This document shows positions 1-64,000 of a stretch of DNA of 64,000 nt, in pieces. Both the position numbers and the translations under genes were made by a program. The stretch is taken from contig JAFZWQ010000042.1 in NCBI GenBank assembly GCA_017617235.1, positions 18,401 to 82,400 on the forward strand, read 5' to 3'. Below the pieces are notes generated by a model. The model worked only from the letters and a program-made list of their open reading frames with translations. It ran no database searches and was not told the origin of the DNA. This stretch comes from Bacteroidaceae bacterium. Its GTDB lineage: Bacteria > Bacteroidota > Bacteroidia > Bacteroidales > Bacteroidaceae. Position 1 is the stretch's first letter. Every line of letters begins with the position of its first letter.

Positions 1-115
1 TGCGCAACAAACGAATCAGCACCTTACGTTGCAGAAATTCGGCATCCGTTGCGTATTGGTCCAGCTGTCGCAGGCGTGGAACGAATAGTTTCCTTATCAG
101 TCTAGTCTTATTCAT
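1..115 (-). CDS. First 38 codons of a CDS running off the left window edge. The N-terminus resembles Bacteroidota GH3-domain (auxin-responsive-promoter-like) proteins; this call is tentative.
   Basis: Hand translation of the reverse strand from the ATG at 115-113 gives MNKTRLIRKLFVPRLRQLDQYATDAEFLQRKVLIRLLR with no stop before position 1. Its ATG overlaps the TGA of the upstream aminotransferase (ATGA at 112-115). It is not in the ORF track because it is truncated. Confidence 0.4.
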   Translation of the reverse strand, partial: MNKTRLIRKLFVPRLRQLDQYATDAEFLQRKVLIRLLR

Positions 116-1308
116 TTCAGACGTGCCAAAGTTTCCTTGATGCGGCGCATTGCCTCGACGATGTTCTCGTCGCTTGTAGCGTAGCTCATGCGGAAACATT
201 CGGGGCTGCCAAAGGCATCGCCACCAACGGTAGCTACATGACCAACTTCCAACAGGTACATGGCCAGATCGCTGCTGGTGTTGATAAGACGTTCACCATC
301 GCGTTTGCCAAAGAAACTGCTGCATTTGGGGAACAAATAGAAGGCTCCTTGCGGATCGTTAACCTCCAATCCGGGAATCTCGCGGGCCAGACGTACGATG
401 AGGTTTTTACGGCGCTCGAAAGCCTGACGCATTTCTTCGACGCATTCCTGCGGACCAGCAAACGCCATCTCTGCTGCTTTCTGGCTGACGCTGCATGGGC
501 CGCTGGTGTACTGTCCCTGCAGCTTGTTGCAGGCCTTTACAATCCATTCGGGGGCGGCAATGAAACCAATGCGCCAACCTGTCATGGCATAGGCCTTGCT
601 GACACCATTGATGATGACTACGCGCTCTTTAATGTCTGGGAACTGTGCCATTGAGGCATGTTCGCCAATGTAGTTGATGTGCTCGTAGATTTCATCGGCA
701 ATTACGATTACACGTTCGTGCTTCAGCAAAACATTCTTCAGTGCCTCCAGCTCTTTGCGGCTGTAAACGGCACCAGTAGGGTTGCTGGGTGAACAAAGAA
801 TCAAGGCGCGTGTCTTGGGAGTAATGGCTGCTTCCAGTTGTTCAGGCGTAATCTTGAAGTCCTGTTCGATGCCGGCTTCGATGTACACAGGGGTACCGTC
901 GGCCAGAAGTACCATCTGGGGGTAACTTACCCAATAGGGGGCAGGAATGATGACTTCATCGCCTTCGCCCACTAAAGCCATAATGGTGTTGCACACGCTT
1001 TGTTTGGCACCGTTTGAACAGAGAATCTGTGCAGGGGTGTAGTCTACGCCGTTCTCACGCTTCAATTTTTCCACGATGGCCTGACGCAAAGCAGGATAGC
1101 CAGGTACGGGAGAATATCGGCTATAGTTGTCACGAACAGCCTGAATGGCAGCCTCTTTGATGTGTTCGGGCGTATTGAAGTCGGGTTCACCCACACTCAT
1201 GTTAATGATGTCAATACCTTGTGCCTTCAGTTCACCACTACGCTGACTCATGGCCAGTGTGGCACTGGGCGACAGTCTGTTCATTCTCTCAGATAACATT
1301 GTTTCCAT
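112..1308 (-). CDS. aspC: Class I PLP-dependent aspartate aminotransferase
   Basis: 398-aa ORF. Motifs SVGEPDFNTP, CSPSNPTG and SKAYAMTGWRIG (PLP lysine) are typical of AspC/AspB-type aminotransferases. Confidence 0.9.
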   Translation of the reverse strand: METMLSERMNRLSPSATLAMSQRSGELKAQGIDIINMSVGEPDFNTPEHIKEAAIQAVRDNYSRYSPVPGYPALRQAIVEKLKRENGVDYTPAQILCSNGAKQSVCNTIMALVGEGDEVIIPAPYWVSYPQMVLLADGTPVYIEAGIEQDFKITPEQLEAAITPKTRALILCSPSNPTGAVYSRKELEALKNVLLKHERVIVIADEIYEHINYIGEHASMAQFPDIKERVVIINGVSKAYAMTGWRIGFIAAPEWIVKACNKLQGQYTSGPCSVSQKAAEMAFAGPQECVEEMRQAFERRKNLIVRLAREIPGLEVNDPQGAFYLFPKCSSFFGKRDGERLINTSSDLAMYLLEVGHVATVGGDAFGSPECFRMSYATSDENIVEAMRRIKETLARLK

Positions 1309-1346
1309 AGTATATTAATTTTGCTTTTGTTATTTCATTTTATTGT

Positions 1347-2546
1347 TTACAACTTATGTCCCATGCGGTTTTTCTTCGTCTCGAGGTAGCGACGGTTGTA
1401 TTCGTTGGGTTCGATGACGATAGGTACGTTTTCCACGATTTCCAATCCGTAACCCTCCAGTCCTACGCGTTTCACGGGATTGTTTGTGATGAGTCTAATC
1501 TTTCCAACTCCTAAACTACGCAGAATCTGTGCACCTACGCCATAATCGCGTTCATCAGGCTGGAATCCTAGGTGGATGTTGGCATCCACAGTATCATCGC
1601 CCTGCTCCTGCAACTTGTAGGCGGCTATTTTATTCATCAGTCCTATTCCACGTCCTTCTTGGCTAAGGTACACTACTACGCCTTTGCCTTCGTGTTCGAT
1701 AAGCTCCATTGCTTTGTGCAGTTGCTCGCCACAGTCGCAGCGCTTGCTACCGAAAATGTCGCCTGTCATGCAGCTTGAATGCATTCTTACCAATACGGGT
1801 TCGTCTTCTTTCCACTCGCCCTTGAATAAAGCCACGTGTTCCAGCCCATTGCTTTTCTGACGGAAGGGTACAATGCGGAAGTGTCCGTGTTCAGTGGGCA
1901 TATCTGCTTCCACGCCTTTCTCTACCAGTGATTCGCGTTGCAGACGGTAAGTGATGAGGTCCTTGATGGTGATGATGCGCAGTCCGAACTTCTTTGCGAC
2001 TTCCTGCAACTGGGGCATACGTGCCATTGTTCCGTCCTCGTTAAGAATCTCGATAAGTGCCGATGCGGGTTGCAATCCGGCCAGTCGGGCCAGGTCGATA
2101 GCTGCCTCGGTGTGTCCAGCGCGACGTAGCACACCTTTATCCTGAGCGTAGAGTGGATTGATGTGACCAGGTCGGCCAAAGTCTGATGGCTTGCGTGTGG
2201 GGTCGGCCAGTGCACGAATGGTAGCGGCACGGTCGTGGGCACTGACTCCCGTTGTGCAACCCTCCAGCAAATCAACGGTTACCGTAAATGGCGTTCCTAA
2301 CATCGAGGTGTTCTCTTCCACTTGATGGGCCAGTTGCAGTTCTTCGGCACGGCTGATGGTAATGGGTGCACACAATACGCCACGCCCGTTTTGCAGCATG
2401 AAGTTGACCTTCTCTGCCGTTATGGTCTCTGCTGCGGTGATGAAATCACCTTCGTTTTCACGGTCTTCATCGTCGACTACAATGATGAACTTCCCTTGTC
2501 GGAAGTCCTCAATCGCCAGTTCGATGTTTCTTAAGTTCTCACTCAT
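1347..2546 (-). CDS. ribBA: Bifunctional 3,4-dihydroxy-2-butanone-4-phosphate synthase / GTP cyclohydrolase II
   Basis: 399 aa. N-terminal DHBP synthase motif [14 protein letters not shown]-terminal GTP cyclohydrolase II cysteine cluster [18 protein letters not shown]. Overlaps the upstream permease gene by 8 nt. Confidence 0.95.
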
Positions 2547-4455
2547 ATATTTCGTTTATTTTTCCAATTCGGTTTATGATGTTCTGGGTCTGTTCTTGTA
2601 TGACCGCCATGTCGCGCAAGAGTCGCAAGCGGTAGCGCCATATGCGGAACCAGAAGAAAAGGCCTAAGGGCAGAAAAATTCCTGCTGCCATATTCCAACG
2701 GACATTATCGAAGGGGCGTGTGTGCGCATCGGGCACTAATACGGGTAACTCGTTCAACATCATCACCAGTCGTGTGTCTCTGCTGTTGTGCAGTTCTTCG
2801 ATTATGGCTTCCAATCGTTCATCTATGTCTGCTACAACTGTGTCCTTCTCATATTCAAAGAATATTTTCTTGTAGTTAGGCATGCGCACCAGATGCTTCT
2901 CTTCGACATAGCTTTTGCAATCGTTTTGCAGTTCTGTCATCTGCTGACACAGCTTGGGGTAGTCCGGCTCGTTGATTATTACATCCTTTCGATTCAGTTT
3001 GCGTGATTCGCGCAGTCCGAACAGCCGCATAAAGAACATGCGGTATCCCTCGATGTTAAAGACGGCTGAATCTTGATTCGACTTGTAGGTCAGGAATACT
3101 CCTAAAGGAGCTAGTACCATGCTGCTGAGCCATACTCCAAAGGGAATGTACCATATGCCAGTCTTGGCCAATTTCTCGCCGCTGACGTTAATGATATAGT
3201 AGAAAATAAAAATGCTTACGCTGATAATGACGGGCATACCTAATCCGCCCTTGCGGATGATAGCCCCTAAGGGTGCTCCAATGAAGAAGAAAAGCATGCA
3301 GGCCAGCGAATAGGTGAACTTCTTGTGCTCTTCCACTTTGTGAACACGCAACATGCGGTTGTCCTCATCCGTCAGCAATCTGCGGAACTCGTATTCGGCC
3401 TGCAGTTGGCGCACTTTTGATGTCGCGGTTCGTATCGTGGATTGAAGTTGTTCGTGGCTGAGATTCTTATACAGTGTATCGAATGGTAATGTTTTTTCTA
3501 CTTCTGCTACGATTCGTGCCGAATCTTTGGAATCTTTATGGATTAACTGGCGTTCCATGGAAGTACGGCATTCCATTTCATAAACACTGGCTCCCACACT
3601 GTCTATACGGTGTGTTAAGGAGTCTATGCCCAATCGGATACTCTGTAGATCCTTGGTTTGTGCATTGCCTGCGAACAGCGAGGCATCCGTGATGTTGAAG
3701 TTCCCATCAAATTCAATCAGGTCAACTTCGTGGGCAAATGTCTCACGCATATAGGGCACTTGGGCCTTCATCATGTTGGCACTGCGGCTATCCATATTGC
3801 GAAATCGTTCGCCGCTGTACAGGGTCAGCATCAAGTGCATCTTGTCGGCAGTGCTTTGTAAGCGTGCCGAGTCGGCCAGTACGATTTGTGTGTCTTCCTG
3901 GGTGTTGGCATTACTATAAATCATTACGCCATACAGCATGCCTGTTTTCTGGTCTTTGCGTTCCACGAAGATGTTGTATCCTGGAATCTCGCTATAGAAC
4001 ACCCCCTCGGGGATTTCCAATTCGGGCGACTTCTGTTTCATCGACCATATCAAGGCAGCCAGTCGCTTAGTGGCTTCGGGTGCGATGCTGTTTTGAAAAT
4101 AGAAGCTGCAACCGCACAAAACAAGGACTACCACAAAAAGGGGACTTAGTATTCGCAAGAGGGGAACTCCTGCGGCTTTCATAGCTAACAATTCTAATTT
4201 CTCGCCCATGTTACCAAAAGTGATAAGCGAGGCCAGCAATACACCGGGGGGCAGGGCAGCAGGTACGAAGTTCAGAGCCATATACCAAAAGAACTTTCCC
4301 AATACCTCCATAGACAGTCCCTTGCCAATCAATTCATCGATGTAACGCCATGTATATTGCATCATGAACACGAATAGACAAACGAAGAATGTTGCTGCAA
4401 ACAGCTGCAGAAACGCCTTCAGGATAAACAGGTCTAATCGTTTAATGATTCGCAT
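2539..4455 (-). CDS. LptF/LptG (YjgP/YjgQ) family permease, long Bacteroidota form
   Basis: The ORF-track frame was trimmed to the ATG at 4455 ([15 protein letters not shown]...), because a consensus promoter lies at 4485-4516, inside the longer ORF. It has multiple TM segments at both ends and a large central soluble domain. Confidence 0.85.
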
Positions 4456-4484
4456 ATACGTGTGTGCGCACATTATTCGGGGCA

Positions 4485-4516
4485 CAAAGATACGAATAAG
4501 TGAGCGATAAAACAAA
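4485..4516 (-). promoter_or_regulatory. Bacteroidota sigma-A type promoter for the LptF/G-ribBA(-aspC) operon
   Basis: The minus strand reads TTTG (4516-4513), a 20-nt spacer, then TATCTTTG (4492-4485). This is an exact match to the TTTG-N19-21-TAnnTTTG consensus, about 30 nt upstream of the ATG at 4455. Confidence 0.7.
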
Positions 4517-4541
4517 TTTATAAAAAAAAACGCACCTTTTC

Positions 4542-4572
4542 TTTGCAGATTCGGAAATTTAACCTACCTTTG
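4542..4572 (+). promoter_or_regulatory. Bacteroidota sigma-A type promoter for the tRNA gene
   Basis: TTTG (4542-4545), a 19-nt spacer, then TACCTTTG (4565-4572). It is divergent from the LptF/G promoter and lies about 43 nt upstream of the tRNA 5' end. Confidence 0.7.
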
Positions 4573-4614
4573 CACCGCATTTCGAGAGAGATGCCTCGTT
4601 CTTAGGACAAGGAT

Positions 4615-4688
4615 GGCGGGATAGCTCAGCTGGTTAGAGCGTCGGATTCATAATCCGAAGGTCAAGGGTTCAAGTCCCTTTCCCGCTA
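4615..4688 (+). tRNA. tRNA with CAT anticodon. Called Met; a lysidine-modified Ile2 cannot be excluded from sequence alone.
   Basis: Folded by hand. Acceptor stem GGCGGGA/TCCCGCT (G1-U72 wobble). D arm GCTC-AGCTGGTTA-GAGC. Anticodon stem TCGGA/TCCGA with loop TTCATAA. T arm AAGGG-TTCAAGT-CCCTT. Discriminator A. No encoded CCA. Confidence 0.9.
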
Positions 4689-4690
4689 CG

Positions 4691-4724
4691 AAGAAGGCGA
4701 CCCAACGGGCCGCCTTCTTTTTTT
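4691..4724 (+). terminator. Rho-independent terminator after the tRNA
   Basis: AAGAAGGCG...CGCCTTCTT forms a perfect 9-bp stem, with an inner CCC/GGG extension, followed by a T7 run. Confidence 0.8.
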
Positions 4725-4736
4725 CGTATTTTGTCA

Positions 4737-7418
4737 TTATCTTCCGTGGCTCTTAACCAAACCACGTATCTTTTCATTTAAGGCTGTGTTTTCCATCAAT
4801 TTTTCCAGTGTCAGATGCATGCGCCAGCGCCAATAGTGGCGTGGATTGGCAGGAACATTGATGCGTTCATCCTCAGCTCGTGGATTACGTACACTTTCAT
4901 CAATGGCAAGCCAGTCCTGCAGGCTAAGCAGACAAAGCATGGAGGGACACTCGAGGTGGCGGCTTACGATTTCCTCGGCGATAGCACCAGACATGGGGTG
5001 CTGGGCCTGACCATCATGGTAGAGCATCTGATTGTAATACCGCTGGGCCGTCTCTCGCTGTTCGTCCCACCAACCGCGCAAGGTGGGCATGTCATGTGTG
5101 GAGATGGTGGCAACGCTGCGATAGGGATTCTCCCATAGGTTAGCAAACTGCACCCAGCCCTTCTTTGGCATGGTCTGAATTTCGAGAGTAAGAATACCCA
5201 ATTCGTCCATCACCCAAGGTACACATTGAGGTATCATGCCCAGGTCTTCGGCACATACTAACATGCGTGTAGCACCCACTAGCGTTGGCAGTTTTTTCAT
5301 GGATTCCTCGTACCAGAATTGGTTATGCCGATGGTGGAAGTAGTGTTCGTGGATACGATTGAAAGCATCCTTTTCCCAGTCACCAAGGTCCTCGAATAAG
5401 AAGTCGTGCATAGCCACGATACGAGGATGGAAATGGTCGGGCATTTGTTTGTCGCGCAGGAATAGCACATTGCTGATGAGACGATACAGACCGTCACGAA
5501 TTTTCTCGCTGTGTGCATCAACTTTACCGTTAAGGGCAGCTTCAACTTTGCGTTGGGTGTCAAATTCGCGTTTCATACTGTAGCGTCCGTTGCCACAGGA
5601 ATCGAGATAGAGACGGCGAACATCCGAGGTGTCGTCTCCAAAGATGCGGTTCAGAATGCGATCCGTAATATATGGACGGGTATAGGTGTCTTCGCGCCAA
5701 GGAAGCCCGAAACTCTCAATTTCCTCTATACTCATGGGTAGTGCGGGGGAGAAATGCCCTAGCAGCCCATGTACGCTGTCCTTTGGAATTTCCCAGATAC
5801 GAAAGAAACCCAAAACGTGGTCGATACGATAGGCATCGAAATATTCGGCCATTTTCTCGAAACGACGACGCCACCATTTGCAACCATCAGCCAGCATAGC
5901 CTGCCAATTATAAGTGGGAAAGCCCCAATTCTGTCCATTCCGGCTAAAATAATCGGGTGGGGCACCTGCCTGTCCGTCAAGGTTGAAATAGTGTGGCTCG
6001 GTCCAGGCTTCCACGCTGGTGGCACTGATTCCGATGGGGATGTCGCCTTTCAGCATAACACTCTTCTCGCGAGCATGACGCTGTACCTCGCACAGTTGCT
6101 CGTGCAGAATAAATTGGATGTAACAGTTTAGGTCGATTTCATCGGCACTTTCCGTACCTTTCTTCGTTAGTTTCTTAACCTCAGTTGCCTTGTACGTACT
6201 CATCTTTCCCCATTGATGGAAGTTGGGTGTGCCATAATGGTCACGCAGATAGCAGTAGGCGGCATATGGGATAAGCCATTCCTCGTTACGGGCAAAGAAT
6301 GTCTTATAGTCTTTTGTGTTCTGTACGTTTTTCCACTCTTGCTGGAATAGATGACGTAAGTAACTGCGTTTGGCCTCCATCACATGCTCGTAATCGAGAT
6401 GGACCAGTGCGTTCAACTTTTTTTGTTGTGCCTGATATTCCATCCGAAGTTCTGCATCCTTCAGGGGTGGCAGTGCGTCTAAATTGGCGTAGATGGGATG
6501 CAACGCATAAATACTGATGGCATTGTAAGGGTACGAATCGGTCCAACGGCCCGTAAGTGTAGTATCGTTTATGGGTAGGATTTGTAGAGCGTGCTGACCC
6601 GTTATGGATACCCAGTCCACCATACGGAGAAGGTCGCCGAAGTCTCCGACACCAAAACTATGCTCGCTACGCAAACTGAAGACTGGTATGACGCAACCTG
6701 CCCCTCGCCATGGCGCTAATGGCAAACGAACGGGACTATCTTCAATAACTATGCTCATGCCTTTTTCGATATTGGGCTTATCGAGCAGACGGTTATCGTG
6801 AAGCTCCCATGTGCGTTGTCCGGTTTTGTTGTCGATGGTCAGGTATTTGTATTCCAAAGTACCTTCAACCTTTGTTAAATCGAGACTTATTGCCCATTCA
6901 TTGGGACCTATGGGTACCAAATGAACTTCACTTCCTTGCTGCCAGTTCCCCAGTAACGGCTGGCTGCCCAGCAGAGCTAACGTGTGTCCTTGAGGAACAT
7001 CGGGAGCAAAGACACGCAGGGTCAGTATTTTCTCGGCATTGCATACGGGCCAGGGCTGGAGGGTATGGTGTAGGAAGGCTTCTGTAAAGGCACTGGTAAA
7101 CAAGTATTGTTCGGTGGGACGGTCACGCCAGTGGTCTGCTACGACTATGCGGTGACGCCCTTGGGGTAGGGCGAATGTACGCGGAAGCATGTTCCATTCG
7201 CGGCGCACCACCTCATCCCCATTCTCAATGTAATACTGATAGTCGATAGTTACGGCGCTGGCTGGCAGGGCGTAGTCTCCACTCCACCAATAGCCATCGA
7301 GAGTAGAAAGGGAAAACTGGGTAGAGGATTCTTTACCTGTTTTCGTGTGCCATGTCAACTGTACGGAAACATGCTCTCCCCACACCGTTTGGTAGGGTAT
7401 TTTGAAACCTATATTCAT
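4737..7418 (-). CDS. malQ: 4-alpha-glucanotransferase (amylomaltase, GH77) with N-terminal starch-binding-like domains
   Basis: Catalytic-region motifs YRIDHVLGFFRIWEIP and GFPTYNWQAM. The ORF track begins at a TTG (7442), but a TATCTTTG -7 box covers 7440-7447, so I use the ATG at 7418 (MNIGFKIPYQT...). Confidence 0.9.
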   Translation of the reverse strand: MNIGFKIPYQTVWGEHVSVQLTWHTKTGKESSTQFSLSTLDGYWWSGDYALPASAVTIDYQYYIENGDEVVRREWNMLPRTFALPQGRHRIVVADHWRDRPTEQYLFTSAFTEAFLHHTLQPWPVCNAEKILTLRVFAPDVPQGHTLALLGSQPLLGNWQQGSEVHLVPIGPNEWAISLDLTKVEGTLEYKYLTIDNKTGQRTWELHDNRLLDKPNIEKGMSIVIEDSPVRLPLAPWRGAGCVIPVFSLRSEHSFGVGDFGDLLRMVDWVSITGQHALQILPINDTTLTGRWTDSYPYNAISIYALHPIYANLDALPPLKDAELRMEYQAQQKKLNALVHLDYEHVMEAKRSYLRHLFQQEWKNVQNTKDYKTFFARNEEWLIPYAAYCYLRDHYGTPNFHQWGKMSTYKATEVKKLTKKGTESADEIDLNCYIQFILHEQLCEVQRHAREKSVMLKGDIPIGISATSVEAWTEPHYFNLDGQAGAPPDYFSRNGQNWGFPTYNWQAMLADGCKWWRRRFEKMAEYFDAYRIDHVLGFFRIWEIPKDSVHGLLGHFSPALPMSIEEIESFGLPWREDTYTRPYITDRILNRIFGDDTSDVRRLYLDSCGNGRYSMKREFDTQRKVEAALNGKVDAHSEKIRDGLYRLISNVLFLRDKQMPDHFHPRIVAMHDFLFEDLGDWEKDAFNRIHEHYFHHRHNQFWYEESMKKLPTLVGATRMLVCAEDLGMIPQCVPWVMDELGILTLEIQTMPKKGWVQFANLWENPYRSVATISTHDMPTLRGWWDEQRETAQRYYNQMLYHDGQAQHPMSGAIAEEIVSRHLECPSMLCLLSLQDWLAIDESVRNPRAEDERINVPANPRHYWRWRMHLTLEKLMENTALNEKIRGLVKSHGR

Positions 7419-7439
7419 GGTATTTGGGTTTATTTGCTC

Positions 7440-7447
7440 CAAAGATA
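7440..7447 (-). promoter_or_regulatory. -7 box (TATCTTTG) of the malQ promoter
   Basis: Exact TAnnTTTG on the minus strand, 21 nt upstream of the ATG at 7418. I found no clean TTTG -33 element. Confidence 0.5.
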
Positions 7448-7499
7448 AGTAAAAATTGAGAAATAATTACTATCTTCGTCCCATAAAACTTATGAAAAG

Positions 7500-9941
7500 A
7501 TGAAAAGATTTCTCTTCCCCCTGTTTTTTGTGGTTATGACGATGTCGGCTTGGTGTCAACGTTGTGAAATCTTGCTGACTACGGACTGGCAGTTTTATCA
7601 AGGAGATGTATCAGAGACAAAAAACGCTGATTCCATCGAAAAAGATTGGTCTTCGGTGAGCCTGCCACACGACTGGGCCATAGCTGGGCCCTTCGACAAG
7701 AAATGGGACTTACAGGTGGTTCGTATTGAGCAGAACGGTGAAAAGGAGGCTACAGAGAAAAGCGGTCGCTCCGGCTCGCTGCCCTGGATAGGCGAAGGAC
7801 ACTATCGCCGGATGTTGAACATACCCTGTGGATTTGAACGGGCAGAACTGGTGTTCGATGGGGCAATGTCGGAGCCGACGATCAGAGTTAATGGCCGACA
7901 GGCGGGCTATTGGGCTTATGGTTACAATGCTTTTCGTGTCGATATCACATCCTACGTTCACGAGGGCGAGAACCTATTGGAGGTGGACCTGAAAAATATG
8001 GAAGAGAGTTCGCGCTGGTATCCAGGAGCGGGACTATATCGTCCAGTGACGCTTATACTGGCCCCACGTACCCATCTCGACGATTGGAGCCTCTATTTTC
8101 ATACCATCGACAATCGAAATGGAAAGGCCTCTGTTGAAATTGTGGGTAGAGCTGTAGATGCTGTTCCGGATGTGTTGGCCAGCCTCGTGTTGTTGGATTC
8201 CGATGGCCGGTCTGTGGCTAAAGCCGAACGGTTGCGACTGGCTGACGATGGTAGTTTCCATGCAACCATGCAGGTGAACAACCCACAGTGGTGGTCGCCT
8301 GAAATGCCCAGTATGTATACGCTTACTGCCAGTCTTCAAGACGCTGATGGAAAACTTATCGACAAAAAAAGTATTAAGACGGGCATCCGTACCGTCCGCG
8401 TCAGTCGTGAACAAGGTTTTCAACTCAATGGGCAAACACGCAAACTGAAAGGTGTCTGCCTGCATCACGACCTTGGTCCGTTAGGAGCCGCCATTAATAA
8501 GGCCGCACTCATCCGACAGATAAAAATAATGAAGGAGATGGGGTGCGATGCTATTCGTACGGCGCATAACATGCCAAGCCAGTGGCAGATGGAAATATGT
8601 GATTCATTGGGCATGATGGTTATGGCCGAGTCTTTCGATATGTGGCTTTATCCGAAATGTAGGAATGGTTATGCCCGTTTCTTTCGTGAGTGGGCCGACC
8701 GAGACATTACGAATTTAGTATTGGCCAATCGTAACCATCCATCGATAGTGATGTGGTCGATAGGTAACGAAATTCCCGAGCAATGGAGCGAGGAAGGTCG
8801 TCAGATTGCCATTCGCCTGCAAGGTTTATGCCACAGTCTCGATCCCTCGCGTCCCGTTACCCAAGGCATGGACCGCATTGACAATGCCCTGAACAGTGGT
8901 TTTGCTCAGGCTATGGATGTTCCTGGCCTGAACTATCGTCTTCCTCGTTACCAGGCAGCCTACGACCGTTTGCCGCAGGGCTTCTTATTAGGCTCTGAAA
9001 CTGCTTCGACGGTATCGTCGCGTGGCACGTATTATTTCCCTGTTATCCCCACAAACAAGGGTACTCATCCCGATGGACAGTGCTCGGGTTACGATGTGGA
9101 ATGGTGTTCTTGGTCTAATCTTCCCGACGACGATTGGCGCTGGCAGGACGATAAAGACTGGGTCATCGGTGAATTCGTGTGGACGGGTTTCGACTATCTG
9201 GGTGAGCCTACACCCTATGATGAGTACTGGCCCAGCCGCAGTTCTTACTTTGGCATCTGCGATTTGGCCGGACTTCCTAAAGACCGCTACTACCTGTACC
9301 GTTCGCATTGGAATACCCAGGAACATACCATTTACCTGCTACCGCATTGGACCTGGGGGAAAGAACGTCGCGGACAGGTAATCCCTGTCTATTGCTACAC
9401 GGACTATCCCAGCGCTGAACTCTTCGTAAACGGAAAGAGTCAGGGACGAATCAGTAAGAATCCAGAAGAACGACTGGATCGCTACCGTTTGCGCTGGAAT
9501 GATGTGAAGTACGAACCAGGAGAACTGCGTGTCGTTGTTTACGACGAACAAGGACAGAAGGCAGGCGAAAAGACGATAAGGACTGCAGGCAAAGTATCCC
9601 AACTGAAGTTCGATGTATGGACACAGCACGATGCTACGTGGTTGCAGGCCGATGGCGAAGACCTGGCCTTCGTCGCCGTATCGCTTGTCGATGCCAAGGG
9701 CACTTTCGTCCCCGATGCCGACGACCAGCTGACCTTCGAGGTAACAGGTGCAGGCCGTTTTGAGGCTGTATGCAATGGCGATGCAACCAGCCTGGAATCC
9801 TTCAAGCAACCAACGATGAAACTGTTCAATGGCCAGCTTGTTGTTGTCCTTCGCAGTAGCCGTCAGGCTGGTCAGCTTATGTTGAAGGTTCGCGACACAC
9901 AACGCAAACTGACTAAGTCGATAATTATACCAACGAAGTAA
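7500..9941 (+). CDS. Glycoside hydrolase family 2 (beta-galactosidase-like), secreted
   Basis: 813 aa with a signal peptide. GH2 sugar-binding region DWQFYQGD...LPHDW. Also NHPSIVMWSIGNEIPE (acid/base region) and EFVWTGFDYLGEP (nucleophile region). Confidence 0.9.
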   Translation: MKRFLFPLFFVVMTMSAWCQRCEILLTTDWQFYQGDVSETKNADSIEKDWSSVSLPHDWAIAGPFDKKWDLQVVRIEQNGEKEATEKSGRSGSLPWIGEGHYRRMLNIPCGFERAELVFDGAMSEPTIRVNGRQAGYWAYGYNAFRVDITSYVHEGENLLEVDLKNMEESSRWYPGAGLYRPVTLILAPRTHLDDWSLYFHTIDNRNGKASVEIVGRAVDAVPDVLASLVLLDSDGRSVAKAERLRLADDGSFHATMQVNNPQWWSPEMPSMYTLTASLQDADGKLIDKKSIKTGIRTVRVSREQGFQLNGQTRKLKGVCLHHDLGPLGAAINKAALIRQIKIMKEMGCDAIRTAHNMPSQWQMEICDSLGMMVMAESFDMWLYPKCRNGYARFFREWADRDITNLVLANRNHPSIVMWSIGNEIPEQWSEEGRQIAIRLQGLCHSLDPSRPVTQGMDRIDNALNSGFAQAMDVPGLNYRLPRYQAAYDRLPQGFLLGSETASTVSSRGTYYFPVIPTNKGTHPDGQCSGYDVEWCSWSNLPDDDWRWQDDKDWVIGEFVWTGFDYLGEPTPYDEYWPSRSSYFGICDLAGLPKDRYYLYRSHWNTQEHTIYLLPHWTWGKERRGQVIPVYCYTDYPSAELFVNGKSQGRISKNPEERLDRYRLRWNDVKYEPGELRVVVYDEQGQKAGEKTIRTAGKVSQLKFDVWTQHDATWLQADGEDLAFVAVSLVDAKGTFVPDADDQLTFEVTGAGRFEAVCNGDATSLESFKQPTMKLFNGQLVVVLRSSRQAGQLMLKVRDTQRKLTKSIIIPTK

Positions 9942-9947
9942 TTGACA

Positions 9948-12725
9948 CTATTTTAGGACTGTCTTTTTTCCTTGTTGGATATAAATGCCCTTCGTGAGTT
10001 TGCTGACACGGCGGCCGCTGAGGTCGTAAATGTTATTATCGTTGCCTCTCTCAAACTCGTTTTCAACATGCTCAATGCCGTCCGTTGTAGGGTCGTACAT
10101 GCGGTATTGGCCGTTGGTGATTTGTTCCAGGGTCAGGGGAACATAGACCATGCAGTATTCGTTGGGACCTTCCTCGTAGAAGAATGCAATGCGATTGTCG
10201 GGCTGCACGCACATGGTGCTGTAGGCCGAACTACGGTCGCTGACTTCTAAGCCTTGATTCCACGACCTGGAGAAGGACTCCGAAGTGTAGTTGTAATCGG
10301 TCTGATAGCTGAGTGTCTTCCACCAGATGCCTACATTGCTGCGGCTACTGCCTTGGGGCAGACTTTGCAGGGCTATGGGGTAAACATGGGGATATTTGCC
10401 ATCTGTACGTTTTCCATAGACGATAAGTATTTCACCGTTGCACGAGTTTCCGCCCACCTTGATGCCACCGTCCTGCTGATTGCTCTGTAAGCAGTTGCCC
10501 CACTGACCAGTGGTATAGGTATCGTCGTTATACTGGAATACATTGAAGTATCGGCCCGATGATTTGCGTCCACTGAGGACAATGTTCCCATTGGGCAGTT
10601 CTTCGACTTTGGGTTCGTCGCTGCCTGGGGCCGCTTGAATCGTAGCGGGGGAGAGCAGTTGCCACGTCTGGCCGAAGTCGTCGGAATAAACAACGTAGGC
10701 CCCCTTGACATTATTCCCACGACATAGCATGGCGGCATACAACCGATAGTACTCTCCCTTCTTCACCAGTCGGCTCTGCAGAATCTTTCCGCTGCCGAAG
10801 AATGCTGCGTAACAATCTATTTCGTTATCTGCCTGGGTGAGTAATGCACCTTCGACTCCGAAGAACTGGGCTGTGATGTTTTCGGGCTCGGTCCATGTCA
10901 GGCCACCATCGTGACTGCGCAGACGGGCAATACATGGCCTGCTATTGGCTGTGGCGCTGGCATATACCTGCTTGCCGCTGACACAAATGAGGAGCACCTC
11001 GTCGCTCTCCCTGTCGGCAACGACGGCAGCATCGCCGTAACCCAAACCAAAGAATGGGTATTCGGGTGCGTCAGCCGGTACGCCATCGGCAATACATTCC
11101 GGCTGGCTCCACGTCAGGCCGTTATCGTCGGAACGGCGCAGCATGATGTCCACCTCGCCATAGCCGATGTCGCGATTTGCCGGTCTGTAGTCTGTGAAGG
11201 CCAATAGTGTTCCTTTGCTTGTTGTAACGATAGCCGGTATGCGATAGGGATGTCCATCGGGACTGTTGCTATACCATAGATACTGGTAGAGGTTGTCGGG
11301 GTCGGCATATAGTTTGACGTTCAGGTTCCCTTTGTCGTCGCGGTCGATACCCGTCAATTGGTATCCCCTGTATCGTACGTTCTCACTGATGCTGACTTCC
11401 TGTCCAATGGGCAGATAGTAAATGTCTGTTGCCCCGTCGTTGGCTGTGGTCAGCGATTTGTGACTGGTTACGCCGCCTGCTGTGACATTCAGGTAAGCCA
11501 CTCGGGTATTGTTTTCGGGGAAAGGATTGGAACCTGAATAGGAATAGGTGACCGTTGTGCCATCGCCTATTCGTTCGAATCTCCAGTGCGAGCCTGCACC
11601 ACTTTCTTTCCAGAACTTAATGGGCCAGTTCACCACACCGCCGTATGAGTTGATACCCAGCCCAGTGGTGCCTATGGGTGCAATAACGTATCCTGCCCCG
11701 GTTGCAGCATTGGCGTAGGCATCGGACAATGTCCAGTGCACGGCATCTTCGCTGTTTGTAAAGAATACGGGCGAACCGCTTTCAGTGTAGTCGGCACTCA
11801 ATGCGACCTCGCTGCCCATGGTACGGTTGTAGATAACGTAGTCATGGGCATCGCCTACAAAACACCAGAGGAACGACGGGTCGGATAGGTTAATTGTTGC
11901 GTGCATGGGGATGTCCTCACCCTTGCTGCATGCGGCTCCCTCATTAGTCTCCGCCGTGCCGAAGCGAATCCACTTTTCACCGTAGGTCTGGCTGAAGATG
12001 TCGAGCGAGAATTGAGCCTGCAGGGTGTCGGCATCCAATCCGTCCACATTAACACTTGTACCCAGATATTTGTCTTTATAAAAGAATCCATCGAACACGT
12101 AGGCCGCATTGCCAGCTTCGCCAGTCAGTAATACGGTTTCCAAATCGCCCATTACATAGTAAAGCGTACAATCGCCCTCTTTGGTCGTGCCTTGCAGGCT
12201 GAATTTGCCTCGAGCCATAGGCACGTTGCACTGGATGACGATGGGCCGTCCCTTGGGAGCTGTGTACTTGACGAAACAGTAGTCTGTGCTGTAGTCCGTA
12301 CTTTCCTTATTATATACTCCGCTGGCTTGGTCGAACTTCCCGTCGTTCTTCATCACCATGTAGATCCCTGTGCGGTTGTTGTAGTCGCCTTGTAATGTTA
12401 CATTGCCAGAGACAAAAGCCTTGGTCTGGTCGATAGTCCAGTCGAAAGGACTGCTAACCATCGACTTAAAGCCAAAGTAGCAACTGTTGTCTGCAACACT
12501 TTGGATGTTGTAGGCTGAACCGTTGGTGGTTACGTGCCATAGGAAATTAGGGTTGTCTTCCCCGCATATGTTGGATACGCTGAGCACGCCGCCGTTGTTG
12601 TAAAAGTACTGCGGCTGGTCGTTGTCGCAATAGATGTAATACGTGCTCCCGTCTTCGGGCAATCCCTGTGCGAAAGCCAGAATGGTGGTGAATACCAAAC
12701 TGATGAGAAGAGACAGTCTTTTCAT
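9948..12725 (-). CDS. Exo-alpha-sialidase (GH33) with a long N-terminal non-catalytic region and a T9SS C-terminal sorting domain
   Basis: RIP motif YRIPAIV (codons at 11235-11243). Asp-box repeats SDDNGLTW, SHDGGLTW and SDDFGQTW. The C-terminus ...IYDLSGRRVSKLTKGIYIQQGKKTVLK matches the Por/T9SS CTD pattern. Signal peptide present. Confidence 0.9.
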   Translation of the reverse strand: MKRLSLLISLVFTTILAFAQGLPEDGSTYYIYCDNDQPQYFYNNGGVLSVSNICGEDNPNFLWHVTTNGSAYNIQSVADNSCYFGFKSMVSSPFDWTIDQTKAFVSGNVTLQGDYNNRTGIYMVMKNDGKFDQASGVYNKESTDYSTDYCFVKYTAPKGRPIVIQCNVPMARGKFSLQGTTKEGDCTLYYVMGDLETVLLTGEAGNAAYVFDGFFYKDKYLGTSVNVDGLDADTLQAQFSLDIFSQTYGEKWIRFGTAETNEGAACSKGEDIPMHATINLSDPSFLWCFVGDAHDYVIYNRTMGSEVALSADYTESGSPVFFTNSEDAVHWTLSDAYANAATGAGYVIAPIGTTGLGINSYGGVVNWPIKFWKESGAGSHWRFERIGDGTTVTYSYSGSNPFPENNTRVAYLNVTAGGVTSHKSLTTANDGATDIYYLPIGQEVSISENVRYRGYQLTGIDRDDKGNLNVKLYADPDNLYQYLWYSNSPDGHPYRIPAIVTTSKGTLLAFTDYRPANRDIGYGEVDIMLRRSDDNGLTWSQPECIADGVPADAPEYPFFGLGYGDAAVVADRESDEVLLICVSGKQVYASATANSRPCIARLRSHDGGLTWTEPENITAQFFGVEGALLTQADNEIDCYAAFFGSGKILQSRLVKKGEYYRLYAAMLCRGNNVKGAYVVYSDDFGQTWQLLSPATIQAAPGSDEPKVEELPNGNIVLSGRKSSGRYFNVFQYNDDTYTTGQWGNCLQSNQQDGGIKVGGNSCNGEILIVYGKRTDGKYPHVYPIALQSLPQGSSRSNVGIWWKTLSYQTDYNYTSESFSRSWNQGLEVSDRSSAYSTMCVQPDNRIAFFYEEGPNEYCMVYVPLTLEQITNGQYRMYDPTTDGIEHVENEFERGNDNNIYDLSGRRVSKLTKGIYIQQGKKTVLK

Positions 12726-12761
12726 GTGGCTACGTTTAAGGTTATGAGGTGTTATCTTTTC

Positions 12762-13838
12762 CTACTCGATGCCCAGTTGGGTCTGGGCTTCCGTCATCAT
12801 GCGACGCATGGCGGCCAGGTCGTCCTTGGGACAAATCATCAGCACGTCGCCTTCCTGTATTACGGCAAAGTCCTGCAGCCCGTTGATGATGGCTGTTTGG
12901 TTCTTTGGCAGGCGAATGACGTTTCCTTTGCAGTTGTGCAAGCTGGCCTTTGAGTCGAGCAGCAGGTTTCCGTTCGCATCGCAGGTCTGGTAGACATCGA
13001 TGGTGTTCCATGTGCCCAGGTCGGCCCATCCGAAATGTGCCTCGTACACAAATACATTGTCGCTCTTCTCCATAATGCCCATATCGACGTTCAGTTTAGG
13101 CAGCACGCTGAAGAACTCGGGCAAGAACTTGGGGTCGTCGATTTTAGCATCGGCCATCATCTTCGGCAGCTCTATCCGATATTCTGGTATGAGTCGGTAG
13201 ATGTTGTCGAGCATGGCGTCGGCACTGAACAGGAAGATACCTGTGTTCCAAAGGAAGCTGCCGTCCTGCAGGAATATTTCGGCAAACTGCCGTTCAGGTT
13301 TCTCCGTAAAGGTCTTTACGTGATTGAAGTGCTCTTCCTCCGGCTGCTGTTCGCTCATCTGAATGTATCCGTAACCGGTTTCGGGGCGAGTGGGGTGGAT
13401 GCCCATTACGACGAGGCGGTTACCCTTGTCCACAAAGTCCAGCGAACGTGTGATATCTTCCTGGAAGCGCGATTCGTTCAGTATCAGCTGGTCGGCAGGA
13501 CTGACAACCAGGTTGGCATCTGGGTCTACGGTCTTGATAAAGACGGTTCCCCAGGCCACGCTGGCCAGTGTGCCGCGTCGCAAGGGTTCTTCCAGGATGT
13601 GTGTATCGTCGACCTGCGGCAACTGCTCGTAGACATAGGGCAGGTAGTCTACATTCGTGGAGATGTAGATGTGGTCTGCTGGCATGAAACGTGCGAAACG
13701 TTCATAGGTGTCCTGCAGCAGGGTGCGTCCCGTTCCGAATAAGTCCAGGAACTGTTTGGGACGGCTCTTGCGGCTCATGGGCCAGAGGCGGCTGCCAATG
13801 CCGCCTGCCAGTATGAGGCAATAGTTGTGCTCCTGCAT
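12762..13838 (-). CDS. Mannose-1-phosphate guanylyltransferase-like nucleotidyltransferase
   Basis: 358 aa. N-terminal LILAGGIGSRLWPMSR nucleotide-binding motif. Length and layout are typical of ManC-type enzymes lacking the isomerase domain. Confidence 0.8.
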   Translation of the reverse strand: MQEHNYCLILAGGIGSRLWPMSRKSRPKQFLDLFGTGRTLLQDTYERFARFMPADHIYISTNVDYLPYVYEQLPQVDDTHILEEPLRRGTLASVAWGTVFIKTVDPDANLVVSPADQLILNESRFQEDITRSLDFVDKGNRLVVMGIHPTRPETGYGYIQMSEQQPEEEHFNHVKTFTEKPERQFAEIFLQDGSFLWNTGIFLFSADAMLDNIYRLIPEYRIELPKMMADAKIDDPKFLPEFFSVLPKLNVDMGIMEKSDNVFVYEAHFGWADLGTWNTIDVYQTCDANGNLLLDSKASLHNCKGNVIRLPKNQTAIINGLQDFAVIQEGDVLMICPKDDLAAMRRMMTEAQTQLGIE

Positions 13839-13843
13839 GGCGA

Positions 13844-14242
13844 TTATAGTTTCTCGAAGGCTTGGCGGATGGCATCTGCCGTCTGCTGCATCTCTTCGTG
13901 TGTGAACTGTTTCTTCGGGTTGGCGAAGTTCAGGTCGCCTTCACTCTGCATGGGCACCAGGTGGATGTGTGCGTGGGGCACTTCCAATCCCAGCACGACC
14001 TGTCCCACCTTGATGCAGGGCAGCACTTGCTTGATGGCCTGTGCCACGTGTTTTGCGAACACCTGCATAGCGGCAATCTCGTCGTCTTCCAGGTCGAAGA
14101 TGTAGTCAACCTCGCGTTTCGGAATCACCAGCGTATGGCCTTTGGCCAGGGGGGCAATATCGAGGAAAGCGTAGAACTGTTCGTTCTCTGCGCACTTGTA
14201 GCTGGGAATCTCACCAGCTACTATCTTTGAGAATATGGTCAT
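13844..14242 (-). CDS. HIT (histidine triad) family protein
   Basis: 132 aa with the histidine triad HAHIHLVP. Confidence 0.9.
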   Translation of the reverse strand: MTIFSKIVAGEIPSYKCAENEQFYAFLDIAPLAKGHTLVIPKREVDYIFDLEDDEIAAMQVFAKHVAQAIKQVLPCIKVGQVVLGLEVPHAHIHLVPMQSEGDLNFANPKKQFTHEEMQQTADAIRQAFEKL

Positions 14243-14282
14243 AGTCTTATAAGCCTTAAATGGCCTATATGCCCTGTGGGGC

Positions 14283-14753
14283 TTATAGGTCGAATGTGAT
14301 ACTCGTGATTTCCAATTCCACCATTCCAGCGGGTACTTTGATGCTGACTACATCGCCCACCTTCTTGCCCAGCAGACCCTGTGCAATGGGGGTTCCCACG
14401 CTGATTTTGCCTTCGCGCAGATTGGCCTCGCTCTCGCTAACGATGGTATACTTCATCTGCATGCCGTTCTTCACGTTCTTCAGACCAACGGTGGCCAGAA
14501 TCTGAACGCTGCTTGTGTCCAGCGTCTTCGTATCGATGATTTTGGCGTCGAGAATGGTCTGCTTGAGCAGCGCAATCTTTGTTTCCAACTTAGCCTGATG
14601 CTCTTTGGCGGCATCGTATTCGGCGTTCTCGCTCAGGTCGCCCTTGTCGCGAGCCTCGGCGATGGCAGCACTAGCGGCTTGGCGTTCAACGCTCTCCAAA
14701 TGCTGCAGTTCGGCTACCAGTTTGTCGTAGCCCTGTTGTGACATATAAGCCAT
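14283..14753 (-). CDS. greA: Transcription elongation factor GreA
   Basis: 156 aa. Hallmark acidic-tip motif KGDLSENAEYDAAKE in the N-terminal coiled coil, followed by a C-terminal globular domain. Confidence 0.95.
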   Translation of the reverse strand: MAYMSQQGYDKLVAELQHLESVERQAASAAIAEARDKGDLSENAEYDAAKEHQAKLETKIALLKQTILDAKIIDTKTLDTSSVQILATVGLKNVKNGMQMKYTIVSESEANLREGKISVGTPIAQGLLGKKVGDVVSIKVPAGMVELEITSITFDL

Positions 14754-14805
14754 TTTGATTTACTATTTTATTATTTACGTTTTACAATTTGTTTGGTTCC
14801 GATAG

Positions 14806-14847
14806 TCAAAAAAGGAATCCCGACGATATGCCCATCGTCGGAATCCT
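14806..14847 (-). terminator. Intrinsic terminator. It ends the C10 peptidase operon and sits inside the greA leader.
   Basis: The minus strand reads GGATTCCGACGAT-GGGCAT-ATCGTCGGGATTCC (14846-14814, one bulged G), followed by TTTTTT (14813-14808). Confidence 0.8.
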
Positions 14848-14873
14848 GTCTTGGATATTAGATATTCTAGGGA

Positions 14874-14905
14874 CAAAGTTATGGAGAAAAAACTACATCT
14901 CCAAA
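14874..14905 (-). promoter_or_regulatory. Consensus promoter upstream of greA, located upstream of the terminator above
   Basis: The minus strand reads TTTG (14905-14902), a 20-nt spacer GAGATGTAGTTTTTTCTCCA, then TAACTTTG (14881-14874). No other TAnnTTTG lies between here and the greA ATG. Confidence 0.65.
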
Positions 14906-14971
14906 CTTTTTTGCCCTTTTTAACTTATTTTATTTGGATGTTTTACCTTCTGATAGTATAAACCTCTTACA

Positions 14972-15700
14972 TCATATCCCATAGCGTTTTTTTTCGTATT
15001 CTTCTCGTGCCAGATGATATTTTTGTTTGGATTCTTCTTGTTCCTTTTCAGTCATTCTTCGGAACCAAATAAGGTTGTATTCAGATGTATTCTCATATGA
15101 GATGGAATCCGCATCTCCTTCCTTTCGTTGCATTCGTAAACGTCGCAGAGCTATGAACTCGTCGTTTCCTATATGATAAGAAAGTATGGTCATAAATTCG
15201 GTGACAATAAATTTTGTTGGTCTTTTACTGTCGGAATAAACTTCTTTTCTAACGTATGTCCAACTGCGTGTATTCCATTCTGTAGATAAGGTGAAAGGCA
15301 CGTTCCAATGATATAGCCCCGAACCTATATGTGCAAATATCATTACACTATCTTTTGAGAAATAAAGTTTTTCAGGATCCTTATCTCCTACAAACAATCC
15401 GTTCCTATCCATAGATGTAATTGAGATTGCCTTACTCCCGTTAGATTTTATGGGATTGTTCATAATTTCAATCCACCCATGACCAACAATCAATCGGTTA
15501 AAATCCTTTTTGGATATGCCTTTCCCTTCCATCGGAACGATGCGGCCGTCGTTGAGCACTTTTAGTTCGGGTGGAGTCCTTTTAAAATCCTTTTGGATGG
15601 AAGAATTCTCTTTTACATCACTAGGAAGTGATACATTGTTTTTGCATGAAGCTAGTAAACATATGAACAAAGATACATATATAATCTTTGCTACTTCCAT
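14972..15700 (-). CDS. Hypothetical lipoprotein, overlapping and co-oriented with the C10 peptidase gene
   Basis: 242 aa. Lipoprotein signal ...FICLLASCKNN. Its start overlaps the peptidase stop by 10 nt. AT-rich codon usage. I recognise no motif. Confidence 0.7.
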   Translation of the reverse strand: MEVAKIIYVSLFICLLASCKNNVSLPSDVKENSSIQKDFKRTPPELKVLNDGRIVPMEGKGISKKDFNRLIVGHGWIEIMNNPIKSNGSKAISITSMDRNGLFVGDKDPEKLYFSKDSVMIFAHIGSGLYHWNVPFTLSTEWNTRSWTYVRKEVYSDSKRPTKFIVTEFMTILSYHIGNDEFIALRRLRMQRKEGDADSISYENTSEYNLIWFRRMTEKEQEESKQKYHLAREEYEKKRYGI

Positions 15701-16944
15701 ATCTCAATGTAGTTTAAATCCTCAGAATAAACTGTTGTCTCATTAGTTGTGCCATAGCCATCAAGTTGGTATGGATTGCCTAAATCAAATAATTCATCCA
15801 GATAATACCCATCATTTATTCCATCCCAACCCCAATTTACGTGGTTATAGGTTGTTGTTATTATAGTTGGTGTGTTTGCAGGTCTAGAATATCGTTGAAG
15901 GTAACTGTCAACGAGAAAAGCATGACCATATCCTGCTCCTTCAGCTTTTCCCGTAACTAATATAATATGATCATTAATTAACGGGTTTATAGTACAGCCT
16001 GAGAAATATGCATAAAAAGAAGTGCATTGCAACCCCATTATATTTAGACAATAAGGTATCTTTTCGGTTTTAATTAAAGTGTAATTAAAGTTAGAATCGT
16101 TTTTTTCTGTTAGTTCTCCAATTTGTCTCATAAGATAACTAATGTCGTTATGAACTTGTGTTGGATTGATAGCTGTACATTTTGTCGAATCTATTATGCT
16201 TACGTCATGATAGATTTTATGCTTTTTTATTTCAGTCCAATTCAAATACAATGTGTCAGGATGGTTGCTATATCCTATATATGTAAGAGGCAATGTGTCT
16301 GGAGCCTCAAAATATGCTAAGGTCTGTGCAATAGCCACAGGACCGCATCCTGCCAATCCATTGTTGTATTCCATCCCATAATATGCTTCTTGCCCCCATC
16401 TTACAGGAATTTTTGGATTAAATATGTAGAAAGGTAATAACGTTGAATCATTCATTATTGGAGGACGACCTCCAAATCTTGTCATAACATAAATCTTTGC
16501 CCTTTCCATCATCATTGAAAAGGATTTATTTTTTTGTTTTTCAGATGGATTGTAATGTCCATATTCGGCAATTGAGATAAGGCCGGGTGTCGCCTTGTTC
16601 CCAGAAACTACAGCAAAACCAAGACTATCTTCAAAGTTAAAAATAAACATTAATGTATCAATATTAATATTGTGCTCACTTCGTGTAAGGTGGTTATTGC
16701 AAACTATCTGCGTTGAATCAATACATATCTTCCGGCTATTGAAGGTTGAGCGAGTCGTTGTGTTTTTTTCTAGTTCATTAATGGCATCTTGTGCAATCTG
16801 AAGTGCTTCATCAAAAGTTCGTTGCATTGAACTTTCATCTGCAAATGATGTAGAAGGAAACTTGCCCGGTTCCCAATTATCTGAGCAAGAAATAAATATT
16901 ATGTTTATTAGAATTAAAAGAGTGTAAAATAATATTTTATTCAT
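15691..16944 (-). CDS. C10 family (streptopain/interpain-like) cysteine peptidase lipoprotein with an N-terminal propeptide
   Basis: 417 aa. Lipobox ...IFISCSDN. Catalytic Cys context GLAGCGPVAIAQTLAYF (Cys codon at 16345-16347). Catalytic His context GYGHAFLVDSY. The N-terminal region resembles the Spi inhibitor-like propeptide. Confidence 0.85.
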   Translation of the reverse strand: MNKILFYTLLILINIIFISCSDNWEPGKFPSTSFADESSMQRTFDEALQIAQDAINELEKNTTTRSTFNSRKICIDSTQIVCNNHLTRSEHNINIDTLMFIFNFEDSLGFAVVSGNKATPGLISIAEYGHYNPSEKQKNKSFSMMMERAKIYVMTRFGGRPPIMNDSTLLPFYIFNPKIPVRWGQEAYYGMEYNNGLAGCGPVAIAQTLAYFEAPDTLPLTYIGYSNHPDTLYLNWTEIKKHKIYHDVSIIDSTKCTAINPTQVHNDISYLMRQIGELTEKNDSNFNYTLIKTEKIPYCLNIMGLQCTSFYAYFSGCTINPLINDHIILVTGKAEGAGYGHAFLVDSYLQRYSRPANTPTIITTTYNHVNWGWDGINDGYYLDELFDLGNPYQLDGYGTTNETTVYSEDLNYIEIWK

Positions 16945-16959
16945 GGCGTTATTTATATT

Positions 16960-16966
16960 GGGGGGG
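16960..16966. repeat. G7/C7 homopolymer tract in the 26-nt spacer upstream of the C10 peptidase start codon
   Basis: Seven consecutive G on the plus strand (C7 on the coding strand), 16-22 nt upstream of the ATG at 16944. Confidence 0.9.
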
Positions 16967-16970
16967 ATAA

Positions 16971-18980
16971 CTATTTTTTTATTTTATAGACGTAGAAGGA
17001 TTTAGCGGGCAGGTTCAGCATGATGTTGTTGCCGCCTTGTCCTATACTTTCCACCTTCGTTTCCTTTGGCTCGATGAGGTTGGGTTGGTCGACGGTGTTC
17101 TCCTGGTCGAAATGACTGAGGTCGAGCATTACGACGCTTGCATCGGAGATAGTCTTCATGCCGTTGAGCACGATGCGTACGCTCCTGGATTGGTTGCAGG
17201 TGTTGACTACCTTGACGATGACTTCCTGGCGGTCCTTGTCCCATACGGCTGAGGCCAGCACGCCGTCTTCACCCTTCTGTGGAAAGTTGCTGTTGCGAAC
17301 AGACAGCACGTTGGTTCCCTTGTTTTGGGCATAGAGGGCCTGTACGTGGTAGCTGGCGCTCTTGGCAACGCGCAGGTTGTCGTACCAAATCATGTCGGGT
17401 CGCCACTGCCAGCCGTCAACGTGGCTGAACAGGGGGGCATAGGTGGCCATGTGGACAATGTCGGCATTGCGCTCCAGACCTGTCATGAAGGCTGCCTCGT
17501 AGATGCTGGCTCCTGCGTGGTTCCACTTCTTGCCGCGATCGTGGCAGGCATATTCTCCTGCGAATACCTTCGGGCCTTTGCGGTCGTAGAGGTCGTAGCG
17601 TTCCCACTGGTTCTGGAACCAGGAGATGGGGCGATAGAAGTGTTCGTCGACGAGGTCGGCCTTCTGTCGCTTCATGGCTTCCCATCCGATGTCGAAGCCG
17701 TGACCTTCGCTATCTGGTCCGCTGGTGCCTATAATCTTGATTTCGGGATGTGCCTTGCGTACGGCGTCAGCGACGATTTTCACTCGCTTGAAGTAAAACT
17801 CGCCCCACTGCTCGTTGCCTATGCCGAGGAACTTCATGTTGAAGGGTGCTGGGTGACCCATATCGGCACGCAGTTTACCCCACTTGGTATCGGTGGAGCC
17901 GTTGGCAAACTCGATGAGGTCCAGACAGTCGTCGATGTAGGGCTGCAGGCCTTCGACGGTGGCTGGTGCGTGGGCTTTCTCGTTGTCCCAGTTCTGGTAT
18001 TGGCAGGCCATTCCGACATTCAACACGGGCAGGGGTTCCGAGCCTATTTCCTCGCTGAGGAGGAAGAACTCGTAGAAGCCGAGTCCGTAGGTTTGGAAGT
18101 AGTCGGGGTAATAGCGGTAGGTGAACGTTGATTCCCAACGGTTCTTGTTCAGGGGTCGGTTCTCGACGGGGCCCACGGAGTTCTTCCAGTTGTAACGGTT
18201 CTCGAGGGTGACACCTTCCACGATGCAGCCGCCTGGGAAGCGGAACACGCCTGGCTTCATGTCGGCAAGGGCCTGAGCAAGGTCTTTGCGCATGCCGTTC
18301 TCGTGTCCGTTCCATGTGTCGACGGGGAAGAGGCTGACGTGCTCGACGTCCATTGTGCCTGAGCCTGAGCGACCGTTCTCGTTGCAGAGGAACAGGCGCA
18401 GCTGGGCCTTGTCCGCCGTTTTGCGGCTCTTGATGACGGCTGTGTATTTCTGCCAGTCCTTAGAGGTCACCTTGATGTCCGTCGAGGTGAATTCCTGGTG
18501 TTCTTCCTGCGTGTAGGGCTCGATGAGCTGAACGCGCAGCACCTGCGTCCGTCCGTCTGGCACACGGGCATAGACGGAGAAGCGGTATTCCTTGTCCTGC
18601 TCGACGCCGATGCCAAAGAATCCTTCGTTCACCAGACCTGTCCACCAGTCGCCGTGTCCCATGCTGGAGAGGCGTGCATAGTGCGGGTTCTTGTCGAAGG
18701 GGCCGTCGTCCCGGATTTCCACCTTGCCGAAGGCCTGCCAGCCGAGCAGCGGGTCGGGCGTGAATTCGAACGAACGGTTCTTCACCAACTCGGCATAGAG
18801 TCCGCCGTCGGCTGCGAAGTTGATGTCTTCGAAGAAGATTCCGTACATCGTGGGCTGCACTTCGGCACCCGGCTTCTGTGTTTCGACGGTGATGACGTTG
18901 TCGGCTTCCTGAGCACGGGCCGTCGTTGCACTGGCGCCCCAGATAAGGGTCGCGGCGATGAGAAGATTCCTAGTTTTCAT
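16971..18980 (-). CDS. Alpha-L-arabinofuranosidase (GH51), secreted
   Basis: 669 aa with a signal peptide. GH51 motifs FRFPGGCIVEG and FLGIGNEQWG (acid/base Glu). C-terminal beta-sandwich. Confidence 0.9.
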   Translation of the reverse strand: MKTRNLLIAATLIWGASATTARAQEADNVITVETQKPGAEVQPTMYGIFFEDINFAADGGLYAELVKNRSFEFTPDPLLGWQAFGKVEIRDDGPFDKNPHYARLSSMGHGDWWTGLVNEGFFGIGVEQDKEYRFSVYARVPDGRTQVLRVQLIEPYTQEEHQEFTSTDIKVTSKDWQKYTAVIKSRKTADKAQLRLFLCNENGRSGSGTMDVEHVSLFPVDTWNGHENGMRKDLAQALADMKPGVFRFPGGCIVEGVTLENRYNWKNSVGPVENRPLNKNRWESTFTYRYYPDYFQTYGLGFYEFFLLSEEIGSEPLPVLNVGMACQYQNWDNEKAHAPATVEGLQPYIDDCLDLIEFANGSTDTKWGKLRADMGHPAPFNMKFLGIGNEQWGEFYFKRVKIVADAVRKAHPEIKIIGTSGPDSEGHGFDIGWEAMKRQKADLVDEHFYRPISWFQNQWERYDLYDRKGPKVFAGEYACHDRGKKWNHAGASIYEAAFMTGLERNADIVHMATYAPLFSHVDGWQWRPDMIWYDNLRVAKSASYHVQALYAQNKGTNVLSVRNSNFPQKGEDGVLASAVWDKDRQEVIVKVVNTCNQSRSVRIVLNGMKTISDASVVMLDLSHFDQENTVDQPNLIEPKETKVESIGQGGNNIMLNLPAKSFYVYKIKK

Positions 18981-19014
18981 GCTGTATCTTAGTGTTTTTG
19001 GTTTCGAATCAGCA

Positions 19015-19046
19015 CAAAGTTAGGGATTTATTTGCACTTGTGCAAG
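19015..19046 (-). promoter_or_regulatory. GH51 promoter with an overlapping 14-bp palindrome
   Basis: On the minus strand, TAACTTTG lies at 19022-19015. CTTG lies 20 nt upstream at 19046-19043. The perfect palindrome TTGCACTTGTGCAA (19032-19045) overlaps the -33 region. Confidence 0.55.
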
Positions 19047-19101
19047 CGTTCAGCCTAATAATGTGTGATAAAGATGATTACAAGGTCTGGGGCTGAGCGT
19101 C

Positions 19102-19209
19102 GCATCCCTTGTCTTGACACACAGCTGTGTGACAAGGGAAGGATTACTATTCCTAGGCGCCTAACGATGCGTCGTTTCTCTTGTCACACAATTGTGTGTC
19201 AAGAAGGGC
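19102..19209. repeat. Composite palindromic intergenic repeat, copy 1
   Basis: The arms CTTGACACACAGCTGTGTGACAAGGGAAG (19113-19141) and CTTGTCACACAATTGTGTGTCAAGA (19180-19204) are identical to those at 40485-40513 and 40553-40577. The two arms are inverted repeats of each other, and each is itself palindromic. Confidence 0.9.
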
Positions 19210-19267
19210 CAAATGTCGCTCCTTCGCAAAGAATGTGATGTTGGGCGAAAAATAATGCGTGATTTAT

Positions 19268-19298
19268 TTTGTCCTGACGGCTCTTTTCATTATCTTTG
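19268..19298 (+). promoter_or_regulatory. Promoter of the glmM-nagA operon
   Basis: TTTG (19268-19271), a 19-nt spacer, then TATCTTTG (19291-19298), 50 nt upstream of the glmM ATG. Confidence 0.7.
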
Positions 19299-19347
19299 CC
19301 CTTACATATATAATATAGGTAAGTAATAAACCTTAAATTAACAAGAT

Positions 19348-20736
19348 ATGACACTAATCAAATCTATTTCCGGAATCCGTGGAACCATTGGGGGACGCGC
19401 TGGAGACACGCTGAACCCCCTGGACATTGTAAAGTTTACTTCAGCCTATGCGACACTCATCCGTCGCACCACCTGGGTGAAGTCTAACAAGATAGTAGTA
19501 GGTCGCGACGCCCGCATATCGGGCGAAATGGTGAAGAACGTCGTATGCGGAACCCTCATGGGCATGGGATTCGACGTGGTTGACATCGGTTTGGCCACAA
19601 CGCCGACTACCGAGATTGCCGTCACGATGGAGGGTGCCTGCGGAGGTATCATCCTGACCGCCAGCCACAACCCCCGCATGTGGAACGCCCTGAAGTTGCT
19701 GAACGAGAAGGGCGAGTTCCTGAACAAGAAGGAGGGTGAAGAGGTGCTGCGCATAGCCGAGGCAGAAGATTTCGAGTATGCCGATGTGGACCACCTGGGA
19801 CACTACACGCAAGACAACAGCTACGACCAAAAGCACATCGACCTGGTGAAAAACCTCGAACTGGTGGATGTCGAAGCTATCAAGAAGGCCAACTTCCGCG
19901 TGGCACTCGACACGGTGAACTCCGTTGGAGGCGTCATCCTGCCAAAGTTGCTCGAGCAGCTGGGCGTGAAGACCGTAACCTGTCTGTATGGCGAGCCCAC
20001 AGGCGACTTCCAGCACAACCCCGAACCGCTGGAAAAGAACCTCGGCGACATCAAGGCCCTCATGCAGAAGGGAGGCTACGACATCGCCTTCGTCGTTGAC
20101 CCCGACGTCGACCGTCTCGCCCTCTTCTGCGAGGACGGAACCATGTACGGCGAGGAATACACCCTCGTAACCGTTGCCGACTACATCCTGCAACACACCC
20201 CGGGTAACACCGTCTCGAACCTCTCATCGACACGTGCCCTGCGCGACGTAACCCGCAAATACGGCTGCGAATACAACGCTGCTGCTGTAGGCGAAGTAAA
20301 CGTAGTCACCAAGATGAAGGACACCCACGCCGTCATCGGCGGTGAGGGCAACGGCGGCGTCATATACCCCGCTGCACACTATGGCCGCGACGCCCTCGTA
20401 GGCATCGCACTCATCCTCACCTATCTGGCCAAGAAGGGAATGAAGACCAGCGAACTGCGCGCCACCTATCCCCCTTACCAGATTGCCAAGAACCGCATCG
20501 ACCTCACCCCAGACACTGATGTCGACGCCATCCTGGCCCGCGTGAAGGAACTCTACCGAAACGAAGAGGTGAACGACATCGACGGAGTCAAGATAGACTT
20601 CCCCGACAAGTGGGTACACCTGCGTAAGTCGAACACCGAACCCATCATCCGTGTCTACAGCGAAGCCGCCACAATGGCAGAAGCCGACCAACTGGGCAAG
20701 GACATCATGGACGTAGTATATAGTATGGTAAAATAA
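19348..20736 (+). CDS. glmM: Phosphoglucosamine mutase
   Basis: 462 aa. N-terminus MTLIKSISGIRGTIGG. Phosphoserine loop TASHNP. Metal site FVVDPDVDRL. Also GGEGNGG. Confidence 0.9.
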   Translation: MTLIKSISGIRGTIGGRAGDTLNPLDIVKFTSAYATLIRRTTWVKSNKIVVGRDARISGEMVKNVVCGTLMGMGFDVVDIGLATTPTTEIAVTMEGACGGIILTASHNPRMWNALKLLNEKGEFLNKKEGEEVLRIAEAEDFEYADVDHLGHYTQDNSYDQKHIDLVKNLELVDVEAIKKANFRVALDTVNSVGGVILPKLLEQLGVKTVTCLYGEPTGDFQHNPEPLEKNLGDIKALMQKGGYDIAFVVDPDVDRLALFCEDGTMYGEEYTLVTVADYILQHTPGNTVSNLSSTRALRDVTRKYGCEYNAAAVGEVNVVTKMKDTHAVIGGEGNGGVIYPAAHYGRDALVGIALILTYLAKKGMKTSELRATYPPYQIAKNRIDLTPDTDVDAILARVKELYRNEEVNDIDGVKIDFPDKWVHLRKSNTEPIIRVYSEAATMAEADQLGKDIMDVVYSMVK

Positions 20737-20745
20737 ACATCGACT

Positions 20746-21909
20746 ATGCTGACACAAATCATCAACGGGCGCATACTGACCCCACAAGGTTGGCTCAAGG
20801 ATGGCAGCATCATCCTGCGCGACAACAAAATTCTGGAAGTAACGAACTGCGACCTGGCCATCATAGGTGCTAACATCATCGACGCCAAGGGCATGTACGT
20901 AGTGCCCGGCGGCATAGAGATGCACGTACACGGAGGCGGCGGACGCGATTTCCAAGAGGGCACCGAGGACGCCTTCCGCACGGCAATCGAGGCCCACGCT
21001 AAGCACGGTACCACCAGCATCTTCCCCACACTCAGCAGCAGCACCGTGGAAATGATTGAGCAGGCTGTCGCCACCTGTAACAAGATGATGGCCGAGCCCA
21101 ATTCACCCATCCTGGGTCTGCATCTCGAGGGACACTACCTCAACCCCCTGAAGGCAGGTGCCCAGATTCCTGAGTGGCTGAAGGATCCAGATCCCAACGA
21201 GTACATCCCCATCGTCGAGAACAGCCCCTGCCTCAAGCGCTGGGATGCAGCTCCCGAGTTGCCAGGTGCCATGCAGTTCGGAAAGTTCTGTGCCGAAAAG
21301 GGCATCCTGCCCTCCATCGCCCACACACATGCCGAATACAGCGACGTGAAGACAGCCTTCGAGGCCGGATTCACCCACGTGACTCACTTCTACAATGCTA
21401 TGCCTGGCTTCCACAACAAACAGGGATACAAGTACGAAGGAACGGTGGAGAGCGTTTACCTTATCGACGATATGACCATCGAGTGCGTTGCCGACGGCAT
21501 ACACGTTCCGCCCACCATCCTGCGTATGGCCTATAAAATCAAGGGCGTGGAGCGCATGGCACTCATCACCGATGCTTTGGCCGTAGCCGCAGCACCAGCC
21601 GATGCTGTTGCCTTCGACCCGCGTGTAATCGTCGAGGATGGTGTTGCCAAGCTGAACGACCGCTCTGCTTTGGCAGGTTCCATCGCTACGACAGACCGCC
21701 TCATTCGCACCGCTGTCAACCTCGCAGAGATTCCTTTGGAGGATGCCGTCCGCATGTGTTCCGAGACTCCGTCGCTCATCATGCACGTCAACGATCGCAA
21801 GGGAACCCTGCAGCGAGGCAAGGATGCCGACGTCATGATACTCGACGACAAGCTCGACATCCGTTGCATCTGGCAGATGGGTAAGATTATCGAGAACACA
21901 TTGTTCTAA
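20746..21909 (+). CDS. nagA: N-acetylglucosamine-6-phosphate deacetylase
   Basis: 387 aa amidohydrolase. GGIEMHVHGGGGRDF metal-binding motif. Layout is typical of NagA. Confidence 0.9.
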   Translation: MLTQIINGRILTPQGWLKDGSIILRDNKILEVTNCDLAIIGANIIDAKGMYVVPGGIEMHVHGGGGRDFQEGTEDAFRTAIEAHAKHGTTSIFPTLSSSTVEMIEQAVATCNKMMAEPNSPILGLHLEGHYLNPLKAGAQIPEWLKDPDPNEYIPIVENSPCLKRWDAAPELPGAMQFGKFCAEKGILPSIAHTHAEYSDVKTAFEAGFTHVTHFYNAMPGFHNKQGYKYEGTVESVYLIDDMTIECVADGIHVPPTILRMAYKIKGVERMALITDALAVAAAPADAVAFDPRVIVEDGVAKLNDRSALAGSIATTDRLIRTAVNLAEIPLEDAVRMCSETPSLIMHVNDRKGTLQRGKDADVMILDDKLDIRCIWQMGKIIENTLF

Positions 21910-21929
21910 TCCTCATGGGTCCCATACGC

Positions 21930-21946
21930 CCCATAGGGCCTATGGG
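21930..21946 (+). repeat. CCCATAGGGCCTATGGG palindrome (ATAGGGCCTAT motif, copy 1)
   Basis: 17-nt palindrome, 21 nt after the nagA stop and 7 nt before the terminator hairpin. Confidence 0.9.
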
Positions 21947-21951
21947 ATAAT

Positions 21952-21982
21952 AAAAAAGCCGCTCAACCGAGCGGCTTTTACT
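21952..21982. terminator. Bidirectional intrinsic terminator between convergent nagA and nagB
   Basis: AAAAGCCGCTC-AACC-GAGCGGCTTTT (21954-21979), with A-runs and T-runs on both sides. Confidence 0.85.
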
Positions 21983-22004
21983 TTTTACTTTTACCTTTAA
22001 TTTC

Positions 22005-22796
22005 TTAAAGGTTGTCTTTTTCTATGTCCTTGAAGTACTTGTAGGTTCCGTGCTTCAATTCGTCGGTAGCAGCCTCGTCACATACGATGATGGCGTGGGG
22101 ATGCATCTGCAGGGCGCTGATGGTCCATTCCTGACTTACTGCACATTCAATGGCGTGCTGCAGGGCGCGGGCCTTTCCGTGTCCGTTACATACAATCAAT
22201 ACCTCCTTGGCATCCATCACAGTGCCGACACCTACAGTCAGCGCGGTCTTGGGCACCTTGTTCACGTCGTTGTCGAAGAAGCGGCTGTTGGCAATGATAG
22301 TGTCAGTAGTCAGGCTCTTCACACGGGTGCGGCTTGCCAGAGAACTGAAGGGCTCGTTGAAAGCGATGTGACCATCGGGGCCGATACCACCCATGAACAG
22401 GTCGATGCCGCCTGCATCCTGAATAGCCTTCTCGTATGCTGCGCACTCGGCAGCCAGGTCCTTGGCGTTACCGTTAAGGATGTGTACGTTTTCCTTCTTG
22501 ATATTGATGTGCGAGAAGAAATTGGTCCACATGAAGCTGTGATAGCTTTCGGGATGCTCTTCGGGCAGACCTACATATTCGTCCATATTGAACGTTACGA
22601 CGTTTTCGAAACTTACCTTACCGGCCTTGTACAGTTCGATGAGGTGCTTGTAAAGGCCCAGAGGTGAGGAACCGGTGGGACAACCCAGTTTGAAAGGCTT
22701 TTCAGCCGTGGGCTTGGCTTCGTTAATACGTGCGGCTACGTACTCGGCAGCCCAGCGTGACAACTCTTTGTAGTCGGGTTCAATGATAACTCTCAT
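22005..22796 (-). CDS. nagB: Glucosamine-6-phosphate deaminase
   Basis: 263 aa. N-terminus [17 protein letters not shown] and [21 protein letters not shown] are typical NagB motifs. Confidence 0.95.
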
Positions 22797-22830
22797 AACT
22801 TAAAGATTTAATAATTGAATGTTGTGTGTA

Positions 22831-24378
22831 TTAATGTTTTATGGATTTGTACGTTGCCTGTTTCCCATCCGTTTCGTATATGCATTGGCGAAGCGTCTTT
22901 TCGTCAACCTCCACGGCATCGCGGGTCAGTTCAGGCACGTTGTAACTCTTCAGTAACAGGATATTGTGTTCGGGGTCGCGCTGGGGCATGCAGAATGCCT
23001 TGTGGGCACGTCCCTGTTTGTCGAAGTAAGCAATGAAAGCACGCGAGTAATTGTGGTCCATGCGGCGTGTGACAAATACAATCCATCGTCCGTTGCTGCT
23101 CCATGTGTGATAGGATTCGACGTCTGGACTGTTGGCTTCCGTCAGGGCGTAGATAGAGTCGGTTTGCAGATCCTTGACGAACAGGTCGCTCGACAGGTGC
23201 CAAATGTGGAACTGTCCGTAGTCGCCCTCAGCATAAAGCAGATAGCGTCCGTCGGGACTGATGCGGGGGAACGATGCGCTGCGACTGCGGTTGGCACAAT
23301 CCACCACCAATTCCGAGGGGCCGAAACTACGTGTTTGCTCGTCAAAGGCCATACGGCGAATGTCGTAGTGGAAGTTCTCGTAGCGCGTGATGCGGGTCGT
23401 CTCGGTTAGCGTGTCGGGAACCTCCATACCTGCTATGGCATCGGCGGCTGTGCAATAGTACAGCCATTTGCCGTCGGGTGACCAGCAGGGGAAAGTCTCG
23501 AATTGAACCGAATCGCTGAGGATAAGGCCTACGGTATTGTTCTCCACATCGTAGAGCAGAAGGTCGCTGGCCTGGTCCTGCACTTCTATCTTCTCAGGGT
23601 GATAGATGTGGAATGCTTGTCCTGTCTTGTTGGTACTGAAGGCCACAAGGGGAAGGGTGGGGTGCCACGATGGATAAACCCCGGCAGTAAGAATGCTGTC
23701 GCCCTTAATCTGTATTTTTTCTGCCTTGCCATTACGCACGAAAATGGTGCCGCCATGTTGGGCACGTACGTGGAACAGCATTTGCTTGGCCGAGTAGTTC
23801 TGATAGTTGTGACAGTTGACACAGTGGTTGTCCTCGTCAGAATAAACTCGGTTGTTCTCGTAGATTGGCTTCTCCTCGAAGTTGGTAAGGTTGCGTTGGT
23901 AGAGTCCCAACTGACGATAGAGTTCGTAGCCGGGTTCGATGAGTCGGTAGGATAGATAGGGGTCGATGTCCTCTTCGGCAACGGTAAGCGTGTGCGGCTG
24001 GTACTTCACCCATCCCGATGGGGTCTGGGCATAGACGCTGACGCGTATCTTTGCCCCACGGTTCGCATCGAGCAACGTATGCCATTCCGTGGTGTCCATA
24101 TCTATCTTCAGGTCTTTGCCACCGCCGCATACAAGGGGAGTGCCCTGTTCTCCCTTCATCTCTACAACAATGGCCTTTGCAGTGGATTCGCGCAGGACGA
24201 AGTTAAGTGGGGCAATATTGGCAGGGATAATGATGTCTGTGTAATCGGGATAGATGGGAGCCACGCTGTCTGCCTCCGCATACGTAGCGGGCACGGTATA
24301 CACTTTCTTTCCACATGCGGAAAGAAGTAAAAGGTAAAAAGTAAAAAGTAAGAAGGTGTATCCCTTATGGACTCTCAT
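22831..24378 (-). CDS. Lipoprotein with a single CxxCH motif and a PD40/TolB-like beta-propeller region; function unknown
   Basis: 515 aa. Lipobox LLLSACGKK. HCVNCHNY (CVNCH codons at 23809-23823). Repeated WSPDGKWLYY / ISPDGRYLLY / WSSNGRWIVF blades. Confidence 0.8.
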   Translation of the reverse strand: MRVHKGYTFLLFTFYLLLLSACGKKVYTVPATYAEADSVAPIYPDYTDIIIPANIAPLNFVLRESTAKAIVVEMKGEQGTPLVCGGGKDLKIDMDTTEWHTLLDANRGAKIRVSVYAQTPSGWVKYQPHTLTVAEEDIDPYLSYRLIEPGYELYRQLGLYQRNLTNFEEKPIYENNRVYSDEDNHCVNCHNYQNYSAKQMLFHVRAQHGGTIFVRNGKAEKIQIKGDSILTAGVYPSWHPTLPLVAFSTNKTGQAFHIYHPEKIEVQDQASDLLLYDVENNTVGLILSDSVQFETFPCWSPDGKWLYYCTAADAIAGMEVPDTLTETTRITRYENFHYDIRRMAFDEQTRSFGPSELVVDCANRSRSASFPRISPDGRYLLYAEGDYGQFHIWHLSSDLFVKDLQTDSIYALTEANSPDVESYHTWSSNGRWIVFVTRRMDHNYSRAFIAYFDKQGRAHKAFCMPQRDPEHNILLLKSYNVPELTRDAVEVDEKTLRQCIYETDGKQATYKSIKH

Positions 24379-24403
24379 TTTTATCTTTTAATTTTTGATT
24401 TAA

Positions 24404-25975
24404 TTAGTTTACGCCCTGTTTGCTCGTGTTCTTGTCTTCCTCCGTATGGCCCCTGGTGGACTTCAGGTTGCCGAAGAAGTAGTAATAGGGATAGTATCCC
24501 TTCCACTTAGGGAACAGTTCAAGGGCGTGCTCTTGACGTGCCTCGAAACTATTTAGGTAGGGCTGTACTTCCTGTAAGAACGTGGTAAGGCGCGGACGGT
24601 TGTATGACAGCGTTGGGAACATGCTGGGTATTTCGGTGTATTTTCCGGACAGCAGGGCCAGCGCCTCGGCGATGCTCTGAGGGGGCGTGGTGCCAACGAG
24701 AGGTTCGCAACGTGCAATGAAGAAAGGCATCGACTTGGTGTAGATGTGTACCACCAGCGAGTTGTATAAGGCATTTATGCTACGCCCTTCGGTCAGCGAA
24801 AGGTTATATCCCAGGAACGTTGGCGGCGTATAGAAGTTCTCGAAGTTGTCGTGTATGGGTTCCGTCAGTCGCACCATACGGAATTCGGGGTCGGCATCCA
24901 CCTTCTCCTGATTGCGTAACATCGTTTGGTACTTCTCCACCCATTTGCCTTCGAAAGGTACATGCTTGAGTACGAACAGGTATTTCTCTGCAACTTCCCA
25001 TTCACCTTTCAGCAGGGCACATTTGGTCAACATCTTCAGGCTGCGCAGTGTGGGACCATTCATGGTTAGGTGCTCCATGGCATGATGGTTGGCTGTCGCT
25101 ATCAACCCTGCGTGGAAATCACAGTCCATCAGGTAGTAATTGACTTGACTGTTGTTCTCTATGTTGAAGTTGTGCATGTAGGGTGTATCGTAATCCAGTC
25201 GGATATCGAATAAATGGTCCCCTTGTTCAACCGTCTGCACAAGGGCAATAGCGTAATATGCTGCAATGGAGCGGTACGAGAGTTCGGAATGAGCACGGGC
25301 CGTTTCGGCCATGCCACGCCAGTCCTGTTCCAACATTTGCCTTTGCATGCGGGTGGTTACTCGTACATCAGGACGTACCCACTGGCTTATACCCATGGCC
25401 ACGACGACACACACCACACAGGCCAGCCACTGAATGTGGTTCTGGCGTGGAGTCTCGTCCTTATACGGCAGAAGAATGGGTGGGAACTTATGGGTGTGAC
25501 TGAACGAACGGATGACCAATGCCAACACGAGCAGTACAGCAAAACATAACAATGGAATACCCATGATGCGTCCTGTCTCCGTCTCGAAGTATAGGTCGAA
25601 ACCAATGTAGGCAATGGTGGAGAGGAAAAGTGCTGCGGGGATGTACTGCAGGAGACGCCACCATCCGCGCAAACGTAGGCAATAACCTATCAGCCACGTC
25701 GAACCGCTTACCAATATGGCTATAATGGCTCCGCCCAATATGGGCCAACGGAACAATTGAAGCAATGCCAGGCCTGCCATCCACAATGCACCCCAGGGAC
25801 GGCCTTCCATATATCGCATCAAGGTTTGGTCGGGAGCCCAGAACGAATATTCGCGGGCGATGCGAAAGACATCACCATACCATAACCACGCCCACAGCCA
25901 TACGGCTATAAACAAAACAAGCGTGGCAGATATCAACAGCGGCTTACGCTGCTTCTTTTGCTGTTGTTTTGCCAT
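24404..25975 (-). CDS. Polytopic membrane protein with a large C-terminal soluble domain (DUF6057-like by recollection); function unknown
   Basis: Start reset to the ATG at 25975 (MAKQQQKKQRK...), because a consensus promoter (25984-26015) and the rubredoxin terminator lie inside the longer ORF. About six hydrophobic helices are followed by about 300 aa of soluble helical sequence. Confidence 0.8.
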   Translation of the reverse strand: MAKQQQKKQRKPLLISATLVLFIAVWLWAWLWYGDVFRIAREYSFWAPDQTLMRYMEGRPWGALWMAGLALLQLFRWPILGGAIIAILVSGSTWLIGYCLRLRGWWRLLQYIPAALFLSTIAYIGFDLYFETETGRIMGIPLLCFAVLLVLALVIRSFSHTHKFPPILLPYKDETPRQNHIQWLACVVCVVVAMGISQWVRPDVRVTTRMQRQMLEQDWRGMAETARAHSELSYRSIAAYYAIALVQTVEQGDHLFDIRLDYDTPYMHNFNIENNSQVNYYLMDCDFHAGLIATANHHAMEHLTMNGPTLRSLKMLTKCALLKGEWEVAEKYLFVLKHVPFEGKWVEKYQTMLRNQEKVDADPEFRMVRLTEPIHDNFENFYTPPTFLGYNLSLTEGRSINALYNSLVVHIYTKSMPFFIARCEPLVGTTPPQSIAEALALLSGKYTEIPSMFPTLSYNRPRLTTFLQEVQPYLNSFEARQEHALELFPKWKGYYPYYYFFGNLKSTRGHTEEDKNTSKQGVN

Positions 25976-25983
25976 TGCGAAGC

Positions 25984-26015
25984 CAAAGTTACGAATAAAT
26001 GAGCGAAGAGCCAAA
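25984..26015 (-). promoter_or_regulatory. Promoter of the membrane-protein / CxxCH-lipoprotein pair, giving a near-leaderless mRNA
   Basis: The minus strand reads TTTG (26015-26012), a 20-nt spacer, then TAACTTTG (25991-25984). Only 8 nt separate the -7 box from the ATG at 25975. Confidence 0.65.
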
Positions 26016-26025
26016 TTTTGCGGGG

Positions 26026-26055
26026 CAAAAAAGCCCTGACTTTGGGGTCAGGGCT
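26026..26055 (-). terminator. Intrinsic terminator of the rubredoxin gene
   Basis: The minus strand reads AGCCCTGAC-CCCAAA-GTCAGGGCT (26055-26032), followed by TTTTTT (26031-26026). Confidence 0.85.
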
Positions 26056-26069
26056 ATGCTTGGATGGTT

Positions 26070-26228
26070 TTATGCCTCGCTGAATTCATCCTTGCCTACA
26101 CCGCAAAGGGGGCATACCCAATCTTCGGGCAGGTCTTCGAATGCAGTTCCTGCGGCAATGCCGTTATCGGGGTCGCCTACTGCTGGATCATACTCGTAAC
26201 CACATACGTCGCAAACATACTTTTTCAT
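26070..26228 (-). CDS. Rubredoxin (52 aa)
   Basis: Hand translation gives [52 protein letters not shown]. It has two CxxCG knuckles and the conserved aromatic core. It is below the 60-aa cutoff of the ORF track. Confidence 0.9.
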
Positions 26229-26264
26229 AGTCTTTTAGTTTTAAATTAATATTACGTTGTTACT

Positions 26265-29200
26265 TTATTTAACTACCTTTTTGCCATTGATGATGTACAG
26301 GCCCTTGACAGCCTTCGCAACACGACGGCCCGTGAGGTCGTAGATTCCGCTGTCCCCGTTGTTGTCGTAAATAGCATTGATGGCATCGGCGGGGTTCTGA
26401 TTGGTGCAGGGTGTGTCGGTCATGTCGTAGTTGGCTGTCACAATTGTTACGTTTTCAATACCCAAGTTGGTAACACTCGCAGGCAGTGTAACGGTTCTGG
26501 CGTTCGTTGCCCATACAAGGTTCCCGTCAGCATCGTAGAACTTGTGTCCAGCATAATTGGTTCCCTGGAAAATCATCGTTTTCTTGTTCCCCGACAACTT
26601 ATACCAGTCATCTGTGGATTTCTCGGCATTGGGGGTATACAGGGTATAGTCGCCACCATAATAAGTGGAATTAGCGTTCTTCATCAGGAATTGGTTCTTG
26701 TCTTCATCGCTCATCGGTACACGATTGCCACTAGCATCGGGAATGGCGTCGAATGGACCGTCGGTGATGGCGGGGTGTGTGATGACGCGGTCGTCAATGA
26801 ACATGATGTTACCCAGTTTCTTTTCGTACTTTTGCATATATTCTTTTGCCGCATCAATATCGGACTGGGTGGTGGTAACGAGATAGTTGGAATAGTCACC
26901 CACATGTACCTTCGAGATGGGAATGAACATACCGTAGGCCTCGAAGAATTCCGACAAGTCGGCTTCGGCTACATCGCAAATCATCTTGGCCAGGTGCAGG
27001 TAATCTTTGGAGCCAGAGGCTACGTTGATAGTACCCGTTACGGTGTTACCCTCGTTGTTTACATAGGTGACGTTAGATGTCGACGTTCCCTTATTGATGG
27101 GGTTCTTACGCATTGTGCGGAACAGATTGGGTAGGAACTGGTCGTCGTGGTGCTGGGCATGGAAGTAGAGATAGAGCTGATAGAACATCGAGGTGGTGAG
27201 CCAGATATCGCGCTTCGACCAAGGCGTTCCCTTGACCATTTGGTTGAAGTTCTCCGTTGGACCATCGCGACGGCTGGCCGTAATGCCCTGTTCGAAGACA
27301 TTGATGTTCGAGAACAAGTTGTTCGAGCTTTCTGTTGCTCCAATGACATTGATACTTGCCTGGTGGTTGTGACCAATCTCGTGGCTCGGTCCCCAGATAT
27401 TGCCACCGCGACGCATCTTGTCGTAGTTCATAACAGTGGGTATAGTGCTTTCGGTGTACCATGTGCCATAATTGGTACTGTGCATGTACGAACTGGCACC
27501 CGAGAATACGTTCCATATGTTGTTATAGATGCCGTCAAAGTCCTCTACGCCCATGTAACGGTCCTCGTTGGCACAAATCTGATTCCAAATATGTGTGAGT
27601 CCTTCTATGTCATTAGGCTCGGCCTCCAGCACGAGCGGGGTGTCCATTTGGAATACGAGGCGTTCGGTTTTCAGGTTCACGAACGGAGCCTTAAGCAACT
27701 CTTGCTGAAGGAGTTTCCAGTCGGCATTGGTCATACCGCGTGTGGCGTCCCAATAACCATTGAGCTGTCCACCTTCGATGTGGATGCAGATGTCGGGGAA
27801 GAGTGACAACTTTCGGGTCACGGTACCTTCTACATGCGACAGTTGGTAGAAGATGTATAGCATTTTCTGCTCGGAGAAACGGAATAGGTTCAAACCAGAC
27901 TTCAATGTCGTCTGCTCTCCCGTGGGGTGATTACCGGATACGCCATCGGTGCTGACTGCTTCAAGCATTAATTCGCTACCCGTCTTCGCATTTGAATCTA
28001 CATATATATATATGATGTCGCCAGGATTGGCTACAATACCTGTGGGGTTGGACAGACGGCCGAAGGGATTTGACATTTGGAAATTCTTGCTCGAAGCCAT
28101 GTCCTGATAGTTGCTGTAGATGTGATAGTCGGTTACACGGAAGAACTTCTCATAATCAGCCGTATAGTCGGATGACTTGCTGGCGAACTGCTTCCACGTA
28201 TTGTTCTTAACTTTCAGCACCATGCTTTGCATGTCAGCATTCAGGGCGGCAAAGTCTTCGTTCGCTGCCAACTGTTCGTCGGTCAGGGCCTGGATCTCGG
28301 CTTTCAGCGTGGTGCAGGCCTTGTTATCGAACAGGTTGTTCAGGTTCTTCTGCAGTTTACTCCTATTGGCTACCAAGTCTTCATAGGCAGTTTGTCCTGC
28401 ACGAGCGGCCTCTATTTCTTCTTCCGTAATTTCGGCCTCCACGAAGTGCCATTCACTGGCAGCTGCAGCGGGATCCCACCAGTAGACAACATTGTGCCCT
28501 TGCGAACTGGAATCGTGCAGACCACCTGAATTGCTTCCAACTTTTATGGTCCAGCGATAGTCCCAACCATCGTTTACGCGGACGATGTTAAATTCGACTG
28601 CCGATGTCACCATATGATAGGGTGTGCTGTTCTGGGTCTGGTTACCGATGTACTTTAGGGTCAGTACACTCTGTATGGTCCATCCTGAGCCACTCTTGTG
28701 CAGTTGCCAGCATTGTGAGAGATTCTCTTTGTCGAGTGTTTTTGTGGTCAGGTCGCTACCTTCGGTAAGATACAGGTCGTAGTAACTTGCAATACGGTAG
28801 TATGCACCGTCCTTTAACTCTCCGGCATATGGACTCATGCCGAGAATACGTTCTTTAATCTCGTCTTCGGTATAGTTCTCCACGGTTTCAAGATACCAAT
28901 CGCAGCCATCGTCAAAACTGTAAGTGAACAGGTTATGGCTGGTGTTCGTATTGAGGAACTTGCCTCCGAAATTCTTGTCGGAAGAGATATTGTAGAATAC
29001 AGCTGTGCCGGTGGCATTGGGACTTTTGCGGATGTAAAGGGTGGTTGCACCCGATGCTGGAACAGCGTAATCGGCTTGCAGATATTCGCCTGTGTTGGCG
29101 CTGCGGAATGTATAGCCGTCTCCAGATGCCTGAAGTATCCATACCTGATTCAGCGTGTTCAGGTTCTTTGCTGTAGTTGTTGCTACACCGCTATTTGCCG

Positions 29201-29327
29201 TAGACAGATAGTACGATGTGCGCTTGCTCTTTACACGTACCAATCCAGTGGTAATGTCCTGGGCATTAACGTAATTGTTACCTATAAAGGATAACAGCAT
29301 TAAAAGAAGAAGGTAGATTCTTTTCAT
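26265..29327 (-). CDS. M60-like (enhancin-like) zinc metallopeptidase with N-terminal lectin-like domains and a T9SS C-terminal sorting domain
   Basis: HEIGHNHQ zinc motif (HEIGH codons at 27370-27384), followed by ...ATESSNN... (downstream Glu). Ricin-B-like N-terminal repeats (QVWILQASGDGYTFRS, QCWQLHKSGSGWTIQS). CTD ...GIYDLTGRRVAKAVKGLYIINGKKVVK. Start reset to MKRIYLLLLML... (29327), because a TATCTTTG box occupies 29361-29368. Confidence 0.85.
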   Translation of the reverse strand: MKRIYLLLLMLLSFIGNNYVNAQDITTGLVRVKSKRTSYYLSTANSGVATTTAKNLNTLNQVWILQASGDGYTFRSANTGEYLQADYAVPASGATTLYIRKSPNATGTAVFYNISSDKNFGGKFLNTNTSHNLFTYSFDDGCDWYLETVENYTEDEIKERILGMSPYAGELKDGAYYRIASYYDLYLTEGSDLTTKTLDKENLSQCWQLHKSGSGWTIQSVLTLKYIGNQTQNSTPYHMVTSAVEFNIVRVNDGWDYRWTIKVGSNSGGLHDSSSQGHNVVYWWDPAAAASEWHFVEAEITEEEIEAARAGQTAYEDLVANRSKLQKNLNNLFDNKACTTLKAEIQALTDEQLAANEDFAALNADMQSMVLKVKNNTWKQFASKSSDYTADYEKFFRVTDYHIYSNYQDMASSKNFQMSNPFGRLSNPTGIVANPGDIIYIYVDSNAKTGSELMLEAVSTDGVSGNHPTGEQTTLKSGLNLFRFSEQKMLYIFYQLSHVEGTVTRKLSLFPDICIHIEGGQLNGYWDATRGMTNADWKLLQQELLKAPFVNLKTERLVFQMDTPLVLEAEPNDIEGLTHIWNQICANEDRYMGVEDFDGIYNNIWNVFSGASSYMHSTNYGTWYTESTIPTVMNYDKMRRGGNIWGPSHEIGHNHQASINVIGATESSNNLFSNINVFEQGITASRRDGPTENFNQMVKGTPWSKRDIWLTTSMFYQLYLYFHAQHHDDQFLPNLFRTMRKNPINKGTSTSNVTYVNNEGNTVTGTINVASGSKDYLHLAKMICDVAEADLSEFFEAYGMFIPISKVHVGDYSNYLVTTTQSDIDAAKEYMQKYEKKLGNIMFIDDRVITHPAITDGPFDAIPDASGNRVPMSDEDKNQFLMKNANSTYYGGDYTLYTPNAEKSTDDWYKLSGNKKTMIFQGTNYAGHKFYDADGNLVWATNARTVTLPASVTNLGIENVTIVTANYDMTDTPCTNQNPADAINAIYDNNGDSGIYDLTGRRVAKAVKGLYIINGKKVVK

Positions 29328-29360
29328 GGTGTTTGTCGGTTTAGTTAGTACTTCATTGGG

Positions 29361-29368
29361 CAAAGATA
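29361..29368 (-). promoter_or_regulatory. -7 box (TATCTTTG) of the M60-like peptidase promoter
   Basis: Exact TAnnTTTG on the minus strand, 33 nt upstream of the ATG at 29327. The -33 region is only T-rich. Confidence 0.5.
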
Positions 29369-29422
29369 CGATAATTAATTAAGAATTAAAAATTATAAAT
29401 TAAAAATGTTATGTCAAGAAGA

Positions 29423-29460
29423 CGAAAAAGCGCCACGATGATAATCGCAGCGCTTTTTTT
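29423..29460 (-). terminator. Intrinsic terminator of discoidin-domain gene A
   Basis: GCGCCACGAT...ATCGCAGCGC is an imperfect stem (29430-29453) flanked by A5 and T7 runs. Confidence 0.7.
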
Positions 29461-29477
29461 AGTGTTTAATGAGCCAT

Positions 29478-29488
29478 ATAGGCCCTAT
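29478..29488 (-). repeat. ATAGGGCCTAT motif, copy 2
   Basis: The minus strand reads ATAGGGCCTAT, 14 nt after the stop of gene A (29503) and upstream of its terminator. Confidence 0.9.
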
Positions 29489-29502
29489 AAGTCCTACAGG
29501 CC

Positions 29503-32500
29503 TTATTTAACAATCACCTTGGTACCATTCAGAATGTAGATACCCTTGCCGAAGTTGGATATTTCGTTGAGGGTTGCATGCTTCGAAACCATGCGGCCAT
29601 CGATGGTGTAAACTGCACCGGCCTTGCTTACGTTTGCCAAAGCGGTTTGGATGCCATCTTCGGCATTCTCGTCCCAAACAACGGTTACGTCTGCCTTCGG
29701 ATCCTGAGGAGTCTCGGTAGAGATGTATGCCTTGTTGGCTTCAATGCGAGTCAACGCAACCATGATGGCATCCTTGTCTGTGGCATTCACAACAAACTTA
29801 TTGCCTTCGAAGTAAATCTCGCCCTTGTCAATAACGATGCTCTCGTAAGTGCCCTTCAACAGGTCCTGATTCTGGGCAGCCTTGGCGAATTCATCGACAA
29901 ACATGGTGAACTTGATGTTCTCAGGCTTTTCCTCTTCATTGTAATCTACTAACTTACCATTGATGAAGATGAAGGGACGGCCTGCATGAATCTCGTTGTT
30001 GCCAACCTTAGCCAGAGATACGTTGTTGTTCTCGACTGCAGTTACTGTCCAAGCCTGGCCTTCGTTTGCCTTCAGCTTAACGGGGAAGCAGAAGTTGTTC
30101 AAACCACCATAGGAGATGGGCAGGTTGATTTCGGCTACGAAGTCGGCTGCATCTCCAACCTCTTCGATGTAGAGAGCACTACGAGAACCCAGAGTAGTGG
30201 CATTCCAAGTTACGAGCATATTGCCGGAAACCTGGGCGTGCAGGTAGTTCTGGCTTGCGCCAGCAGTCAGTGTCTTGGCTGCAATCAGGTTGAATCCATA
30301 ACCCAGAGCACTGGTAGTGAACAGGGTGGGATGTGCGCTCAGCGAAACTGCGCCTGTGCTACCGCCAGCCTTCACGAACAGGCCCGTAGCCTTGTTCTGC
30401 AGGGCATAAGCGCTGTCGCCTACAGCAACGAAGCGGAACAGCATCATATCCTGGTTGGTCAATTCATCCTTGTCGATGAAGTACAGTCTGCTGCCAATGG
30501 TCATATCTTCTGCCTCTGCCTCGATAACAGTATAGATGGCAGACTTGCGGGCGGCAGTGCTGTCTTCCGTTACCTTGATGGTATATTCGGTGGAATCTAC
30601 CTTCAGGTCGGCTGCGGCAATATACTTGCTCCACAGGGCCTGGCTCTGTGTAATGTCGCCTTCAATGGCTTTGATAACATCTGCATTACCTGCCACTTTG
30701 TCCCATTCGTGAGCATCGAAGTCTTCTTCGCTGGCAAAACTAATCTTGTACCACTTGTTGGTTTTCACGCCATTGGCACTCTTCAGGATGTCATCCTTCA
30801 TGGCGTTCAGACGGTTGGCATAGTCATTAATCTTAGCTTCTTCGAATACACCAGCTGCATAGTATGTTTCGGCCTCGTCGTAGAGAGCCTGGAAGGCAGC
30901 TGCCTGTGAGTCGTCGGCCCACTGACCAGGGTTCGTACCCTTGACGATGAGCTGTGCACCGCCCTTCGTGTCAGCCAGAGCCTGACGCAGTGCTTCGGCA
31001 TTGACGAACTTGGCTTTCAGGGCGTCATAGGCAGCCAACAGTGCGTCGAACTCAGCCTGTTGAATGCTGTCGTGTGCCATTAAGCTCTGTTCGCAAATAA
31101 TATTGTTCAGGGCAATGGCCTCTGCCAGATAATTTGCCTCCTTCAGCGATGCAGGATTCAATTGGAACTCGCTCATGTGGCCATAGCCGCGGCCTGTGGT
31201 TGTTCCATCGATGTAGAATCGCAGGTTCTTGTAACCCTTGGTGCCGAAGGGCAGACTGGTTAGGGTTTCCGTGTTGCTGGTATAGGGGGTCATGATGTAA
31301 AGCAGGAATTCCCAATCGCCTTCTTGCTCCTCATCTACATAGTTGTTGCTGCCATATACGCTCCACAGGGTGATGTGGTCGTTAGTAACAGGACGGCGTG
31401 TGAAGGTCATGGAGATGTCTGTGGTAACGACTTCATTCAATGCAACCTGCAGATAATGTGTGTGGTTGGCCTGGTTACCATTGTGCCAGTCGGAATGCCA
31501 ATAGGTAGTGTTCTTTCCGTCGAGAAGTGCACCAAAGTCTGTACCTTCGTCAGCATCGGAGTAAGGACTGCTGAACTGGTCGGCAGAGGTAATCAGGTTC
31601 TGTGAATCATCTACATTGATTTGCTTGAGCACATTACCCAGTTCTCTCTTCGAGGCGGTTACGAGTGTGTCGTAAGCTACCAGCATCAGTTCGTGTGCCT
31701 TGTCTTCGGCATAGGCAGCGATTGCAGCCTGAACGTCTTCGTCACTTACGGGTTCGAATACCCATTCCGATGCGCTGGCGGGGTCGTTGTTGCTCCACAG
31801 GGTGATGCTGTTTGTCTGCGAGTTGCTCCATCCTGCGCAGTGGAAGTAGTTGTAGGCGTTTGCCTTCGTTGCGGCCAGACGAATGTTGACACGTGTAATA
31901 CCATTCTCGGTGTTCACGGGATCCAAGGCAATCAGACTGTCACTTTCTGCACTCAGGGTAACGGGCTTGCCGGCATTGAAGCGTACCTCGTATTCTGCGT
32001 TCATCACATCGTACACGCTGTCCTTGTTCTCCACCTTCCAAATAGCGGGTGCGAAGGTTGCCAGGTCATTGGGCGTGCTGTAGATAGCGCTGATGATAGC
32101 TCCCATCTTGGCACTCAGGTACTTCAGAGGATGAGTAGTCACCTCGGTCTCTGTCTCTTCGTCAATCTCGGTCAGGGTGAATTCGTGTGCACTGCGGATG
32201 CGATAGTATCCACTGACGAGGTCGATGGGAACGCGGGTTGCCAACAAAGCCTCGAAGGCAGCCTTGATGCTTTCGCCTACAGCCTTGATTTCGTCAACCT
32301 CCATACTCATATAGTCTTCCATCAGGTAGGTCTCATCCCAATCGTTCATGATTTCCTTGAATGCATCGTAGGCGTCTGAATCGTATTGACCGGGCAGTGT
32401 TCCCACTGCAATAGCGTCGTCTTCCAGATAAGGCTTGTACTGTTCGTAGATGGCTTCTACCTCGTCTGCGGCACTAACCTTGGGACCCAGGTAACCCACG

Positions 32501-33087
32501 ATAACAATGAAATTGCTGGTGCGGGCGAAGTTGTATGTACCGTCGTTACGTACAACGGTGAATTTGGCGGAGAAAACCGACTCATCATCGTTTTCCCATT
32601 CCACATGCTGGTCGTCGTTGATGTCTTCGCTGGTAGCTTCGTCTGCATCTTCAAGGCGAACCGTTATGCTACCATCCTTTGCGCCCTTGTCGTTCGAGCA
32701 GTTAAAGTCGAACATTACGGCCTTGATGTACCAACCCTTTTCTACCATAACTTCGTAGATGGCATCGGCACTTCCGTAGCGACTGTAGAACATGATATTG
32801 TCCTTGTCGTCGCCCCAGGTAGACATGTTGTTGGCACCATTGAATTTGTTGCCACGAATGTCGACGGTTTCCATTCCTCCATTCTTGGTACAAATAGAAA
32901 TCGCTGGAGTCGTAGTGGAATACCAGGAGCGTGCCCAAGGTGTGGCCTCGTTTCCATTCCATGCTATCCACTTACCATTGCTGAGCAGTACTTCAAGCTC
33001 CACCTCGTCGGGGAAATCCTGTGCCTGCACTTGCGTTACTCCCACCAGGGAGAATAGCAACAATAAGAAAAAGTAAAGCTTCTTCAT
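29503..33087 (-). CDS. 1194-aa secreted protein (paralog A) with one discoidin (F5/8 type C, CBM32-like) domain, ricin-like modules and a T9SS C-terminal sorting domain; function unknown
   Basis: Signal peptide MKKLYFFLLLLFSLVGVTQVQAQ. Discoidin-like segment ...ALLDGKNTTYWHSDWHNGNQANHTHYLQV.... CTD ...GAVYTIDGRMVSKHATLNEISNFGKGIYILNGTKVIVK. Collinear similarity to the neighbouring 1225-aa protein. Confidence 0.85.
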   Translation of the reverse strand: MKKLYFFLLLLFSLVGVTQVQAQDFPDEVELEVLLSNGKWIAWNGNEATPWARSWYSTTTPAISICTKNGGMETVDIRGNKFNGANNMSTWGDDKDNIMFYSRYGSADAIYEVMVEKGWYIKAVMFDFNCSNDKGAKDGSITVRLEDADEATSEDINDDQHVEWENDDESVFSAKFTVVRNDGTYNFARTSNFIVIVGYLGPKVSAADEVEAIYEQYKPYLEDDAIAVGTLPGQYDSDAYDAFKEIMNDWDETYLMEDYMSMEVDEIKAVGESIKAAFEALLATRVPIDLVSGYYRIRSAHEFTLTEIDEETETEVTTHPLKYLSAKMGAIISAIYSTPNDLATFAPAIWKVENKDSVYDVMNAEYEVRFNAGKPVTLSAESDSLIALDPVNTENGITRVNIRLAATKANAYNYFHCAGWSNSQTNSITLWSNNDPASASEWVFEPVSDEDVQAAIAAYAEDKAHELMLVAYDTLVTASKRELGNVLKQINVDDSQNLITSADQFSSPYSDADEGTDFGALLDGKNTTYWHSDWHNGNQANHTHYLQVALNEVVTTDISMTFTRRPVTNDHITLWSVYGSNNYVDEEQEGDWEFLLYIMTPYTSNTETLTSLPFGTKGYKNLRFYIDGTTTGRGYGHMSEFQLNPASLKEANYLAEAIALNNIICEQSLMAHDSIQQAEFDALLAAYDALKAKFVNAEALRQALADTKGGAQLIVKGTNPGQWADDSQAAAFQALYDEAETYYAAGVFEEAKINDYANRLNAMKDDILKSANGVKTNKWYKISFASEEDFDAHEWDKVAGNADVIKAIEGDITQSQALWSKYIAAADLKVDSTEYTIKVTEDSTAARKSAIYTVIEAEAEDMTIGSRLYFIDKDELTNQDMMLFRFVAVGDSAYALQNKATGLFVKAGGSTGAVSLSAHPTLFTTSALGYGFNLIAAKTLTAGASQNYLHAQVSGNMLVTWNATTLGSRSALYIEEVGDAADFVAEINLPISYGGLNNFCFPVKLKANEGQAWTVTAVENNNVSLAKVGNNEIHAGRPFIFINGKLVDYNEEEKPENIKFTMFVDEFAKAAQNQDLLKGTYESIVIDKGEIYFEGNKFVVNATDKDAIMVALTRIEANKAYISTETPQDPKADVTVVWDENAEDGIQTALANVSKAGAVYTIDGRMVSKHATLNEISNFGKGIYILNGTKVIVK

Positions 33088-33144
33088 AAATAATTAGTTA
33101 GTAATTAAAAAGGTTAATAATCGTGTTTCTTATGGGTCTCGCGA

Positions 33145-33175
33145 CAAAGGTAAATATAATTTTTGATATGACAAA
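33145..33175 (-). promoter_or_regulatory. Promoter of discoidin-domain gene A
   Basis: The minus strand reads TTTG (33175-33172), a 19-nt spacer, then TACCTTTG (33152-33145), about 58 nt upstream of the ATG at 33087. Confidence 0.7.
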
Positions 33176-33179
33176 AAAA

Positions 33180-33213
33180 AGAGCCGTGGTTTTTCGCCAC
33201 GACTCTCTTTTTT
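33180..33213 (-). terminator. Intrinsic terminator of discoidin-domain gene B
   Basis: The minus strand reads AGAGTCGTGG-CGAAAAA-CCACGGCTCT (one mismatch), followed by T8. It abuts the promoter of gene A. Confidence 0.8.
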
Positions 33214-33217
33214 AGTG

Positions 33218-33228
33218 ATAGGCCCTAT
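33218..33228 (-). repeat. ATAGGGCCTAT motif, copy 3
   Basis: The minus strand reads ATAGGGCCTAT, 4 nt after the stop of gene B (33233) and upstream of its terminator. Confidence 0.9.
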
Positions 33229-33232
33229 GGGC

Positions 33233-36200
33233 TTACTTAACAGTCACCTTGGTTCCGTTCAGGATGTAGATGCCCTTGCCGAACTTAGACATGTCGTTCA
33301 GCGTAGCCTTCTTCGATACCAGACGACCGTCGAGTGTGTAAACAGCACCAACCTTGCTTACGTTTGCCAAAGCAGTTGCGATACCGTCTTCACCGTCACC
33401 GAAGTCAACTACAACCTCGAGCCTTCTGTCGAAGCCACCATTGTCTTCGCTATCGCCAGTGGTGATGTAAGCACCGTTGATACCAACGTTGTAAGAAGAC
33501 TTAACAACAGAGAACTTGTTGCCGTCGGCAATGATAGAACCAATCTTGATGCTGGTGCCTTCGAAGGTACCCTTCAACAGGTCGGTAGCCTGGGGCTCGA
33601 GTACGAAGTCGTAACCCTTCTTCATCTCAACCATTTCGGGATCTTCGCCTGCAATGTACTGAGCGGTGTCAGCATAAACGGCGATGAAGGGACGGCCGGG
33701 ATATACAGAAGTCTTAATCTCTACCAGAGTCAGCTTGTTCTCTTCGGCCTTAGCTACGCTCCACAGTTTGTATCCCTGACCTTCAACGGGAGTCATTTCA
33801 ACGGGGAAGCAGTAGGTGTTGATAGAACCGTAAGCCATGGGCACGTTAACACTGGTGCCATCGTAGTCGGCTTCAACGGGACCAACCTCCTCGAGATAGA
33901 AGCGGCAACGCTTGTTATCCCAATCAGAGTTGCGGTTGTAGTGTACCAATACGTTCTGCTGTACCTGAGCGTGCAGGAAGTTCTGGTCGTTGTTCTTGAG
34001 GCTGTTGCGAGTGAGGCTGGATGCCTTCAGGTAGTTCATACCATAGCCTGCGGGCTCGGGCTGGAACATACTGGGCTGAGCGCTCAATACAGCAACACGC
34101 TGTGCATTGATGAACATACCCGTAGCCTTGTTCTGCATGATGAATGCGGTGTCGCCCAAAGCGATGAAGCGCCAGTAACTCATATCCTTGTTCTGGAGAT
34201 CTTCGTCGTTGAAGAAATAGATTCTGTCGCCGATACCCAGTTCGCTGTTCTCAGCTTCACGTGAGCTATATACGGCAACCTTGCCTTCTTCACCGTCGGT
34301 TCTTGCAACAGAGTCGATCTGCAATTCACCTGCTGCGGCATACTTGCCCCACAGATAATCACTGGTGCGCTGCTGAATCTGCTCGCTGTATTCGATGGTT
34401 TCGCCACCAGGCAGCTTGTCCCAACCATGATCCTCGTAGAACTCTTCGGTAGCAAAGCGCATGCGATACCACTTACCAGCCTGAACGGGATTAGCAGTCG
34501 AGTTAATCTTTTCTACGAGAGCCTCCAACTGAGTCTTGTAGCCTTCGCTCTCACTTGCGGTATAGTGTCCAGCTTCGTCGTAAGCTACTGCATTGTCGTA
34601 AATCTGCTTGAAGGAAACGGCATCGGCATCGGATGTCCAGAAACCGGGATCGGTACCTACAACAACCTTCTCCTCGAAGCCCTTAACGCTTGCCAGATAG
34701 TCACGCAATACGGTGGGATCTACGAACTTGGCCATGAATGCCTCGTAAGCAGCCTTCAGCTCTTCGTACATCTCAACAGTTACGTTGTCGTGAGAAACAG
34801 TGTCGTACTTCTCAACTACAGCCTGCAGGGCAGGAACTACATCGCCCATAGAGATAGCCTGTGCGTTGGGGTTGGGCTCTTCGTAAGCGAGCTGCAATTC
34901 TGCAGAGTGCCAGAAATAACGGAAGCTTGCACTGGCTCCTTGACAATTGATAGGAGCAAGACGCAGTACGGTAGCATCCTTCGGATCGAAGTAAGCGCTC
35001 TTTGCGGTTGTTTTCTTACCTGCATACGGAGTATCCAGTGTATCAACTACTACCCAATTGTCGTCTTCGAGGTCCTCGGGATCTGTGCCACCGAATACTA
35101 CCCACTGTGTGGGATGGTCGTTGTCGGTGTCACGACGTACAATATTCAGATAAACCTGCTTGCCAATGGGTTGTTCGAACTGTACCTGCAGATAGTGCAG
35201 ACCACCCTGGAACTCGCCGCTGTAATTGCCGTGCCAGTCGGTGTGCCAGAATGTAGTAGCGTCACCGTCAATCAGGTACTCGATGTGCTGACCTTCAGCG
35301 CTGTCAGAGCAGGGGCTGCTGAGCTGGCTGGCATCAGTAATCAGGTCAACGTGAATCGGGTCGATAGCAATGTCCAGATTCGTCTTAGAAGCAGTCATGA
35401 TGGAGTCGAATGCTGCCAACATAACTTCGCGGTTCTTATAGGGCTCGAAGTTCTTGAGGATTTCTTCAGCCTCTTCGGCAGGAACCAGTTCGGGAATCCA
35501 TTCAGATGCACCGGGAGTACGGTTAGGCATGTCGAATGTGCTTACCCAACCTACCATTCGGCTTCCGGTAGCTTCACCTTCACCTGGAGATTCATTCTTT
35601 ATATTATGGTCGCACTGGTGCAGATAGCTGTAATCGTCCTCGTCGTTGTTACGCATATTTACCCACGAGTTGTCCTCGTCGTCGGTGTAAACAGCGCTAA
35701 GGGTAAATGTTGCAGTGGATTCTTTCGACAGGGTTACCGTTGTACTGCGGGCAATGGTGTCGACACGCATATCGTAACCCATGTTCATGATGTCGTAGCG
35801 ACCATCTTCCAGCTTAGTTACCTTCCACAGGGCAGAGGCATCCTGTGTCATGTCGTCGGGAGTGCCCCAGCATCCCTCATAGACACCCTGTTCGCCATTC
35901 AGCTTGGCGCGCATATACTTTGTAGAGTATATCTTTTCGTCTGTCTTGTCGCCAGTTTCCGGGTCAATTTCGTACTGGTAGTAACGTGCCACGGTGCGGA
36001 AACGATAGTAACCATTCTCCAAAGTGATGGGCACACGCGATGTCCAGATGGTGTCGTAGGCAGCGATAAGTTCTGCCTGCAGACGCTTAATCTCGTCAAC
36101 GTCATCGATTTCGTCCCATACGGCTTCGTCTGCTGCATCGTATGCATCCAGGAATGCCATAACCAGCTCTTCGCTGAAGAGACCGGGTTTGTTGCCCTGG

Positions 36201-36910
36201 GGGAAGTAATCCTCGTCGTAGTAATCAGCGTACTTCTCGACGGTGGCTTCCAGTTCCTTCAATGCGGCTTCAGCCTCGCTGTTCTTAACAGCCGGATAGA
36301 GCTGGAAGTCACCTACATGGAAGTAAACACGATAGCCATAGCTTGCACCTGTTGCATCTTCGCAATAGAAACGCAGGTACTTGTAACCCTGAGGATTAAA
36401 GGCGTCGCCGTCGCATGTCTCGTTCTTGGAACCGAACGGGGTCTCGATTTCAGCAAGCGGTTCACCCCATGTTTCCTTCTCAGTGAGAGGGTCTGCGAAG
36501 AGGGCTTTGCGGTACTTCTCATCCGTATAGTCTGGGGTATCGTTTGAGCCGTAAACCGACCATCTGATGGTGTGGTCGTTGTCGGCATTGTTACGACGGA
36601 CATATCTGAAAGCAATCAGCATTTCGTCGTCATCGTAATAGTCGTCGGGCATTTCAACCTGGAAGAAGTGGCTTCCGTTCACGTTGTGAGGGGGATTGTC
36701 GTGCCATGACGAATGCCAGAATGTGTTGGCCTGTCCGTCGAGCATGTTTGCCAAACTACCCTCGTTCGGATCGGTCCAAGGACTGCTCAGCTGAGAATCC
36801 TCTGTGATGAAGGGATAGTCTTCATCCAGAGTGTACTGATACTGTGCATAAGTCGCAGTCCCGCCGAAGAAGCTGACCAGCAAGGCCAGCAAAAAGTAAA
36901 TTTTCTTCAT
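33233..36910 (-). CDS. 1225-aa secreted protein (paralog B) with two discoidin (F5/8 type C, CBM32-like) domains, ricin-like modules and a T9SS C-terminal sorting domain; function unknown
   Basis: Start set to MKKIYFLLALLVSFFGGTATYAQ (36910). Discoidin-like segments ...MLDGQANTFWHSSWHDNPP...HFFQV and ...LIDGDATTFWHTDWHGNYS...HYLQV. CTD ...GAVYTLDGRLVSKKATLNDMSKFGKGIYILNGTKVTVK. Confidence 0.85.
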   Translation of the reverse strand: MKKIYFLLALLVSFFGGTATYAQYQYTLDEDYPFITEDSQLSSPWTDPNEGSLANMLDGQANTFWHSSWHDNPPHNVNGSHFFQVEMPDDYYDDDEMLIAFRYVRRNNADNDHTIRWSVYGSNDTPDYTDEKYRKALFADPLTEKETWGEPLAEIETPFGSKNETCDGDAFNPQGYKYLRFYCEDATGASYGYRVYFHVGDFQLYPAVKNSEAEAALKELEATVEKYADYYDEDYFPQGNKPGLFSEELVMAFLDAYDAADEAVWDEIDDVDEIKRLQAELIAAYDTIWTSRVPITLENGYYRFRTVARYYQYEIDPETGDKTDEKIYSTKYMRAKLNGEQGVYEGCWGTPDDMTQDASALWKVTKLEDGRYDIMNMGYDMRVDTIARSTTVTLSKESTATFTLSAVYTDDEDNSWVNMRNNDEDDYSYLHQCDHNIKNESPGEGEATGSRMVGWVSTFDMPNRTPGASEWIPELVPAEEAEEILKNFEPYKNREVMLAAFDSIMTASKTNLDIAIDPIHVDLITDASQLSSPCSDSAEGQHIEYLIDGDATTFWHTDWHGNYSGEFQGGLHYLQVQFEQPIGKQVYLNIVRRDTDNDHPTQWVVFGGTDPEDLEDDNWVVVDTLDTPYAGKKTTAKSAYFDPKDATVLRLAPINCQGASASFRYFWHSAELQLAYEEPNPNAQAISMGDVVPALQAVVEKYDTVSHDNVTVEMYEELKAAYEAFMAKFVDPTVLRDYLASVKGFEEKVVVGTDPGFWTSDADAVSFKQIYDNAVAYDEAGHYTASESEGYKTQLEALVEKINSTANPVQAGKWYRMRFATEEFYEDHGWDKLPGGETIEYSEQIQQRTSDYLWGKYAAAGELQIDSVARTDGEEGKVAVYSSREAENSELGIGDRIYFFNDEDLQNKDMSYWRFIALGDTAFIMQNKATGMFINAQRVAVLSAQPSMFQPEPAGYGMNYLKASSLTRNSLKNNDQNFLHAQVQQNVLVHYNRNSDWDNKRCRFYLEEVGPVEADYDGTSVNVPMAYGSINTYCFPVEMTPVEGQGYKLWSVAKAEENKLTLVEIKTSVYPGRPFIAVYADTAQYIAGEDPEMVEMKKGYDFVLEPQATDLLKGTFEGTSIKIGSIIADGNKFSVVKSSYNVGINGAYITTGDSEDNGGFDRRLEVVVDFGDGEDGIATALANVSKVGAVYTLDGRLVSKKATLNDMSKFGKGIYILNGTKVTVK

Positions 36911-36972
36911 TGTGGTTAGTTTTTGGTTAGTAAATAAAGGTTTCATTAAGGTTTTCCGCTGTAAAAATACAA

Positions 36973-37007
36973 AACTTCCCTCTAATCGAAAAGAAAAGAG
37001 GGAAGTT
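36973..37007 (-). terminator. Hairpin terminator after the DUF4954-like gene
   Basis: AACTTCCCTCT (36973-36983) pairs with AGAGGGAAGTT (36997-37007). T-rich sequence follows on both strands. Confidence 0.65.
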
Positions 37008-37030
37008 TTTTACGTTTTTTTTGTTTTTTT

Positions 37031-38989
37031 CTATGATAATCGTGCAATCCACTTGTCGCCAAGGGCGCTTTTTGTGGCGATATGTTGCTGAACGGCAGTC
37101 ACGAAGGGGTTGCTCTCGAATTCTCCTCGCACTTCTGCAAAGTCAGCCTCTGCCGTACGGGTGTTGCCGTCGAATCCGAAGCCTGTTTTTGTGGACAGCG
37201 AGAATTCCTTGTGGGCGTCCTGGTAGAGCATGTTGTCGAGGTCGACAACGGCCTTTTTCCATTCCTTAATTATATATACTTGGTTTTCTTTCTTCTGCAG
37301 CTCTTCCTCGCTGAGGTTGTAGAATCGCAGCATCAGCTGGTATGCCCAGGCCCATTCGTAATCGTAGTACAGGGCGTGGATTTTCTGGAGTCGCTGAATA
37401 ACTTCGCTATGGCTGTTCACCAGTCCCTTTTCCACATCGTTCATCAGTCGGGTGATGGCAGAGTGTGGGGCGATGAGGCCAGAGAGGTCCAACCAGTCGC
37501 CTTCGCCCAGGGTGTATTCGCATTCGGGTTTCAGAATGTCAGTCTTCTCGAGTCGCGAAATGAGGGAGTTGCCCAGGAATTTCTTGATAGCCATGCGATA
37601 GAGGCAAATGCCGCGTTCCAGGGCCGAGTGGGTGATTTTGGCGCTTTGGTAGGTGTAGGTGTCGCTGGTGGCTCCGGACAGGTCGCGCAGGCGCTGCAGC
37701 ACGTCCAAACCACGCAACATCTTGTCGATGGTGTAGGGCGAGAGCAGGTTGAAGTTCACCAGGTCCAACTGGCCTTCTTTGTTTCGTTTGTCGCGTTTGG
37801 GCCATTTCTGTGCGTCGCGGATAGTGCCGACAGAACGCAGGTTAACGGCAGGTGCCAGCCATGTTTCGCCATGTTTCTCGATGAGGTACGAGAAGGGCAG
37901 GGCGGATGTGTCGGGATTGCTGCTGTGACGTCCCATGACGAGGGAGAAGGCTCCGATACGTGCCGGCCAGAGGATGTATGAGTCGCTGGCAGTCTTGGCT
38001 CCGCGTTCCAATGCGCCCTGATGGATGGGGCCCAGTTTGTACATGTGGTTCGACTGGTTCGAACCTGAGCCTGCATTCATGAAAGAGAATATGCCGGCAA
38101 TGAGGAGGGTCGATTTGTGGTGGGTTACGGTGAAGGGTCCTGCGAAGATGGCGCATGCTTCGCCATTCTCCTCCTGACAGTTGCAGAAGAAGAGCGAGTC
38201 GCTTGCTGAGTATCCGTGTCCCAGTGTGCAGGCCTGTCCGACATAGACACGTTCCAGGGTGGTGCAGTCTTCGACACGGCTGCCGTCCTGTACGATGAAG
38301 TCCTCGGCAATTACGCCATAGCCGATATGTACGGGTGCCTTCTGGCGCGACATCAGGGAACCGTTCTTCAGGCGTCCTGCTCCTTCAATCTTGCTCCAGG
38401 GGCCCAGGAACATGTTCTTGATGTAACCTGTGTCCACAATCGTCGAGTTGTTGCAGATGTGTCCACGTTCCGAACGGCGGCTTTCTGCGATTTCCGCTGC
38501 GAAGTGTTTCATGCGCTCTGTCAGGACGGGACGGTGGCGATACATGGCCTGCATATATGCCTCCTGGGCTGTCAGGCAGTCGTGGATGGTGACTTCGCGT
38601 CCCCCTGTTTCGTTCAGTACGGATACTTCCGTGCCGTTACCAAAGCTGGTGGGGCCATCGACAATGATGATGTCGACGTTCTCGATGAAACAATCGTCGT
38701 CGATGTCGTAGTTGGCAATGTAGTTCTTTATGTTCTCGATGCAGCAGTCGTTGCCCACTGTGGTGTTGTGCAACGTGGCGTGGAACAGTCCGGAATGCTT
38801 GTGCATGCCTCCAGGCATGGTGAAGGATTTGTCGAACTTGCCAATGCGGCAGCTTCCGGAAAGGCGCACGTGGCGCAGGTATTTCAGATTAATCGACGGG
38901 TGCACCAGGATGGCGGACCAATCTTCTGCTGAACAGCTTTGTGATTCGAGCTGTGCAATTTCTTCTGGGGTCAGTTTTCTGTATTCCAT
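37031..38989 (-). CDS. DUF4954-like protein with a predicted beta-helix N-terminal half; function unknown
   Basis: 652 aa, no signal peptide. The N-terminus MEYRKLTPEEIAQLESQSCSAEDWSAILV matches my recollection of Bacteroidales DUF4954 proteins. Short periodic hydrophobic repeats (CIENIKNYIANYDIDDDCFIENVDIIIV). Confidence 0.7.
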   Translation of the reverse strand: MEYRKLTPEEIAQLESQSCSAEDWSAILVHPSINLKYLRHVRLSGSCRIGKFDKSFTMPGGMHKHSGLFHATLHNTTVGNDCCIENIKNYIANYDIDDDCFIENVDIIIVDGPTSFGNGTEVSVLNETGGREVTIHDCLTAQEAYMQAMYRHRPVLTERMKHFAAEIAESRRSERGHICNNSTIVDTGYIKNMFLGPWSKIEGAGRLKNGSLMSRQKAPVHIGYGVIAEDFIVQDGSRVEDCTTLERVYVGQACTLGHGYSASDSLFFCNCQEENGEACAIFAGPFTVTHHKSTLLIAGIFSFMNAGSGSNQSNHMYKLGPIHQGALERGAKTASDSYILWPARIGAFSLVMGRHSSNPDTSALPFSYLIEKHGETWLAPAVNLRSVGTIRDAQKWPKRDKRNKEGQLDLVNFNLLSPYTIDKMLRGLDVLQRLRDLSGATSDTYTYQSAKITHSALERGICLYRMAIKKFLGNSLISRLEKTDILKPECEYTLGEGDWLDLSGLIAPHSAITRLMNDVEKGLVNSHSEVIQRLQKIHALYYDYEWAWAYQLMLRFYNLSEEELQKKENQVYIIKEWKKAVVDLDNMLYQDAHKEFSLSTKTGFGFDGNTRTAEADFAEVRGEFESNPFVTAVQQHIATKSALGDKWIARLS

Positions 38990-39077
38990 ATCTTATTACC
39001 TTAATTTCAATGTTTCCTAATACAATAATATAACGTCGCGCGCGTTATTTTATTATATAATAAGGTAAAGAAATCTG

Positions 39078-39569
39078 ATGTTAGGGGTGCGAAATCCATT
39101 GGTGGCGGTTGCCCGGCTGTGGTACACAGGGGGCAATGGCATTCACTCGCCCTTCGCCTATCAGATGGTGACGCAAGTGCTGTGCCGACCAGGCCGTTAC
39201 TATGCTGACGACTGGCTTTACCCGTTGGGCGACAGATTGTTACATCCGCGACGGACGGCTGTCCGCAGGTTGATGTTCCGATTGGCGAACCATTGGCAGC
39301 CAACGTGTGTCAGCGCCCCAGAGGTGCTTCATCCCTACCTGCACGAAGGGTGCCGCAAGGCGCAACTACAGGTGTGCCAGGAACCGTTGGTAACGTTCGA
39401 GGGCAAGCAGGGACGTATGGTTGCGCTGGTGGACTTGCAATGCCATCGGGGGTTGTGGCACAAGATGAAGGACGAGCCCGAAGTGAGCATCACCTTCGAC
39501 CTTTACGACGTGGGTATTGCCCTGTGCGTGCCCAAATTGAACAGACAACATTACAAAATAAACTGGTAA
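39078..39569 (+). CDS. Hypothetical protein of atypical composition, tightly coupled to the adenosyltransferase gene
   Basis: 163-aa ORF ending 2 nt before the ATG at 39572. Rich in R/C/H/W and GC-rich. The GIHSPFAY segment faintly recalls small Bacteroidales methyltransferase-like proteins. Confidence 0.5.
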   Translation: MLGVRNPLVAVARLWYTGGNGIHSPFAYQMVTQVLCRPGRYYADDWLYPLGDRLLHPRRTAVRRLMFRLANHWQPTCVSAPEVLHPYLHEGCRKAQLQVCQEPLVTFEGKQGRMVALVDLQCHRGLWHKMKDEPEVSITFDLYDVGIALCVPKLNRQHYKINW

Positions 39570-39571
39570 CC

Positions 39572-40117
39572 ATGAAGAAATCGAACGTATATACCCGTAA
39601 GGGGGATACAGGAACGACGGGTTTGGTGGGCGGACAGCGGATTCCGAAGAACCACAGTCGGCTGGAGGCTTATGGCACGATGGATGAACTGAACAGCCTG
39701 GTGGGCCTGTTGGTGACGGAGCTGACGGACGAGGACGACAGGGACATGCTGGTGCAAATCCAGAACGACCTGTTTGCCGTCGGGTGCGAACTGGCCACCA
39801 TCGATCGGGTGCCCAAACATGCCGTCAGCAGCGACGATGTGGAACGGATGGAACGTGCTGTGGATGAGGCAGATGAGTTGTGTGGCGGCTGGAAGGGATT
39901 CATCCTGCCCGGTGGCTCGCATCCTGCCGCTTTGGCCCATGTGTGCCGTACGGTGTGCCGCAGATTGGAAAGGCGCATCTATGCCATAGACGATGGTGTG
40001 GAAACCGACCCTGTTTTGTTGCAATATATCAACAGGTTAAGTGATTATTTCTTTGTCTTGGCCAAGAAGATAAATATTTTACAGGGCGTAGAAGAAAATA
40101 TTTGGCGAAATCGTTGA
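39572..40117 (+). CDS. PduO-type ATP:cob(I)alamin adenosyltransferase
   Basis: 181 aa starting MKKSNVYTRKGDTGTTGLVGG...RLEAYGTMDELNS, which is the PduO-type signature. The ORF-track version (39293) is an upstream extension overlapping the previous gene. Confidence 0.9.
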   Translation: MKKSNVYTRKGDTGTTGLVGGQRIPKNHSRLEAYGTMDELNSLVGLLVTELTDEDDRDMLVQIQNDLFAVGCELATIDRVPKHAVSSDDVERMERAVDEADELCGGWKGFILPGGSHPAALAHVCRTVCRRLERRIYAIDDGVETDPVLLQYINRLSDYFFVLAKKINILQGVEENIWRNR

Positions 40118-40144
40118 TTATTTCATTCCAGTGTACTATCTTTG
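40113..40144 (+). promoter_or_regulatory. Promoter of the DUF2795-like gene
   Basis: GTTG (40113-40116), a 20-nt spacer, then TATCTTTG (40137-40144), 32 nt upstream of the ATG at 40177. It lies within the 3' end of the adenosyltransferase gene. Confidence 0.55.
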
Positions 40145-40176
40145 CACGCCGAAAACGAAAACTAAACACAAAAGAT

Positions 40177-40398
40177 ATGTATTGGACACTGGAATTGGCC
40201 TCGAAGCTCGAGGATGCTCCCTGGCCAGCAACTAAAGAGGAACTCATCGACTATGCCGTTCGAAGCGGTGCTCCCCTGGAGGTAATCGAGAACCTGAACG
40301 AAATCGAGGACGAGGGCGAAATCTACGAAACCATCGAGGACGTATGGCCCGACTATCCGACAAAGGAGGATTTCCTCTTCAACGAGGATGAGTACTAA
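40177..40398 (+). CDS. Small acidic DUF2795-like protein
   Basis: 73 aa: MYWTLELASKLEDAPWPATKEELIDYAVRSGAPLEVIENL.... Start reset from 40102 because the promoter -7 box sits at 40137-40144. Confidence 0.75.
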   Translation: MYWTLELASKLEDAPWPATKEELIDYAVRSGAPLEVIENLNEIEDEGEIYETIEDVWPDYPTKEDFLFNEDEY

Positions 40399-40407
40399 AG
40401 CAGCAAC

Positions 40408-40440
40408 AAGCGAGGTTCTTCGGAGCCTCGCTTTCTTTTT
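40408..40440 (+). terminator. Intrinsic terminator with a UUCG tetraloop
   Basis: GCGAGGTTC-TTCG-GAGCCTCGC, followed by TTTCTTTTT. Confidence 0.85.
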
Positions 40441-40473
40441 CCCGTTGCCTTGTGTCCCTCTTCATGTAACCTT

Positions 40474-40582
40474 GCATCCTTGTTCTTGACACACAGCTGT
40501 GTGACAAGGGAAGCGTTACTAATGTTCCGTGGGTAGGGATAGTATTCCTTCGCTTGTCACACAATTGTGTGTCAAGAGGAGC
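40474..40582. repeat. Composite palindromic intergenic repeat, copy 2
   Basis: It has the same 29-nt and 25-nt arms as copy 1 (40485-40513 and 40553-40577). The central ~40 nt is divergent and partly matches the reverse complement of the copy-1 centre. It lies 15 nt downstream of the GH27 stop. Confidence 0.9.
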
Positions 40583-40596
40583 GACACAATCCTCCG

Positions 40597-42354
40597 TCAC
40601 TTGGCAAGCATCTTTCTGCGGTTCGCGTCGATATAGATGCCGTGTTGGCGCGAATGGGGACGGGTCTTGCGTCCGCTCAAATCATACGTAGCGCCGTTTC
40701 CCTGCGAATCCTTTGAACTGATGTTCTGCACACCGTTGGCCTCGAGCGATTCCAGACGGAAGTAATCCATATCGGGCATCCAGCTGCTGGAGTTGCTGAA
40801 ACGAATCGTGTTCATACCCGGCTCCAGGCGAATCTCGACGGAACGCGTACCTTGCTTGTCGAAACCGCCAGAGTTCAGGTTCGTCAGATTCTTCGATTGA
40901 CTGCCATTTACCGTCAGTTTCGCAGAGCGGTTCTCGCCTGATAAGTAGCCCAGCGTGAGGCGATACTTGCCGCCATTCTGGCTGTAGACATTCTCCCAGA
41001 CAAGGTCGTTCTTGTCGTTCTTCCCCAGATAGCCCACCTTGCAGCCACACGATGCCTCCTTCTTCTCGTCGTAAGAGGCGCATCTCTCGCTCCAGTCGAT
41101 TTCCTGATAATTGCTGTTGAAACCCGTCTCCGCCTCGTAAATCGTGCGCTCCAGACGTGTTTCGGCATCGGCAATGTAAATGCGGGTTCCGTGGGCAGGA
41201 ACCTTCACCGTGAACGTTCCTTCGACAGGGTCTTCGTCGAGTTGTTTGAACAGGTCGCGCAACTGGATGGTTCCCGCCAGGTCCATCAACGAGAAGTCCA
41301 CATCCACGTTTTGCCTTCTTTCGCTGGGATTATAGACAGCAAAGGCTCGCTTCGTGCCGTTCAGCGTCTCGATGTCTTTCACCAATACATAGCAACTGTC
41401 GGTTCGTTGGCACACATAGGCCTGCAGGTGCAAAGGGTCCTGGTTCAAGGCAACCAGCTCCGTGTTCTTCAGCAAAGCCAGGGGAATAGGCTTGATGCTG
41501 GACATATCGCAGCCGATGAGCAGGGGCGAGGACATAATACACCACATACCGAAATGGGTCTTGTCCTCCTCGTTAGTCAACGAGCGGCCCACCTCCAGCA
41601 TATCCATATCGTTGTAGTGTCCGTTGCGGCAGTAGGCGCTCAGGTACAGGTTCTCGGCGATGATGTTACGCACACTTTCCCAACTGCAGCTGATGTCGCC
41701 CGTGGTTCGCCACGAGAAACCAACCTCGCTGGCCCATGTGCCAGGATAGGCCCAACGGCAAATGTTCATGCGAACATCGGTGCGCCCCGTATTCTTGATG
41801 GCTTTGGCGATAGCGGTGTAACGTTCGCGCTCGTTCAGCACCAGGTGGTCTTCGTTGTGATAGTACGAGCCGCCGCAGAAGTCGATTTTTATGAAGTCGA
41901 ATCCCAGGTCCTTGAAGAAGAAATCGGCATCCATCTGGTCGTGTTCGTACATACCCACACCCTTGCCGATGGGGTCGCCGCTGAACATGCTGCCACAGGT
42001 GTTGCGTCCAGCGTCGCTATAAATGCCGGCTTTCAGGCCTAACTCATGGATATAGTCGACAATCCCCTGCAACCCGTTGGGGAAACGGGTGGGGTGGATG
42101 AGCAGATGCCCCGTCTCGCTGTCGCGTCCGCCAAAGTATCCATCATCTATATTTATGTACTTGTAGCCCGCATCAGACAGTTTCTTCTCCACCATTGCTC
42201 GTGCCTGTTGGCGGATAAGCGACTCGCTGATGTTCACACCATAGGTGTTCCAGGAACTCCATCCCATTGTGGGCCCATCGTCATTTGCCTCTTGTGCAAA
42301 CGAGTCAAGAACTAAAAATGAAAAGCAGAATAATAAAAATGCGATGCGTTTCAT
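40597..42354 (-). CDS. GH27 glycosidase (alpha-galactosidase or beta-L-arabinopyranosidase type) with a CBM6/35-like module and a T9SS C-terminal sorting domain
   Basis: GH27 motifs MGWSSWNTYG and YINIDDGYFGGRD. The carbohydrate-binding-module-like segment starts at IYEAETGFNSNYQ. C-terminus ...ATYDLSGRKTRPHSRQHGIYIDANRRKMLAK. Start reset to MKRIAFLLFCF (42354), which removes the overlap with the upstream gene. Confidence 0.85.
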   Translation of the reverse strand: MKRIAFLLFCFSFLVLDSFAQEANDDGPTMGWSSWNTYGVNISESLIRQQARAMVEKKLSDAGYKYINIDDGYFGGRDSETGHLLIHPTRFPNGLQGIVDYIHELGLKAGIYSDAGRNTCGSMFSGDPIGKGVGMYEHDQMDADFFFKDLGFDFIKIDFCGGSYYHNEDHLVLNERERYTAIAKAIKNTGRTDVRMNICRWAYPGTWASEVGFSWRTTGDISCSWESVRNIIAENLYLSAYCRNGHYNDMDMLEVGRSLTNEEDKTHFGMWCIMSSPLLIGCDMSSIKPIPLALLKNTELVALNQDPLHLQAYVCQRTDSCYVLVKDIETLNGTKRAFAVYNPSERRQNVDVDFSLMDLAGTIQLRDLFKQLDEDPVEGTFTVKVPAHGTRIYIADAETRLERTIYEAETGFNSNYQEIDWSERCASYDEKKEASCGCKVGYLGKNDKNDLVWENVYSQNGGKYRLTLGYLSGENRSAKLTVNGSQSKNLTNLNSGGFDKQGTRSVEIRLEPGMNTIRFSNSSSWMPDMDYFRLESLEANGVQNISSKDSQGNGATYDLSGRKTRPHSRQHGIYIDANRRKMLAK

Positions 42355-42365
42355 AGGGCGTTTCG

Positions 42366-45056
42366 TTATTTCTTGAACTGCCACCAGTCGAGACGTACAT
42401 CACCCTTTGCCTGCTCGATGCAGAGGTAGAGGTCGTGTGTGCCCGTGGCAGCATTCTTGGCTATAGACGTATTAAATAAGGTATAGGTGTCGATGGAAAC
42501 CGTCGGAGCAATGTTAACCGTACCCAGCAGCGGACCACCCGGTTCGTCGAGATGGAGGCTGATGGTAGCCGATGCACCTTCCGCTGCTGCAGCCGAGAGG
42601 TTGAACGTGCGAGGCGACTTCTTGCCGAAATCCACGGCACGCAGGCGAATGTATTCCCCTGCATCCAGGTTGTAGACATACAGGTTGTTCCATTCTGCAG
42701 CCTTTTCCGTACGCAGACCATAGCCCCATGCCATCGTCTCTGCCTCGACACGACGATAGGGATTCAGCGTTCCTACGGGAGCCAATTCCTTCAGGTCGAG
42801 CCAGTAAGGCACTTCCTGGATGGTGCCGTCTGCGTTGTAGGTCATCTCTGCCACACTCACCGAACGGCGCTCGAAGTGTTCACGGGTCTCGAAATGCAGC
42901 AGGTCGTAGTCCTGACCGAACAGATAGCTCTTACCCTTAAAGTCCATAATACCGGGATGGTTGCCTCTGTCGCGTGGGGTGGGAGCCATCAGGTAACCCT
43001 TGCATTTCCAAGGTCCCGTAGGAGCATCGGCCATTGCATAGCCAATGCCTTCGGGGCAACAGGTAGAGGCATAGGCCAGATACCAGTGATTGTTGCGTTC
43101 ATAGAGCCAGGGGCCTTCCTGGTAATGGTCGATGTGATAGTCGAGTTTCGTTATCTCGCCCTGTGTGGAAATCATATCCTCATTCAGACGAACATAATAG
43201 GTATGGGGATTTCCCCAGTACATCCAAGCCTGGCCGTCCTTGTCGATAAACACGGTGGGATCGATATCGTCCCAATGTTCGCGTTGCCAAACCAGGGGCT
43301 TGCCCAGAGGGTCTTTGAATGGTCCGTAGGGAGAATCGGCTACCAACACGCCGATGCCGTGTCCGTGGAGCGGACAATAAAGGTAGTATTTGCCGTTACG
43401 CTTGACACACTGGACGGCCCAGGCTCCGTTGTCGCGACTGCGCCAGGCAAAGTCGTCGAGGGAGGCAATGGGACCATGGTCGGTCCAGTTCACCATGTCG
43501 GTAGAGGTGTAAAGCAACCAGTTGTACATGAAGAAGCCAGCCGACTGGCGCTCCCGTGCATCCTTGATTTCGTCGGGGTGCGAGTCGTGGCTGACATACA
43601 GGTACACCGTGTCGCCAACAACCAATGGGGCAGGGTCGGCGGTATAGTGGGTTTGCAGCATAGGAAGGTTCACTTCCTTACACTCGTCCAGTTGCCAGTT
43701 GTCGAGGTTAAAGAGCTTTGGCCCCTTGCGTCCGTGGAACGAGAGGTACAGGTCGTGGACACCCGTTACGATGCGAGGCAGGAAGGTTTCGAACGTGCGC
43801 CATTCCTCCCAGCCGCCAGTGCCGTTGATTTCGACAGAGCCCAGGCACAGTCCGTGCAGACTGTCGGCATGTAATTCGATACGTCCACCACGCAGGGCCG
43901 ATGCGGCACGAACCGTGAAGCGGCGTGCGCCGTAAGTTCCGAAGTCAACGGACTGCAACTTCAGCCAGTCGCCATTGTGGATGTCGCAGACATAGACACC
44001 AGTCTTGTTATTCTGCGTGGTATGGAGACCCTGCGAGTAGGCCATCGTCTCTGCCTCGACACGACGATAGGGGTTGAAGTTCGCAATGGGCTTGACACCC
44101 TCACGAGTGGGTTTGATGGTGGGGAATTTCTGCTCTTCGGTGTATTGGAACTCCTCGACTGCCGTGCTGCGACCAAAGCCGCCACCGCCAGGCAGGTGAC
44201 CGGTGTGGTAGAAGAAATAGCTGTGGCCCTTGAAATCGGCTACACCACAGTGGTTGGTGAAGGAATCCGTGCCACCTAGGGGCATAACGATGCCCTCGTA
44301 GTGCCAGGGACCCAATGGATTGTCAGCCGAAGAATAGGAGATGTGCTCGGGCACGCCACCAGCGGCATAAAGCAACATCCATCGGCCTCCCCGCTGCATC
44401 AGCCAGGGACCCTCGACATAGGAATCGCGGTATTGTTTGCCCTTTTCGCGCAGTCTCATCAATGGGGAACCAAAAGCCTCTTCGGTCATATCGATGAGAT
44501 GAACATCGCCCTTGGCGTGTATCATGTCCTCCTGCAGTTCCAGGGCATAGACGCGCGGGTTTCCCCACATGAGCCATGCCTGGCCCGTCTGCTGGTCTAT
44601 CCAAACGGTGGGGTCTATGTGGTCCCACGAACCGTTCTCATAGAGGGGACGTCCCAATGCATCGCGATAGGGACCTTCGGGGCGGTCGGCTACGGCAACA
44701 CCGATTGCCATGCCACCCGACAATTTGGAGTGTACGCAGATGTACCAATAGAATTTGCCGTTACGTTCGATACATTGGGCGGCCCAGGCACGGTCGTCGG
44801 CCCACGAGAAACTTTCGATTGCCAGGGGCGAGCCCAGGTCTGTCCAGTTCACCATATCGCGGGTGGAGTAAATGCGCCATTCCTGCATCCAGAAGAAATC
44901 GGCTTTGTCTTCGTCGTGGCCTGTAAAGACATACAATACGGAATCGCCCACGTTTAGCGGAGCGGGGTCTGTGGTGAAGCATGTCTGCACGATGGGGTTT
45001 TGAGCCCGGGCTACTGAGGCAACGAGCACCAGTAGCAGAAAAGTCATTTTTTTCAT
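42366..45056 (-). CDS. Tandem GH43-CBM6 / GH43-CBM6 glycoside hydrolase (arabinofuranosidase/xylosidase class)
   Basis: 896 aa with a signal peptide. Two GH43 cores (FTTDPAPLNVGDSVLYVFTGHDED and YTADPAPLVVGDTVYLYVSHDSHPDE), each followed by a CBM6-like module starting NPYRRVEAETMA. Confidence 0.9.
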   Translation of the reverse strand: MKKMTFLLLVLVASVARAQNPIVQTCFTTDPAPLNVGDSVLYVFTGHDEDKADFFWMQEWRIYSTRDMVNWTDLGSPLAIESFSWADDRAWAAQCIERNGKFYWYICVHSKLSGGMAIGVAVADRPEGPYRDALGRPLYENGSWDHIDPTVWIDQQTGQAWLMWGNPRVYALELQEDMIHAKGDVHLIDMTEEAFGSPLMRLREKGKQYRDSYVEGPWLMQRGGRWMLLYAAGGVPEHISYSSADNPLGPWHYEGIVMPLGGTDSFTNHCGVADFKGHSYFFYHTGHLPGGGGFGRSTAVEEFQYTEEQKFPTIKPTREGVKPIANFNPYRRVEAETMAYSQGLHTTQNNKTGVYVCDIHNGDWLKLQSVDFGTYGARRFTVRAASALRGGRIELHADSLHGLCLGSVEINGTGGWEEWRTFETFLPRIVTGVHDLYLSFHGRKGPKLFNLDNWQLDECKEVNLPMLQTHYTADPAPLVVGDTVYLYVSHDSHPDEIKDARERQSAGFFMYNWLLYTSTDMVNWTDHGPIASLDDFAWRSRDNGAWAVQCVKRNGKYYLYCPLHGHGIGVLVADSPYGPFKDPLGKPLVWQREHWDDIDPTVFIDKDGQAWMYWGNPHTYYVRLNEDMISTQGEITKLDYHIDHYQEGPWLYERNNHWYLAYASTCCPEGIGYAMADAPTGPWKCKGYLMAPTPRDRGNHPGIMDFKGKSYLFGQDYDLLHFETREHFERRSVSVAEMTYNADGTIQEVPYWLDLKELAPVGTLNPYRRVEAETMAWGYGLRTEKAAEWNNLYVYNLDAGEYIRLRAVDFGKKSPRTFNLSAAAAEGASATISLHLDEPGGPLLGTVNIAPTVSIDTYTLFNTSIAKNAATGTHDLYLCIEQAKGDVRLDWWQFKK

Positions 45057-45057
45057 A

Positions 45058-48000
45058 TCAACTTTCGTTGGAGGGTTGTTGTATATAATCGCGGGGTGCT
45101 ATTCCAAAGTGTTTACGGAATACGGTGGAGAAGTAACCGAGATTCGAGAATCCCACGGTATAGGCTACTTGTGTGATGTTCAGCTTCTGTTCGCGCAGAA
45201 GGCGGGCGGCCTGTTCCAGACGGATATTGCGGATAAATTCGGTGATGGGCAGGCCGGTCATCTCCTTCATCTTACGGTGCAGGTGGGCACGACTGATACC
45301 CGCCTCGGCACAGAGTTGGTCGACGCTGAAATCGCTGTCGGCCAAGTGCTTGTTGATACTTTCCATAATGCGGTCCATGAGCAACTCGTCGTTACCTCGC
45401 TGCTCGGGGATTTCGGCTCGTTCCACGCCTGCCTGCTGTGCACCGGAGAATTTTCCATGGAGCAACTGGCGTTGTGCCAGCAGGTTGTGCAGGGTAGCAG
45501 CAACCTCGGCTGTGGTAAATGGTTTGGCCAGATAGGCATCGGCACCACGGTCCAGTCCTTCCAGACGGCTGGCAATGTCGGTCTTGGATGTGAGCATAAC
45601 CACGGGCAGATGTGCCACACGGGGATTCGTCTTGATGAGTCGGAGTAGGGTGAATCCATCCATCTCAGGCATCATAACATCGGAGATTACTGCCGAAATG
45701 CTGCCTTCCGGAGCAGTAAGTAATGTCTGCAGCGCTTCGCGTCCGTTGGCTGCGGTGATGCAGCGATAGTGACTGGAGAGTTCGCGTGCGACATAGGCCG
45801 ACAACTCCGTGTCGTCGTCGACAATCAGAATGGTATTTCCTTCGGCCTTTGTCACATTGGGCGCAACTGCGGGCTGTTCCTCCGTCTTGTATGGCTTCAG
45901 TTCAGAGTTTACGGGCAGATTCACAATGAAGCGGCAACCGCTCTGCCCGTCGGTGCGATTTTGTACGGTGATGTTTCCTCCGTGCATTTCCAATATCATG
46001 CGACAAAGGTGCAGACCAATGCCTGTACCGGGCTTGGAGCCACTTTGGTTACTTTGGTAGAAACGGTCAAAGATGTGGGGAATTGCGGCAGGTGCTACGC
46101 CGGGGCCGGTGTCAGTAACCGTGAACTGTATGTTGCTGTCCTGTGTTGTCAGTTCAACCGTTATCTCTCCGCCATCGGGAGTGAACTTAAAGGCATTGGA
46201 CAGCAGATTCGCCAGCACCTTTTCGATTTGCTGTGGGTCGGCCGTTGCATGGATGGGGCCATCGGGATGCAGGAAGCGCAGTGTGATGTTGTGCTCACGG
46301 GCTGCGAAGTCATGCATGTGGCAGATGGCACCAAACAGAGCGGTGAAATCCACATCGACAGGATGAAGCTTCATCTGTTGTTTGTCGATTTTGCGGATAT
46401 CGAGAATCTGGTTCACCAGGTCCAGGATGCGCTGTGCATTGCGATGGATGATATCGAGTTCGGCACGGCTGGTATCGTCGCTGGCATGGGAACGTAGTTT
46501 CTCGAGCGGAGAAAGGATGAGAGTCAGCGGCGAACGGATGTCGTGGGTGGCATTGATAAGGAACTGCATCTTGTCCTCGTCCAGCTGCCGGCGCATGCGT
46601 TGACGATAGCCGAGGGTGGCGTATACCAACAGAACAATGAGCAATAGCGTATAAAGGAGGTAGGCAAAGTTTGAGCGCCACCAAGGGGGATGAATCTCTA
46701 CAATGTAGTTTTCGACCTCGGTGTAGGAACCTGCCTGCAGGGCACGAACTTGTAGTTTGTATCGTCCCGGTGCCATGTGGCTGAATGAGATGGTATTCTG
46801 TCCGCGTTCCGTAGCTTGCCAATGCGATTCACCATCGATGCGGTATTCAAAGATGATATCGGAAGCATCCACAAAGTCGAGCAGGGAGAACTCTAACTGG
46901 AAACTGGCATCGACGTAGCTGAGGTGGAAATGATGACAGGTGTTCAGGGGCGAGTTCATAACTTGCAAACCGTTGCTCCGTGTGTCGGCATTGGCACGTT
47001 GGCCAGAAATGGTCATACCTGTCAGATGGACCTTGGCTGTGGTCGGATGGCTGATACGCAAACTGTCGGGTAGAAAACTGGTAATGCCTTCGGCTGTGCC
47101 AAGTAAGATTCTGCCATCGGCAGTTTGCAGTCCGGAACCCAATACAAATTCTCTGGCTTGAAGTCCGTTAGAACTTACAAATGCCACCAAGCGTTTTTGC
47201 TTGGGTTGCCAATGCCAAATTCCATTATTGGTGCTGAACCAGAGTTCTTCCTTGGCATCCTCGGCGATGTAGTTGATGGTTAGTCCGTTCAGGTCTTCTG
47301 TCCCAGATTCCGGAATCAGTTGTTTTTCGGTGGTCCAGCGTTGCAGACCTTTCTCTGTTGCCAGCAGCACGTCCCCGTTCTTCAAGATACGCAGTGCCGT
47401 ACATGCTTCGCGTTCGGCCAGTACGTTCCATCCATTCTTCCTGAAAGAACGTGATGAAGGGTCGTAACAGCAAATACCTGAAGATGTGCCAATCCAAAGT
47501 TTTCCACTTCGGTCGGTATCGAGGGAGTAGATCCAGTCGTTGGCAAGTCTGCCGCGTCCCACGGTGTCGGTATCGTACATGGTGAGTTTTCGGACAAGTT
47601 TGCCTTGCGACTTGTTGATGATGTATAGACCTGCACCAAATACCGAAATGGCCAGGTTGTCGTTGTTGAGGTCGGCTATGGCGTTGACACGGTCGCCTTG
47701 AATCTGTGTGACAAGGTCGGCCTGTCCCGATTCGGGATAGTATCGCCAAAGGGCATCGGTGGTTCCTAACCAGTATTGACTGTCGCGGTCACGGAAGAGC
47801 ATCTCGACTCCTTGGGGGGATTGGGGATGGGCTGTGATGCGCCCCTCATGATTGAACCCGTATATGCCGTCGCCTTGTACTGTACACCAAATGGTAGAGT
47901 CTTTTCCCATGGCTATGGATGAGACGTATGTCCCAGTCTCGTGCCTTTGGGTGGCGAAATCCCATGTTTGGAACAGGGGGCGCCGATGAAGGGGGACCAT

Positions 48001-48936
48001 GAGCAGACCCTTTTGGTGACAGCCAATCCACAGATTGCCTTGCTGGTCGACGAAAATGGATTCGATGCGGGCGTGGTTTAGGTCGAAGGCGTTGACCATA
48101 AGTTGGAAACGCTGAGCTTCCTGTTTGCCTTTGGGAATCCAGTAAAGTCCATTACCGCGCGTTCCTATATAAAGGTTGCCTTGGCTGTCAGTGGCACTGC
48201 ACGTATAATATAAAGAGGTACTCGGAGCAGGATATGGAGTTACGCCGCGTTTGGCATCTATTTGTATTAATCCATGTTGACACAAGGCATATGTCTTTCC
48301 TGCCAATTCAAAGAAACTGACGACATTGCCACATTGGGAGGAAAATGCCGAAGCTTGTCCCTTTTTCTGACGGCACACGATTCTGTCGTTGACCCCATTG
48401 GCCCAGAAACATCCGTCGGCCGACTGGAATATGCGGTTGAAGTAGCTGCTCTCGCCTTGTGGGACATAGTCGAAAAGGATGTTGGCCTGCATGGATTCAG
48501 TATCAATCTTGTATAGGCCATATCCCGATGTGCCAGCCAACAGCGTCCCGTCGGATAATTGGAGAAGTGAGCTGACACGTGGCAGATTTCCGCCAGGGAA
48601 CTGGACTTCCGTAAATCGACTCGTAGCCCTGTCGAAGAGTACCAGTCCCCGAGCTGTTCCCACCCACAGGCGCTGTTCTTTGTCTGAGAGTAGAGAGGTG
48701 ACAATCGTTGAATGGTTATCTTCCTCGTTCGTCAGCGAGGTGCGATAGATGAACTTGTATCCATCGAACCTGTTGAGCCCATGTTCTGTTCCTATCCAGA
48801 TAAGTCCGTTGGCATCTTGTTCGATGTCGGTTATCAGGGAACTTGACAATTGGTCGGCGGCATAGAATTGGTAATTCTGTGCCGCACTGACCAAAGATGT
48901 CAATAATGCTAGGAACAGCAGGGCGATTCTGTGCAT
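45058..48936 (-). CDS. Hybrid two-component system sensor kinase / response regulator with an AraC-type DNA-binding domain (HTCS)
   Basis: 1292 aa. Signal peptide, long periplasmic propeller-like repeat region and a TM segment. H-box INATHDIRSPLT. ATPase GTGIGLHL. Receiver ILIVDDD...SDVMMPEMDG. C-terminal AraC helix-turn-helix. Confidence 0.95.
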   Translation of the reverse strand: MHRIALLFLALLTSLVSAAQNYQFYAADQLSSSLITDIEQDANGLIWIGTEHGLNRFDGYKFIYRTSLTNEEDNHSTIVTSLLSDKEQRLWVGTARGLVLFDRATSRFTEVQFPGGNLPRVSSLLQLSDGTLLAGTSGYGLYKIDTESMQANILFDYVPQGESSYFNRIFQSADGCFWANGVNDRIVCRQKKGQASAFSSQCGNVVSFFELAGKTYALCQHGLIQIDAKRGVTPYPAPSTSLYYTCSATDSQGNLYIGTRGNGLYWIPKGKQEAQRFQLMVNAFDLNHARIESIFVDQQGNLWIGCHQKGLLMVPLHRRPLFQTWDFATQRHETGTYVSSIAMGKDSTIWCTVQGDGIYGFNHEGRITAHPQSPQGVEMLFRDRDSQYWLGTTDALWRYYPESGQADLVTQIQGDRVNAIADLNNDNLAISVFGAGLYIINKSQGKLVRKLTMYDTDTVGRGRLANDWIYSLDTDRSGKLWIGTSSGICCYDPSSRSFRKNGWNVLAEREACTALRILKNGDVLLATEKGLQRWTTEKQLIPESGTEDLNGLTINYIAEDAKEELWFSTNNGIWHWQPKQKRLVAFVSSNGLQAREFVLGSGLQTADGRILLGTAEGITSFLPDSLRISHPTTAKVHLTGMTISGQRANADTRSNGLQVMNSPLNTCHHFHLSYVDASFQLEFSLLDFVDASDIIFEYRIDGESHWQATERGQNTISFSHMAPGRYKLQVRALQAGSYTEVENYIVEIHPPWWRSNFAYLLYTLLLIVLLVYATLGYRQRMRRQLDEDKMQFLINATHDIRSPLTLILSPLEKLRSHASDDTSRAELDIIHRNAQRILDLVNQILDIRKIDKQQMKLHPVDVDFTALFGAICHMHDFAAREHNITLRFLHPDGPIHATADPQQIEKVLANLLSNAFKFTPDGGEITVELTTQDSNIQFTVTDTGPGVAPAAIPHIFDRFYQSNQSGSKPGTGIGLHLCRMILEMHGGNITVQNRTDGQSGCRFIVNLPVNSELKPYKTEEQPAVAPNVTKAEGNTILIVDDDTELSAYVARELSSHYRCITAANGREALQTLLTAPEGSISAVISDVMMPEMDGFTLLRLIKTNPRVAHLPVVMLTSKTDIASRLEGLDRGADAYLAKPFTTAEVAATLHNLLAQRQLLHGKFSGAQQAGVERAEIPEQRGNDELLMDRIMESINKHLADSDFSVDQLCAEAGISRAHLHRKMKEMTGLPITEFIRNIRLEQAARLLREQKLNITQVAYTVGFSNLGYFSTVFRKHFGIAPRDYIQQPSNES

Positions 48937-48947
48937 ATTGTGTTAGG

Positions 48948-51900
48948 TTAGCGTAGAATCTTCTTGCTTCTGAATTGTCCGTTACTCAGTTGCTGGCGTA
49001 CAATGGTGATGCCACGTTGCGGTGCACTCAGTGCGCGTCCGTCTGTCGTAAAGTACTCGGTAGCGATGACTGCAGCCTTATCCTCATCAGCAATCTTTAC
49101 AGCAGCCTCGTTGGAAACAATTGCCTTAATATTCTTGGTACGTTTCGTTCCGAATTCATCGATAAAGGTAAAGATAATTCTTGTCTCACCCTCCGAGATA
49201 CCATAAACCATTCCGTTTTCATACTTGGCAATATTGTTATTGTTGCTCTTTACGGTAAGGTTGATATGGTTGGATATTTCACGACGATAGCCCGATTTGC
49301 CGGTAGCGTATACATGTACTTCCATACTCTCTCCGGGACGGACCTCAACTTCACTGGGCTCAATAGTAAGACTGGCAATCTTCAGGTCGTCATCGGAAAG
49401 CATACTGGTCTCCATTGCCTGAAGAGCCTCCTTGGTGTAGAATTTTTCCTCGGTAAAGTCGGCTTCTGTAGAGAACCAGTCGATATCCACATATCCTCCA
49501 TTCTTCTTGGTCGCGTAGTTGAAGAGATAGAAGCGCTGACCAACGAAGATTTTCAAGGTATAGCGCATATTGAGCTCTTTTCCAAATTTAGTCCAACTCT
49601 TGTTGTCGAAACTGTAATAGAACTTTGCTACGTTGGTGCCGTAATTTACAATGGTACGCAGGTATATAGTGTCGCTATCGATGATATCGCCTAATTCTTC
49701 CTCCATTTGGTGTGATACATCCTGGCCTAACGACCAGTCGTACTCGGTGTAATCACAGCGGCAAGAGTAGAGACGGCGCACACCATCGTCCTGACGGACG
49801 GCAATAAAGGCATAGGGGTCTTGGAAGACAGCCAAACCGGCAACGTCTCCGTCTTGCATGTTGCCGACAACCATCTTGATGGTGCCATAGCTGTTGTCCA
49901 CTTTGCTGGCAGCGGTATTGGCTCCATTGAAACCTAAAATGCGTTGGGTAAGGGAGTTGCGGGCCTGCATTAGGTCATTGGTAATGCCTGTTGTGTTCAG
50001 ACGTAACCAACCGTCATTCTTGCTCCATGCATTATTGTCGGGATTGTGGTTCCATTGCCATTGTTTATCCAGAGCGTTTCCTACAAATGGGTCGTTGGTG
50101 GGTAAGTAAGTCTTGGGCCATCCCATACCTACGTCGGGTTTGGCATACCCAGTTCCGCTTTCAGATACGTCACGGCCCTTTTTACCAAGGACAGGCCAGC
50201 CGTCCTCCCAAGTTACAGGTTCCAGATATGGTATGCGGCCGATGGCTCCGGCATCCTTGAACAGAACGGTCCACCATTCTCCGGTCTGGGTCTCGACAAG
50301 AGCACCCTGATGTATCTTCTGGTCTTTGAAGACACGGTCTGCAGACTCTTCATAGGGTCCCATGGGATTTTTTGAACGGAAGATGGTCTGTGAGCCTTCG
50401 GTACCACCATAGGTGGCATAAATGTAGTAGTAGTCTCCGATGTGGTACATGTGGCTGCCCTCGCAACCATTACCAACCGAGATGACTTTGGTGCTTGAAA
50501 TCTTCTTAAATGTCTCAGGATCGAGCTTGTTGACATAGATATCACCAATACCACATGCTACATAAAGACTTCCGTCACCGTTAGGCCCGTCGTCGAAAAG
50601 CCATCCTGGATCATGATATGCCTCGCTCAATCGGGTATCTTGCCATGCACTTTCTGGGTCTGTAGCCGTGAGGAGAATACTTTGTGAATCATACGACCAT
50701 GTTGAACATGGGAAATAGATGTAGAATTTTCCGTTGTGATAGTTCAGGCTTCCAGCCCACATTCCCTGTGAATAGTGGTTCTTGCCGTTCTTTAGGTTGT
50801 AGTCGTCGTTGTCGAGGATTTGTTTTAAGGGATTGGCGCAATACTCCCAGTTCACCAGGTCTTTCGACTTCATAAGGGTCGCACCTGGCATGTGGAACAT
50901 GGTTGTACTCAGGAAGTAGTAGGTGTCGTTAACTCGGATTACATCGCAGTCTGGTGCATCGGCATTGACGATGGGATTCAGGTATTTCCCGTTTCCTTGG
51001 TCAGCGCTCCATTGATATTTGAAATCGGGTCGGGGCTGTTTTTCCTTGGCCCATTCTGCATACCAGTCGAAACATGCTTTTCCACAGGCTTCGGGTTCAC
51101 CACCAAAGGCAGGAACTACAGTCTTGAAGTTGGAATTCGCATAGGTGTCCCAATCAAAATAGCAATGTGAACCGGAAAGGGTCATGGATATGTTTCCGTA
51201 GTAGTCGTGCAGTGCCTTGTAGGCTTCACCCCACTTGGAGGTGCTTCCCGTCGACCATGTACCGTAGTTGCTGGTTACCCATTCACCGTGTTCGTTATAA
51301 TGACCAGAACCTTCCTTTTCAGGACTCCAGTCAATCTCGGTAATGGCTATAGGATTGGTATCCACCACAGGAACTTGGTTGTGGAATTGCTTGATATAGG
51401 CATCGTGGTCGTAATGGTTGTCGCTACAGCCATACCAACCGGTATAGTCGTGTACAGCATAGCCGATGTTGTAGCCCGTGATGGGATATTTTGCATAGTC
51501 GGCATAGCTGGCTTGCCATCCTGTACCAGGCACCCAAATGATACCTGTGAATCCGTTGGCGCGGATTTTATCAACGATGGGTTGGAAATAGTCGTGCAGG
51601 GCTTTGGGATTGTCGTTGCCGTTGGCGTCTTTTAAACTTACGGGTTCGTTAGCCAATTCTATACTCAGCCAGCCGGCACTCTTGCGTACGTTGGCATTTT
51701 GGGTCACAATGTCCCATACTTTTATCAAGTATTCTTGATAATAATCGCCTACTCTCAGGCTTCCAGGGCATACGCCTGGTGGGCGCATAATGACATACAT
51801 ACCTCGTTTCTGAGCTTTTTCGGCAATTTTGTAATATAACGAAGACAGGTATTTCTTCAGACGTGTTGAACTGAAGTGCGAAATATCAGCTTCGCCGCCC

Positions 51901-52286
51901 ACCTCTTGCCCCAGCGGGTCATAGGTCTTGTCATTTTTCCGTGTGAAACCCGCAGCCGTGATGCTGTTATCGTTGGTCCAGCAGGGATCCAGATGAAGGC
52001 GGAATAGGTTACAGTAGGCACCCTGTGCGGTGTCTGTCGCAGCCTTGAAAATACGGTCAAAATAGGTGATACATGCGGATACGGTGTTGTCATCGCAGCT
52101 GCCACCCCAACGGTAGTTGTTGAAGTAGGGGCTAGGCGTATCCATGAAACCATGCAACACAACGGTGTTACCATGTGGGTCCTTAAGTTGATTCCCCTCT
52201 ACATGTAGTGGAGATACAGTGCCGAATTGTGCCCATGCGGTGCATGTCAGACACAACGTAGCTAACAGAGTTAAGATCTTTTTCAT
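48948..52286 (-). CDS. Multidomain GH5 - GH43 - beta-sandwich - Big_2 protein with a probable T9SS C-terminal sorting domain
   Basis: GH5 part has LSIELANEPV (acid/base NEP). GH43 part has NPIVNADAPDCDVIRVNDTYYFLSTT, GCEGSHMYHIGDYYYIYATYGG and IHQGALVETQTGEWW. Ig-like segment LTIEPSEVEVRPGES.... C-terminus ...YFTTDGRALSAPQRGITIVRQQLSNGQFRSKKILR. Start reset to MKKILTLLATL (52286), because a TATCTTTG box lies at 52321-52328. Confidence 0.85.
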   Translation of the reverse strand: MKKILTLLATLCLTCTAWAQFGTVSPLHVEGNQLKDPHGNTVVLHGFMDTPSPYFNNYRWGGSCDDNTVSACITYFDRIFKAATDTAQGAYCNLFRLHLDPCWTNDNSITAAGFTRKNDKTYDPLGQEVGGEADISHFSSTRLKKYLSSLYYKIAEKAQKRGMYVIMRPPGVCPGSLRVGDYYQEYLIKVWDIVTQNANVRKSAGWLSIELANEPVSLKDANGNDNPKALHDYFQPIVDKIRANGFTGIIWVPGTGWQASYADYAKYPITGYNIGYAVHDYTGWYGCSDNHYDHDAYIKQFHNQVPVVDTNPIAITEIDWSPEKEGSGHYNEHGEWVTSNYGTWSTGSTSKWGEAYKALHDYYGNISMTLSGSHCYFDWDTYANSNFKTVVPAFGGEPEACGKACFDWYAEWAKEKQPRPDFKYQWSADQGNGKYLNPIVNADAPDCDVIRVNDTYYFLSTTMFHMPGATLMKSKDLVNWEYCANPLKQILDNDDYNLKNGKNHYSQGMWAGSLNYHNGKFYIYFPCSTWSYDSQSILLTATDPESAWQDTRLSEAYHDPGWLFDDGPNGDGSLYVACGIGDIYVNKLDPETFKKISSTKVISVGNGCEGSHMYHIGDYYYIYATYGGTEGSQTIFRSKNPMGPYEESADRVFKDQKIHQGALVETQTGEWWTVLFKDAGAIGRIPYLEPVTWEDGWPVLGKKGRDVSESGTGYAKPDVGMGWPKTYLPTNDPFVGNALDKQWQWNHNPDNNAWSKNDGWLRLNTTGITNDLMQARNSLTQRILGFNGANTAASKVDNSYGTIKMVVGNMQDGDVAGLAVFQDPYAFIAVRQDDGVRRLYSCRCDYTEYDWSLGQDVSHQMEEELGDIIDSDTIYLRTIVNYGTNVAKFYYSFDNKSWTKFGKELNMRYTLKIFVGQRFYLFNYATKKNGGYVDIDWFSTEADFTEEKFYTKEALQAMETSMLSDDDLKIASLTIEPSEVEVRPGESMEVHVYATGKSGYRREISNHINLTVKSNNNNIAKYENGMVYGISEGETRIIFTFIDEFGTKRTKNIKAIVSNEAAVKIADEDKAAVIATEYFTTDGRALSAPQRGITIVRQQLSNGQFRSKKILR

Positions 52287-52320
52287 GTTGTTTTTTGTTA
52301 GTTTTGACTCTTTCACGTTA

Positions 52321-52328
52321 CAAAGATA
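52321..52328 (-). promoter_or_regulatory. -7 box (TATCTTTG) of the GH5-GH43/HTCS/GH43/GH27 operon promoter
   Basis: Exact TAnnTTTG on the minus strand, 34 nt upstream of the ATG at 52286. No clean -33 TTTG at the proper spacing. Confidence 0.5.
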
Positions 52329-52402
52329 CGCGTATATATGCAAATAAGTATCATGAGATGTCACTTTTTCTTATAAATTTATCTCATCAAGTGGAAAATG
52401 CA

Positions 52403-52440
52403 TGAAAAAAGAGCCATCTATGCTCACGCACGGATGGCTC
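52403..52440 (-). terminator. Intrinsic terminator of the GPH transporter gene
   Basis: The minus strand reads GAGCCATC-(14-nt loop)-GATGGCTC (52440-52411), followed by TTTTTT (52410-52405). Confidence 0.75.
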
Positions 52441-52493
52441 GGATAATACTAACTAATATGTGATGAAAAGAAACTTATGTGTCGATGAAATGG

Positions 52494-53972
52494 TTATTTT
52501 TGATTGGCCCTACGTTTGGCAAGTTCCGCTTGCATGTTCTCATTGAACTGCTTGCTGATGGGATAGAAGAACAATGCCACTACGCCAATCGCGAATAGCA
52601 GGGCAGGGACGAGGCTTGAAACCAAACGTATGCCTTCGATGGCAGATGCGCTTTGGATGACTTTTGTTCCAGTCATAGATACATAACCGAAAGCCGAGAG
52701 GATAAGTCCTGCGAAGGCACCACCCAAACCCAGGCCTGCTTTTAGGGCAAAGACAACGCCAGAGAAACAGAATCCTGTGGCACGACGATAATTTACGTAC
52801 TCTATGTGGTCGGCAACATCGCCAATCATAGCCCAAAGCAGGGGTACAGTGGGTGCATAGGCTAAAGATTTCAGAATACAAAGGATGAACATAGATGTCA
52901 CATCCTGGGGGCCGGGCATCCAAAACAGAGCTGTGAAGATTGCCGTCAAACTCAGGCATACGATAAATGTCAGTCGCTTGCCATATCGGTTGGCCAGGAA
53001 ATTAGATAGCAGAACGACTCCTGCAAACTGCACCAATGCACCTACCATATTAAATAAAGAGAATCCTATGGAGTAGGCATCCGCCTTGCTGTGAGCTATC
53101 AGATTGAAGGTGGAAAGTAGAATGTTTCCTTCTCCTTCGGGCTGTACCAATCCCATGCGACCTAGGAAGTCAAACAATGCTTCTTGGTCAACATAGTTCT
53201 GGAAGTAAAAACTCATTGCCGAGCCCCACATGGCCAATGTGATGAAGACGAATAGCGTCAGCACGAACATGGAACGCCATGGAACGTTGCTTAAAAGTTC
53301 CTTTACGTCCTTCTTTACATTCATTTCCTGTTGTGGGGGAGGTGCAATGCGCTCGCGTGCTGAAAAGAAAGTAATAATAAAGCACACCAGACAGATTCCT
53401 GCATACAGACTAATGGTATAGGACCATCCGCGTGCCTCGTCCTGACCTCCGAATTTCGAAACCAAAGGCAGGGTCAGACCCTGTACAACGAACTGTGCAA
53501 TTGTGCTACCTACAAAACGTATGCTGGTAATGCTTGTGCGTTCGCGGATGTCGCCTGTCATAACACCACCCAAAGCAGAGTAGGGCGTATTGTTAAAGGA
53601 ATACATGGTCATCAGTAGCACATAGCTGATAGTGGCATAAAGTGCTACCAAACTCTTGTTTTCGATACCGGGATTCCAGAATGCTAAAATATAGAATACG
53701 CAGAAGGGGATGGCTGTCCACAATACCCAGGGACGATACTTTCCCCAACGTGTTTGAGTCCGGTCGGTTAGGATACCTACAGCGGGGTCGACAAACGCAT
53801 CGACGATACGAGCCACCAGCAATACAGAACCAGCAACGGCTCCATCCAACCCGAAGATATCTGTATAGAACTTCAGCTGGAATATCATCATCATCTGGAA
53901 AACCAGATTGGCGGCAACGTCACCCATCGAGTAACCCACCTTTTCGCGTAGTTTCACTTTTCCCGTATCCAT
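52494..53972 (-). CDS. Glycoside-pentoside-hexuronide (GPH):cation symporter family MFS transporter
   Basis: 492 aa with about 12 TM segments. N-terminal KVGYSMGDVAANLVFQ and the TRWGKYRPW loop are typical of GPH/MelB/XynT-like carriers. Confidence 0.9.
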   Translation of the reverse strand: MDTGKVKLREKVGYSMGDVAANLVFQMMMIFQLKFYTDIFGLDGAVAGSVLLVARIVDAFVDPAVGILTDRTQTRWGKYRPWVLWTAIPFCVFYILAFWNPGIENKSLVALYATISYVLLMTMYSFNNTPYSALGGVMTGDIRERTSITSIRFVGSTIAQFVVQGLTLPLVSKFGGQDEARGWSYTISLYAGICLVCFIITFFSARERIAPPPQQEMNVKKDVKELLSNVPWRSMFVLTLFVFITLAMWGSAMSFYFQNYVDQEALFDFLGRMGLVQPEGEGNILLSTFNLIAHSKADAYSIGFSLFNMVGALVQFAGVVLLSNFLANRYGKRLTFIVCLSLTAIFTALFWMPGPQDVTSMFILCILKSLAYAPTVPLLWAMIGDVADHIEYVNYRRATGFCFSGVVFALKAGLGLGGAFAGLILSAFGYVSMTGTKVIQSASAIEGIRLVSSLVPALLFAIGVVALFFYPISKQFNENMQAELAKRRANQK

Positions 53973-54003
53973 ATATAATTGCGAACTTTTTGTTTTTCTG
54001 CTG

Positions 54004-54011
54004 CAAAGTTA
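54004..54011 (-). promoter_or_regulatory. -7 box (TAACTTTG) of the GPH transporter promoter
   Basis: Exact TAnnTTTG on the minus strand, 31 nt upstream of the ATG at 53972. Confidence 0.5.
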
Positions 54012-54072
54012 GAGCATATTTGTGGAACACCTTTCGTCTCATGTCCCATAGACTTGTAATCCTGTCTCATTA

Positions 54073-54102
54073 TAAAAAAAGAGGTAAGAATTCTCACCTC
54101 TT
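54073..54102 (-). terminator. Intrinsic terminator ending the fimbrillin/outer-membrane operon
   Basis: The minus strand reads AAGAGGT-(loop)-ACCTCTT, followed by a T7 run (54079-54073), 15 nt after the stop at 54117. Confidence 0.7.
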
Positions 54103-54116
54103 TCTTTCCTTCTATA

Positions 54117-56075
54117 TTAAAAAGAATATGTCAGTCCGATGTGGTCGTAGATGTAGAAGCGTTCAAAGGATTTCCTGAAATTAACCTGTCCCATGGGTTC
54201 TAGGAAGATGGACCAGTTATCCTTGACATAATAGCGGGCTTGCAATGCACCAGCCCATGCCATCGTGCCGCGGGTACCTACGACGTGGCTTACGAGTTGT
54301 GGATTATTGCCGCCAATCATCTCACCTTTGGCAAGCTCACGCTTGCCCTTAATGTTGGCATTGAAGACGGGCCCCGTAAGTACGCTGAGCTGGAAGCGTT
54401 GCCGCGTTTGATGGTAGCCAATCAAATTGTTCAGTCGTAGTTGATACAAAAGACGAATAGACAGACTATGGTAGTTGATATTCCACATACCATTGTATCG
54501 TTTCAATGCACCTGCGACTGTTACATCGTAAGGTTGCATTGATGCGGTATGTTTCTGTGCATAGTCTATTTGTAGGAGGGCTGTGGCCCATGCATTGAAT
54601 TCACGCCCAAAACTTCCTACTACGCTATTGTTTATTTTGTGGCTTCCGCTATAGGTCTCGCTTCGTGTTACAACACGCATATCGCCCCAGGCCACGGAAC
54701 CAAAGAAACGTGATGGAGTTTTGTATTTTTCTGCCACCTGCGTGCTGTCCTTCGTTTCTTGTTTTCCACGTATGTCGCGATTTAGACGCACACCGGCCGA
54801 TATCATGGCGAAATGTTCCTTATAACCCTTTTTATTACTGGTGTTAGAATAAGGCACATTATAGAACATCCAAGTATAACGTGGCTCTACATATAGCATA
54901 GCATTATCTGTTTTGGGTAGCTTAAAGAGCACCTGTGTGCCCATAGTGGCACCCAAATAGCGAATAAGCAATCCTTGTCCAGCCTCTCCGAACTTTCCCA
55001 GCTCCATACCACCCGACAGGTTCACATCAAAATACTTATTATTGCGCCATTTCTCGCTTACACTAAAGGGTGAAAGCAATAATTCCAGTCTGCCACCGAC
55101 AAAGACACCACGTTGACGTGTCGTGTATTTAGGATGAACTTGCTGACCAGAAATAATGATAGGACCAGTGGTCTGAGTACTGCAAAAATAGTCTTGCATA
55201 TGGGTACCCAGACGCAGACCCACAATGCGAGTTGGCCAATAGCCAAAAGCAAACGAATAAGCAGACCCAACGGATGTGGATGCCTGTGAAATGCCTTGTG
55301 CGGAATTAAGTGGCAGAGTTACACCCTGTGAAGCCTCAACAAAGAATGTCGATGCACTCATGTTGCGCCCTGTAAAGCGTTTGGGCATAAAGTCGAGTAA
55401 CAGGTTGGCATTTACGCCATACATAAACTCATAGAACGTAGTGTTCTGCTTCTTATAAAGGTAAGGTTGGTCGCGGATGACACCTAAGTAGGGTTGCAGT
55501 GATAAACCAATATTATTTCCTAAACTCAACGTTACATCTGCTCCAACCAAACCATAGGGTGATTTCTCCCTATTCCCATTGTTTCCGCTCATACGACCTC
55601 CAATACCTATAAATCCGGAGAACGTGGCTACACGTCGAACCGAATATCCACGGGTATAGTTGGTGAAGTTCAGGAAATAGTCCAGTTCCATGGCGGCGCT
55701 GCGGACGTCGCGTCCATTTTTGCGGTGCAGTTCAGCATACGATAACTTTCCTTGGAGGGCGTGTACGGGTGAGAATTGATAAGCCAGTGTTGCATTGATG
55801 GGAATGCTGTAGCTGGATTGACTCTTATTGGTCTGTCCATTATAACCCGTACCCAGTCCAACACGAAAACGGTTGTACCATCGTACGGATTTGTTATAGG
55901 CTTGTGCCGTAGAATCTCCCTTTGGCAGGTAACGCGGTTGTAATTGGCCCTCTTCTCCCGTCACCTTTGCAGCCCATTCGTGTGTATCGATGCTGTCACG
56001 TTTCGACTGCGCCATTGTCGGCACATTCGTCAGCGTGAGTAGTAATATGATCAATATCAATCCAAGCCGTTTCAT
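54117..56075 (-). CDS. 652-aa predicted outer-membrane beta-barrel protein, apparently three barrel-like modules in tandem; function unknown
   Basis: Signal peptide MKRLGLILIILLLTLTNVPTMAQ. Amphipathic alternating beta-strand patterns throughout. C-terminal ...IGLTYSF ends in the aromatic residue typical of outer-membrane proteins. Confidence 0.7.
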   Translation of the reverse strand: MKRLGLILIILLLTLTNVPTMAQSKRDSIDTHEWAAKVTGEEGQLQPRYLPKGDSTAQAYNKSVRWYNRFRVGLGTGYNGQTNKSQSSYSIPINATLAYQFSPVHALQGKLSYAELHRKNGRDVRSAAMELDYFLNFTNYTRGYSVRRVATFSGFIGIGGRMSGNNGNREKSPYGLVGADVTLSLGNNIGLSLQPYLGVIRDQPYLYKKQNTTFYEFMYGVNANLLLDFMPKRFTGRNMSASTFFVEASQGVTLPLNSAQGISQASTSVGSAYSFAFGYWPTRIVGLRLGTHMQDYFCSTQTTGPIIISGQQVHPKYTTRQRGVFVGGRLELLLSPFSVSEKWRNNKYFDVNLSGGMELGKFGEAGQGLLIRYLGATMGTQVLFKLPKTDNAMLYVEPRYTWMFYNVPYSNTSNKKGYKEHFAMISAGVRLNRDIRGKQETKDSTQVAEKYKTPSRFFGSVAWGDMRVVTRSETYSGSHKINNSVVGSFGREFNAWATALLQIDYAQKHTASMQPYDVTVAGALKRYNGMWNINYHSLSIRLLYQLRLNNLIGYHQTRQRFQLSVLTGPVFNANIKGKRELAKGEMIGGNNPQLVSHVVGTRGTMAWAGALQARYYVKDNWSIFLEPMGQVNFRKSFERFYIYDHIGLTYSF

Positions 56076-56082
56076 CGTTTCG

Positions 56083-58674
56083 CTATTTCTTATCTGAGAA
56101 ATATTTCTTTGCTAATTCGTCGTATTCTCGAGCTATATTCTCCATCTCTTCTCCATCCTGCATGCGTCGCCAGAAGAATAATATCATGGCACGATAAGCA
56201 TCGTTAAAGAATCCGTCTTCTTTCAGAAATTCTGCCCATTTCGGATCTAGTTTCAAAGCTTCGAGCATTGGCATTCCCCAATGTTGACTTTCTGCAATGT
56301 CGTTATGCGGGTCATAGACATTTTTACTATTATAGTAATAGGTCTCATAATCCTTCTCTTTACAGTCTACCTGATATAGACATATGGCCAAAAGGTAATA
56401 GTACGTAGCGTCTAGGGTATCCGCCTTCATAAACTGCCTTTTGTTATTGATGAGTTTATCTTTTGCTCGTCTGAAGCCTTTCTCTCCATCAATAAGGTTG
56501 GCGACTACATAGTTGATGGCTCCTGTACTTTCGATATCCTTTCGCATTACTTCCTTTTCGTCCTCTGTATATTCGCACGACAGGAACTTAATGAAATTTT
56601 GGAACTTTCGGTAACGGTCATTTTCGGGTAGATGATATTGCGAGAGAATGTGTGCCTCTTTGTATTTTTCAGCCATGCAGTACATCAGAATCTGTTTTAC
56701 TGCGATGGCCTCCTCGTTCCAATGCTTTTGACCGACTTTTTCTTTATAGCGTCCGTTGTTGGCAACTGTGTCCAGATAGTTTTTCAGGGTAAGTGTATCC
56801 ATGATACCTTTTTCTATCTCGCTCTTAGCCAGATAGTAGGCAGCTAATGGATAGGCACGTTCCACGGGTATACGTTCTTCCGTAAAGAATTTTGTTGAAT
56901 CCTCCGGGTCGCGTTCGCCGGTATAAACGGAACGTGTCGTCTGTTCTTTCATTTTCTGATTAGAACTATTATATGCAGCTTTCGAGACAGCATACAGCGC
57001 ATCCCAGTCTTTTTCTTTATTCAGCCGCACCATCAACTGGTAGAACTGATAAGGAGCAACTTCTTTGATTGTACCATTTAGCCAGTCTTCTCTCTTTTCT
57101 ACAAATCTTTGATAGATTTCATCAGCATCAAGTACCCTATCTTCTACAACATTTACTGTTACCTTTACACGACGCATACGGTCAAGAATCTTATCCTCCT
57201 TCAATATCCTAAAGTAGGGCTTCTTATTTATAATATTTCCTTGGTCGTCTAATGTTGACTTCTCAGTACATACATTTCGGATATCTTGTGCAATCTCGGC
57301 ATACCCTTCAGCATTGATGGCTTCTAGCGTGTCAGCGACTTCCGTCCAGGGTACAATATCGGATTTTATATCTGCGTATAGATTCCTGACTTCGGATGAG
57401 CAGATATTTCCAACGGTTTGGGCTCGTTTCTGTGCCAAATCTTTGTTTCCAGTTTCTCTTCCTTCTGGTGATGCATAACCATGGATGGAAATTCCGGAGA
57501 CGTATGATGTATCACTCTGAGATGCCCGTATGCTTCTTTTCAAAGCCTCTATACTATAATATGTAAGACTGTCGTTGTAATTCAAGGTCGCCTTACCGTT
57601 TTCAAAGTCGAGCTTTAGCGTGTTTTCATGAGGTACTGACGTGACGGTACCTCGGATACTATAACGTTTGTCGTCCAAATCTTCTTTGGGCACCGATTCT
57701 TTCCATTCTAGGAAATGTGTCGGGCTTTGTGTGTAGCCCGCATATATTAGGATGTTGTTTTCGTAATAGATGGTGTTGTAATCCTCGTACCAATAGTGGC
57801 CAATAATCTTCCATGGCTTTTTGTCGTTATAGGGCCGAATCTTGCAATGGAAATAGATGGTGTCCTCTTCACGAGTCTTCATACCCGTGTTGAAGTAATT
57901 GGCAGAGGGCTCATCTCCCATTACGCTTACGTTTTGCCAATATTTATCGTGCGTTTTGTCAAATCCCATGAAACGAACTTGTGAGGGGTCGTAATCTATA
58001 CCATCAAGGAAACGGGGAGCCAAATAGCCAATGGTGTCATTTGGATTGTGGCGACTTACCACTACGGGTGAAATAACAAAACGGGCATTGTTACGTGCAT
58101 AAATGCTGTCGATAATGATTGGGTGTGGGCCTACAACGAGTACACCTCCACAACTGGATGCATTTGCTGTAAGCCTACGTCTTCGTGTCGAAGTATATGC
58201 ACTTACCACGGTTTCGTCCAAGTCGGCACTCATTTCTGCTTCTGCACTTTCGCCGGCACTATTACTTAGTTTCAGTTGTATCCTAATCTCGTCACTGCGT
58301 ATCTCGGCATTTGTTACTTGGCGGTTTATGGTTTCGTACTGTCCGTTTTTATAATCGTAGATAAGCAGATAACCATTAACGGGTATCTTGATGACGATAC
58401 TACCGCTCACTTCCGTAATTTGGAAATCTACATATTCGTCGCTAGAAATATTGTCTTCTTTAAAGTCGTTAAGTTTTTGAAGAACTTTATCCGCCTGCGA
58501 TTTCATATAGCAACTGTACACGTAGATACCTTCGACTCCGCTTTCTTTGTTCGTTTTGGGATTCTTGGAGTATATATAGACATTCTTCGTCTGTGCGGAA
58601 GCCTCCACACCAAAGAACGTGAGGAAGGTTGCCAGCATCAGAAATCTTAGGAATGTGCGCATAGTTATAGGCAT
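56083..58674 (-). CDS. 863-aa DUF3868-like protein with an OmpA-like peptidoglycan-binding motif and a long helical C-terminal extension
   Basis: Signal peptide. OmpA_C-like motif ISIHGYASPEGRETGNKDLAQKRAQTV. The C-terminal ~400 aa is rich in helix-forming, repeat-like sequence. Located 4 nt after the DUF3575-like gene. Confidence 0.7.
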   Translation of the reverse strand: MPITMRTFLRFLMLATFLTFFGVEASAQTKNVYIYSKNPKTNKESGVEGIYVYSCYMKSQADKVLQKLNDFKEDNISSDEYVDFQITEVSGSIVIKIPVNGYLLIYDYKNGQYETINRQVTNAEIRSDEIRIQLKLSNSAGESAEAEMSADLDETVVSAYTSTRRRRLTANASSCGGVLVVGPHPIIIDSIYARNNARFVISPVVVSRHNPNDTIGYLAPRFLDGIDYDPSQVRFMGFDKTHDKYWQNVSVMGDEPSANYFNTGMKTREEDTIYFHCKIRPYNDKKPWKIIGHYWYEDYNTIYYENNILIYAGYTQSPTHFLEWKESVPKEDLDDKRYSIRGTVTSVPHENTLKLDFENGKATLNYNDSLTYYSIEALKRSIRASQSDTSYVSGISIHGYASPEGRETGNKDLAQKRAQTVGNICSSEVRNLYADIKSDIVPWTEVADTLEAINAEGYAEIAQDIRNVCTEKSTLDDQGNIINKKPYFRILKEDKILDRMRRVKVTVNVVEDRVLDADEIYQRFVEKREDWLNGTIKEVAPYQFYQLMVRLNKEKDWDALYAVSKAAYNSSNQKMKEQTTRSVYTGERDPEDSTKFFTEERIPVERAYPLAAYYLAKSEIEKGIMDTLTLKNYLDTVANNGRYKEKVGQKHWNEEAIAVKQILMYCMAEKYKEAHILSQYHLPENDRYRKFQNFIKFLSCEYTEDEKEVMRKDIESTGAINYVVANLIDGEKGFRRAKDKLINNKRQFMKADTLDATYYYLLAICLYQVDCKEKDYETYYYNSKNVYDPHNDIAESQHWGMPMLEALKLDPKWAEFLKEDGFFNDAYRAMILFFWRRMQDGEEMENIAREYDELAKKYFSDKK

Positions 58675-58678
58675 GGGG

Positions 58679-59221
58679 TTATTTGATGATGTACGAGAAG
58701 CTGAGGCCTATGCGATAGGGTAGCATCTTGAATCCGTGATTGTCCTTGTGATGTGTTTTGGGGTCGTAGCTGTCACCATCGTAGTACATATGTTGGTAGT
58801 AAGCCGATAGCTGAGTGCCGGCTGAAACTTCCATGTTCCAGCGTTTGCTCAGAGGCTTAACGTAGCCAAACTCCAGGCCTACGCCGACAGCGTCTCCCTT
58901 GAAATGTTTACCTTTCCAATTAATGTTGTAGGTTGTAGCCATAGCGCCTACACCCATGAAAAGGTGTATCATGGGGCGTCCGCCAATCCAGTAACGGAAC
59001 TCCGGCAACGCCCCGAGTGTCATAAAATCTTGGCCCATTACATACACGCTGCCAAAAGCCGCCAGCGCTACGCTCGTTTTGCTGCCTGTCGATATTTCCA
59101 CTTCCAAGTTGGGCATCAGAGCCGCATCCATCAGCACATTCGTCTTCAGGGCTACCAATTGGGCCTGGGTAGCCGTGGAGATCATCCATGATAGGGTAAG
59201 TAGTAATAACAGGCGTTTCAT
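58679..59221 (-). CDS. DUF3575-like small outer-membrane beta-barrel protein
   Basis: Start reset to MKRLLLLLTLSWMISTATQAQ (59221). LVALKTNVLMDAALMPNLEVE and LPEFRYWIGG match my recollection of the DUF3575 family signature (LKTNLLYDA..., PEYRYW). Confidence 0.75.
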   Translation of the reverse strand: MKRLLLLLTLSWMISTATQAQLVALKTNVLMDAALMPNLEVEISTGSKTSVALAAFGSVYVMGQDFMTLGALPEFRYWIGGRPMIHLFMGVGAMATTYNINWKGKHFKGDAVGVGLEFGYVKPLSKRWNMEVSAGTQLSAYYQHMYYDGDSYDPKTHHKDNHGFKMLPYRIGLSFSYIIK

Positions 59222-59240
59222 TCTTCTTTCTTTTTTGTTA

Positions 59241-59277
59241 ATCTGCGAGGGAGAGACCAATTTCTCCCCCTCACAGA
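59241..59277 (-). promoter_or_regulatory. Intercistronic stem-loop between the last fimbrillin-like gene and the DUF3575-like gene
   Basis: ATCTG-C-GAGGGAGA...TCTCCCCCTC-A-CAGAT. Outer 5-bp and inner 8-bp stems (one 2-nt bulge), with no U-tract. Confidence 0.5.
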
Positions 59278-59289
59278 TGTTATAGGGTA

Positions 59290-60450
59290 TTACAGTTCTA
59301 ATGCAGGTCCTGGTAGATCTTCCCAGTCTTCCAACTGGCCCTTAAGAGAAATCTCCCTTGGACCATGTACTGTGATATTTACCGTATAGGATTTACCACG
59401 AGCGAACATTATTGGATTCTGTTCGTCAAATGTCAGTGTCAGAGGAATCTCACTAATATGCTCAACATCGTTTTCATCGAGCAAGACAATCTTAATGACA
59501 TACGAGGTTGCAGGGAAAAGCATGAAACTTTCACCAACCTGCAGAGCGGGATCCGTATGCAGGGGAACTTGAGTCAGTGTTAATGCAGTTCCATCAGGAT
59601 TCTTCAAAGCCAGATCTGCTTTGGTGTCATCACGCAATGTGACACGAAGTACATGATCTGGATCGCTCCAATCAGCTTCGTCGATGTTCTCGCGATCGGC
59701 AACTCGAATGTCCAGATTCGTGTAGGCATCAACAATTTCAATGCTCTTAACTTTCATTGCCTCTGCCTGGGAATAGTCACCTGACTGATGATAGCTTTCA
59801 CCAGGCTGTACGGTAAATGTCAAACGGGTCAGTAAATGCTTTAGTTCCAAAACGGGGTCTGGAGCCAGTAAACCTGGATGGTTTTCTGGATACTTGCGAT
59901 AATACTTCGCACTATAAGCATAATCCTCGTTACTGGTGGCGCGACCCCAAATGAGATCCTGTGTACCATCGATGGTGTAGTGAGCAACAACATCGTTGTC
60001 GTTACGGTCAATGTCGTCGGTATATGGATAGTAACCGTAGAAATCGTAGTTGTAGAATTGGGTTATAGGATAGAAATATTTCCCAGTCCAACTAATATCT
60101 CCACTCTCCATCCGTGCTTCTACGTTGTCCATAATGCAATAGGTTATATTTGCATTGGGAGCATTGAACCACTGAATGTCATAAGCCGCAGGGTTAGTGC
60201 CTTGCTTGGCACGTGCCAGGGCGAATATACCCATATTTTCGAGTATAGCTGTACTCTCGTCGCCAATGATGGCGGCACGAGTAATCGTAGCTGTTTCTTG
60301 ACCACGTAGCCGTATTTCGTATGTGCTGTTGCCTTCAATATACTCTCCACTTTCGTTCAGCCAATCGGAAGGTCTTGTTTCTTCCGATGCGCAGCTGGCA
60401 AATAGGAGCATGCCGATGGCAAGAGACATATAATAATTAATACGCTTCAT
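59290..60450 (-). CDS. Fimbrillin-like (Mfa-like / type V pilin fold) lipoprotein
   Basis: 386 aa. Lipobox LLFASCASEE. Shared paralog motifs LKHLLTRLTFTV and a C-terminal KSYTVNITVHG...WED. Confidence 0.75.
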   Translation of the reverse strand: MKRINYYMSLAIGMLLFASCASEETRPSDWLNESGEYIEGNSTYEIRLRGQETATITRAAIIGDESTAILENMGIFALARAKQGTNPAAYDIQWFNAPNANITYCIMDNVEARMESGDISWTGKYFYPITQFYNYDFYGYYPYTDDIDRNDNDVVAHYTIDGTQDLIWGRATSNEDYAYSAKYYRKYPENHPGLLAPDPVLELKHLLTRLTFTVQPGESYHQSGDYSQAEAMKVKSIEIVDAYTNLDIRVADRENIDEADWSDPDHVLRVTLRDDTKADLALKNPDGTALTLTQVPLHTDPALQVGESFMLFPATSYVIKIVLLDENDVEHISEIPLTLTFDEQNPIMFARGKSYTVNITVHGPREISLKGQLEDWEDLPGPALEL

Positions 60451-60470
60451 GATAGAATTCTTGTTTTTTA

Positions 60471-61922
60471 TTAGTCTTCGTCTTCGGTGCTCAGGTTAAG
60501 TTCCTCGCCATCAGTCCACTGTTCAAGTTCAGCTTTGACGGTGATATCATGGAGACCGTAAACGGTGATAACTACGTGATAAGACTTTGCACGTTCAAAT
60601 TCAACGGGTACTCCAGGATTTTGGGGATCTTCGGGGAGTACTAGATCCAAATCAGTGTCAGCCCACTGAGTTGCCAAAACGGGAACTTCAGGAGTCAAAG
60701 GATCACCATCATCGTCAATAGTACCAGTTTGAGCCTTTTGGCTAAGATAGAGCTTAATGGTATATAAGTTTTCACCGGGCTTTACAAAAAATGCATCACC
60801 TACAACGGAACGGGTGTCTTTTGCACCAACAGCATATTCCTCCAAAAGTATTTGCTCAGGCTTACCATTAGCAAGGTCAGCTGCGGGAGCAGCACCATCC
60901 TGTTGAGTCAGGTACATTTCCACGGGATCATTACCAACAGCATCCCATTCGATGAGGCTGTTAATGTCAAATTCGCCATTGTCAATGTCAAAATCAGCAA
61001 TATTCTTTGCTGCAACAGTCAGGGTACCTTTGCTCTTTGAGAAAATAGAGATGGTGTCGACTGCAAGCTGAGTTGTAGCGTTGCTGTTATCGCCGGATTT
61101 GATTTCGAATGTGAAACGAGTCAGCATGTGCTTCAACTGAATCAAAGGAATAACATCTGCACGTGCAGTCGTTCCAGAGAAACCACGCTTTGGGCCGGGG
61201 TAGTTCGTAGCCTTACCCACCATGATGTCCTGAGAACCGTCAATGGTGAAAGGCAATACAATCTTCTCACCCAGGTCTCTTAGGGGTGTCGGTGTGGCTG
61301 CTTGTGGGTCATTTACGACTTGGGCACCATCCCACAAATAGCTTTTAAGTTCAGTCGTTCCATCATAACGGATTTCGTAACCATCGCCATTGTAAAGCAC
61401 AGGATTACCATTTGCGTCCACATCATTGGCAGCATTGTCAATGTAGTAACCAAAGAAGTCATTGTACTTCTGCAGGGGATAGTACTTCAGAGCACCATTC
61501 GTGAAGTCGTTGTACTTCAGTTCAGTGTTGGTTTCAGTCTCGAGGGGACGGCAAATGAAGGTGTTGTTAAACTGCTCACCCAGAGAACCTCCACAGTTAC
61601 TGAAACTCCAATAGTCACCGGCATTAGCCCATGTGCCGTCTGTACCCAAATCCATCATCAGGACATAGACGTCTTCGAAGTTGAACTTATTGGTTCCAGC
61701 GGTTGTACCACCGACTGTACCAGTACCAATTCCTGTTCCGGCGGCATTGGCACGTGTCTCGGTAACACTAGCAGCAGCCGTTGTCAGACTCAGATTGACA
61801 CGCTCAAGACCAAGGGCTTCAGCTTCGGCATTTTGCAGCTGGGCGGGACTCAGAGCCTCGTCAGACGTACAACTGCTCATCGCAGCAGCTACGAGAGCTG
61901 CCATAAACAAACTTTTTTTCAT
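60471..61922 (-). CDS. Fimbrillin-like (Mfa-like / type V pilin fold) lipoprotein
   Basis: 483 aa. Lipobox AAMSSCTSDE. Motifs LKHMLTRFTFEI and a C-terminal KSYHVVITVYG...QWTD. Confidence 0.75.
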   Translation of the reverse strand: MKKSLFMAALVAAAMSSCTSDEALSPAQLQNAEAEALGLERVNLSLTTAAASVTETRANAAGTGIGTGTVGGTTAGTNKFNFEDVYVLMMDLGTDGTWANAGDYWSFSNCGGSLGEQFNNTFICRPLETETNTELKYNDFTNGALKYYPLQKYNDFFGYYIDNAANDVDANGNPVLYNGDGYEIRYDGTTELKSYLWDGAQVVNDPQAATPTPLRDLGEKIVLPFTIDGSQDIMVGKATNYPGPKRGFSGTTARADVIPLIQLKHMLTRFTFEIKSGDNSNATTQLAVDTISIFSKSKGTLTVAAKNIADFDIDNGEFDINSLIEWDAVGNDPVEMYLTQQDGAAPAADLANGKPEQILLEEYAVGAKDTRSVVGDAFFVKPGENLYTIKLYLSQKAQTGTIDDDGDPLTPEVPVLATQWADTDLDLVLPEDPQNPGVPVEFERAKSYHVVITVYGLHDITVKAELEQWTDGEELNLSTEDED

Positions 61923-61967
61923 GATTTAATTGTTTAAGTGAAACATAAAAAATATATAACTCGTTTT

Positions 61968-63314
61968 TTAATCTTCTGTTTGCCAATCTATTGTTCCTGC
62001 TTGTTCCCATATCTCTCCGTTGAGGACGTCGATGGATACTTCTTCACGGCCATATATCTTCATCCAAATGGTGTATTTGGAGCCTGGTTTAAATGGTCTC
62101 TGTTCAACAGGAAGTGATAATTTATGTATACTATGCTCTTGTTTACCTTTGGTTAATTCCAGATTTACTTTCCACTGTTGGCTTTCGGTGTCGTAATAGT
62201 AGAGAACATAAGTATATTTTAGTTCTATTTCAACGCTTTCTGTCATGGCTGGGAGCATGACGGGAAGGCACATGTCTTTGGGTTCTTCTGAATTAACATG
62301 GAAATATGGCTGGGTTCTACTAACAATGCCATTGTCTAATAGCTGTTGTTGTAAACTGTTGAAATCCACATCTACTACGCTGACATTTTGCATGTCTTGT
62401 TGGATGACTTCAAGATTGTATTTTTTCTCTCCCTCCCAAGTTAAGATTTCACCATTATCTACGGCGCGGTTATAACTTGCTTCGTCCTGCCAATTACTAC
62501 GGGCAATATACAATGTTCCTTTAGCAGGGGCTTTTATGTTGACTTCGTTAATGATGACCTGTAGGTATGAGTATTTTTTCTCATTGTTTTTACCAGTTGG
62601 AACGCCTTGTACTTTCAGGTCGAAGCGAGATAATAGGTGCTTGAGGTGGAACTGCGGGTGTATGCCACGGTTGCCTGCCATTCCACTATAGAGGTAATCA
62701 CGTCCTTCGTTACCATTAGTGAAGAGCTTCGTTTCGTCGTTGTCTGGCATTTGACTTATCAAATTTGTAAGATCCTGATCTGTGTGATAAGCGAAGCCAT
62801 GCATGACATCTTGTCGTCCATTGATGGTTATATTAGTTTTGAGGACTCCCGGTTCGGATTTCCCGTCGAGCTTAAACGTATCTGGCGCATCTGTAAAGTA
62901 TGTAAAGAAATTATAGCGCCGTGTACGCCATGGACTGTAGTATTTCTCTTCTTCTTGCCCATTTTCGTCATAGAACTTTAGTTCACCATTGGCGTTCTTG
63001 ATGCGCATGAGCTGATTGTAAATCTCAATGTCGCTTTTCGAATAATCTCGAGCCCCATTGTATACTCTATTATGATCTAATAGTGCAAATGTGCGGAAAT
63101 TGGCATTTAGCCAGTGAGACGGGTCATCGCTCCACTTTTCGAACGGACCCGTACTGCGGGTTGTGGTGATGTCGTATTCTATGCCTTCTTTTACGATAGG
63201 CCGGATGCGGACAAGTGTATCGTCGTATCCCTCACCAACCAACTCATTATCGCTGCACGCAATCATGCATACAGAAAGAATACTTATGATAATGTATATA
63301 TATCTATTATTCAT
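61968..63314 (-). CDS. Fimbrillin-like (Mfa-like / type V pilin fold) lipoprotein
   Basis: 448 aa. Lipobox VCMIACSDN. Motifs LKHLLSRFDLKV and a C-terminal SKYTIWMKIYG...IWEQ. Its start overlaps the stop of the upstream paralog by 8 nt. Confidence 0.75.
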   Translation of the reverse strand: MNNRYIYIIISILSVCMIACSDNELVGEGYDDTLVRIRPIVKEGIEYDITTTRSTGPFEKWSDDPSHWLNANFRTFALLDHNRVYNGARDYSKSDIEIYNQLMRIKNANGELKFYDENGQEEEKYYSPWRTRRYNFFTYFTDAPDTFKLDGKSEPGVLKTNITINGRQDVMHGFAYHTDQDLTNLISQMPDNDETKLFTNGNEGRDYLYSGMAGNRGIHPQFHLKHLLSRFDLKVQGVPTGKNNEKKYSYLQVIINEVNIKAPAKGTLYIARSNWQDEASYNRAVDNGEILTWEGEKKYNLEVIQQDMQNVSVVDVDFNSLQQQLLDNGIVSRTQPYFHVNSEEPKDMCLPVMLPAMTESVEIELKYTYVLYYYDTESQQWKVNLELTKGKQEHSIHKLSLPVEQRPFKPGSKYTIWMKIYGREEVSIDVLNGEIWEQAGTIDWQTED

Positions 63315-64000
63315 ACGTTATTTCATTATCTCCATCTGCAATTCCAAATCTTCCTCCATCTTTCCATTGTTCGTCGTCGATGCCAGTTACGGTGGCTGAG
63401 ATCTTTCCTCCATCGCTGTAGACGTAAATGGTGAGTGTGTATTTTGTACCTGCCTTGAAGGGGATGAATGTTCCATTTTCATCGTGCAGGGTCAGTTCGC
63501 TTTCTGAAGTCACATCGCGATAGTATTTGCCATCTTTGTTTAGAGCAAGGTCGCCTGTGGGGGTGATGTTCATGGCGCGTCCCCTCATAACGAGGTGATA
63601 GCCCATCATAGGCGGCACGAGGATTGTTTTGCATAGACGGTGCTGTGAGATGTCTCCAATATGGAAGTATGCCGTATCCTGTGCGCCCATCAGCTGTTCC
63701 CAATCCTGACGGATCTGCCCGTAGTTGTATCCCATTTTCTGCTGGTTGTATGCAGTGTTCTGGATATGGTTGTGATACATGTCGAGTTGATAGGTGGCGT
63801 TGCCCTTGGTGGAAAGCAATGTGTTGGCTGCTACTTCTGCCTCGTAGGTTTGCTCTGTCCAACTGTCGTCGGCAACCTTCAGGGTGACTTGTTTGGGGGC
63901 ATCGAGCGTAATGTCGTCGATGAGCATATTCAGGAACGAATAGTCGGTATTCAGTCCTTCGACACCTTGTATGTAGATATCGAAACGGCAGAGCATGTGA
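63307..64000 (-). CDS. Fimbrillin-like protein, C-terminal part only (5' end lies beyond the right window edge)
   Basis: The frame is open to position 64000. The window edge reads (H)MLCRFDIYIQG, which aligns with the mid-protein (K)H(L/M)L(T/S)RF motif of the three paralogs. The listed Met at 63996 is therefore internal. The C-terminal GTKYTLTIYVY...QWKD pattern is conserved. Confidence 0.7.
   Translation of the reverse strand, partial: HMLCRFDIYIQGVEGLNTDYSFLNMLIDDITLDAPKQVTLKVADDSWTEQTYEAEVAANTLLSTKGNATYQLDMYHNHIQNTAYNQQKMGYNYGQIRQDWEQLMGAQDTAYFHIGDISQHRLCKTILVPPMMGYHLVMRGRAMNITPTGDLALNKDGKYYRDVTSESELTLHDENGTFIPFKAGTKYTLTIYVYSDGGKISATVTGIDDEQWKDGGRFGIADGDNEITYE

Follow-up and report, generated by a model that had tools for sequence, protein, structure and literature searches.

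The window analyzed here is a 64-kb stretch of DNA from a rumen MAG of an uncultured Prevotella-type bacterium. The ORF list, together with our reading of the sequence, showed that positions 26265-36910 are filled by three consecutive ORFs on the minus strand, as the initial annotation had described; all features placed within or between these genes below are on that strand. Two of the ORFs encode giant multi-lectin proteins, namely gene A (33233-36910; 1225 aa counted from the second ATG) and its paralog gene B (29503-33087; 1194 aa). The third encodes an M60-like metallopeptidase (26265-29327; 1020 aa). The mechanical ORF of the M60 gene begins at a TTG at 29363, and the ATG model was preferred for the canonical signal peptide that it yields. 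The signal peptides proposed earlier for all three products were recognized in the sequence, with N-termini that read MK(K/R)-hydrophobic-...A-Q. Since none of these signal peptides contains a Cys, they are of the signal peptidase I type (Sec) and the proteins are not lipoproteins.

The terminators previously proposed after genes A and B were recovered as terminator-like hairpins, the one behind gene A ending in a T8 run (AAAAAAGAGAGTCGTGGCGAAAAACCACGGCTCTTTTTTTT; 33173-33213, read directly from the sequence) and the one behind gene B having 15 pairs and a T-run (29425-29458). The -7 consensus of Bacteroidetes promoters is TAnnTTTG. Contrary to the earlier view that gene B lacks a convincing promoter, a -7 box of this type was found 57 nt before its ATG (TACCTTTG; 33145-33152), and the box reported for the M60 gene was located 33 nt before its ATG (TATCTTTG; 29361-29368). 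A rubredoxin gene of 52 aa (26070-26228, minus strand; Pfam Rubredoxin, E 4e-26) starts 37 nt past the M60 stop, is probably co-transcribed with the M60 gene, and is followed by a terminator-like hairpin (26032-26055, minus strand). The same M60-rubredoxin gene order was observed in two related loci, L001 and L002. Judging from these signals, A, B, and M60 look like separate transcription units and not one operon. With a terminator and a -7 box of its own for every gene, co-regulation of the three is not implied.

The M60 protein is a sound member of Peptidase_M60 (PF13402; 101.9 bits, cut-off 25.8, E 6e-29), which agrees with the HExxH metallopeptidase assigned initially, and NCBI lists an identical protein as 'M60 family metallopeptidase [Bacteroidaceae bacterium]'. 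Its best solved relative is BT4244 (5kd5; E 2.7e-40), to which aa 391-865 (26733-28157) could be aligned, and the active-site block WGPxHEIGHxHQ...TESSNNLFSN is near-identical in the two proteins. The closest solved relatives are the O-glycopeptidases BT4244, the B. caccae BcM60 enzymes, and one further entry, which we take to be AM0627. The gluzincin motif, defined as HEXXHX(8,28)E (PMC3267712), is intact in the M60 protein, with HEIGH at aa 649 (HEIGHNHQASINVIGATE, HEXXHX12E; aa 649-666, 27330-27383). In BT4244 the catalytic domain is preceded by an Ig-like N-domain (PMC9325726), and the aligned region of the M60 protein is taken to include this domain as well. Cleavage by BT4244 and AM0627 is restricted to Tn/T glycoforms and requires prior desialylation (PMC9325726). 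The M60 protein as a whole consists of a signal peptide, two beta-trefoil-like lectin domains, a helical linker, the Ig-like N-domain plus M60 catalytic domain, M60_C, and a short tail. Its two ricin-type beta-trefoil-like domains at the N-terminus (aa 26-160 and 172-305; 28413-29252) gave a sub-threshold match to RicinB_lectin_2 (21.1 bits), and hhalign relates one to the other (probability 95%).

Proteins A and B share 36% identity over about 1050 aa (BLASTP). Protein A is made up of a signal peptide, an N-terminal discoidin domain, a helical spacer, a beta-trefoil-like domain, a second discoidin domain, another helical spacer, another beta-trefoil-like domain, a beta-sandwich, and a short tail. 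Two stretches of it matched the Pfam family F5_F8_type_C above threshold (38.6 bits). These are the central discoidin domain (aa 535-655; 34946-35308) and the N-terminal discoidin domain (F5/8 type C; aa 28-207, 36290-36829), the latter with 37% identity to the central discoidin domain of B (BLASTP, E 8e-26). The AlphaFold2 model of protein B (mean pLDDT 86) shows beta domains that alternate with helical spacers or bundles, comprising one discoidin/CBM32-like domain, two beta-trefoil-like domains, and two beta-sandwiches of no assigned fold. The discoidin/CBM32-like domain of B (aa 490-648; 31144-31620) scored 26.8 bits with F5_F8_type_C, slightly under the threshold of 28.2. Its Foldseek matches included 4a44 (TM 0.73), 2v72 (0.67), and the ZmpB CBM32s 7jnd/7jnb, with TM values of 0.67-0.74 on the target and 14-17% identity to characterised CBM32 modules, and phmmer matched it to the galactose-binding domain of a Micromonospora sialidase.

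The first beta-trefoil-like domain of B (aa 293-447; 31747-32211) is all-beta in the model, and trefoil 1 of the giants is homologous to lectin domain 2 of the M60 protein (hhalign probability 97%, E 1e-10). The second (aa 778-979; 30151-30756) carries a long hairpin insertion in the model and was matched by phmmer to the PDB entry MITSUBA-1 (E 6.5e-6), presumably a designed beta-trefoil lectin. The discoidin modules that had been attributed to the giants were borne out by Pfam for A and fell barely below threshold for B. The ricin-like modules stayed sub-threshold in Pfam (14 bits with RicinB_lectin_2 for the second trefoil of B) and are indicated by remote similarity. Beyond discoidin, no Pfam or NCBIfam family was detected in A or B, where ricin and sorting-domain scores were sub-threshold.

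The two beta-sandwiches without an assigned fold could conceal a function. The N-terminal one of B (aa 28-199; 32491-33006), delimited on the AlphaFold2 model, had no Pfam match and showed weak similarity to a discoidin domain (hhalign probability 32%). The N-terminal module of B also occurs in a BspA/LRR-type protein (P0029; 49% identity over aa 3-452). The C-terminal one (aa 985-1139; 29671-30135) had no Pfam match either, and its fragment model (pLDDT 89.6) found no PDB structure at a Foldseek E-value better than 0.11. Such a well-modeled domain with no close structural match, together with Cys, Pro, and Gly positions that are invariant over 29 homologs, would be compatible with giants that are enzymes with an unrecognised catalytic domain in either beta-sandwich. 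We consider this very improbable, as A and B lack HExxH and the searches revealed neither a catalytic family or motif nor a metal site in them, which is what the initial annotation had stated of catalytic motifs. Furthermore, most of the invariant residues are of a structural kind (Gly, Pro, Trp, Tyr, Phe), the giants diverge very fast overall, and the N-terminal domains of the two paralogs are not alike. By every test run, the giants appear to be non-catalytic.

All three proteins end in a tail of roughly 45-50 residues with the pattern YDLxGRRV..KGIYIxNGKKVxVK, which is located at 33236-33388 in gene A, at 29506-29658 in gene B (aa 1144-1194), and, by sequence reading, at 26268-26402 in the M60 gene (...IYDLTGRRVAKAVKGLYIINGKKVVK). 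This tail had been annotated as a Por/T9SS C-terminal sorting domain, an assignment that the curated models did not sustain. PF18962 and TIGR04183 have cut-offs of 27 and 23 bits and lengths of 72-75 positions, and the tails of A (TIGR04183, 12.8 bits) and B (PF18962, 13.5 bits; TIGR04183, 13.7 bits) remained far below, at about 13-14 bits and E 0.05-0.09. The tails of the M60 protein and of the window sialidase matched neither model. Among Pfam families, PF18962 alone matched multiple tails, namely 3 of 25 (best E 0.0012), and in a second set a single tail of 20 matched the curated CTD models, faintly. AlphaFold2 models predict that the tail of B folds into one helix, four strands, and one (inserted) helix, as opposed to the seven-stranded CTD sandwich, and Foldseek returned no CTD match in the PDB for this structure.

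The tail might thus be another kind of module, for instance one for surface or vesicle attachment or a cohesin-like interaction partner, in which case the proteins would not be T9SS cargo. The failed models, the short length, and the predicted fold agree with this possibility, as do the NCBI names of the tail-bearing proteins, which carry no T9SS label, and an M60 ortholog (P0056) in which a dockerin takes the place of the tail. Nevertheless, we regard it as unlikely. Although the best PDB match of the tail profile was a rumen GH43 (4kca; E 3e-11), the best unrelated ones were all gingipain CTDs (four entries, E 0.02-0.15), in an alignment that rests on a conserved D-x-x-G-R-x-V ... G-x-Y block, and PF18962 and TIGR04183 were the sole recurrent family matches. 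In addition, the tail was found exclusively at the extreme C-terminus of signal-peptide proteins; besides the three described here, these include the GH33 sialidase and the GH27 of the window and 24 further ORFs of related loci that are neither giants nor M60. The lineage also possesses T9SS core genes. In locus L062, Pfam identified the GldN, GldM, and GldL families, PorP/SprF, and a PorK-like FGE-sulfatase-domain protein adjoining giants, and N-terminal sequences suggest that the same applies to L068, L077, and L079. Most likely, the tail is a compact sorting/anchoring signal with kinship to the C-terminal half of the type A CTD of the T9SS, and A, B, and M60 may be exported and displayed on the surface by this system.

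As for the surroundings, family searches located the GH2 (7500-9941), the GH33 sialidase with the same tail (9948-12725), and the NagA-type amidohydrolase (20746-21909), so that the sialidase, GH2, nagA, and nagB noted before are all present in the window. The glucosamine-6-phosphate deaminase gene nagB (22005-22796, minus strand; Pfam) closes the conserved block on its downstream side. It is joined by a PD40/TolB-like beta-propeller lipoprotein (22831-24378, minus strand; Pfam, lipobox LLSAC), conserved after DUF6057, and by the DUF6057 multi-pass membrane protein itself (24404-25975, minus strand; Pfam E 4.5e-39), which is among the most constant neighbors of the M60 gene. The flanking genes encode mainly plant-glycan enzymes (GH51, two GH43, GH27, and GH5-GH43) and a hybrid two-component regulator. 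Searches of the ORFs of at least 150 aa across the 64-kb window revealed no SusC/D, in agreement with this part of the earlier suggestion that T9SS display replaces SusC/D; the T9SS label in that suggestion was not supported.

The giant family comprises 687 clusters (50% identity) matching at E<=1e-30, and the giant loci retrieved from the genome collection all belong to Prevotellaceae-type MAGs, mostly ruminant. Linkage was assessed for 72 loci from 63 species-representative genomes. Co-occurrence in other genomes, which the initial annotation had put forward as a test, was indeed observed, with one to four giants directly upstream of the M60 gene in 43 of the 63 species genomes. By locus, the gene directly downstream of the giants is an M60 ortholog in 36 cases and a divergent member of the M60 family in 7; 18 informative loci lack an M60 gene, and the remaining 11 are truncated. 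The giant-M60 pair is usually followed by DUF6057, the PD40 lipoprotein, and nagB; DUF6057 comes after the M60 gene in the majority of related loci, and its start overlaps the M60 stop in L006. Upstream, the pair is kept across different contexts, namely DUF4954, a semialdehyde dehydrogenase gene, and a gldK/L/M/N-porP operon. Giants without an M60 gene were found in L004 and L005 (alone after DUF4954) and in the 18 genome loci, and M60 genes without giants in L006, L010, and L083. The linkage is recurrent but not obligatory. In M60-less loci the gene after the giant often encodes another large tail-bearing enzyme with glycoproteins or glycans as its targets, such as a ricin-GH20 (Pfam-verified in L054), a ricin-GH76 with GH125 and GH2, or a C10-LRR protein (L029), and in one close relative a GH84-type NAGidase is inserted beside the M60 gene. 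Because these loci come from one lineage with conserved synteny, part of the giant-M60 co-occurrence reflects common descent and not independent selection.

Compared with the window proteins, the giants have a median identity of 37%, the M60 lectin domains one of 45%, the M60 catalytic domain one of 66%, and nagB one of 94% (89-99% across related loci), and the lectin parts are the fastest-diverging. The very fast divergence of the giants compared with nagB would also be expected of general adhesins or surface-coat proteins with no functional tie to M60, whose adjacency would reflect inherited synteny at a secreted-protein hotspot. Such proteins could attach the cell to epithelium, feed particles, protozoa, or other microbes, or make up a surface layer of variable antigenicity. 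Separate terminators and promoters, the solitary giants and the 18 M60-less loci, a tandem copy number of one to four, and N-terminal modules in common with the BspA/LRR-type surface proteins P0029 and P0031 all fit such a role. Even so, we judge it rather improbable, given that the giant-M60 pair is kept in at least three different upstream contexts, that a lectin domain of the M60 peptidase and trefoil 1 of the giants are homologous, and that M60-less loci usually continue with a large tail-bearing enzyme, which is unexpected for a random neighbor.

Taken as a whole, the best explanation, which we hold to be somewhat more probable than its negation, is that uncultured rumen Prevotellaceae possess in this locus a conserved extracellular module for attack on glycoproteins. 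The M60 gene product would be a Sec-exported zinc O-glycopeptidase of the BT4244/AM0627 type with two N-terminal beta-trefoil lectin domains. The giants would be fast-evolving, non-catalytic proteins whose discoidin/CBM32-like and beta-trefoil-like domains, spaced by helices, bind glycans. Placed on, or shed from, the cell surface, they might capture or hold glycosylated protein substrates and serve, in trans, the M60 peptidase and further enzymes that bear the tail, the window sialidase among them. Candidate substrates would be mucin of salivary or epithelial origin, trimmed by that sialidase, or other O-/N-glycoproteins.

Of the attack on host mucin or glycoproteins proposed at the outset, the kinship with O-glycopeptidases was upheld and the specificity for mucin was not, in view of the plant-glycan flanks and the other partners elsewhere; host mucin is one substrate option among several. 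The module could be real and yet act on other glycoproteins plentiful in the rumen, such as plant hydroxyproline-rich glycoproteins, arabinogalactan proteins, or fungal, yeast, or protozoal mannoproteins and N-glycoproteins, a reading that we find doubtful. It accords with the GH51, GH43, GH27, and GH5-GH43 genes and the regulator flanking the block, and with the alternative partners of the giants (GH76, GH125, GH20, and GH2), a set typical of alpha-mannan and N-glycan breakdown. Peptidase_M60 has also been reported from both environmental and host-associated niches (PMC13580078). Against it, the closest characterised enzymes are mucin-type O-glycopeptidases, a tail-bearing GH33 sialidase, nagA, and nagB lie within 17 kb, and the NAGidase stands beside M60 in the close relative mentioned above. 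To our knowledge, sialic acid is not known on plant or fungal glycoproteins.

The proposed glycoprotein-attack module has counterparts in known systems. Multimodular enzymes of rumen Bacteroidetes that are T9SS-secreted and PUL-independent are an established concept (PMC5831590), and the rumen offers salivary and epithelial mucins and harbors a mucin-degrading member of the Prevotellaceae (PMC8136628). For a B. fragilis mucinase, targeting that depends on a CBM has been reported (PMC13003899). In BT4244 and ZmpB the CBM32 modules act in cis, whereas the giants would do likewise in trans.

The interval 26265 to 36910 of the window is filled by only three long minus-strand ORFs of substance according to the ORF listing, which bears out the three consecutive genes proposed in the initial annotation. 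These are gene A (33233..36910 (-), 1225 aa), gene B (29503..33087 (-), 1194 aa) and the M60 peptidase gene (26265..29327 (-), 1020 aa). The interval's lower limit coincides with the M60 stop codon, and its upper limit with the second ATG of A, which gives a canonical signal peptide. Three unusually long antisense ORFs on the plus strand inside A and B (34427..36547, 33215..34264 and 29986..30909; 706, 349 and 307 aa) matched no Pfam or other family and were dismissed as shadow ORFs. As previously suggested, all three proteins start with a Sec signal peptide, read by eye rather than with a predictor: MK(K/R), a hydrophobic core, an A-x-A-like site and then Gln. Cleavage was placed after MKRIYLLLLMLLSFIGNNYVNA (followed by QD), MKKLYFFLLLLFSLVGVTQVQA (followed by QD) and MKKIYFLLALLVSFFGGTATYA (followed by QY). 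Since no Cys is found at the cleavage site, the three proteins are substrates of signal peptidase I and not lipoproteins. A Gln directly after the presumed cleavage site agrees with the Bacteroidetes Q-rule.

Terminator-like hairpins with a T-run had been proposed for A and B, and were located after A at 33173..33213 (-) by reading the sequence and after B at 29425..29458 (-) by a hairpin scan. The -7 box noted earlier before the M60 gene is a TAnnTTTG at 29361..29368 (-). B had been described as having no convincing promoter, but the same TAnnTTTG box is present before it at 33145..33152 (-). Given these hairpins and -7 boxes, a promoter element can be recognised for B, and A, B and M60 appear to be transcribed separately. 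A sigma-70 promoter scan, which is uninformative for Bacteroidetes, returned fewer sites than in shuffles. A small rubredoxin gene (52 aa, 26070..26228 (-)) lies only 37 nt after the M60 stop codon and is followed by a strong terminator (26032..26055), so it is probably co-transcribed with the M60 gene. The same order was observed in two related loci of other genomes (L001 and L002), an odd pairing with no obvious rationale.

The identification of the third protein as an M60-like HExxH metallopeptidase is solid. It matched PF13402 (Peptidase_M60) with 101.9 bits at aa 533-799 against a cut-off of 25.8, it retains an intact gluzincin motif, HEIGHNHQASINVIGATE (aa 649-666, with 12 residues separating the second His from the Glu), and its closest solved relative is BT4244 (5kd5; E 2.7e-40, aligned aa 391-865), with an almost identical active-site block. 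The next solved relatives are the B. caccae BcM60 O-glycopeptidases, followed by 7sci, an Akkermansia M60 entry which we take to be AM0627. M60_C gave a sub-threshold Pfam match. The motif described for the M60-like family is HEXXHX(8,28)E (PMC3267712). The 5kd5 alignment starts some 140 residues ahead of the Pfam stretch, at aa 391, and homology to BT4244 therefore extends upstream of the catalytic domain; the aligned span is taken to include the Ig-like N-domain described in BT4244 (PMC9325726). A domain of this type immediately precedes the catalytic domain in BT4244, ZmpB, IMPa and AM0627. At NCBI, the identical protein is named 'M60 family metallopeptidase [Bacteroidaceae bacterium]'. For this peptidase, which is a new member of an already known family, we infer both the O-glycopeptidase activity and the substrate.

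A and B, hereafter the giants, are paralogs with 36% identity over ~1050 residues that differ at the N-terminus, where A has an extra discoidin and B a different beta-sandwich. B was modelled with AlphaFold2 from 29 homologs (mean pLDDT 86). In this model the signal peptide is followed by a beta-sandwich (aa 28-199), a three-helix spacer (202-282), a beta-rich domain (293-447, trefoil 1), a long helix (449-487), a discoidin (490-648), a helical spacer (654-769), a second beta-rich domain with a hairpin insertion (778-979, trefoil 2), another beta-sandwich (985-1139) and a C-terminal tail (1144-1194). The discoidin/CBM32-like modules expected from the first reading were recovered in both proteins. 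Specifically, the F5/8 type C match of A (38.6 bits) exceeds the cut-off of 28.2 and that of B (26.8 bits) falls just under it, and a Foldseek search with the B model matched its discoidin to the CBM32 structures 4a44, 4a41 and 2v72 (TM 0.67-0.74 on the target). The matches of this domain include CpGH89 CBM32-5 (TM 0.73), the NanJ CBM32 (0.67) and the CBM32 pair of ZmpB, and identity to characterised CBM32 modules is 14-17%. Discoidin matches also predominate in the whole-chain search of B; its matches to Cry1 protoxins had TM values of 0.08-0.09 and were rejected as homologs.

The ricin-like modules are tentative, as no Pfam threshold was reached and the matches that remain, to a PDB entry and by hhalign, are remote. 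Trefoil 2 of B matched MITSUBA-1, which we take to be a designed beta-trefoil lectin (E 6.5e-6), and reached only a sub-threshold 14 bits against RicinB_lectin_2; its hhalign probability with trefoil 1 is only 38%. The N-terminal RicinB_lectin_2 match of the M60 protein (21.1 bits) lies below the cut-off of 25.6. Its two N-terminal lectin domains are related to each other (hhalign probability 95%), and the second is homologous to trefoil 1 of the giants (probability 97%, E 1e-10). RicinB_lectin_2 is above threshold in the partner enzymes of two related loci (L054 and L056). No Pfam family matched the remaining domains of B, and NCBIfam searches of the full-length proteins gave no match. The domain at aa 985-1139, modelled as a separate fragment with a pLDDT of 89.6, retrieved no relative from the PDB with Foldseek (best E 0.11). 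In agreement with the first reading, neither an HExxH nor a catalytic family was detected in A or B by Pfam, NCBIfam and motif scanning. The giant family has no characterised member, as had also been suggested, nor a solved one, and is new in this respect when compared with described systems.

Modules of B were also encountered in other architectures. Its N-terminal part (beta-sandwich, helical bundle and trefoil 1) recurs with 49% identity in two BspA/LRR-type homologs of 1700-2000 aa, P0029 and P0031 (the latter at 519..6644 of locus L084), and so does the discoidin. One of these two carries a dockerin match together with the short tail. Modules have evidently been shuffled among rumen surface proteins.

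When 1.84 billion cluster representatives were searched exhaustively with a profile, 687 clusters (50% identity) of the giant family were retrieved at E<=1e-30, most of them ~1150-1260 aa long and matched end to end. The small family of 31 B relatives returned by a word-indexed search was discarded as a prefilter artefact. Scanning one genome per species (GTDB) yielded 183 stretches, from which 72 loci were kept. All of them derive from MAGs titled Prevotellaceae, Bacteroidaceae, Bacteroidales or Prevotella, plus one 'Candidatus Physcousia equi', and where the title names a source this is mostly a ruminant (cattle, sheep, goat, yak, buffalo, deer). The proteins of the window itself are identical to MAG proteins.

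Linkage was scored by tblastn of the window proteins against the 72 loci. An M60 ortholog lies directly downstream of one to four tandem giants in half of them (36/72), with a catalytic part 54-88% identical, and a divergent M60 of ~1370 aa, Pfam-verified in L062, occupies the same place in another 7/72. Eleven of the 72 loci are truncated, and 18/72 have no M60, each with at least 5 kb of downstream sequence. Counted by species genome, the co-occurrence of giants and M60 that we looked for was found in 43/63. Exceptions are known in both directions, with the M60 gene present without giants (L006, L010 and L083) and giants without M60 (L004 and L005). The order downstream of M60 is nearly constant (DUF6057, PD40 lipoprotein, nagB), and the upstream neighbour is variable, namely DUF4954, a semialdehyde dehydrogenase gene or a gld/por operon. 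In loci lacking M60, the next gene after the giant often encodes another large tail-bearing enzyme, such as a ricin-GH20 (then GH125, GH76 and GH2), a ricin-GH76 or a C10 peptidase with LRRs. These alternative partners point to mannoproteins or N-glycans as possible substrates. In the 36 orthologous loci, median identities relative to the window proteins rise from the giants (37%) through the lectin domains of M60 (45%), DUF6057 (47%), the M60 catalytic domain (66%) and DUF4954 (71%) to nagB (94%). Judging from these values, the putative glycan-binding parts are the fast-evolving ones.

The independence from SusC/D proposed in the initial annotation is supported, as neither TonB-dependent receptor nor SusD families were found among the 33 window ORFs of at least 150 aa that were scanned. 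With no adjacent susC/susD pair, and within the limits of the 64 kb, the locus is independent of SusC/D.

The genes for a DUF6057 multi-pass membrane protein (24404..25975 (-)) and a PD40/TolB-like lipoprotein (22831..24378 (-)) follow M60 in nearly all related loci, including those without giants. In L006 (13018..16181) the M60 stop codon overlaps the DUF6057 start, and the pair is duplicated in L036, L040 and L071. Searches for relatives of DUF6057 in the PDB and for literature on it found none. The most constant partner of the peptidase may be this pair rather than the giants. Further away, the window encodes a C10 (streptopain-family) cysteine peptidase with a Spi inhibitor-like prodomain (15691..16944 (-)); in L029 a giant is followed by a C10-LRR protein that is much larger and bears the short tail. 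The region 40597..52364 (-) contains a GH27-CBM35, a double GH43-CBM6, a hybrid two-component (AraC-type) regulator and a GH5-GH43, then an MFS sugar transporter rather than SusC/D, and resembles a locus for plant hemicellulose or arabinogalactan that lacks the classical PUL core. At 54117..63996 (-), Mfa-like fimbrillin genes, a DUF3575 protein, several proteins without family match and a weak sub-threshold OmpA match (21.6 bits, cut-off 27.2) probably represent a minor-fimbria locus.

A, B and M60 all end in a tail of ~45-50 residues with the consensus (D/T)GI...x(10-15)...YDLxGRRV...KGIYIxNGKKVxVK, into which a helix, 'ATLNxxSxF', is inserted in the giants. Within the window, the tail was also found on a GH33 sialidase (9948..12725 (-)) and a GH27 alpha-galactosidase (40597..42384 (-)), and in degenerate form on the GH5-GH43 protein (48948..52364 (-)). 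The three proteins had been credited with a Por/T9SS C-terminal sorting domain (CTD), a claim that does not stand in this form. The tails of A and B scored 12.8-14.5 bits (E 0.05-0.09) against PF18962 and TIGR04183, below the cut-offs of 27 and 23, and those of M60, the sialidase and GH27 matched neither model. Among 25 diverse tails, PF18962 was the sole family matched more than once (3/25, best E 0.0012), and among 20 tails from other enzyme types TIGR04183 was matched by one (E 0.012). Overall, 4/45 tails gave faint matches and 0/45 exceeded a curated CTD cut-off. The fold differs as well: the modelled tail of ~50 residues (pLDDT 70-87) consists of one helix, four strands and one inserted helix, the beta-sandwich of ~70-90 residues of a CTD was not seen in it, and Foldseek against the PDB retrieved no CTD (best E 0.11).

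Some resemblance was nevertheless detected at the profile level. Searched against PDB sequences, the tail profile first matched two tail-bearing proteins, 4kca (E 3e-11), a GH43 arabinanase that is presumably an enzyme from a rumen metagenome, and 7jvi (E 5e-4). The next four matches are weak (E 0.02-0.15) and correspond to gingipain CTDs (7pq4, 5hfs, 5ag9 and 5ag8), with an alignment centred on the D-x-x-G-R-R-V ... G-x-Y block. No relevant paper on the tail emerged from a literature search centred on 4kca. A homolog search with the same profile gave 1768 matches at E<=10, mostly short contig-end fragments named 'hypothetical protein'; the tail is widespread, and we draw nothing further from this search. 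T9SS machinery was not found in the 64-kb window. In L062 (1281..7373 (-)), GldN, GldM, GldL and PorP/SprF Pfam matches and a GldK/PorK-like FGE-sulfatase-domain protein lie directly upstream of the giant and divergent from the giant-M60 block. T9SS core genes likewise stand beside the giant in L068, L077 and L079, as judged by N-terminal sequence only. The genomes with this arrangement are more distant relatives. We infer that the tail would serve as a sorting or anchoring module, and it is probably related to the type A CTD, in shortened form. A tail that the curated CTD models miss but that marks many secreted enzymes of the lineage is new.

A dockerin was observed in place of the tail in P0056 (L083 3624..6737), an M60 ortholog that is 65% identical over its full length and has a type I dockerin exactly at the tail position. 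Its contig carries gyrB and S20 genes and no giant. The dockerin suggests module swapping or transfer between rumen lineages. P0056 and P0031 are not assigned to Firmicutes on this basis, because a Dockerin_1 match also occurs on a contig with the lineage-typical M60-DUF6057-PD40 block. A giant-M60 pairing conserved outside the lineage was sought among these two dockerin-bearing relatives and none was found.

Taken together, the M60 gene encodes a Sec-exported peptidase with its active-site motif intact, A and B are non-catalytic multi-lectin paralogs that have a lectin module in common with it, and the three are joined by a common C-terminal tail and by recurrent linkage. At the cell surface, the giants would bind glycans of glycoproteins and supply or tether the substrates of M60 and other tail-bearing enzymes, thereby taking the role of the cis CBM32 modules of BT4244 or ZmpB. 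BT4244 and AM0627 cleave only Tn/T glycoforms and need prior desialylation (PMC9325726), so the tail-bearing GH33 sialidase and the nagA/nagB genes of the window would fit this scheme. The rumen does contain mucins, and one rumen isolate of the Prevotellaceae degrades them (PMC8136628). The remaining enzymes of the window are plant-glycan enzymes, and a literature search for a rumen M60 enzyme found nothing relevant. A wider scenario, speculative and on the whole unlikely, is that rumen Prevotellaceae split the lectin function off an O-glycopeptidase into fast-diversifying giant scaffold-lectins acting in trans, which would form a surface glycoprotein-degrading complex with M60, the sialidase and other enzymes. 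All of these would be exported and anchored via an unrecognised mini-CTD of ~45 residues missed by T9SS models, leaving much of the secretome of the lineage unannotated.

If the module works as proposed, rumen Prevotellaceae, which are abundant, would possess a dedicated SusC/D-independent attack on glycoproteins such as salivary or epithelial mucins, with a bearing on rumen nitrogen and amino-sugar turnover. Old reports link bloat to mucin loss, on which the module may bear too. The discoidin and trefoil modules of the giant family could supply new glycan-binding specificities, and the M60 clade with trefoil lectins could extend the set of mucinases used in glycoproteomics. The tail is present on many secreted enzymes of the lineage, at least two of them crystallised (4kca and 7jvi). 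As standard T9SS models do not flag this short tail, secretome predictions from rumen MAGs may be systematically incomplete.

T9SS-secreted, PUL-independent multimodular CAZymes of rumen Bacteroidetes were already known (PMC5831590). Those of 'Ca. Paraporphyromonas polyenzymogenes' resemble the present locus in being large multimodular secreted proteins of a rumen Bacteroidales with a C-terminal signal, encoded in operon-like clusters of cargo genes with no SusC/D nearby (PMC5831590). They were, however, called by TIGR04183 at the gathering threshold and are cellulases/hemicellulases (PMC5831590), whereas the proteins described here do not pass TIGR04183 and comprise one peptidase and two proteins without a catalytic domain. 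Like the T9SS type A CTD (gingipain RgpB; 5hfs, 5ag8, 7pq4), the tail occupies the extreme C-terminus of Sec-exported proteins and has faint profile similarity in the D-x-x-G-R-R-V ... G-x-Y-x-V block, but it is about half as long, stays below both cut-offs and has a predicted fold not matching CTD structures. Non-catalytic multi-domain glycan binders encoded beside the enzymes they are thought to serve are familiar as PUL surface glycan-binding proteins and scaffoldins. The likeness of the giants to these proteins and to CBM-bearing cellulosomal scaffoldins would be a functional analogy only, with neither sequence relationship, SusC/D partner nor cohesin module detected here, even though one M60 ortholog (P0056) has a dockerin. 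The ZmpB/ZmpC-type M60 O-glycopeptidases of clostridia and streptococci (7jfs, 7jnd) likewise have several CBM32 modules alongside an M60 catalytic domain, and the CBM32 pair of ZmpB is among the best Foldseek matches of B. In ZmpB, which comes from a Gram-positive pathogen, modules and peptidase form one polypeptide, whereas in the present system they are distributed over a peptidase and one to four non-catalytic proteins encoded in tandem. BT4244 of Bacteroides thetaiotaomicron (5kd2/5kd5/5kd8) is similarly an extracellular Bacteroidales M60-like enzyme with an HEXXH...E site fused to glycan-binding modules; it is found as a lipoprotein on the surface of a bacterium that has no T9SS, unlike the present enzyme with its type I signal peptide and short C-terminal tail. 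Moreover, BT4244 has BACON and CBM32 modules in cis (PMC3267712), whereas the M60 protein described here carries two beta-trefoil-like modules and the discoidin/CBM32-like modules reside on separate upstream genes. The placement of a CBM32-like function on separate, tandemly amplified giants rather than on the peptidase is new with respect to the described systems.

Follow-up and report, generated by a model that had tools for sequence, protein, structure and literature searches.

The minus-strand stretch at 54117-64000 is the downstream (3') two-thirds of a roughly 14-kb, ten-gene pilus operon from an uncultured rumen/ruminant-gut Bacteroidales (Prevotellaceae/Bacteroidaceae) bacterium. Four putative type V pilin genes (A to D) are followed by genes for a FimX-like barrel (E), a PgmA-like secreted protein (F) and a 'poly-8' multibarrel (G), and the fixed pairing of a poly-8 gene with PgmA-like and DUF3575 genes, set in pilus operons, is shown here. 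We are highly confident of the identity of these operon parts. The account that we favour as a whole, a type V pilus operon with a peptidoglycan-tethered outer-membrane platform built from E, F and G, is offered tentatively, as nearly but not quite an even call, and the mechanism of the platform is more tentative again.

Organization of the operon

Seven genes in the order A-B-C-D-E-F-G occupy this part of the 64,000-nucleotide DNA that was analysed (the window). An ORF check reproduced exactly the minus-strand genes and spacings of the first-pass annotation: A and B overlap by 8 nt, and the gaps are 45 nt (B-C), 20 nt (C-D), 4 nt (E-F) and 7 nt (F-G). D and E lie 68 nt apart. That annotation had placed the operon start beyond the window, and three further genes were found there, encoding a 572-aa helical secreted protein (gene 1), a long DUF3575 barrel carrying a coiled-coil as well as an acidic tail (gene 2; 48.6 bits in Pfam) and a DUF5119-like lipoprotein (gene 3). 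The upstream extension that it had called for also located a Bacteroides-type promoter 5' of the first gene. Pilins A to D are genes 4-7, and E, F and G are genes 8, 9 and 10. The operon ends, as annotated, at an intrinsic terminator after G, a hairpin with a U run at 54074-54107 on the minus strand (dG -18.5 kcal/mol, z -4.3). The locus was also correctly described as AT-richer, with a GC content of 44.6% over 54117-64000 versus 50.5% in the remainder of the window, in which no other 9.9-kb stretch is as low (minimum elsewhere 48.2%). The description of the system as self-contained had to be given up: neither an Arg-specific protease nor a lipoprotein flippase is present at the locus and three operon genes lie outside the window, so the locus is not self-contained.

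The stem-loop noted between the pilin genes and E was confirmed as a 16-bp hairpin at 59241..59278 (minus strand; dG -28.2 kcal/mol, z -5.6) with no U tract, and no TAnnTTTG motif was found between D and E. The hairpin is kept with compensatory changes in three other loci (L012, L013, L014), different hairpins occupy the same position in L008, L033 and L024, and it is absent where the gap from the last pilin to E is 7 nt or less, gaps of that size being found in L010, L029, L031 and L032. By affecting mRNA stability or by attenuation, this hairpin 3' of pilin D may set the pilin:platform expression ratio, and it probably holds the dose of E-F-G below that of the pilins.

Four Mfa-like pilins

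Motifs and homology identify the four lipoproteins as type V pilins of the Mfa-like kind. Their first description as paralogous fimbrillin-like lipoproteins agrees with the shared motifs, lipoboxes and Mfa_like_1 match that we recovered; its count of 'at least four' becomes exactly four Mfa-like proteins, plus the DUF5119-like lipoprotein upstream. Pilin D (59290..60450, minus strand; 386 aa, lipobox FASC↓ASEE, ATITR↓A at residue 58) is a clear member of the fimbrillin-like Pfam family Mfa_like_1 (60.2 bits, E 4e-16; cut-off 27 bits), and pilin orthologues in L008 and L010 also carry this domain. Pilin C (60471..61922, minus strand; 483 aa, MSSC↓TSDE, TETR↓A at residue 57) has a Gly/Thr-rich stretch C-terminal to the Arg site, a sub-threshold Mfa_like_1 match (E=0.057) and a fim_Mfa1_fam N-terminus (8e-4). 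Pilin B (61968..63314, minus strand; 448 aa, MIAC↓SDNE, TTTR↓S at residue 53) gave no direct Pfam match. Pilin A (63307..64000, minus strand) is cut by the window edge, leaving its C-terminal 230 aa; this part is 100% identical to locus L001, where the full-length gene (8623-10008) encodes a 461-aa lipoprotein whose lipobox ends in MAAC and whose IATR↓G site is close to residue 64. The link of A and B to the Mfa-like family is by transitive paralogy only, through a chain of A-B (4e-49), B-C (5e-8) and C-D (8e-16) similarities.

In the middle of the protein, D carries KHLLTRL(TF), C KHMLTRF, B KHLLSRF and A NHMLCRF as versions of one motif, and the pilins share a C-terminal Y-x-V/I-x-I-x-V-H/Y-G...W signature in which A has S for G. 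Across all loci a lipobox was found in 60/65 pilin-family proteins, including all four of A-D, and acidic residues follow the lipobox Cys in 49. All of A-D have a conserved T-x-T-R↓[GAS] motif between residues 53 and 64, and x-T-x-R is present in 41 of the 60 lipobox-bearing members. Against known structures, the pilin profile gave only a non-significant match, to the fimbrial protein BF1861 (3sy6, E=0.17). By homology to FimA and Mfa1, for which this has been demonstrated, the pilins would be exported as lipoproteins, cut after the arginine of the T-x-T-R motif and polymerised by strand exchange.

The E, F and G proteins

The E gene (58679..59221, minus strand) encodes 180 aa from an ATG, or 193 aa if a TTG further upstream is the start; its signal peptide is of the signal peptidase I type, and Gln stands at +1. 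The protein had been called a DUF3575-like small barrel, and the Pfam match to DUF3575 (PF12099; 1.7e-33, 115.9 bits against a gathering score of 21.1) bears this out. BLASTP aligned E with Porphyromonas gingivalis FimX at 4e-14, and FimX (L040) is itself a DUF3575 protein (4.7e-77, 257.7 bits). These matches point to E as a small outer-membrane barrel homologous to FimX.

F (56083..58674, minus strand) is an 863-aa secreted protein. Its model opens with a beta domain at the N-terminus (28-133) and a disordered linker. A beta-sandwich (172-311) comes next, then the OmpA-like domain (about 345-511), which bears a GYASPEG...N..LA..RA motif, and last a helical/TPR-like C-terminus (517-862). Foldseek matched F to the OmpA C-terminal domain (TM 0.70) and also to that of PorE, and 11 of 18 F-family members gave a weak OmpA match. 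The F profile hit PgmA 194-359 at 2.6e-15, HHalign aligned F 352-511 with PgmA 199-358 at 96.5%, and a collinear weak match joined F-profile 164-235 to PgmA 33-104 (iE 0.074). The OmpA-like core of F is, on these alignments, homologous to PgmA, and the model makes F a predicted periplasmic PgmA-like protein of beta-sandwich, OmpA-like and helical domains. The label 'DUF3868/OmpA-like' given to F earlier thus holds for its OmpA-like part; for the other part, neither F nor any of 27 other F-family members matched DUF3868 (PF12984) at E<=0.1. PgmA itself combines OmpA and TPR domains with a weak DUF3868 (22.1 bits, under the cut-off of 27). In an alignment judged by eye, F seems to have another residue in place of the Asp with which OmpA-like domains canonically bind peptidoglycan (GYASPEG).

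One strain carries a deeply divergent allele in place of the F segment at 56427..58668 (minus strand; 46% aa identity), and is otherwise 97-99% identical in the flanks. A scaffold confined to the periplasm would not be expected to be swapped in this way between near-identical strains, and the swap counts against the platform reading.

G (54117..56075, minus strand) is a 652-aa outer-membrane protein built from three repeats, each about 190 aa long and homologous to the others (HHalign 98-99%, E 1e-14 to 1e-19), and DSSP on the model assigned 8 beta-strands to every repeat, so the earlier call of a multi-barrel protein was sound. The C-terminus is a beta-signal ending in GLTYSF. The repeats would close as separate barrels, and the model (pTM 0.59) is compatible both with that and with one 24-strand barrel; Foldseek returned generic barrels only, with a TM of about 0.14 to large barrels. 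Relatives of G in the loci carry 3, 4 or 7 repeats, and the wider family (544 representatives at E<=1e-3) has more, in proteins of up to 2889 aa. The predicted tandem 8-strand repeat architecture would place G in the 'poly-8 multibarrel' class. Such proteins were predicted in 2021 by a sequence and contact-map census, with 2-11 barrels per chain, and the word stem 'fimbri' does not occur in the text of that census (Solan et al., PNAS; PMC8346858).

Conservation of the triad and its association with pilins

E, F and G are tightly coupled. Synteny of the DUF3575-F-G triad persists down to about 24% identity, the gene set is kept in rearranged orders across 22 species-level loci, and F lies immediately 5' of G in 7/7 further contexts found by searching with G. 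Pilin genes lie within the cluster in 13 of the 22 loci, often bracketed by two DUF3575 genes. In four loci (L015, L021, L026 and L036, the last with two tandem triads) no pilin gene occurs within 10 kb of the triad, and several pilin-less triad loci have ample flanks. In L016 and L018 the pilins have moved to a convergent unit, and the DUF5119-like lipoprotein stays with the module in L020 and L046 though Mfa-like pilins are absent. The claim that the triad is dedicated to pilins did not hold up. Its synteny with pilin arrays extends to distant relatives. The triad also stands without pilins in several genomes, and thus a pilus-specific role is not required.

These loci bear on the possibility that the triad is an independent envelope module, either a general outer-membrane-peptidoglycan tether or a multivalent adhesin acting through its barrel loops, functionally unlinked to pili and with pilin cassettes inserted between its DUF3575 genes in some lineages. 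The triads lacking pilins within 10 kb, the rearranged orders and the convergent units all lean that way, as does the avidity-based adhesion suggested for poly-8 proteins (Solan et al. 2021; PMC8346858). Against this, pilins are inside most clusters, often DUF3575-bracketed and as little as 7 nt or less from E; the homologous FimX-PgmA pair also sits in the pilus cluster of a distant genus; and the DUF5119-like lipoprotein is retained where the Mfa-like pilins are missing. We consider an independent module possible, if rather unlikely.

Putative function of E, F and G

In the platform reading that we favour, E (one barrel) and G (three barrels) would lie in the outer membrane and F in the periplasm. 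The beta and TPR-like domains of F may bind the barrels, and its OmpA-like domain peptidoglycan. The three would thereby resemble an OmpA that is both split and multivalent, forming an outer-membrane raft tethered to the wall. Where the operon encodes pili, the raft could stabilise or position the lipid-anchored pilus base, possibly feeding back on pilin expression; a channel for secretion or polymerisation is not part of this reading. The co-fractionation of PgmA with the outer membrane (PMC3436787) speaks for it. Against it stand the apparent replacement of the canonical Asp in F, the model of G that would also fit one 24-strand barrel, the triads without pilins, and the finding that adding fimX and pgmA in P. 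gingivalis did not visibly alter fimbriation (PMC3436787).

The first-pass annotation had proposed an assembly-platform role for the three proteins. The tight coupling of the triad and its synteny with pilin arrays agree with that role; the dispensability of FimX and PgmA, the absence of a lumen and the occurrence outside pilin loci do not. A dedicated machine would be usher-like or Slam-like, flipping the pilin lipoproteins or catalysing their polymerisation. The Slam translocon combines a TPR domain and a barrel, F too has a TPR-like domain, and E-F-G are probably co-transcribed with the pilins. However, eight-stranded barrels have no lumen or channel, and since E and the units of G are 8-stranded, an usher-like channel is unlikely. 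Neither E, F nor G has a Pfam usher or DUF560 match, no usher was among the top 50 Foldseek matches of G, and the triad exists without pilins. The outer-membrane sorting step of type V pilus biogenesis, still called unknown in 2026 (PMC13655056), leaves room for such a machine, and PgmA was once suggested as an usher (PMC7482747). FimX and PgmA were later shown to be dispensable for FimA polymerisation: fimA alone still yielded fimbriae in a strain deleted for the entire fim cluster (PMC3436787). The assembly-platform idea is also not new, because E and F are the counterparts of FimX and PgmA and PgmA had already been proposed as usher. We judge a dedicated assembly or translocation machine to be quite improbable.

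A regulatory or sensing role was also weighed, in which the pair of barrel and OmpA-like proteins would signal the state of the envelope or pilus to a transcription system and so control pilin expression, just as mutations in fimX and pgmA lower fimA transcription via FimS/FimR. As summarised in PMC3436787 from Nishikawa 2004, inactivation of fimX and pgmA lowers fimA transcription, and in Bacteroides thetaiotaomicron BT4233-36 groups a response regulator with DUF3868 and DUF3575, close to the Mfa1-like BT4227 (PMC10434189). The original fimX/pgmA insertions may, however, have acted by polar effects, the operon neighbourhood contains no regulator gene within or adjoining the operon, and a sensing role does not explain why a protein of 3 to 7 barrels would be needed. 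Regulation as the main role of the triad appears improbable to us.

On a broader and more speculative view, the DUF3575/PgmA-like/poly-8 triad might be an unrecognised, widespread Bacteroidales envelope machine. We think this unlikely, but if true it would give FimX and PgmA a function after 20 years and provide the first function for multibarrel outer-membrane proteins. The triad might in addition have a part in the outer-membrane sorting step.

Comparison with known systems

FimX and PgmA have been known in the P. gingivalis fim cluster since 2004. In both organisms a DUF3575 gene of about 190 aa lies directly before the gene of a secreted protein in a type V pilin cluster, and F and PgmA have in common a beta-sandwich, a GYASPEG-type OmpA-like domain and a TPR/helical C-terminus. 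The E-F pair lies downstream of the pilins here, whereas fimX-pgmA is upstream of fimA-E. At 863 aa against 490 aa, F adds an N-terminal domain and a far longer helical region, and it lacks even the weak Pfam DUF3868 match of PgmA. G, the second long DUF3575 gene and the helical protein are all absent from the P. gingivalis locus.

Like the FimA and Mfa1 type V pili, the pilins here are predicted lipoprotein precursors of the Mfa_like_1 family with a conserved, putative Arg site some 50-65 residues in and several paralogous subunits per operon. Unlike those pili, the present system has no recognisable member of the FimB/Mfa2 anchor family, which the first-pass annotation had wanted sought; the DUF5119-like lipoprotein, which has no Arg motif, may fill the anchor role. 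Chaperone-usher and Slam/TXISS systems likewise encode outer-membrane proteins with a surface fibre or lipoprotein cargo, but the triad has 8-stranded repeats in place of a 24-strand usher or a 14-strand DUF560 barrel, and no chaperone.

G resembles the poly-8 multibarrels of Solan et al. (2021) in its tandem 8-stranded repeats within one chain and in its occurrence in Prevotella/Bacteroides-type organisms, a likeness at the level of repeat architecture. The modules themselves, an 8-stranded outer-membrane barrel and an OmpA-like periplasmic domain, are those of OmpA, although the canonical peptidoglycan-site Asp is apparently not conserved in F. OmpA joins an N-terminal 8-strand barrel and a C-terminal peptidoglycan-binding domain in one protein; here the two belong to different polypeptides, and each OmpA-like protein goes with 4 (1+3) to 8 (1+7) predicted barrels.

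Organization of the pilin operon

The operon occupies seven minus-strand ORFs (54117-64000), whose lengths and spacings were as described in the first-pass annotation: four Mfa-like pilin lipoprotein genes (A, B, C and D, of which A runs past the window edge), the short DUF3575 barrel gene E (180 aa, 58679-59221), F (863 aa, 56083-58674) and the multibarrel gene G (652 aa, 54117-56075). Its proposed AT-richness also held, as the GC content was 44.6% compared to 50.5% elsewhere, below every other 9.9-kb stretch of the window. We confirmed that the operon starts outside the window from contigs encoding exactly the same pilin B, which revealed three extra genes 5' of pilin A. The first encodes a secreted helical protein of 572 aa, which is intact in L003 (304-2022) and split into 413 and 144 aa in L001 (4106-5809); one strain may have a frameshift or a pseudogene. 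The other two encode a 558/561-aa protein (long DUF3575), in which a DUF3575 barrel (48.6 bits) is combined with a coiled-coil rich in Lys/Glu and a tail of acidic Ser/Asp/Pro sequence, and a 373-aa lipoprotein with a weak DUF5119 resemblance, two orthologues of which exceed the DUF5119 cut-off. No relationship of the helical protein to F or to PgmA of Porphyromonas gingivalis was detectable, as both BLASTP and HHalign aligned the signal peptide only. By eye, each of the five proteins of the operon predicted to be signal-peptidase-I substrates (E, F and G from the window, the helical protein and long DUF3575 from L003) carries Gln at +1 of the predicted cleavage site (...AQA↓Q, ...ASA↓Q, ...MA↓Q), which fits the Bacteroidetes 'Q-rule'.

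We observed T9SS core genes near the module in two unrelated genomes, with porP-gldK-gldL-gldM divergent and upstream of the operon in L001 (1-3845) and gldN-gldM about 8 kb downstream of the module in L046 (20059-22280). This may be a coincidence, since such genes were unseen in most other loci. Elsewhere in the window, a low-GC islet (34-37% GC, 14972-16944) encodes a 417-aa lipoprotein with Peptidase_C10 and Spi-inhibitor prodomain matches (1e-16 and 1e-9), adjoined by a 242-aa lipoprotein without a family match. Weak Pfam matches to CBM_4_9, T4_tail_cap and SnoaL were dismissed as noise.

E and F resemble the FimX/PgmA pair

We compared E and F with the P. gingivalis fim locus, taken from a metagenome contig (L040) that was located with a fimA primer sequence. 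FimX on this contig is a DUF3575 protein (4.7e-77) and E matched it at 4e-14. PgmA combines a weak DUF3868 match (22 bits) with a GYASPEG-type OmpA-like domain and TPRs at the C-terminus. The F-family profile matched residues 194-359 of PgmA at 2.6e-15 (HHalign 96.5%); the DUF3868 region was also aligned collinearly, but not significantly. In the AlphaFold model of F (pLDDT 77), an N-terminal beta domain and a beta-sandwich are followed by an OmpA-like domain and a long helical C-terminus; the OmpA-like domain gave a Foldseek TM of 0.70 to the OmpA C-terminal domain and also matched the PorE C-terminal domain, and its canonical peptidoglycan-binding Asp is apparently replaced. F had been annotated as a DUF3868 protein, an assignment that we withdraw because Pfam DUF3868 was absent from all 28 F-family members scanned; we therefore call F PgmA-like. 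E-F is a divergent version of the FimX/PgmA pair known for two decades. Textbook versions of the fim cluster have included the pair since 2004 and, to our knowledge, it has had no function assigned. One rival reading of the triad E-F-G is that it has a regulatory role.

G is a predicted multibarrel protein

The model of G (pLDDT 72) is all-beta. The protein consists of three mutually homologous segments of ~190 aa (HHalign 98-99%), each with 8 long strands, and ends in a classic beta-signal, GLTYSF. Foldseek retrieved generic outer-membrane barrels only, and the TM of ~0.14 to 22-stranded barrels argues against one large barrel. No relationship of the repeats to DUF3575 was detectable (HHalign probability <4%). 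An exhaustive homologue search with G gave 544 representatives, the largest of 2889 aa, and relatives have 3, 4 or 7 repeats; word-indexed homologue searches (20, 10 and 13 matches) badly understate family sizes compared to the exhaustive search. We know of neither a solved structure nor a role for the multibarrel outer-membrane protein class. The tandem 8-strand repeats of G match the 'poly-8' class predicted in Prevotella and Bacteroides by Solan et al. 2021 (PMC8346858), a paper in which fimbriae are not mentioned.

The conserved core is DUF3575-F-G

Searching species-representative genomes with the F alignment yielded 22 loci, whose ORFs were classed with HMMs built for this analysis; the relatives were all from ruminant or herbivore gut MAGs. 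F of the window has 100% identity to a protein of a 'Bacteroidaceae bacterium' MAG. The recurrent gene set comprises the helical protein, long DUF3575, the DUF5119-like lipoprotein, 2-6 pilins, short DUF3575, F and G, in an order that varies. The order of the window is shared with L008, L010, L013, L014, L028-30, L032 and L033, and among those with upstream flank covered, the leading helical protein is missing in L008, L010, L028, L029 and L033. The pilins are in a convergent unit in L016 and L018, and F is 5' of the pilins in L019. The L033 contig, with a full Bacteroidales-type module, is labelled as a 'Clostridium sp.' MAG, probably a binning error. A secreted protein of ~240 aa recurs within the rearranged clusters, between F and the helical-protein gene in L022-L025 and L027; its L024 copy, the one scanned against Pfam, has weak matches to Fib_succ_major and Lcl_C.

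The expected co-occurrence of the triad with pilins held only in part: pilins accompany it in 13 of the 22 loci, but L015, L021 and L026 have none despite ample flanks. G has 7 repeats in these three pilin-free loci, and the 7-repeat orthologues (1367-1529 aa) as a group are from L015, L019, L020, L021, L026 and L027. Repeat number is 7 in loci without pilins and 3 in most loci with them; L019 departs from this pattern, with 7 repeats alongside pilins. Around distant G homologues, an F-family gene lay directly 5' of G in all seven evaluable cases (L034, L035, L036 twice, L045, L046 and L047), and a DUF3575 gene lay 5' of F wherever the sequence covered it. The gene after G in L045 (3591-5225) encodes an Mfa_like_1 and Lcl_C fusion. 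Because F precedes G and DUF3575 precedes F so regularly, the conserved core is, on gene order, DUF3575-F-G, with the pilins as frequent but optional passengers. A rival reading is that the triad is an independent envelope staple or adhesin; if it were a general envelope staple only, the result would be a useful annotation, but an ordinary one.

Pilins and the DUF5119-like lipoprotein

The pilin part of the operon is ordinary. The motifs said to be shared by A-D were verified as a mid-protein (K/N)H(L/M)L(T/S/C)R(F/L) and a C-terminal Y-x-V-x-I-x-V-(H/Y)-(G/S)...W. Their paralogy also held, in the form of a chain (A-B 4e-49, B-C 5e-8, C-D 8e-16), and D is a member of Pfam Mfa_like_1 (60 bits, cut-off 27). 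In each, acidic or polar residues follow a lipobox Cys, and a T-x-T-R↓[GAS] site lies at residues 53-64; across the pilin family in all fetched loci, the lipobox was found in 60 of 65 members, acidic residues right after the Cys in 49 and the Arg motif in 41. Type V pilins mature through signals of this kind, a lipobox and an Arg site (PMC13655056), and we infer cleavage and polymerisation of A-D. The PDB gave no match for the sequences of D, F or G, and the lipoprotein- and pilin-family profile searches returned non-significant matches only (4qdg, E=0.54; 3sy6, E=0.17).

No FimB/Mfa2 family member, which had been considered as a possible anchor, was found at the locus. The family of the 373-aa DUF5119-like lipoprotein mostly lacks the Arg motif and showed no significant similarity to the pilin profile (HHalign 5.5%), and for the latter reason a role as an anchor that stays lipidated is only a guess. 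Even in loci with no Mfa-like pilin gene, the lipoprotein gene is retained between long and short DUF3575 (L020 9461-10189, L046 5458-6666), so that its tie to the envelope module seems tighter than that of the pilins.

Transcription signals

A Bacteroides-type promoter (TTTG-N19-TACCTTTG) was found at L001 4089-4119, 35 nt 5' of the first ATG, and no such motif was found in the D/E gap. At L001 3945-4015, ~75-145 nt 5' of the promoter, CATTCATCGGCGA is present in three direct copies that make up overlapping palindromes, a candidate regulator binding site. The suggestion of invertible elements or a recombinase was not supported, as neither a recombinase nor long inverted repeats flanking the 5' region were found, only these direct repeats and short overlapping palindromes. 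Both RNA structures proposed earlier were borne out and were far more stable than shuffled sequence: the D/E hairpin (59241-59278, dG -28.2, z -5.6) and the terminator (54074-54107, dG -18.5, then a U run). Consensus scans for sigma-70 sites and terminators returned sites no commoner than in shuffled sequence and missed the real terminator. Compensatory changes maintain the hairpin in the closest relatives of the window. Because it is without a U tract, we interpret it as an element of attenuation or mRNA stability, which would lower E-F-G relative to the pilins. The gap between the last pilin gene and E is at most 7 nt in L010, L029, L031 and L032 and, judging from this spacing, co-transcription of the pilins with E-F-G must be the ancestral state.

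A divergent F allele

Comparison of the window with L001 and L002 revealed that almost the entire F gene (window 56427-58668) is replaced in one strain by an allele with 46% protein identity. The flanks of the same strain have 99.0% nucleotide identity over the pilins and E and 97.4% over G and the downstream genes, and the break points are at the start of F and ~345 nt short of its stop codon. The replacement allele shares 81% identity with F of another species (L014), and divergence peaks in the N-terminal 150 residues (24-30% identity). These results suggest that selection or recombination acts specifically on F, an awkward fit with a purely periplasmic scaffold.

Possible role of E-F-G

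In gut and oral Bacteroidales, type V pili are the principal adhesive fibres. The crossing and retention of their pilin lipoproteins at the outer membrane were still called unknown in 2026 (PMC13655056), and PgmA was earlier suggested as an usher (PMC7482747). The first-pass annotation proposed E-F-G as an assembly platform, an idea that had been raised before and is partly refuted in P. gingivalis; the locus itself is genuine, conserved and little understood. Eight-stranded barrels have no channel. Since, in addition, a strain that lacks the entire fim cluster still makes fimbriae from fimA alone (PMC3436787), an usher-like role is unlikely; that the triad is a translocon is another rival reading. 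Three aspects are new: a fixed pairing with a multibarrel outer-membrane protein, a wider envelope set of five proteins and the dimorphism of F alleles. The locus shows that the FimX/PgmA pair is part of a larger conserved module that includes the multibarrel protein. It offers testable links of pilus operons to wall tethering, of multibarrel outer-membrane proteins to a partner protein, and of the hypervariable F allele to whatever selects on F. We propose that E-F-G may form a wall-tethered outer-membrane raft, which would stabilise or position the lipid-anchored pilus base. The components amount to an OmpA built in trans, with 4 to 8 small barrels and one periplasmic OmpA-like/TPR protein.
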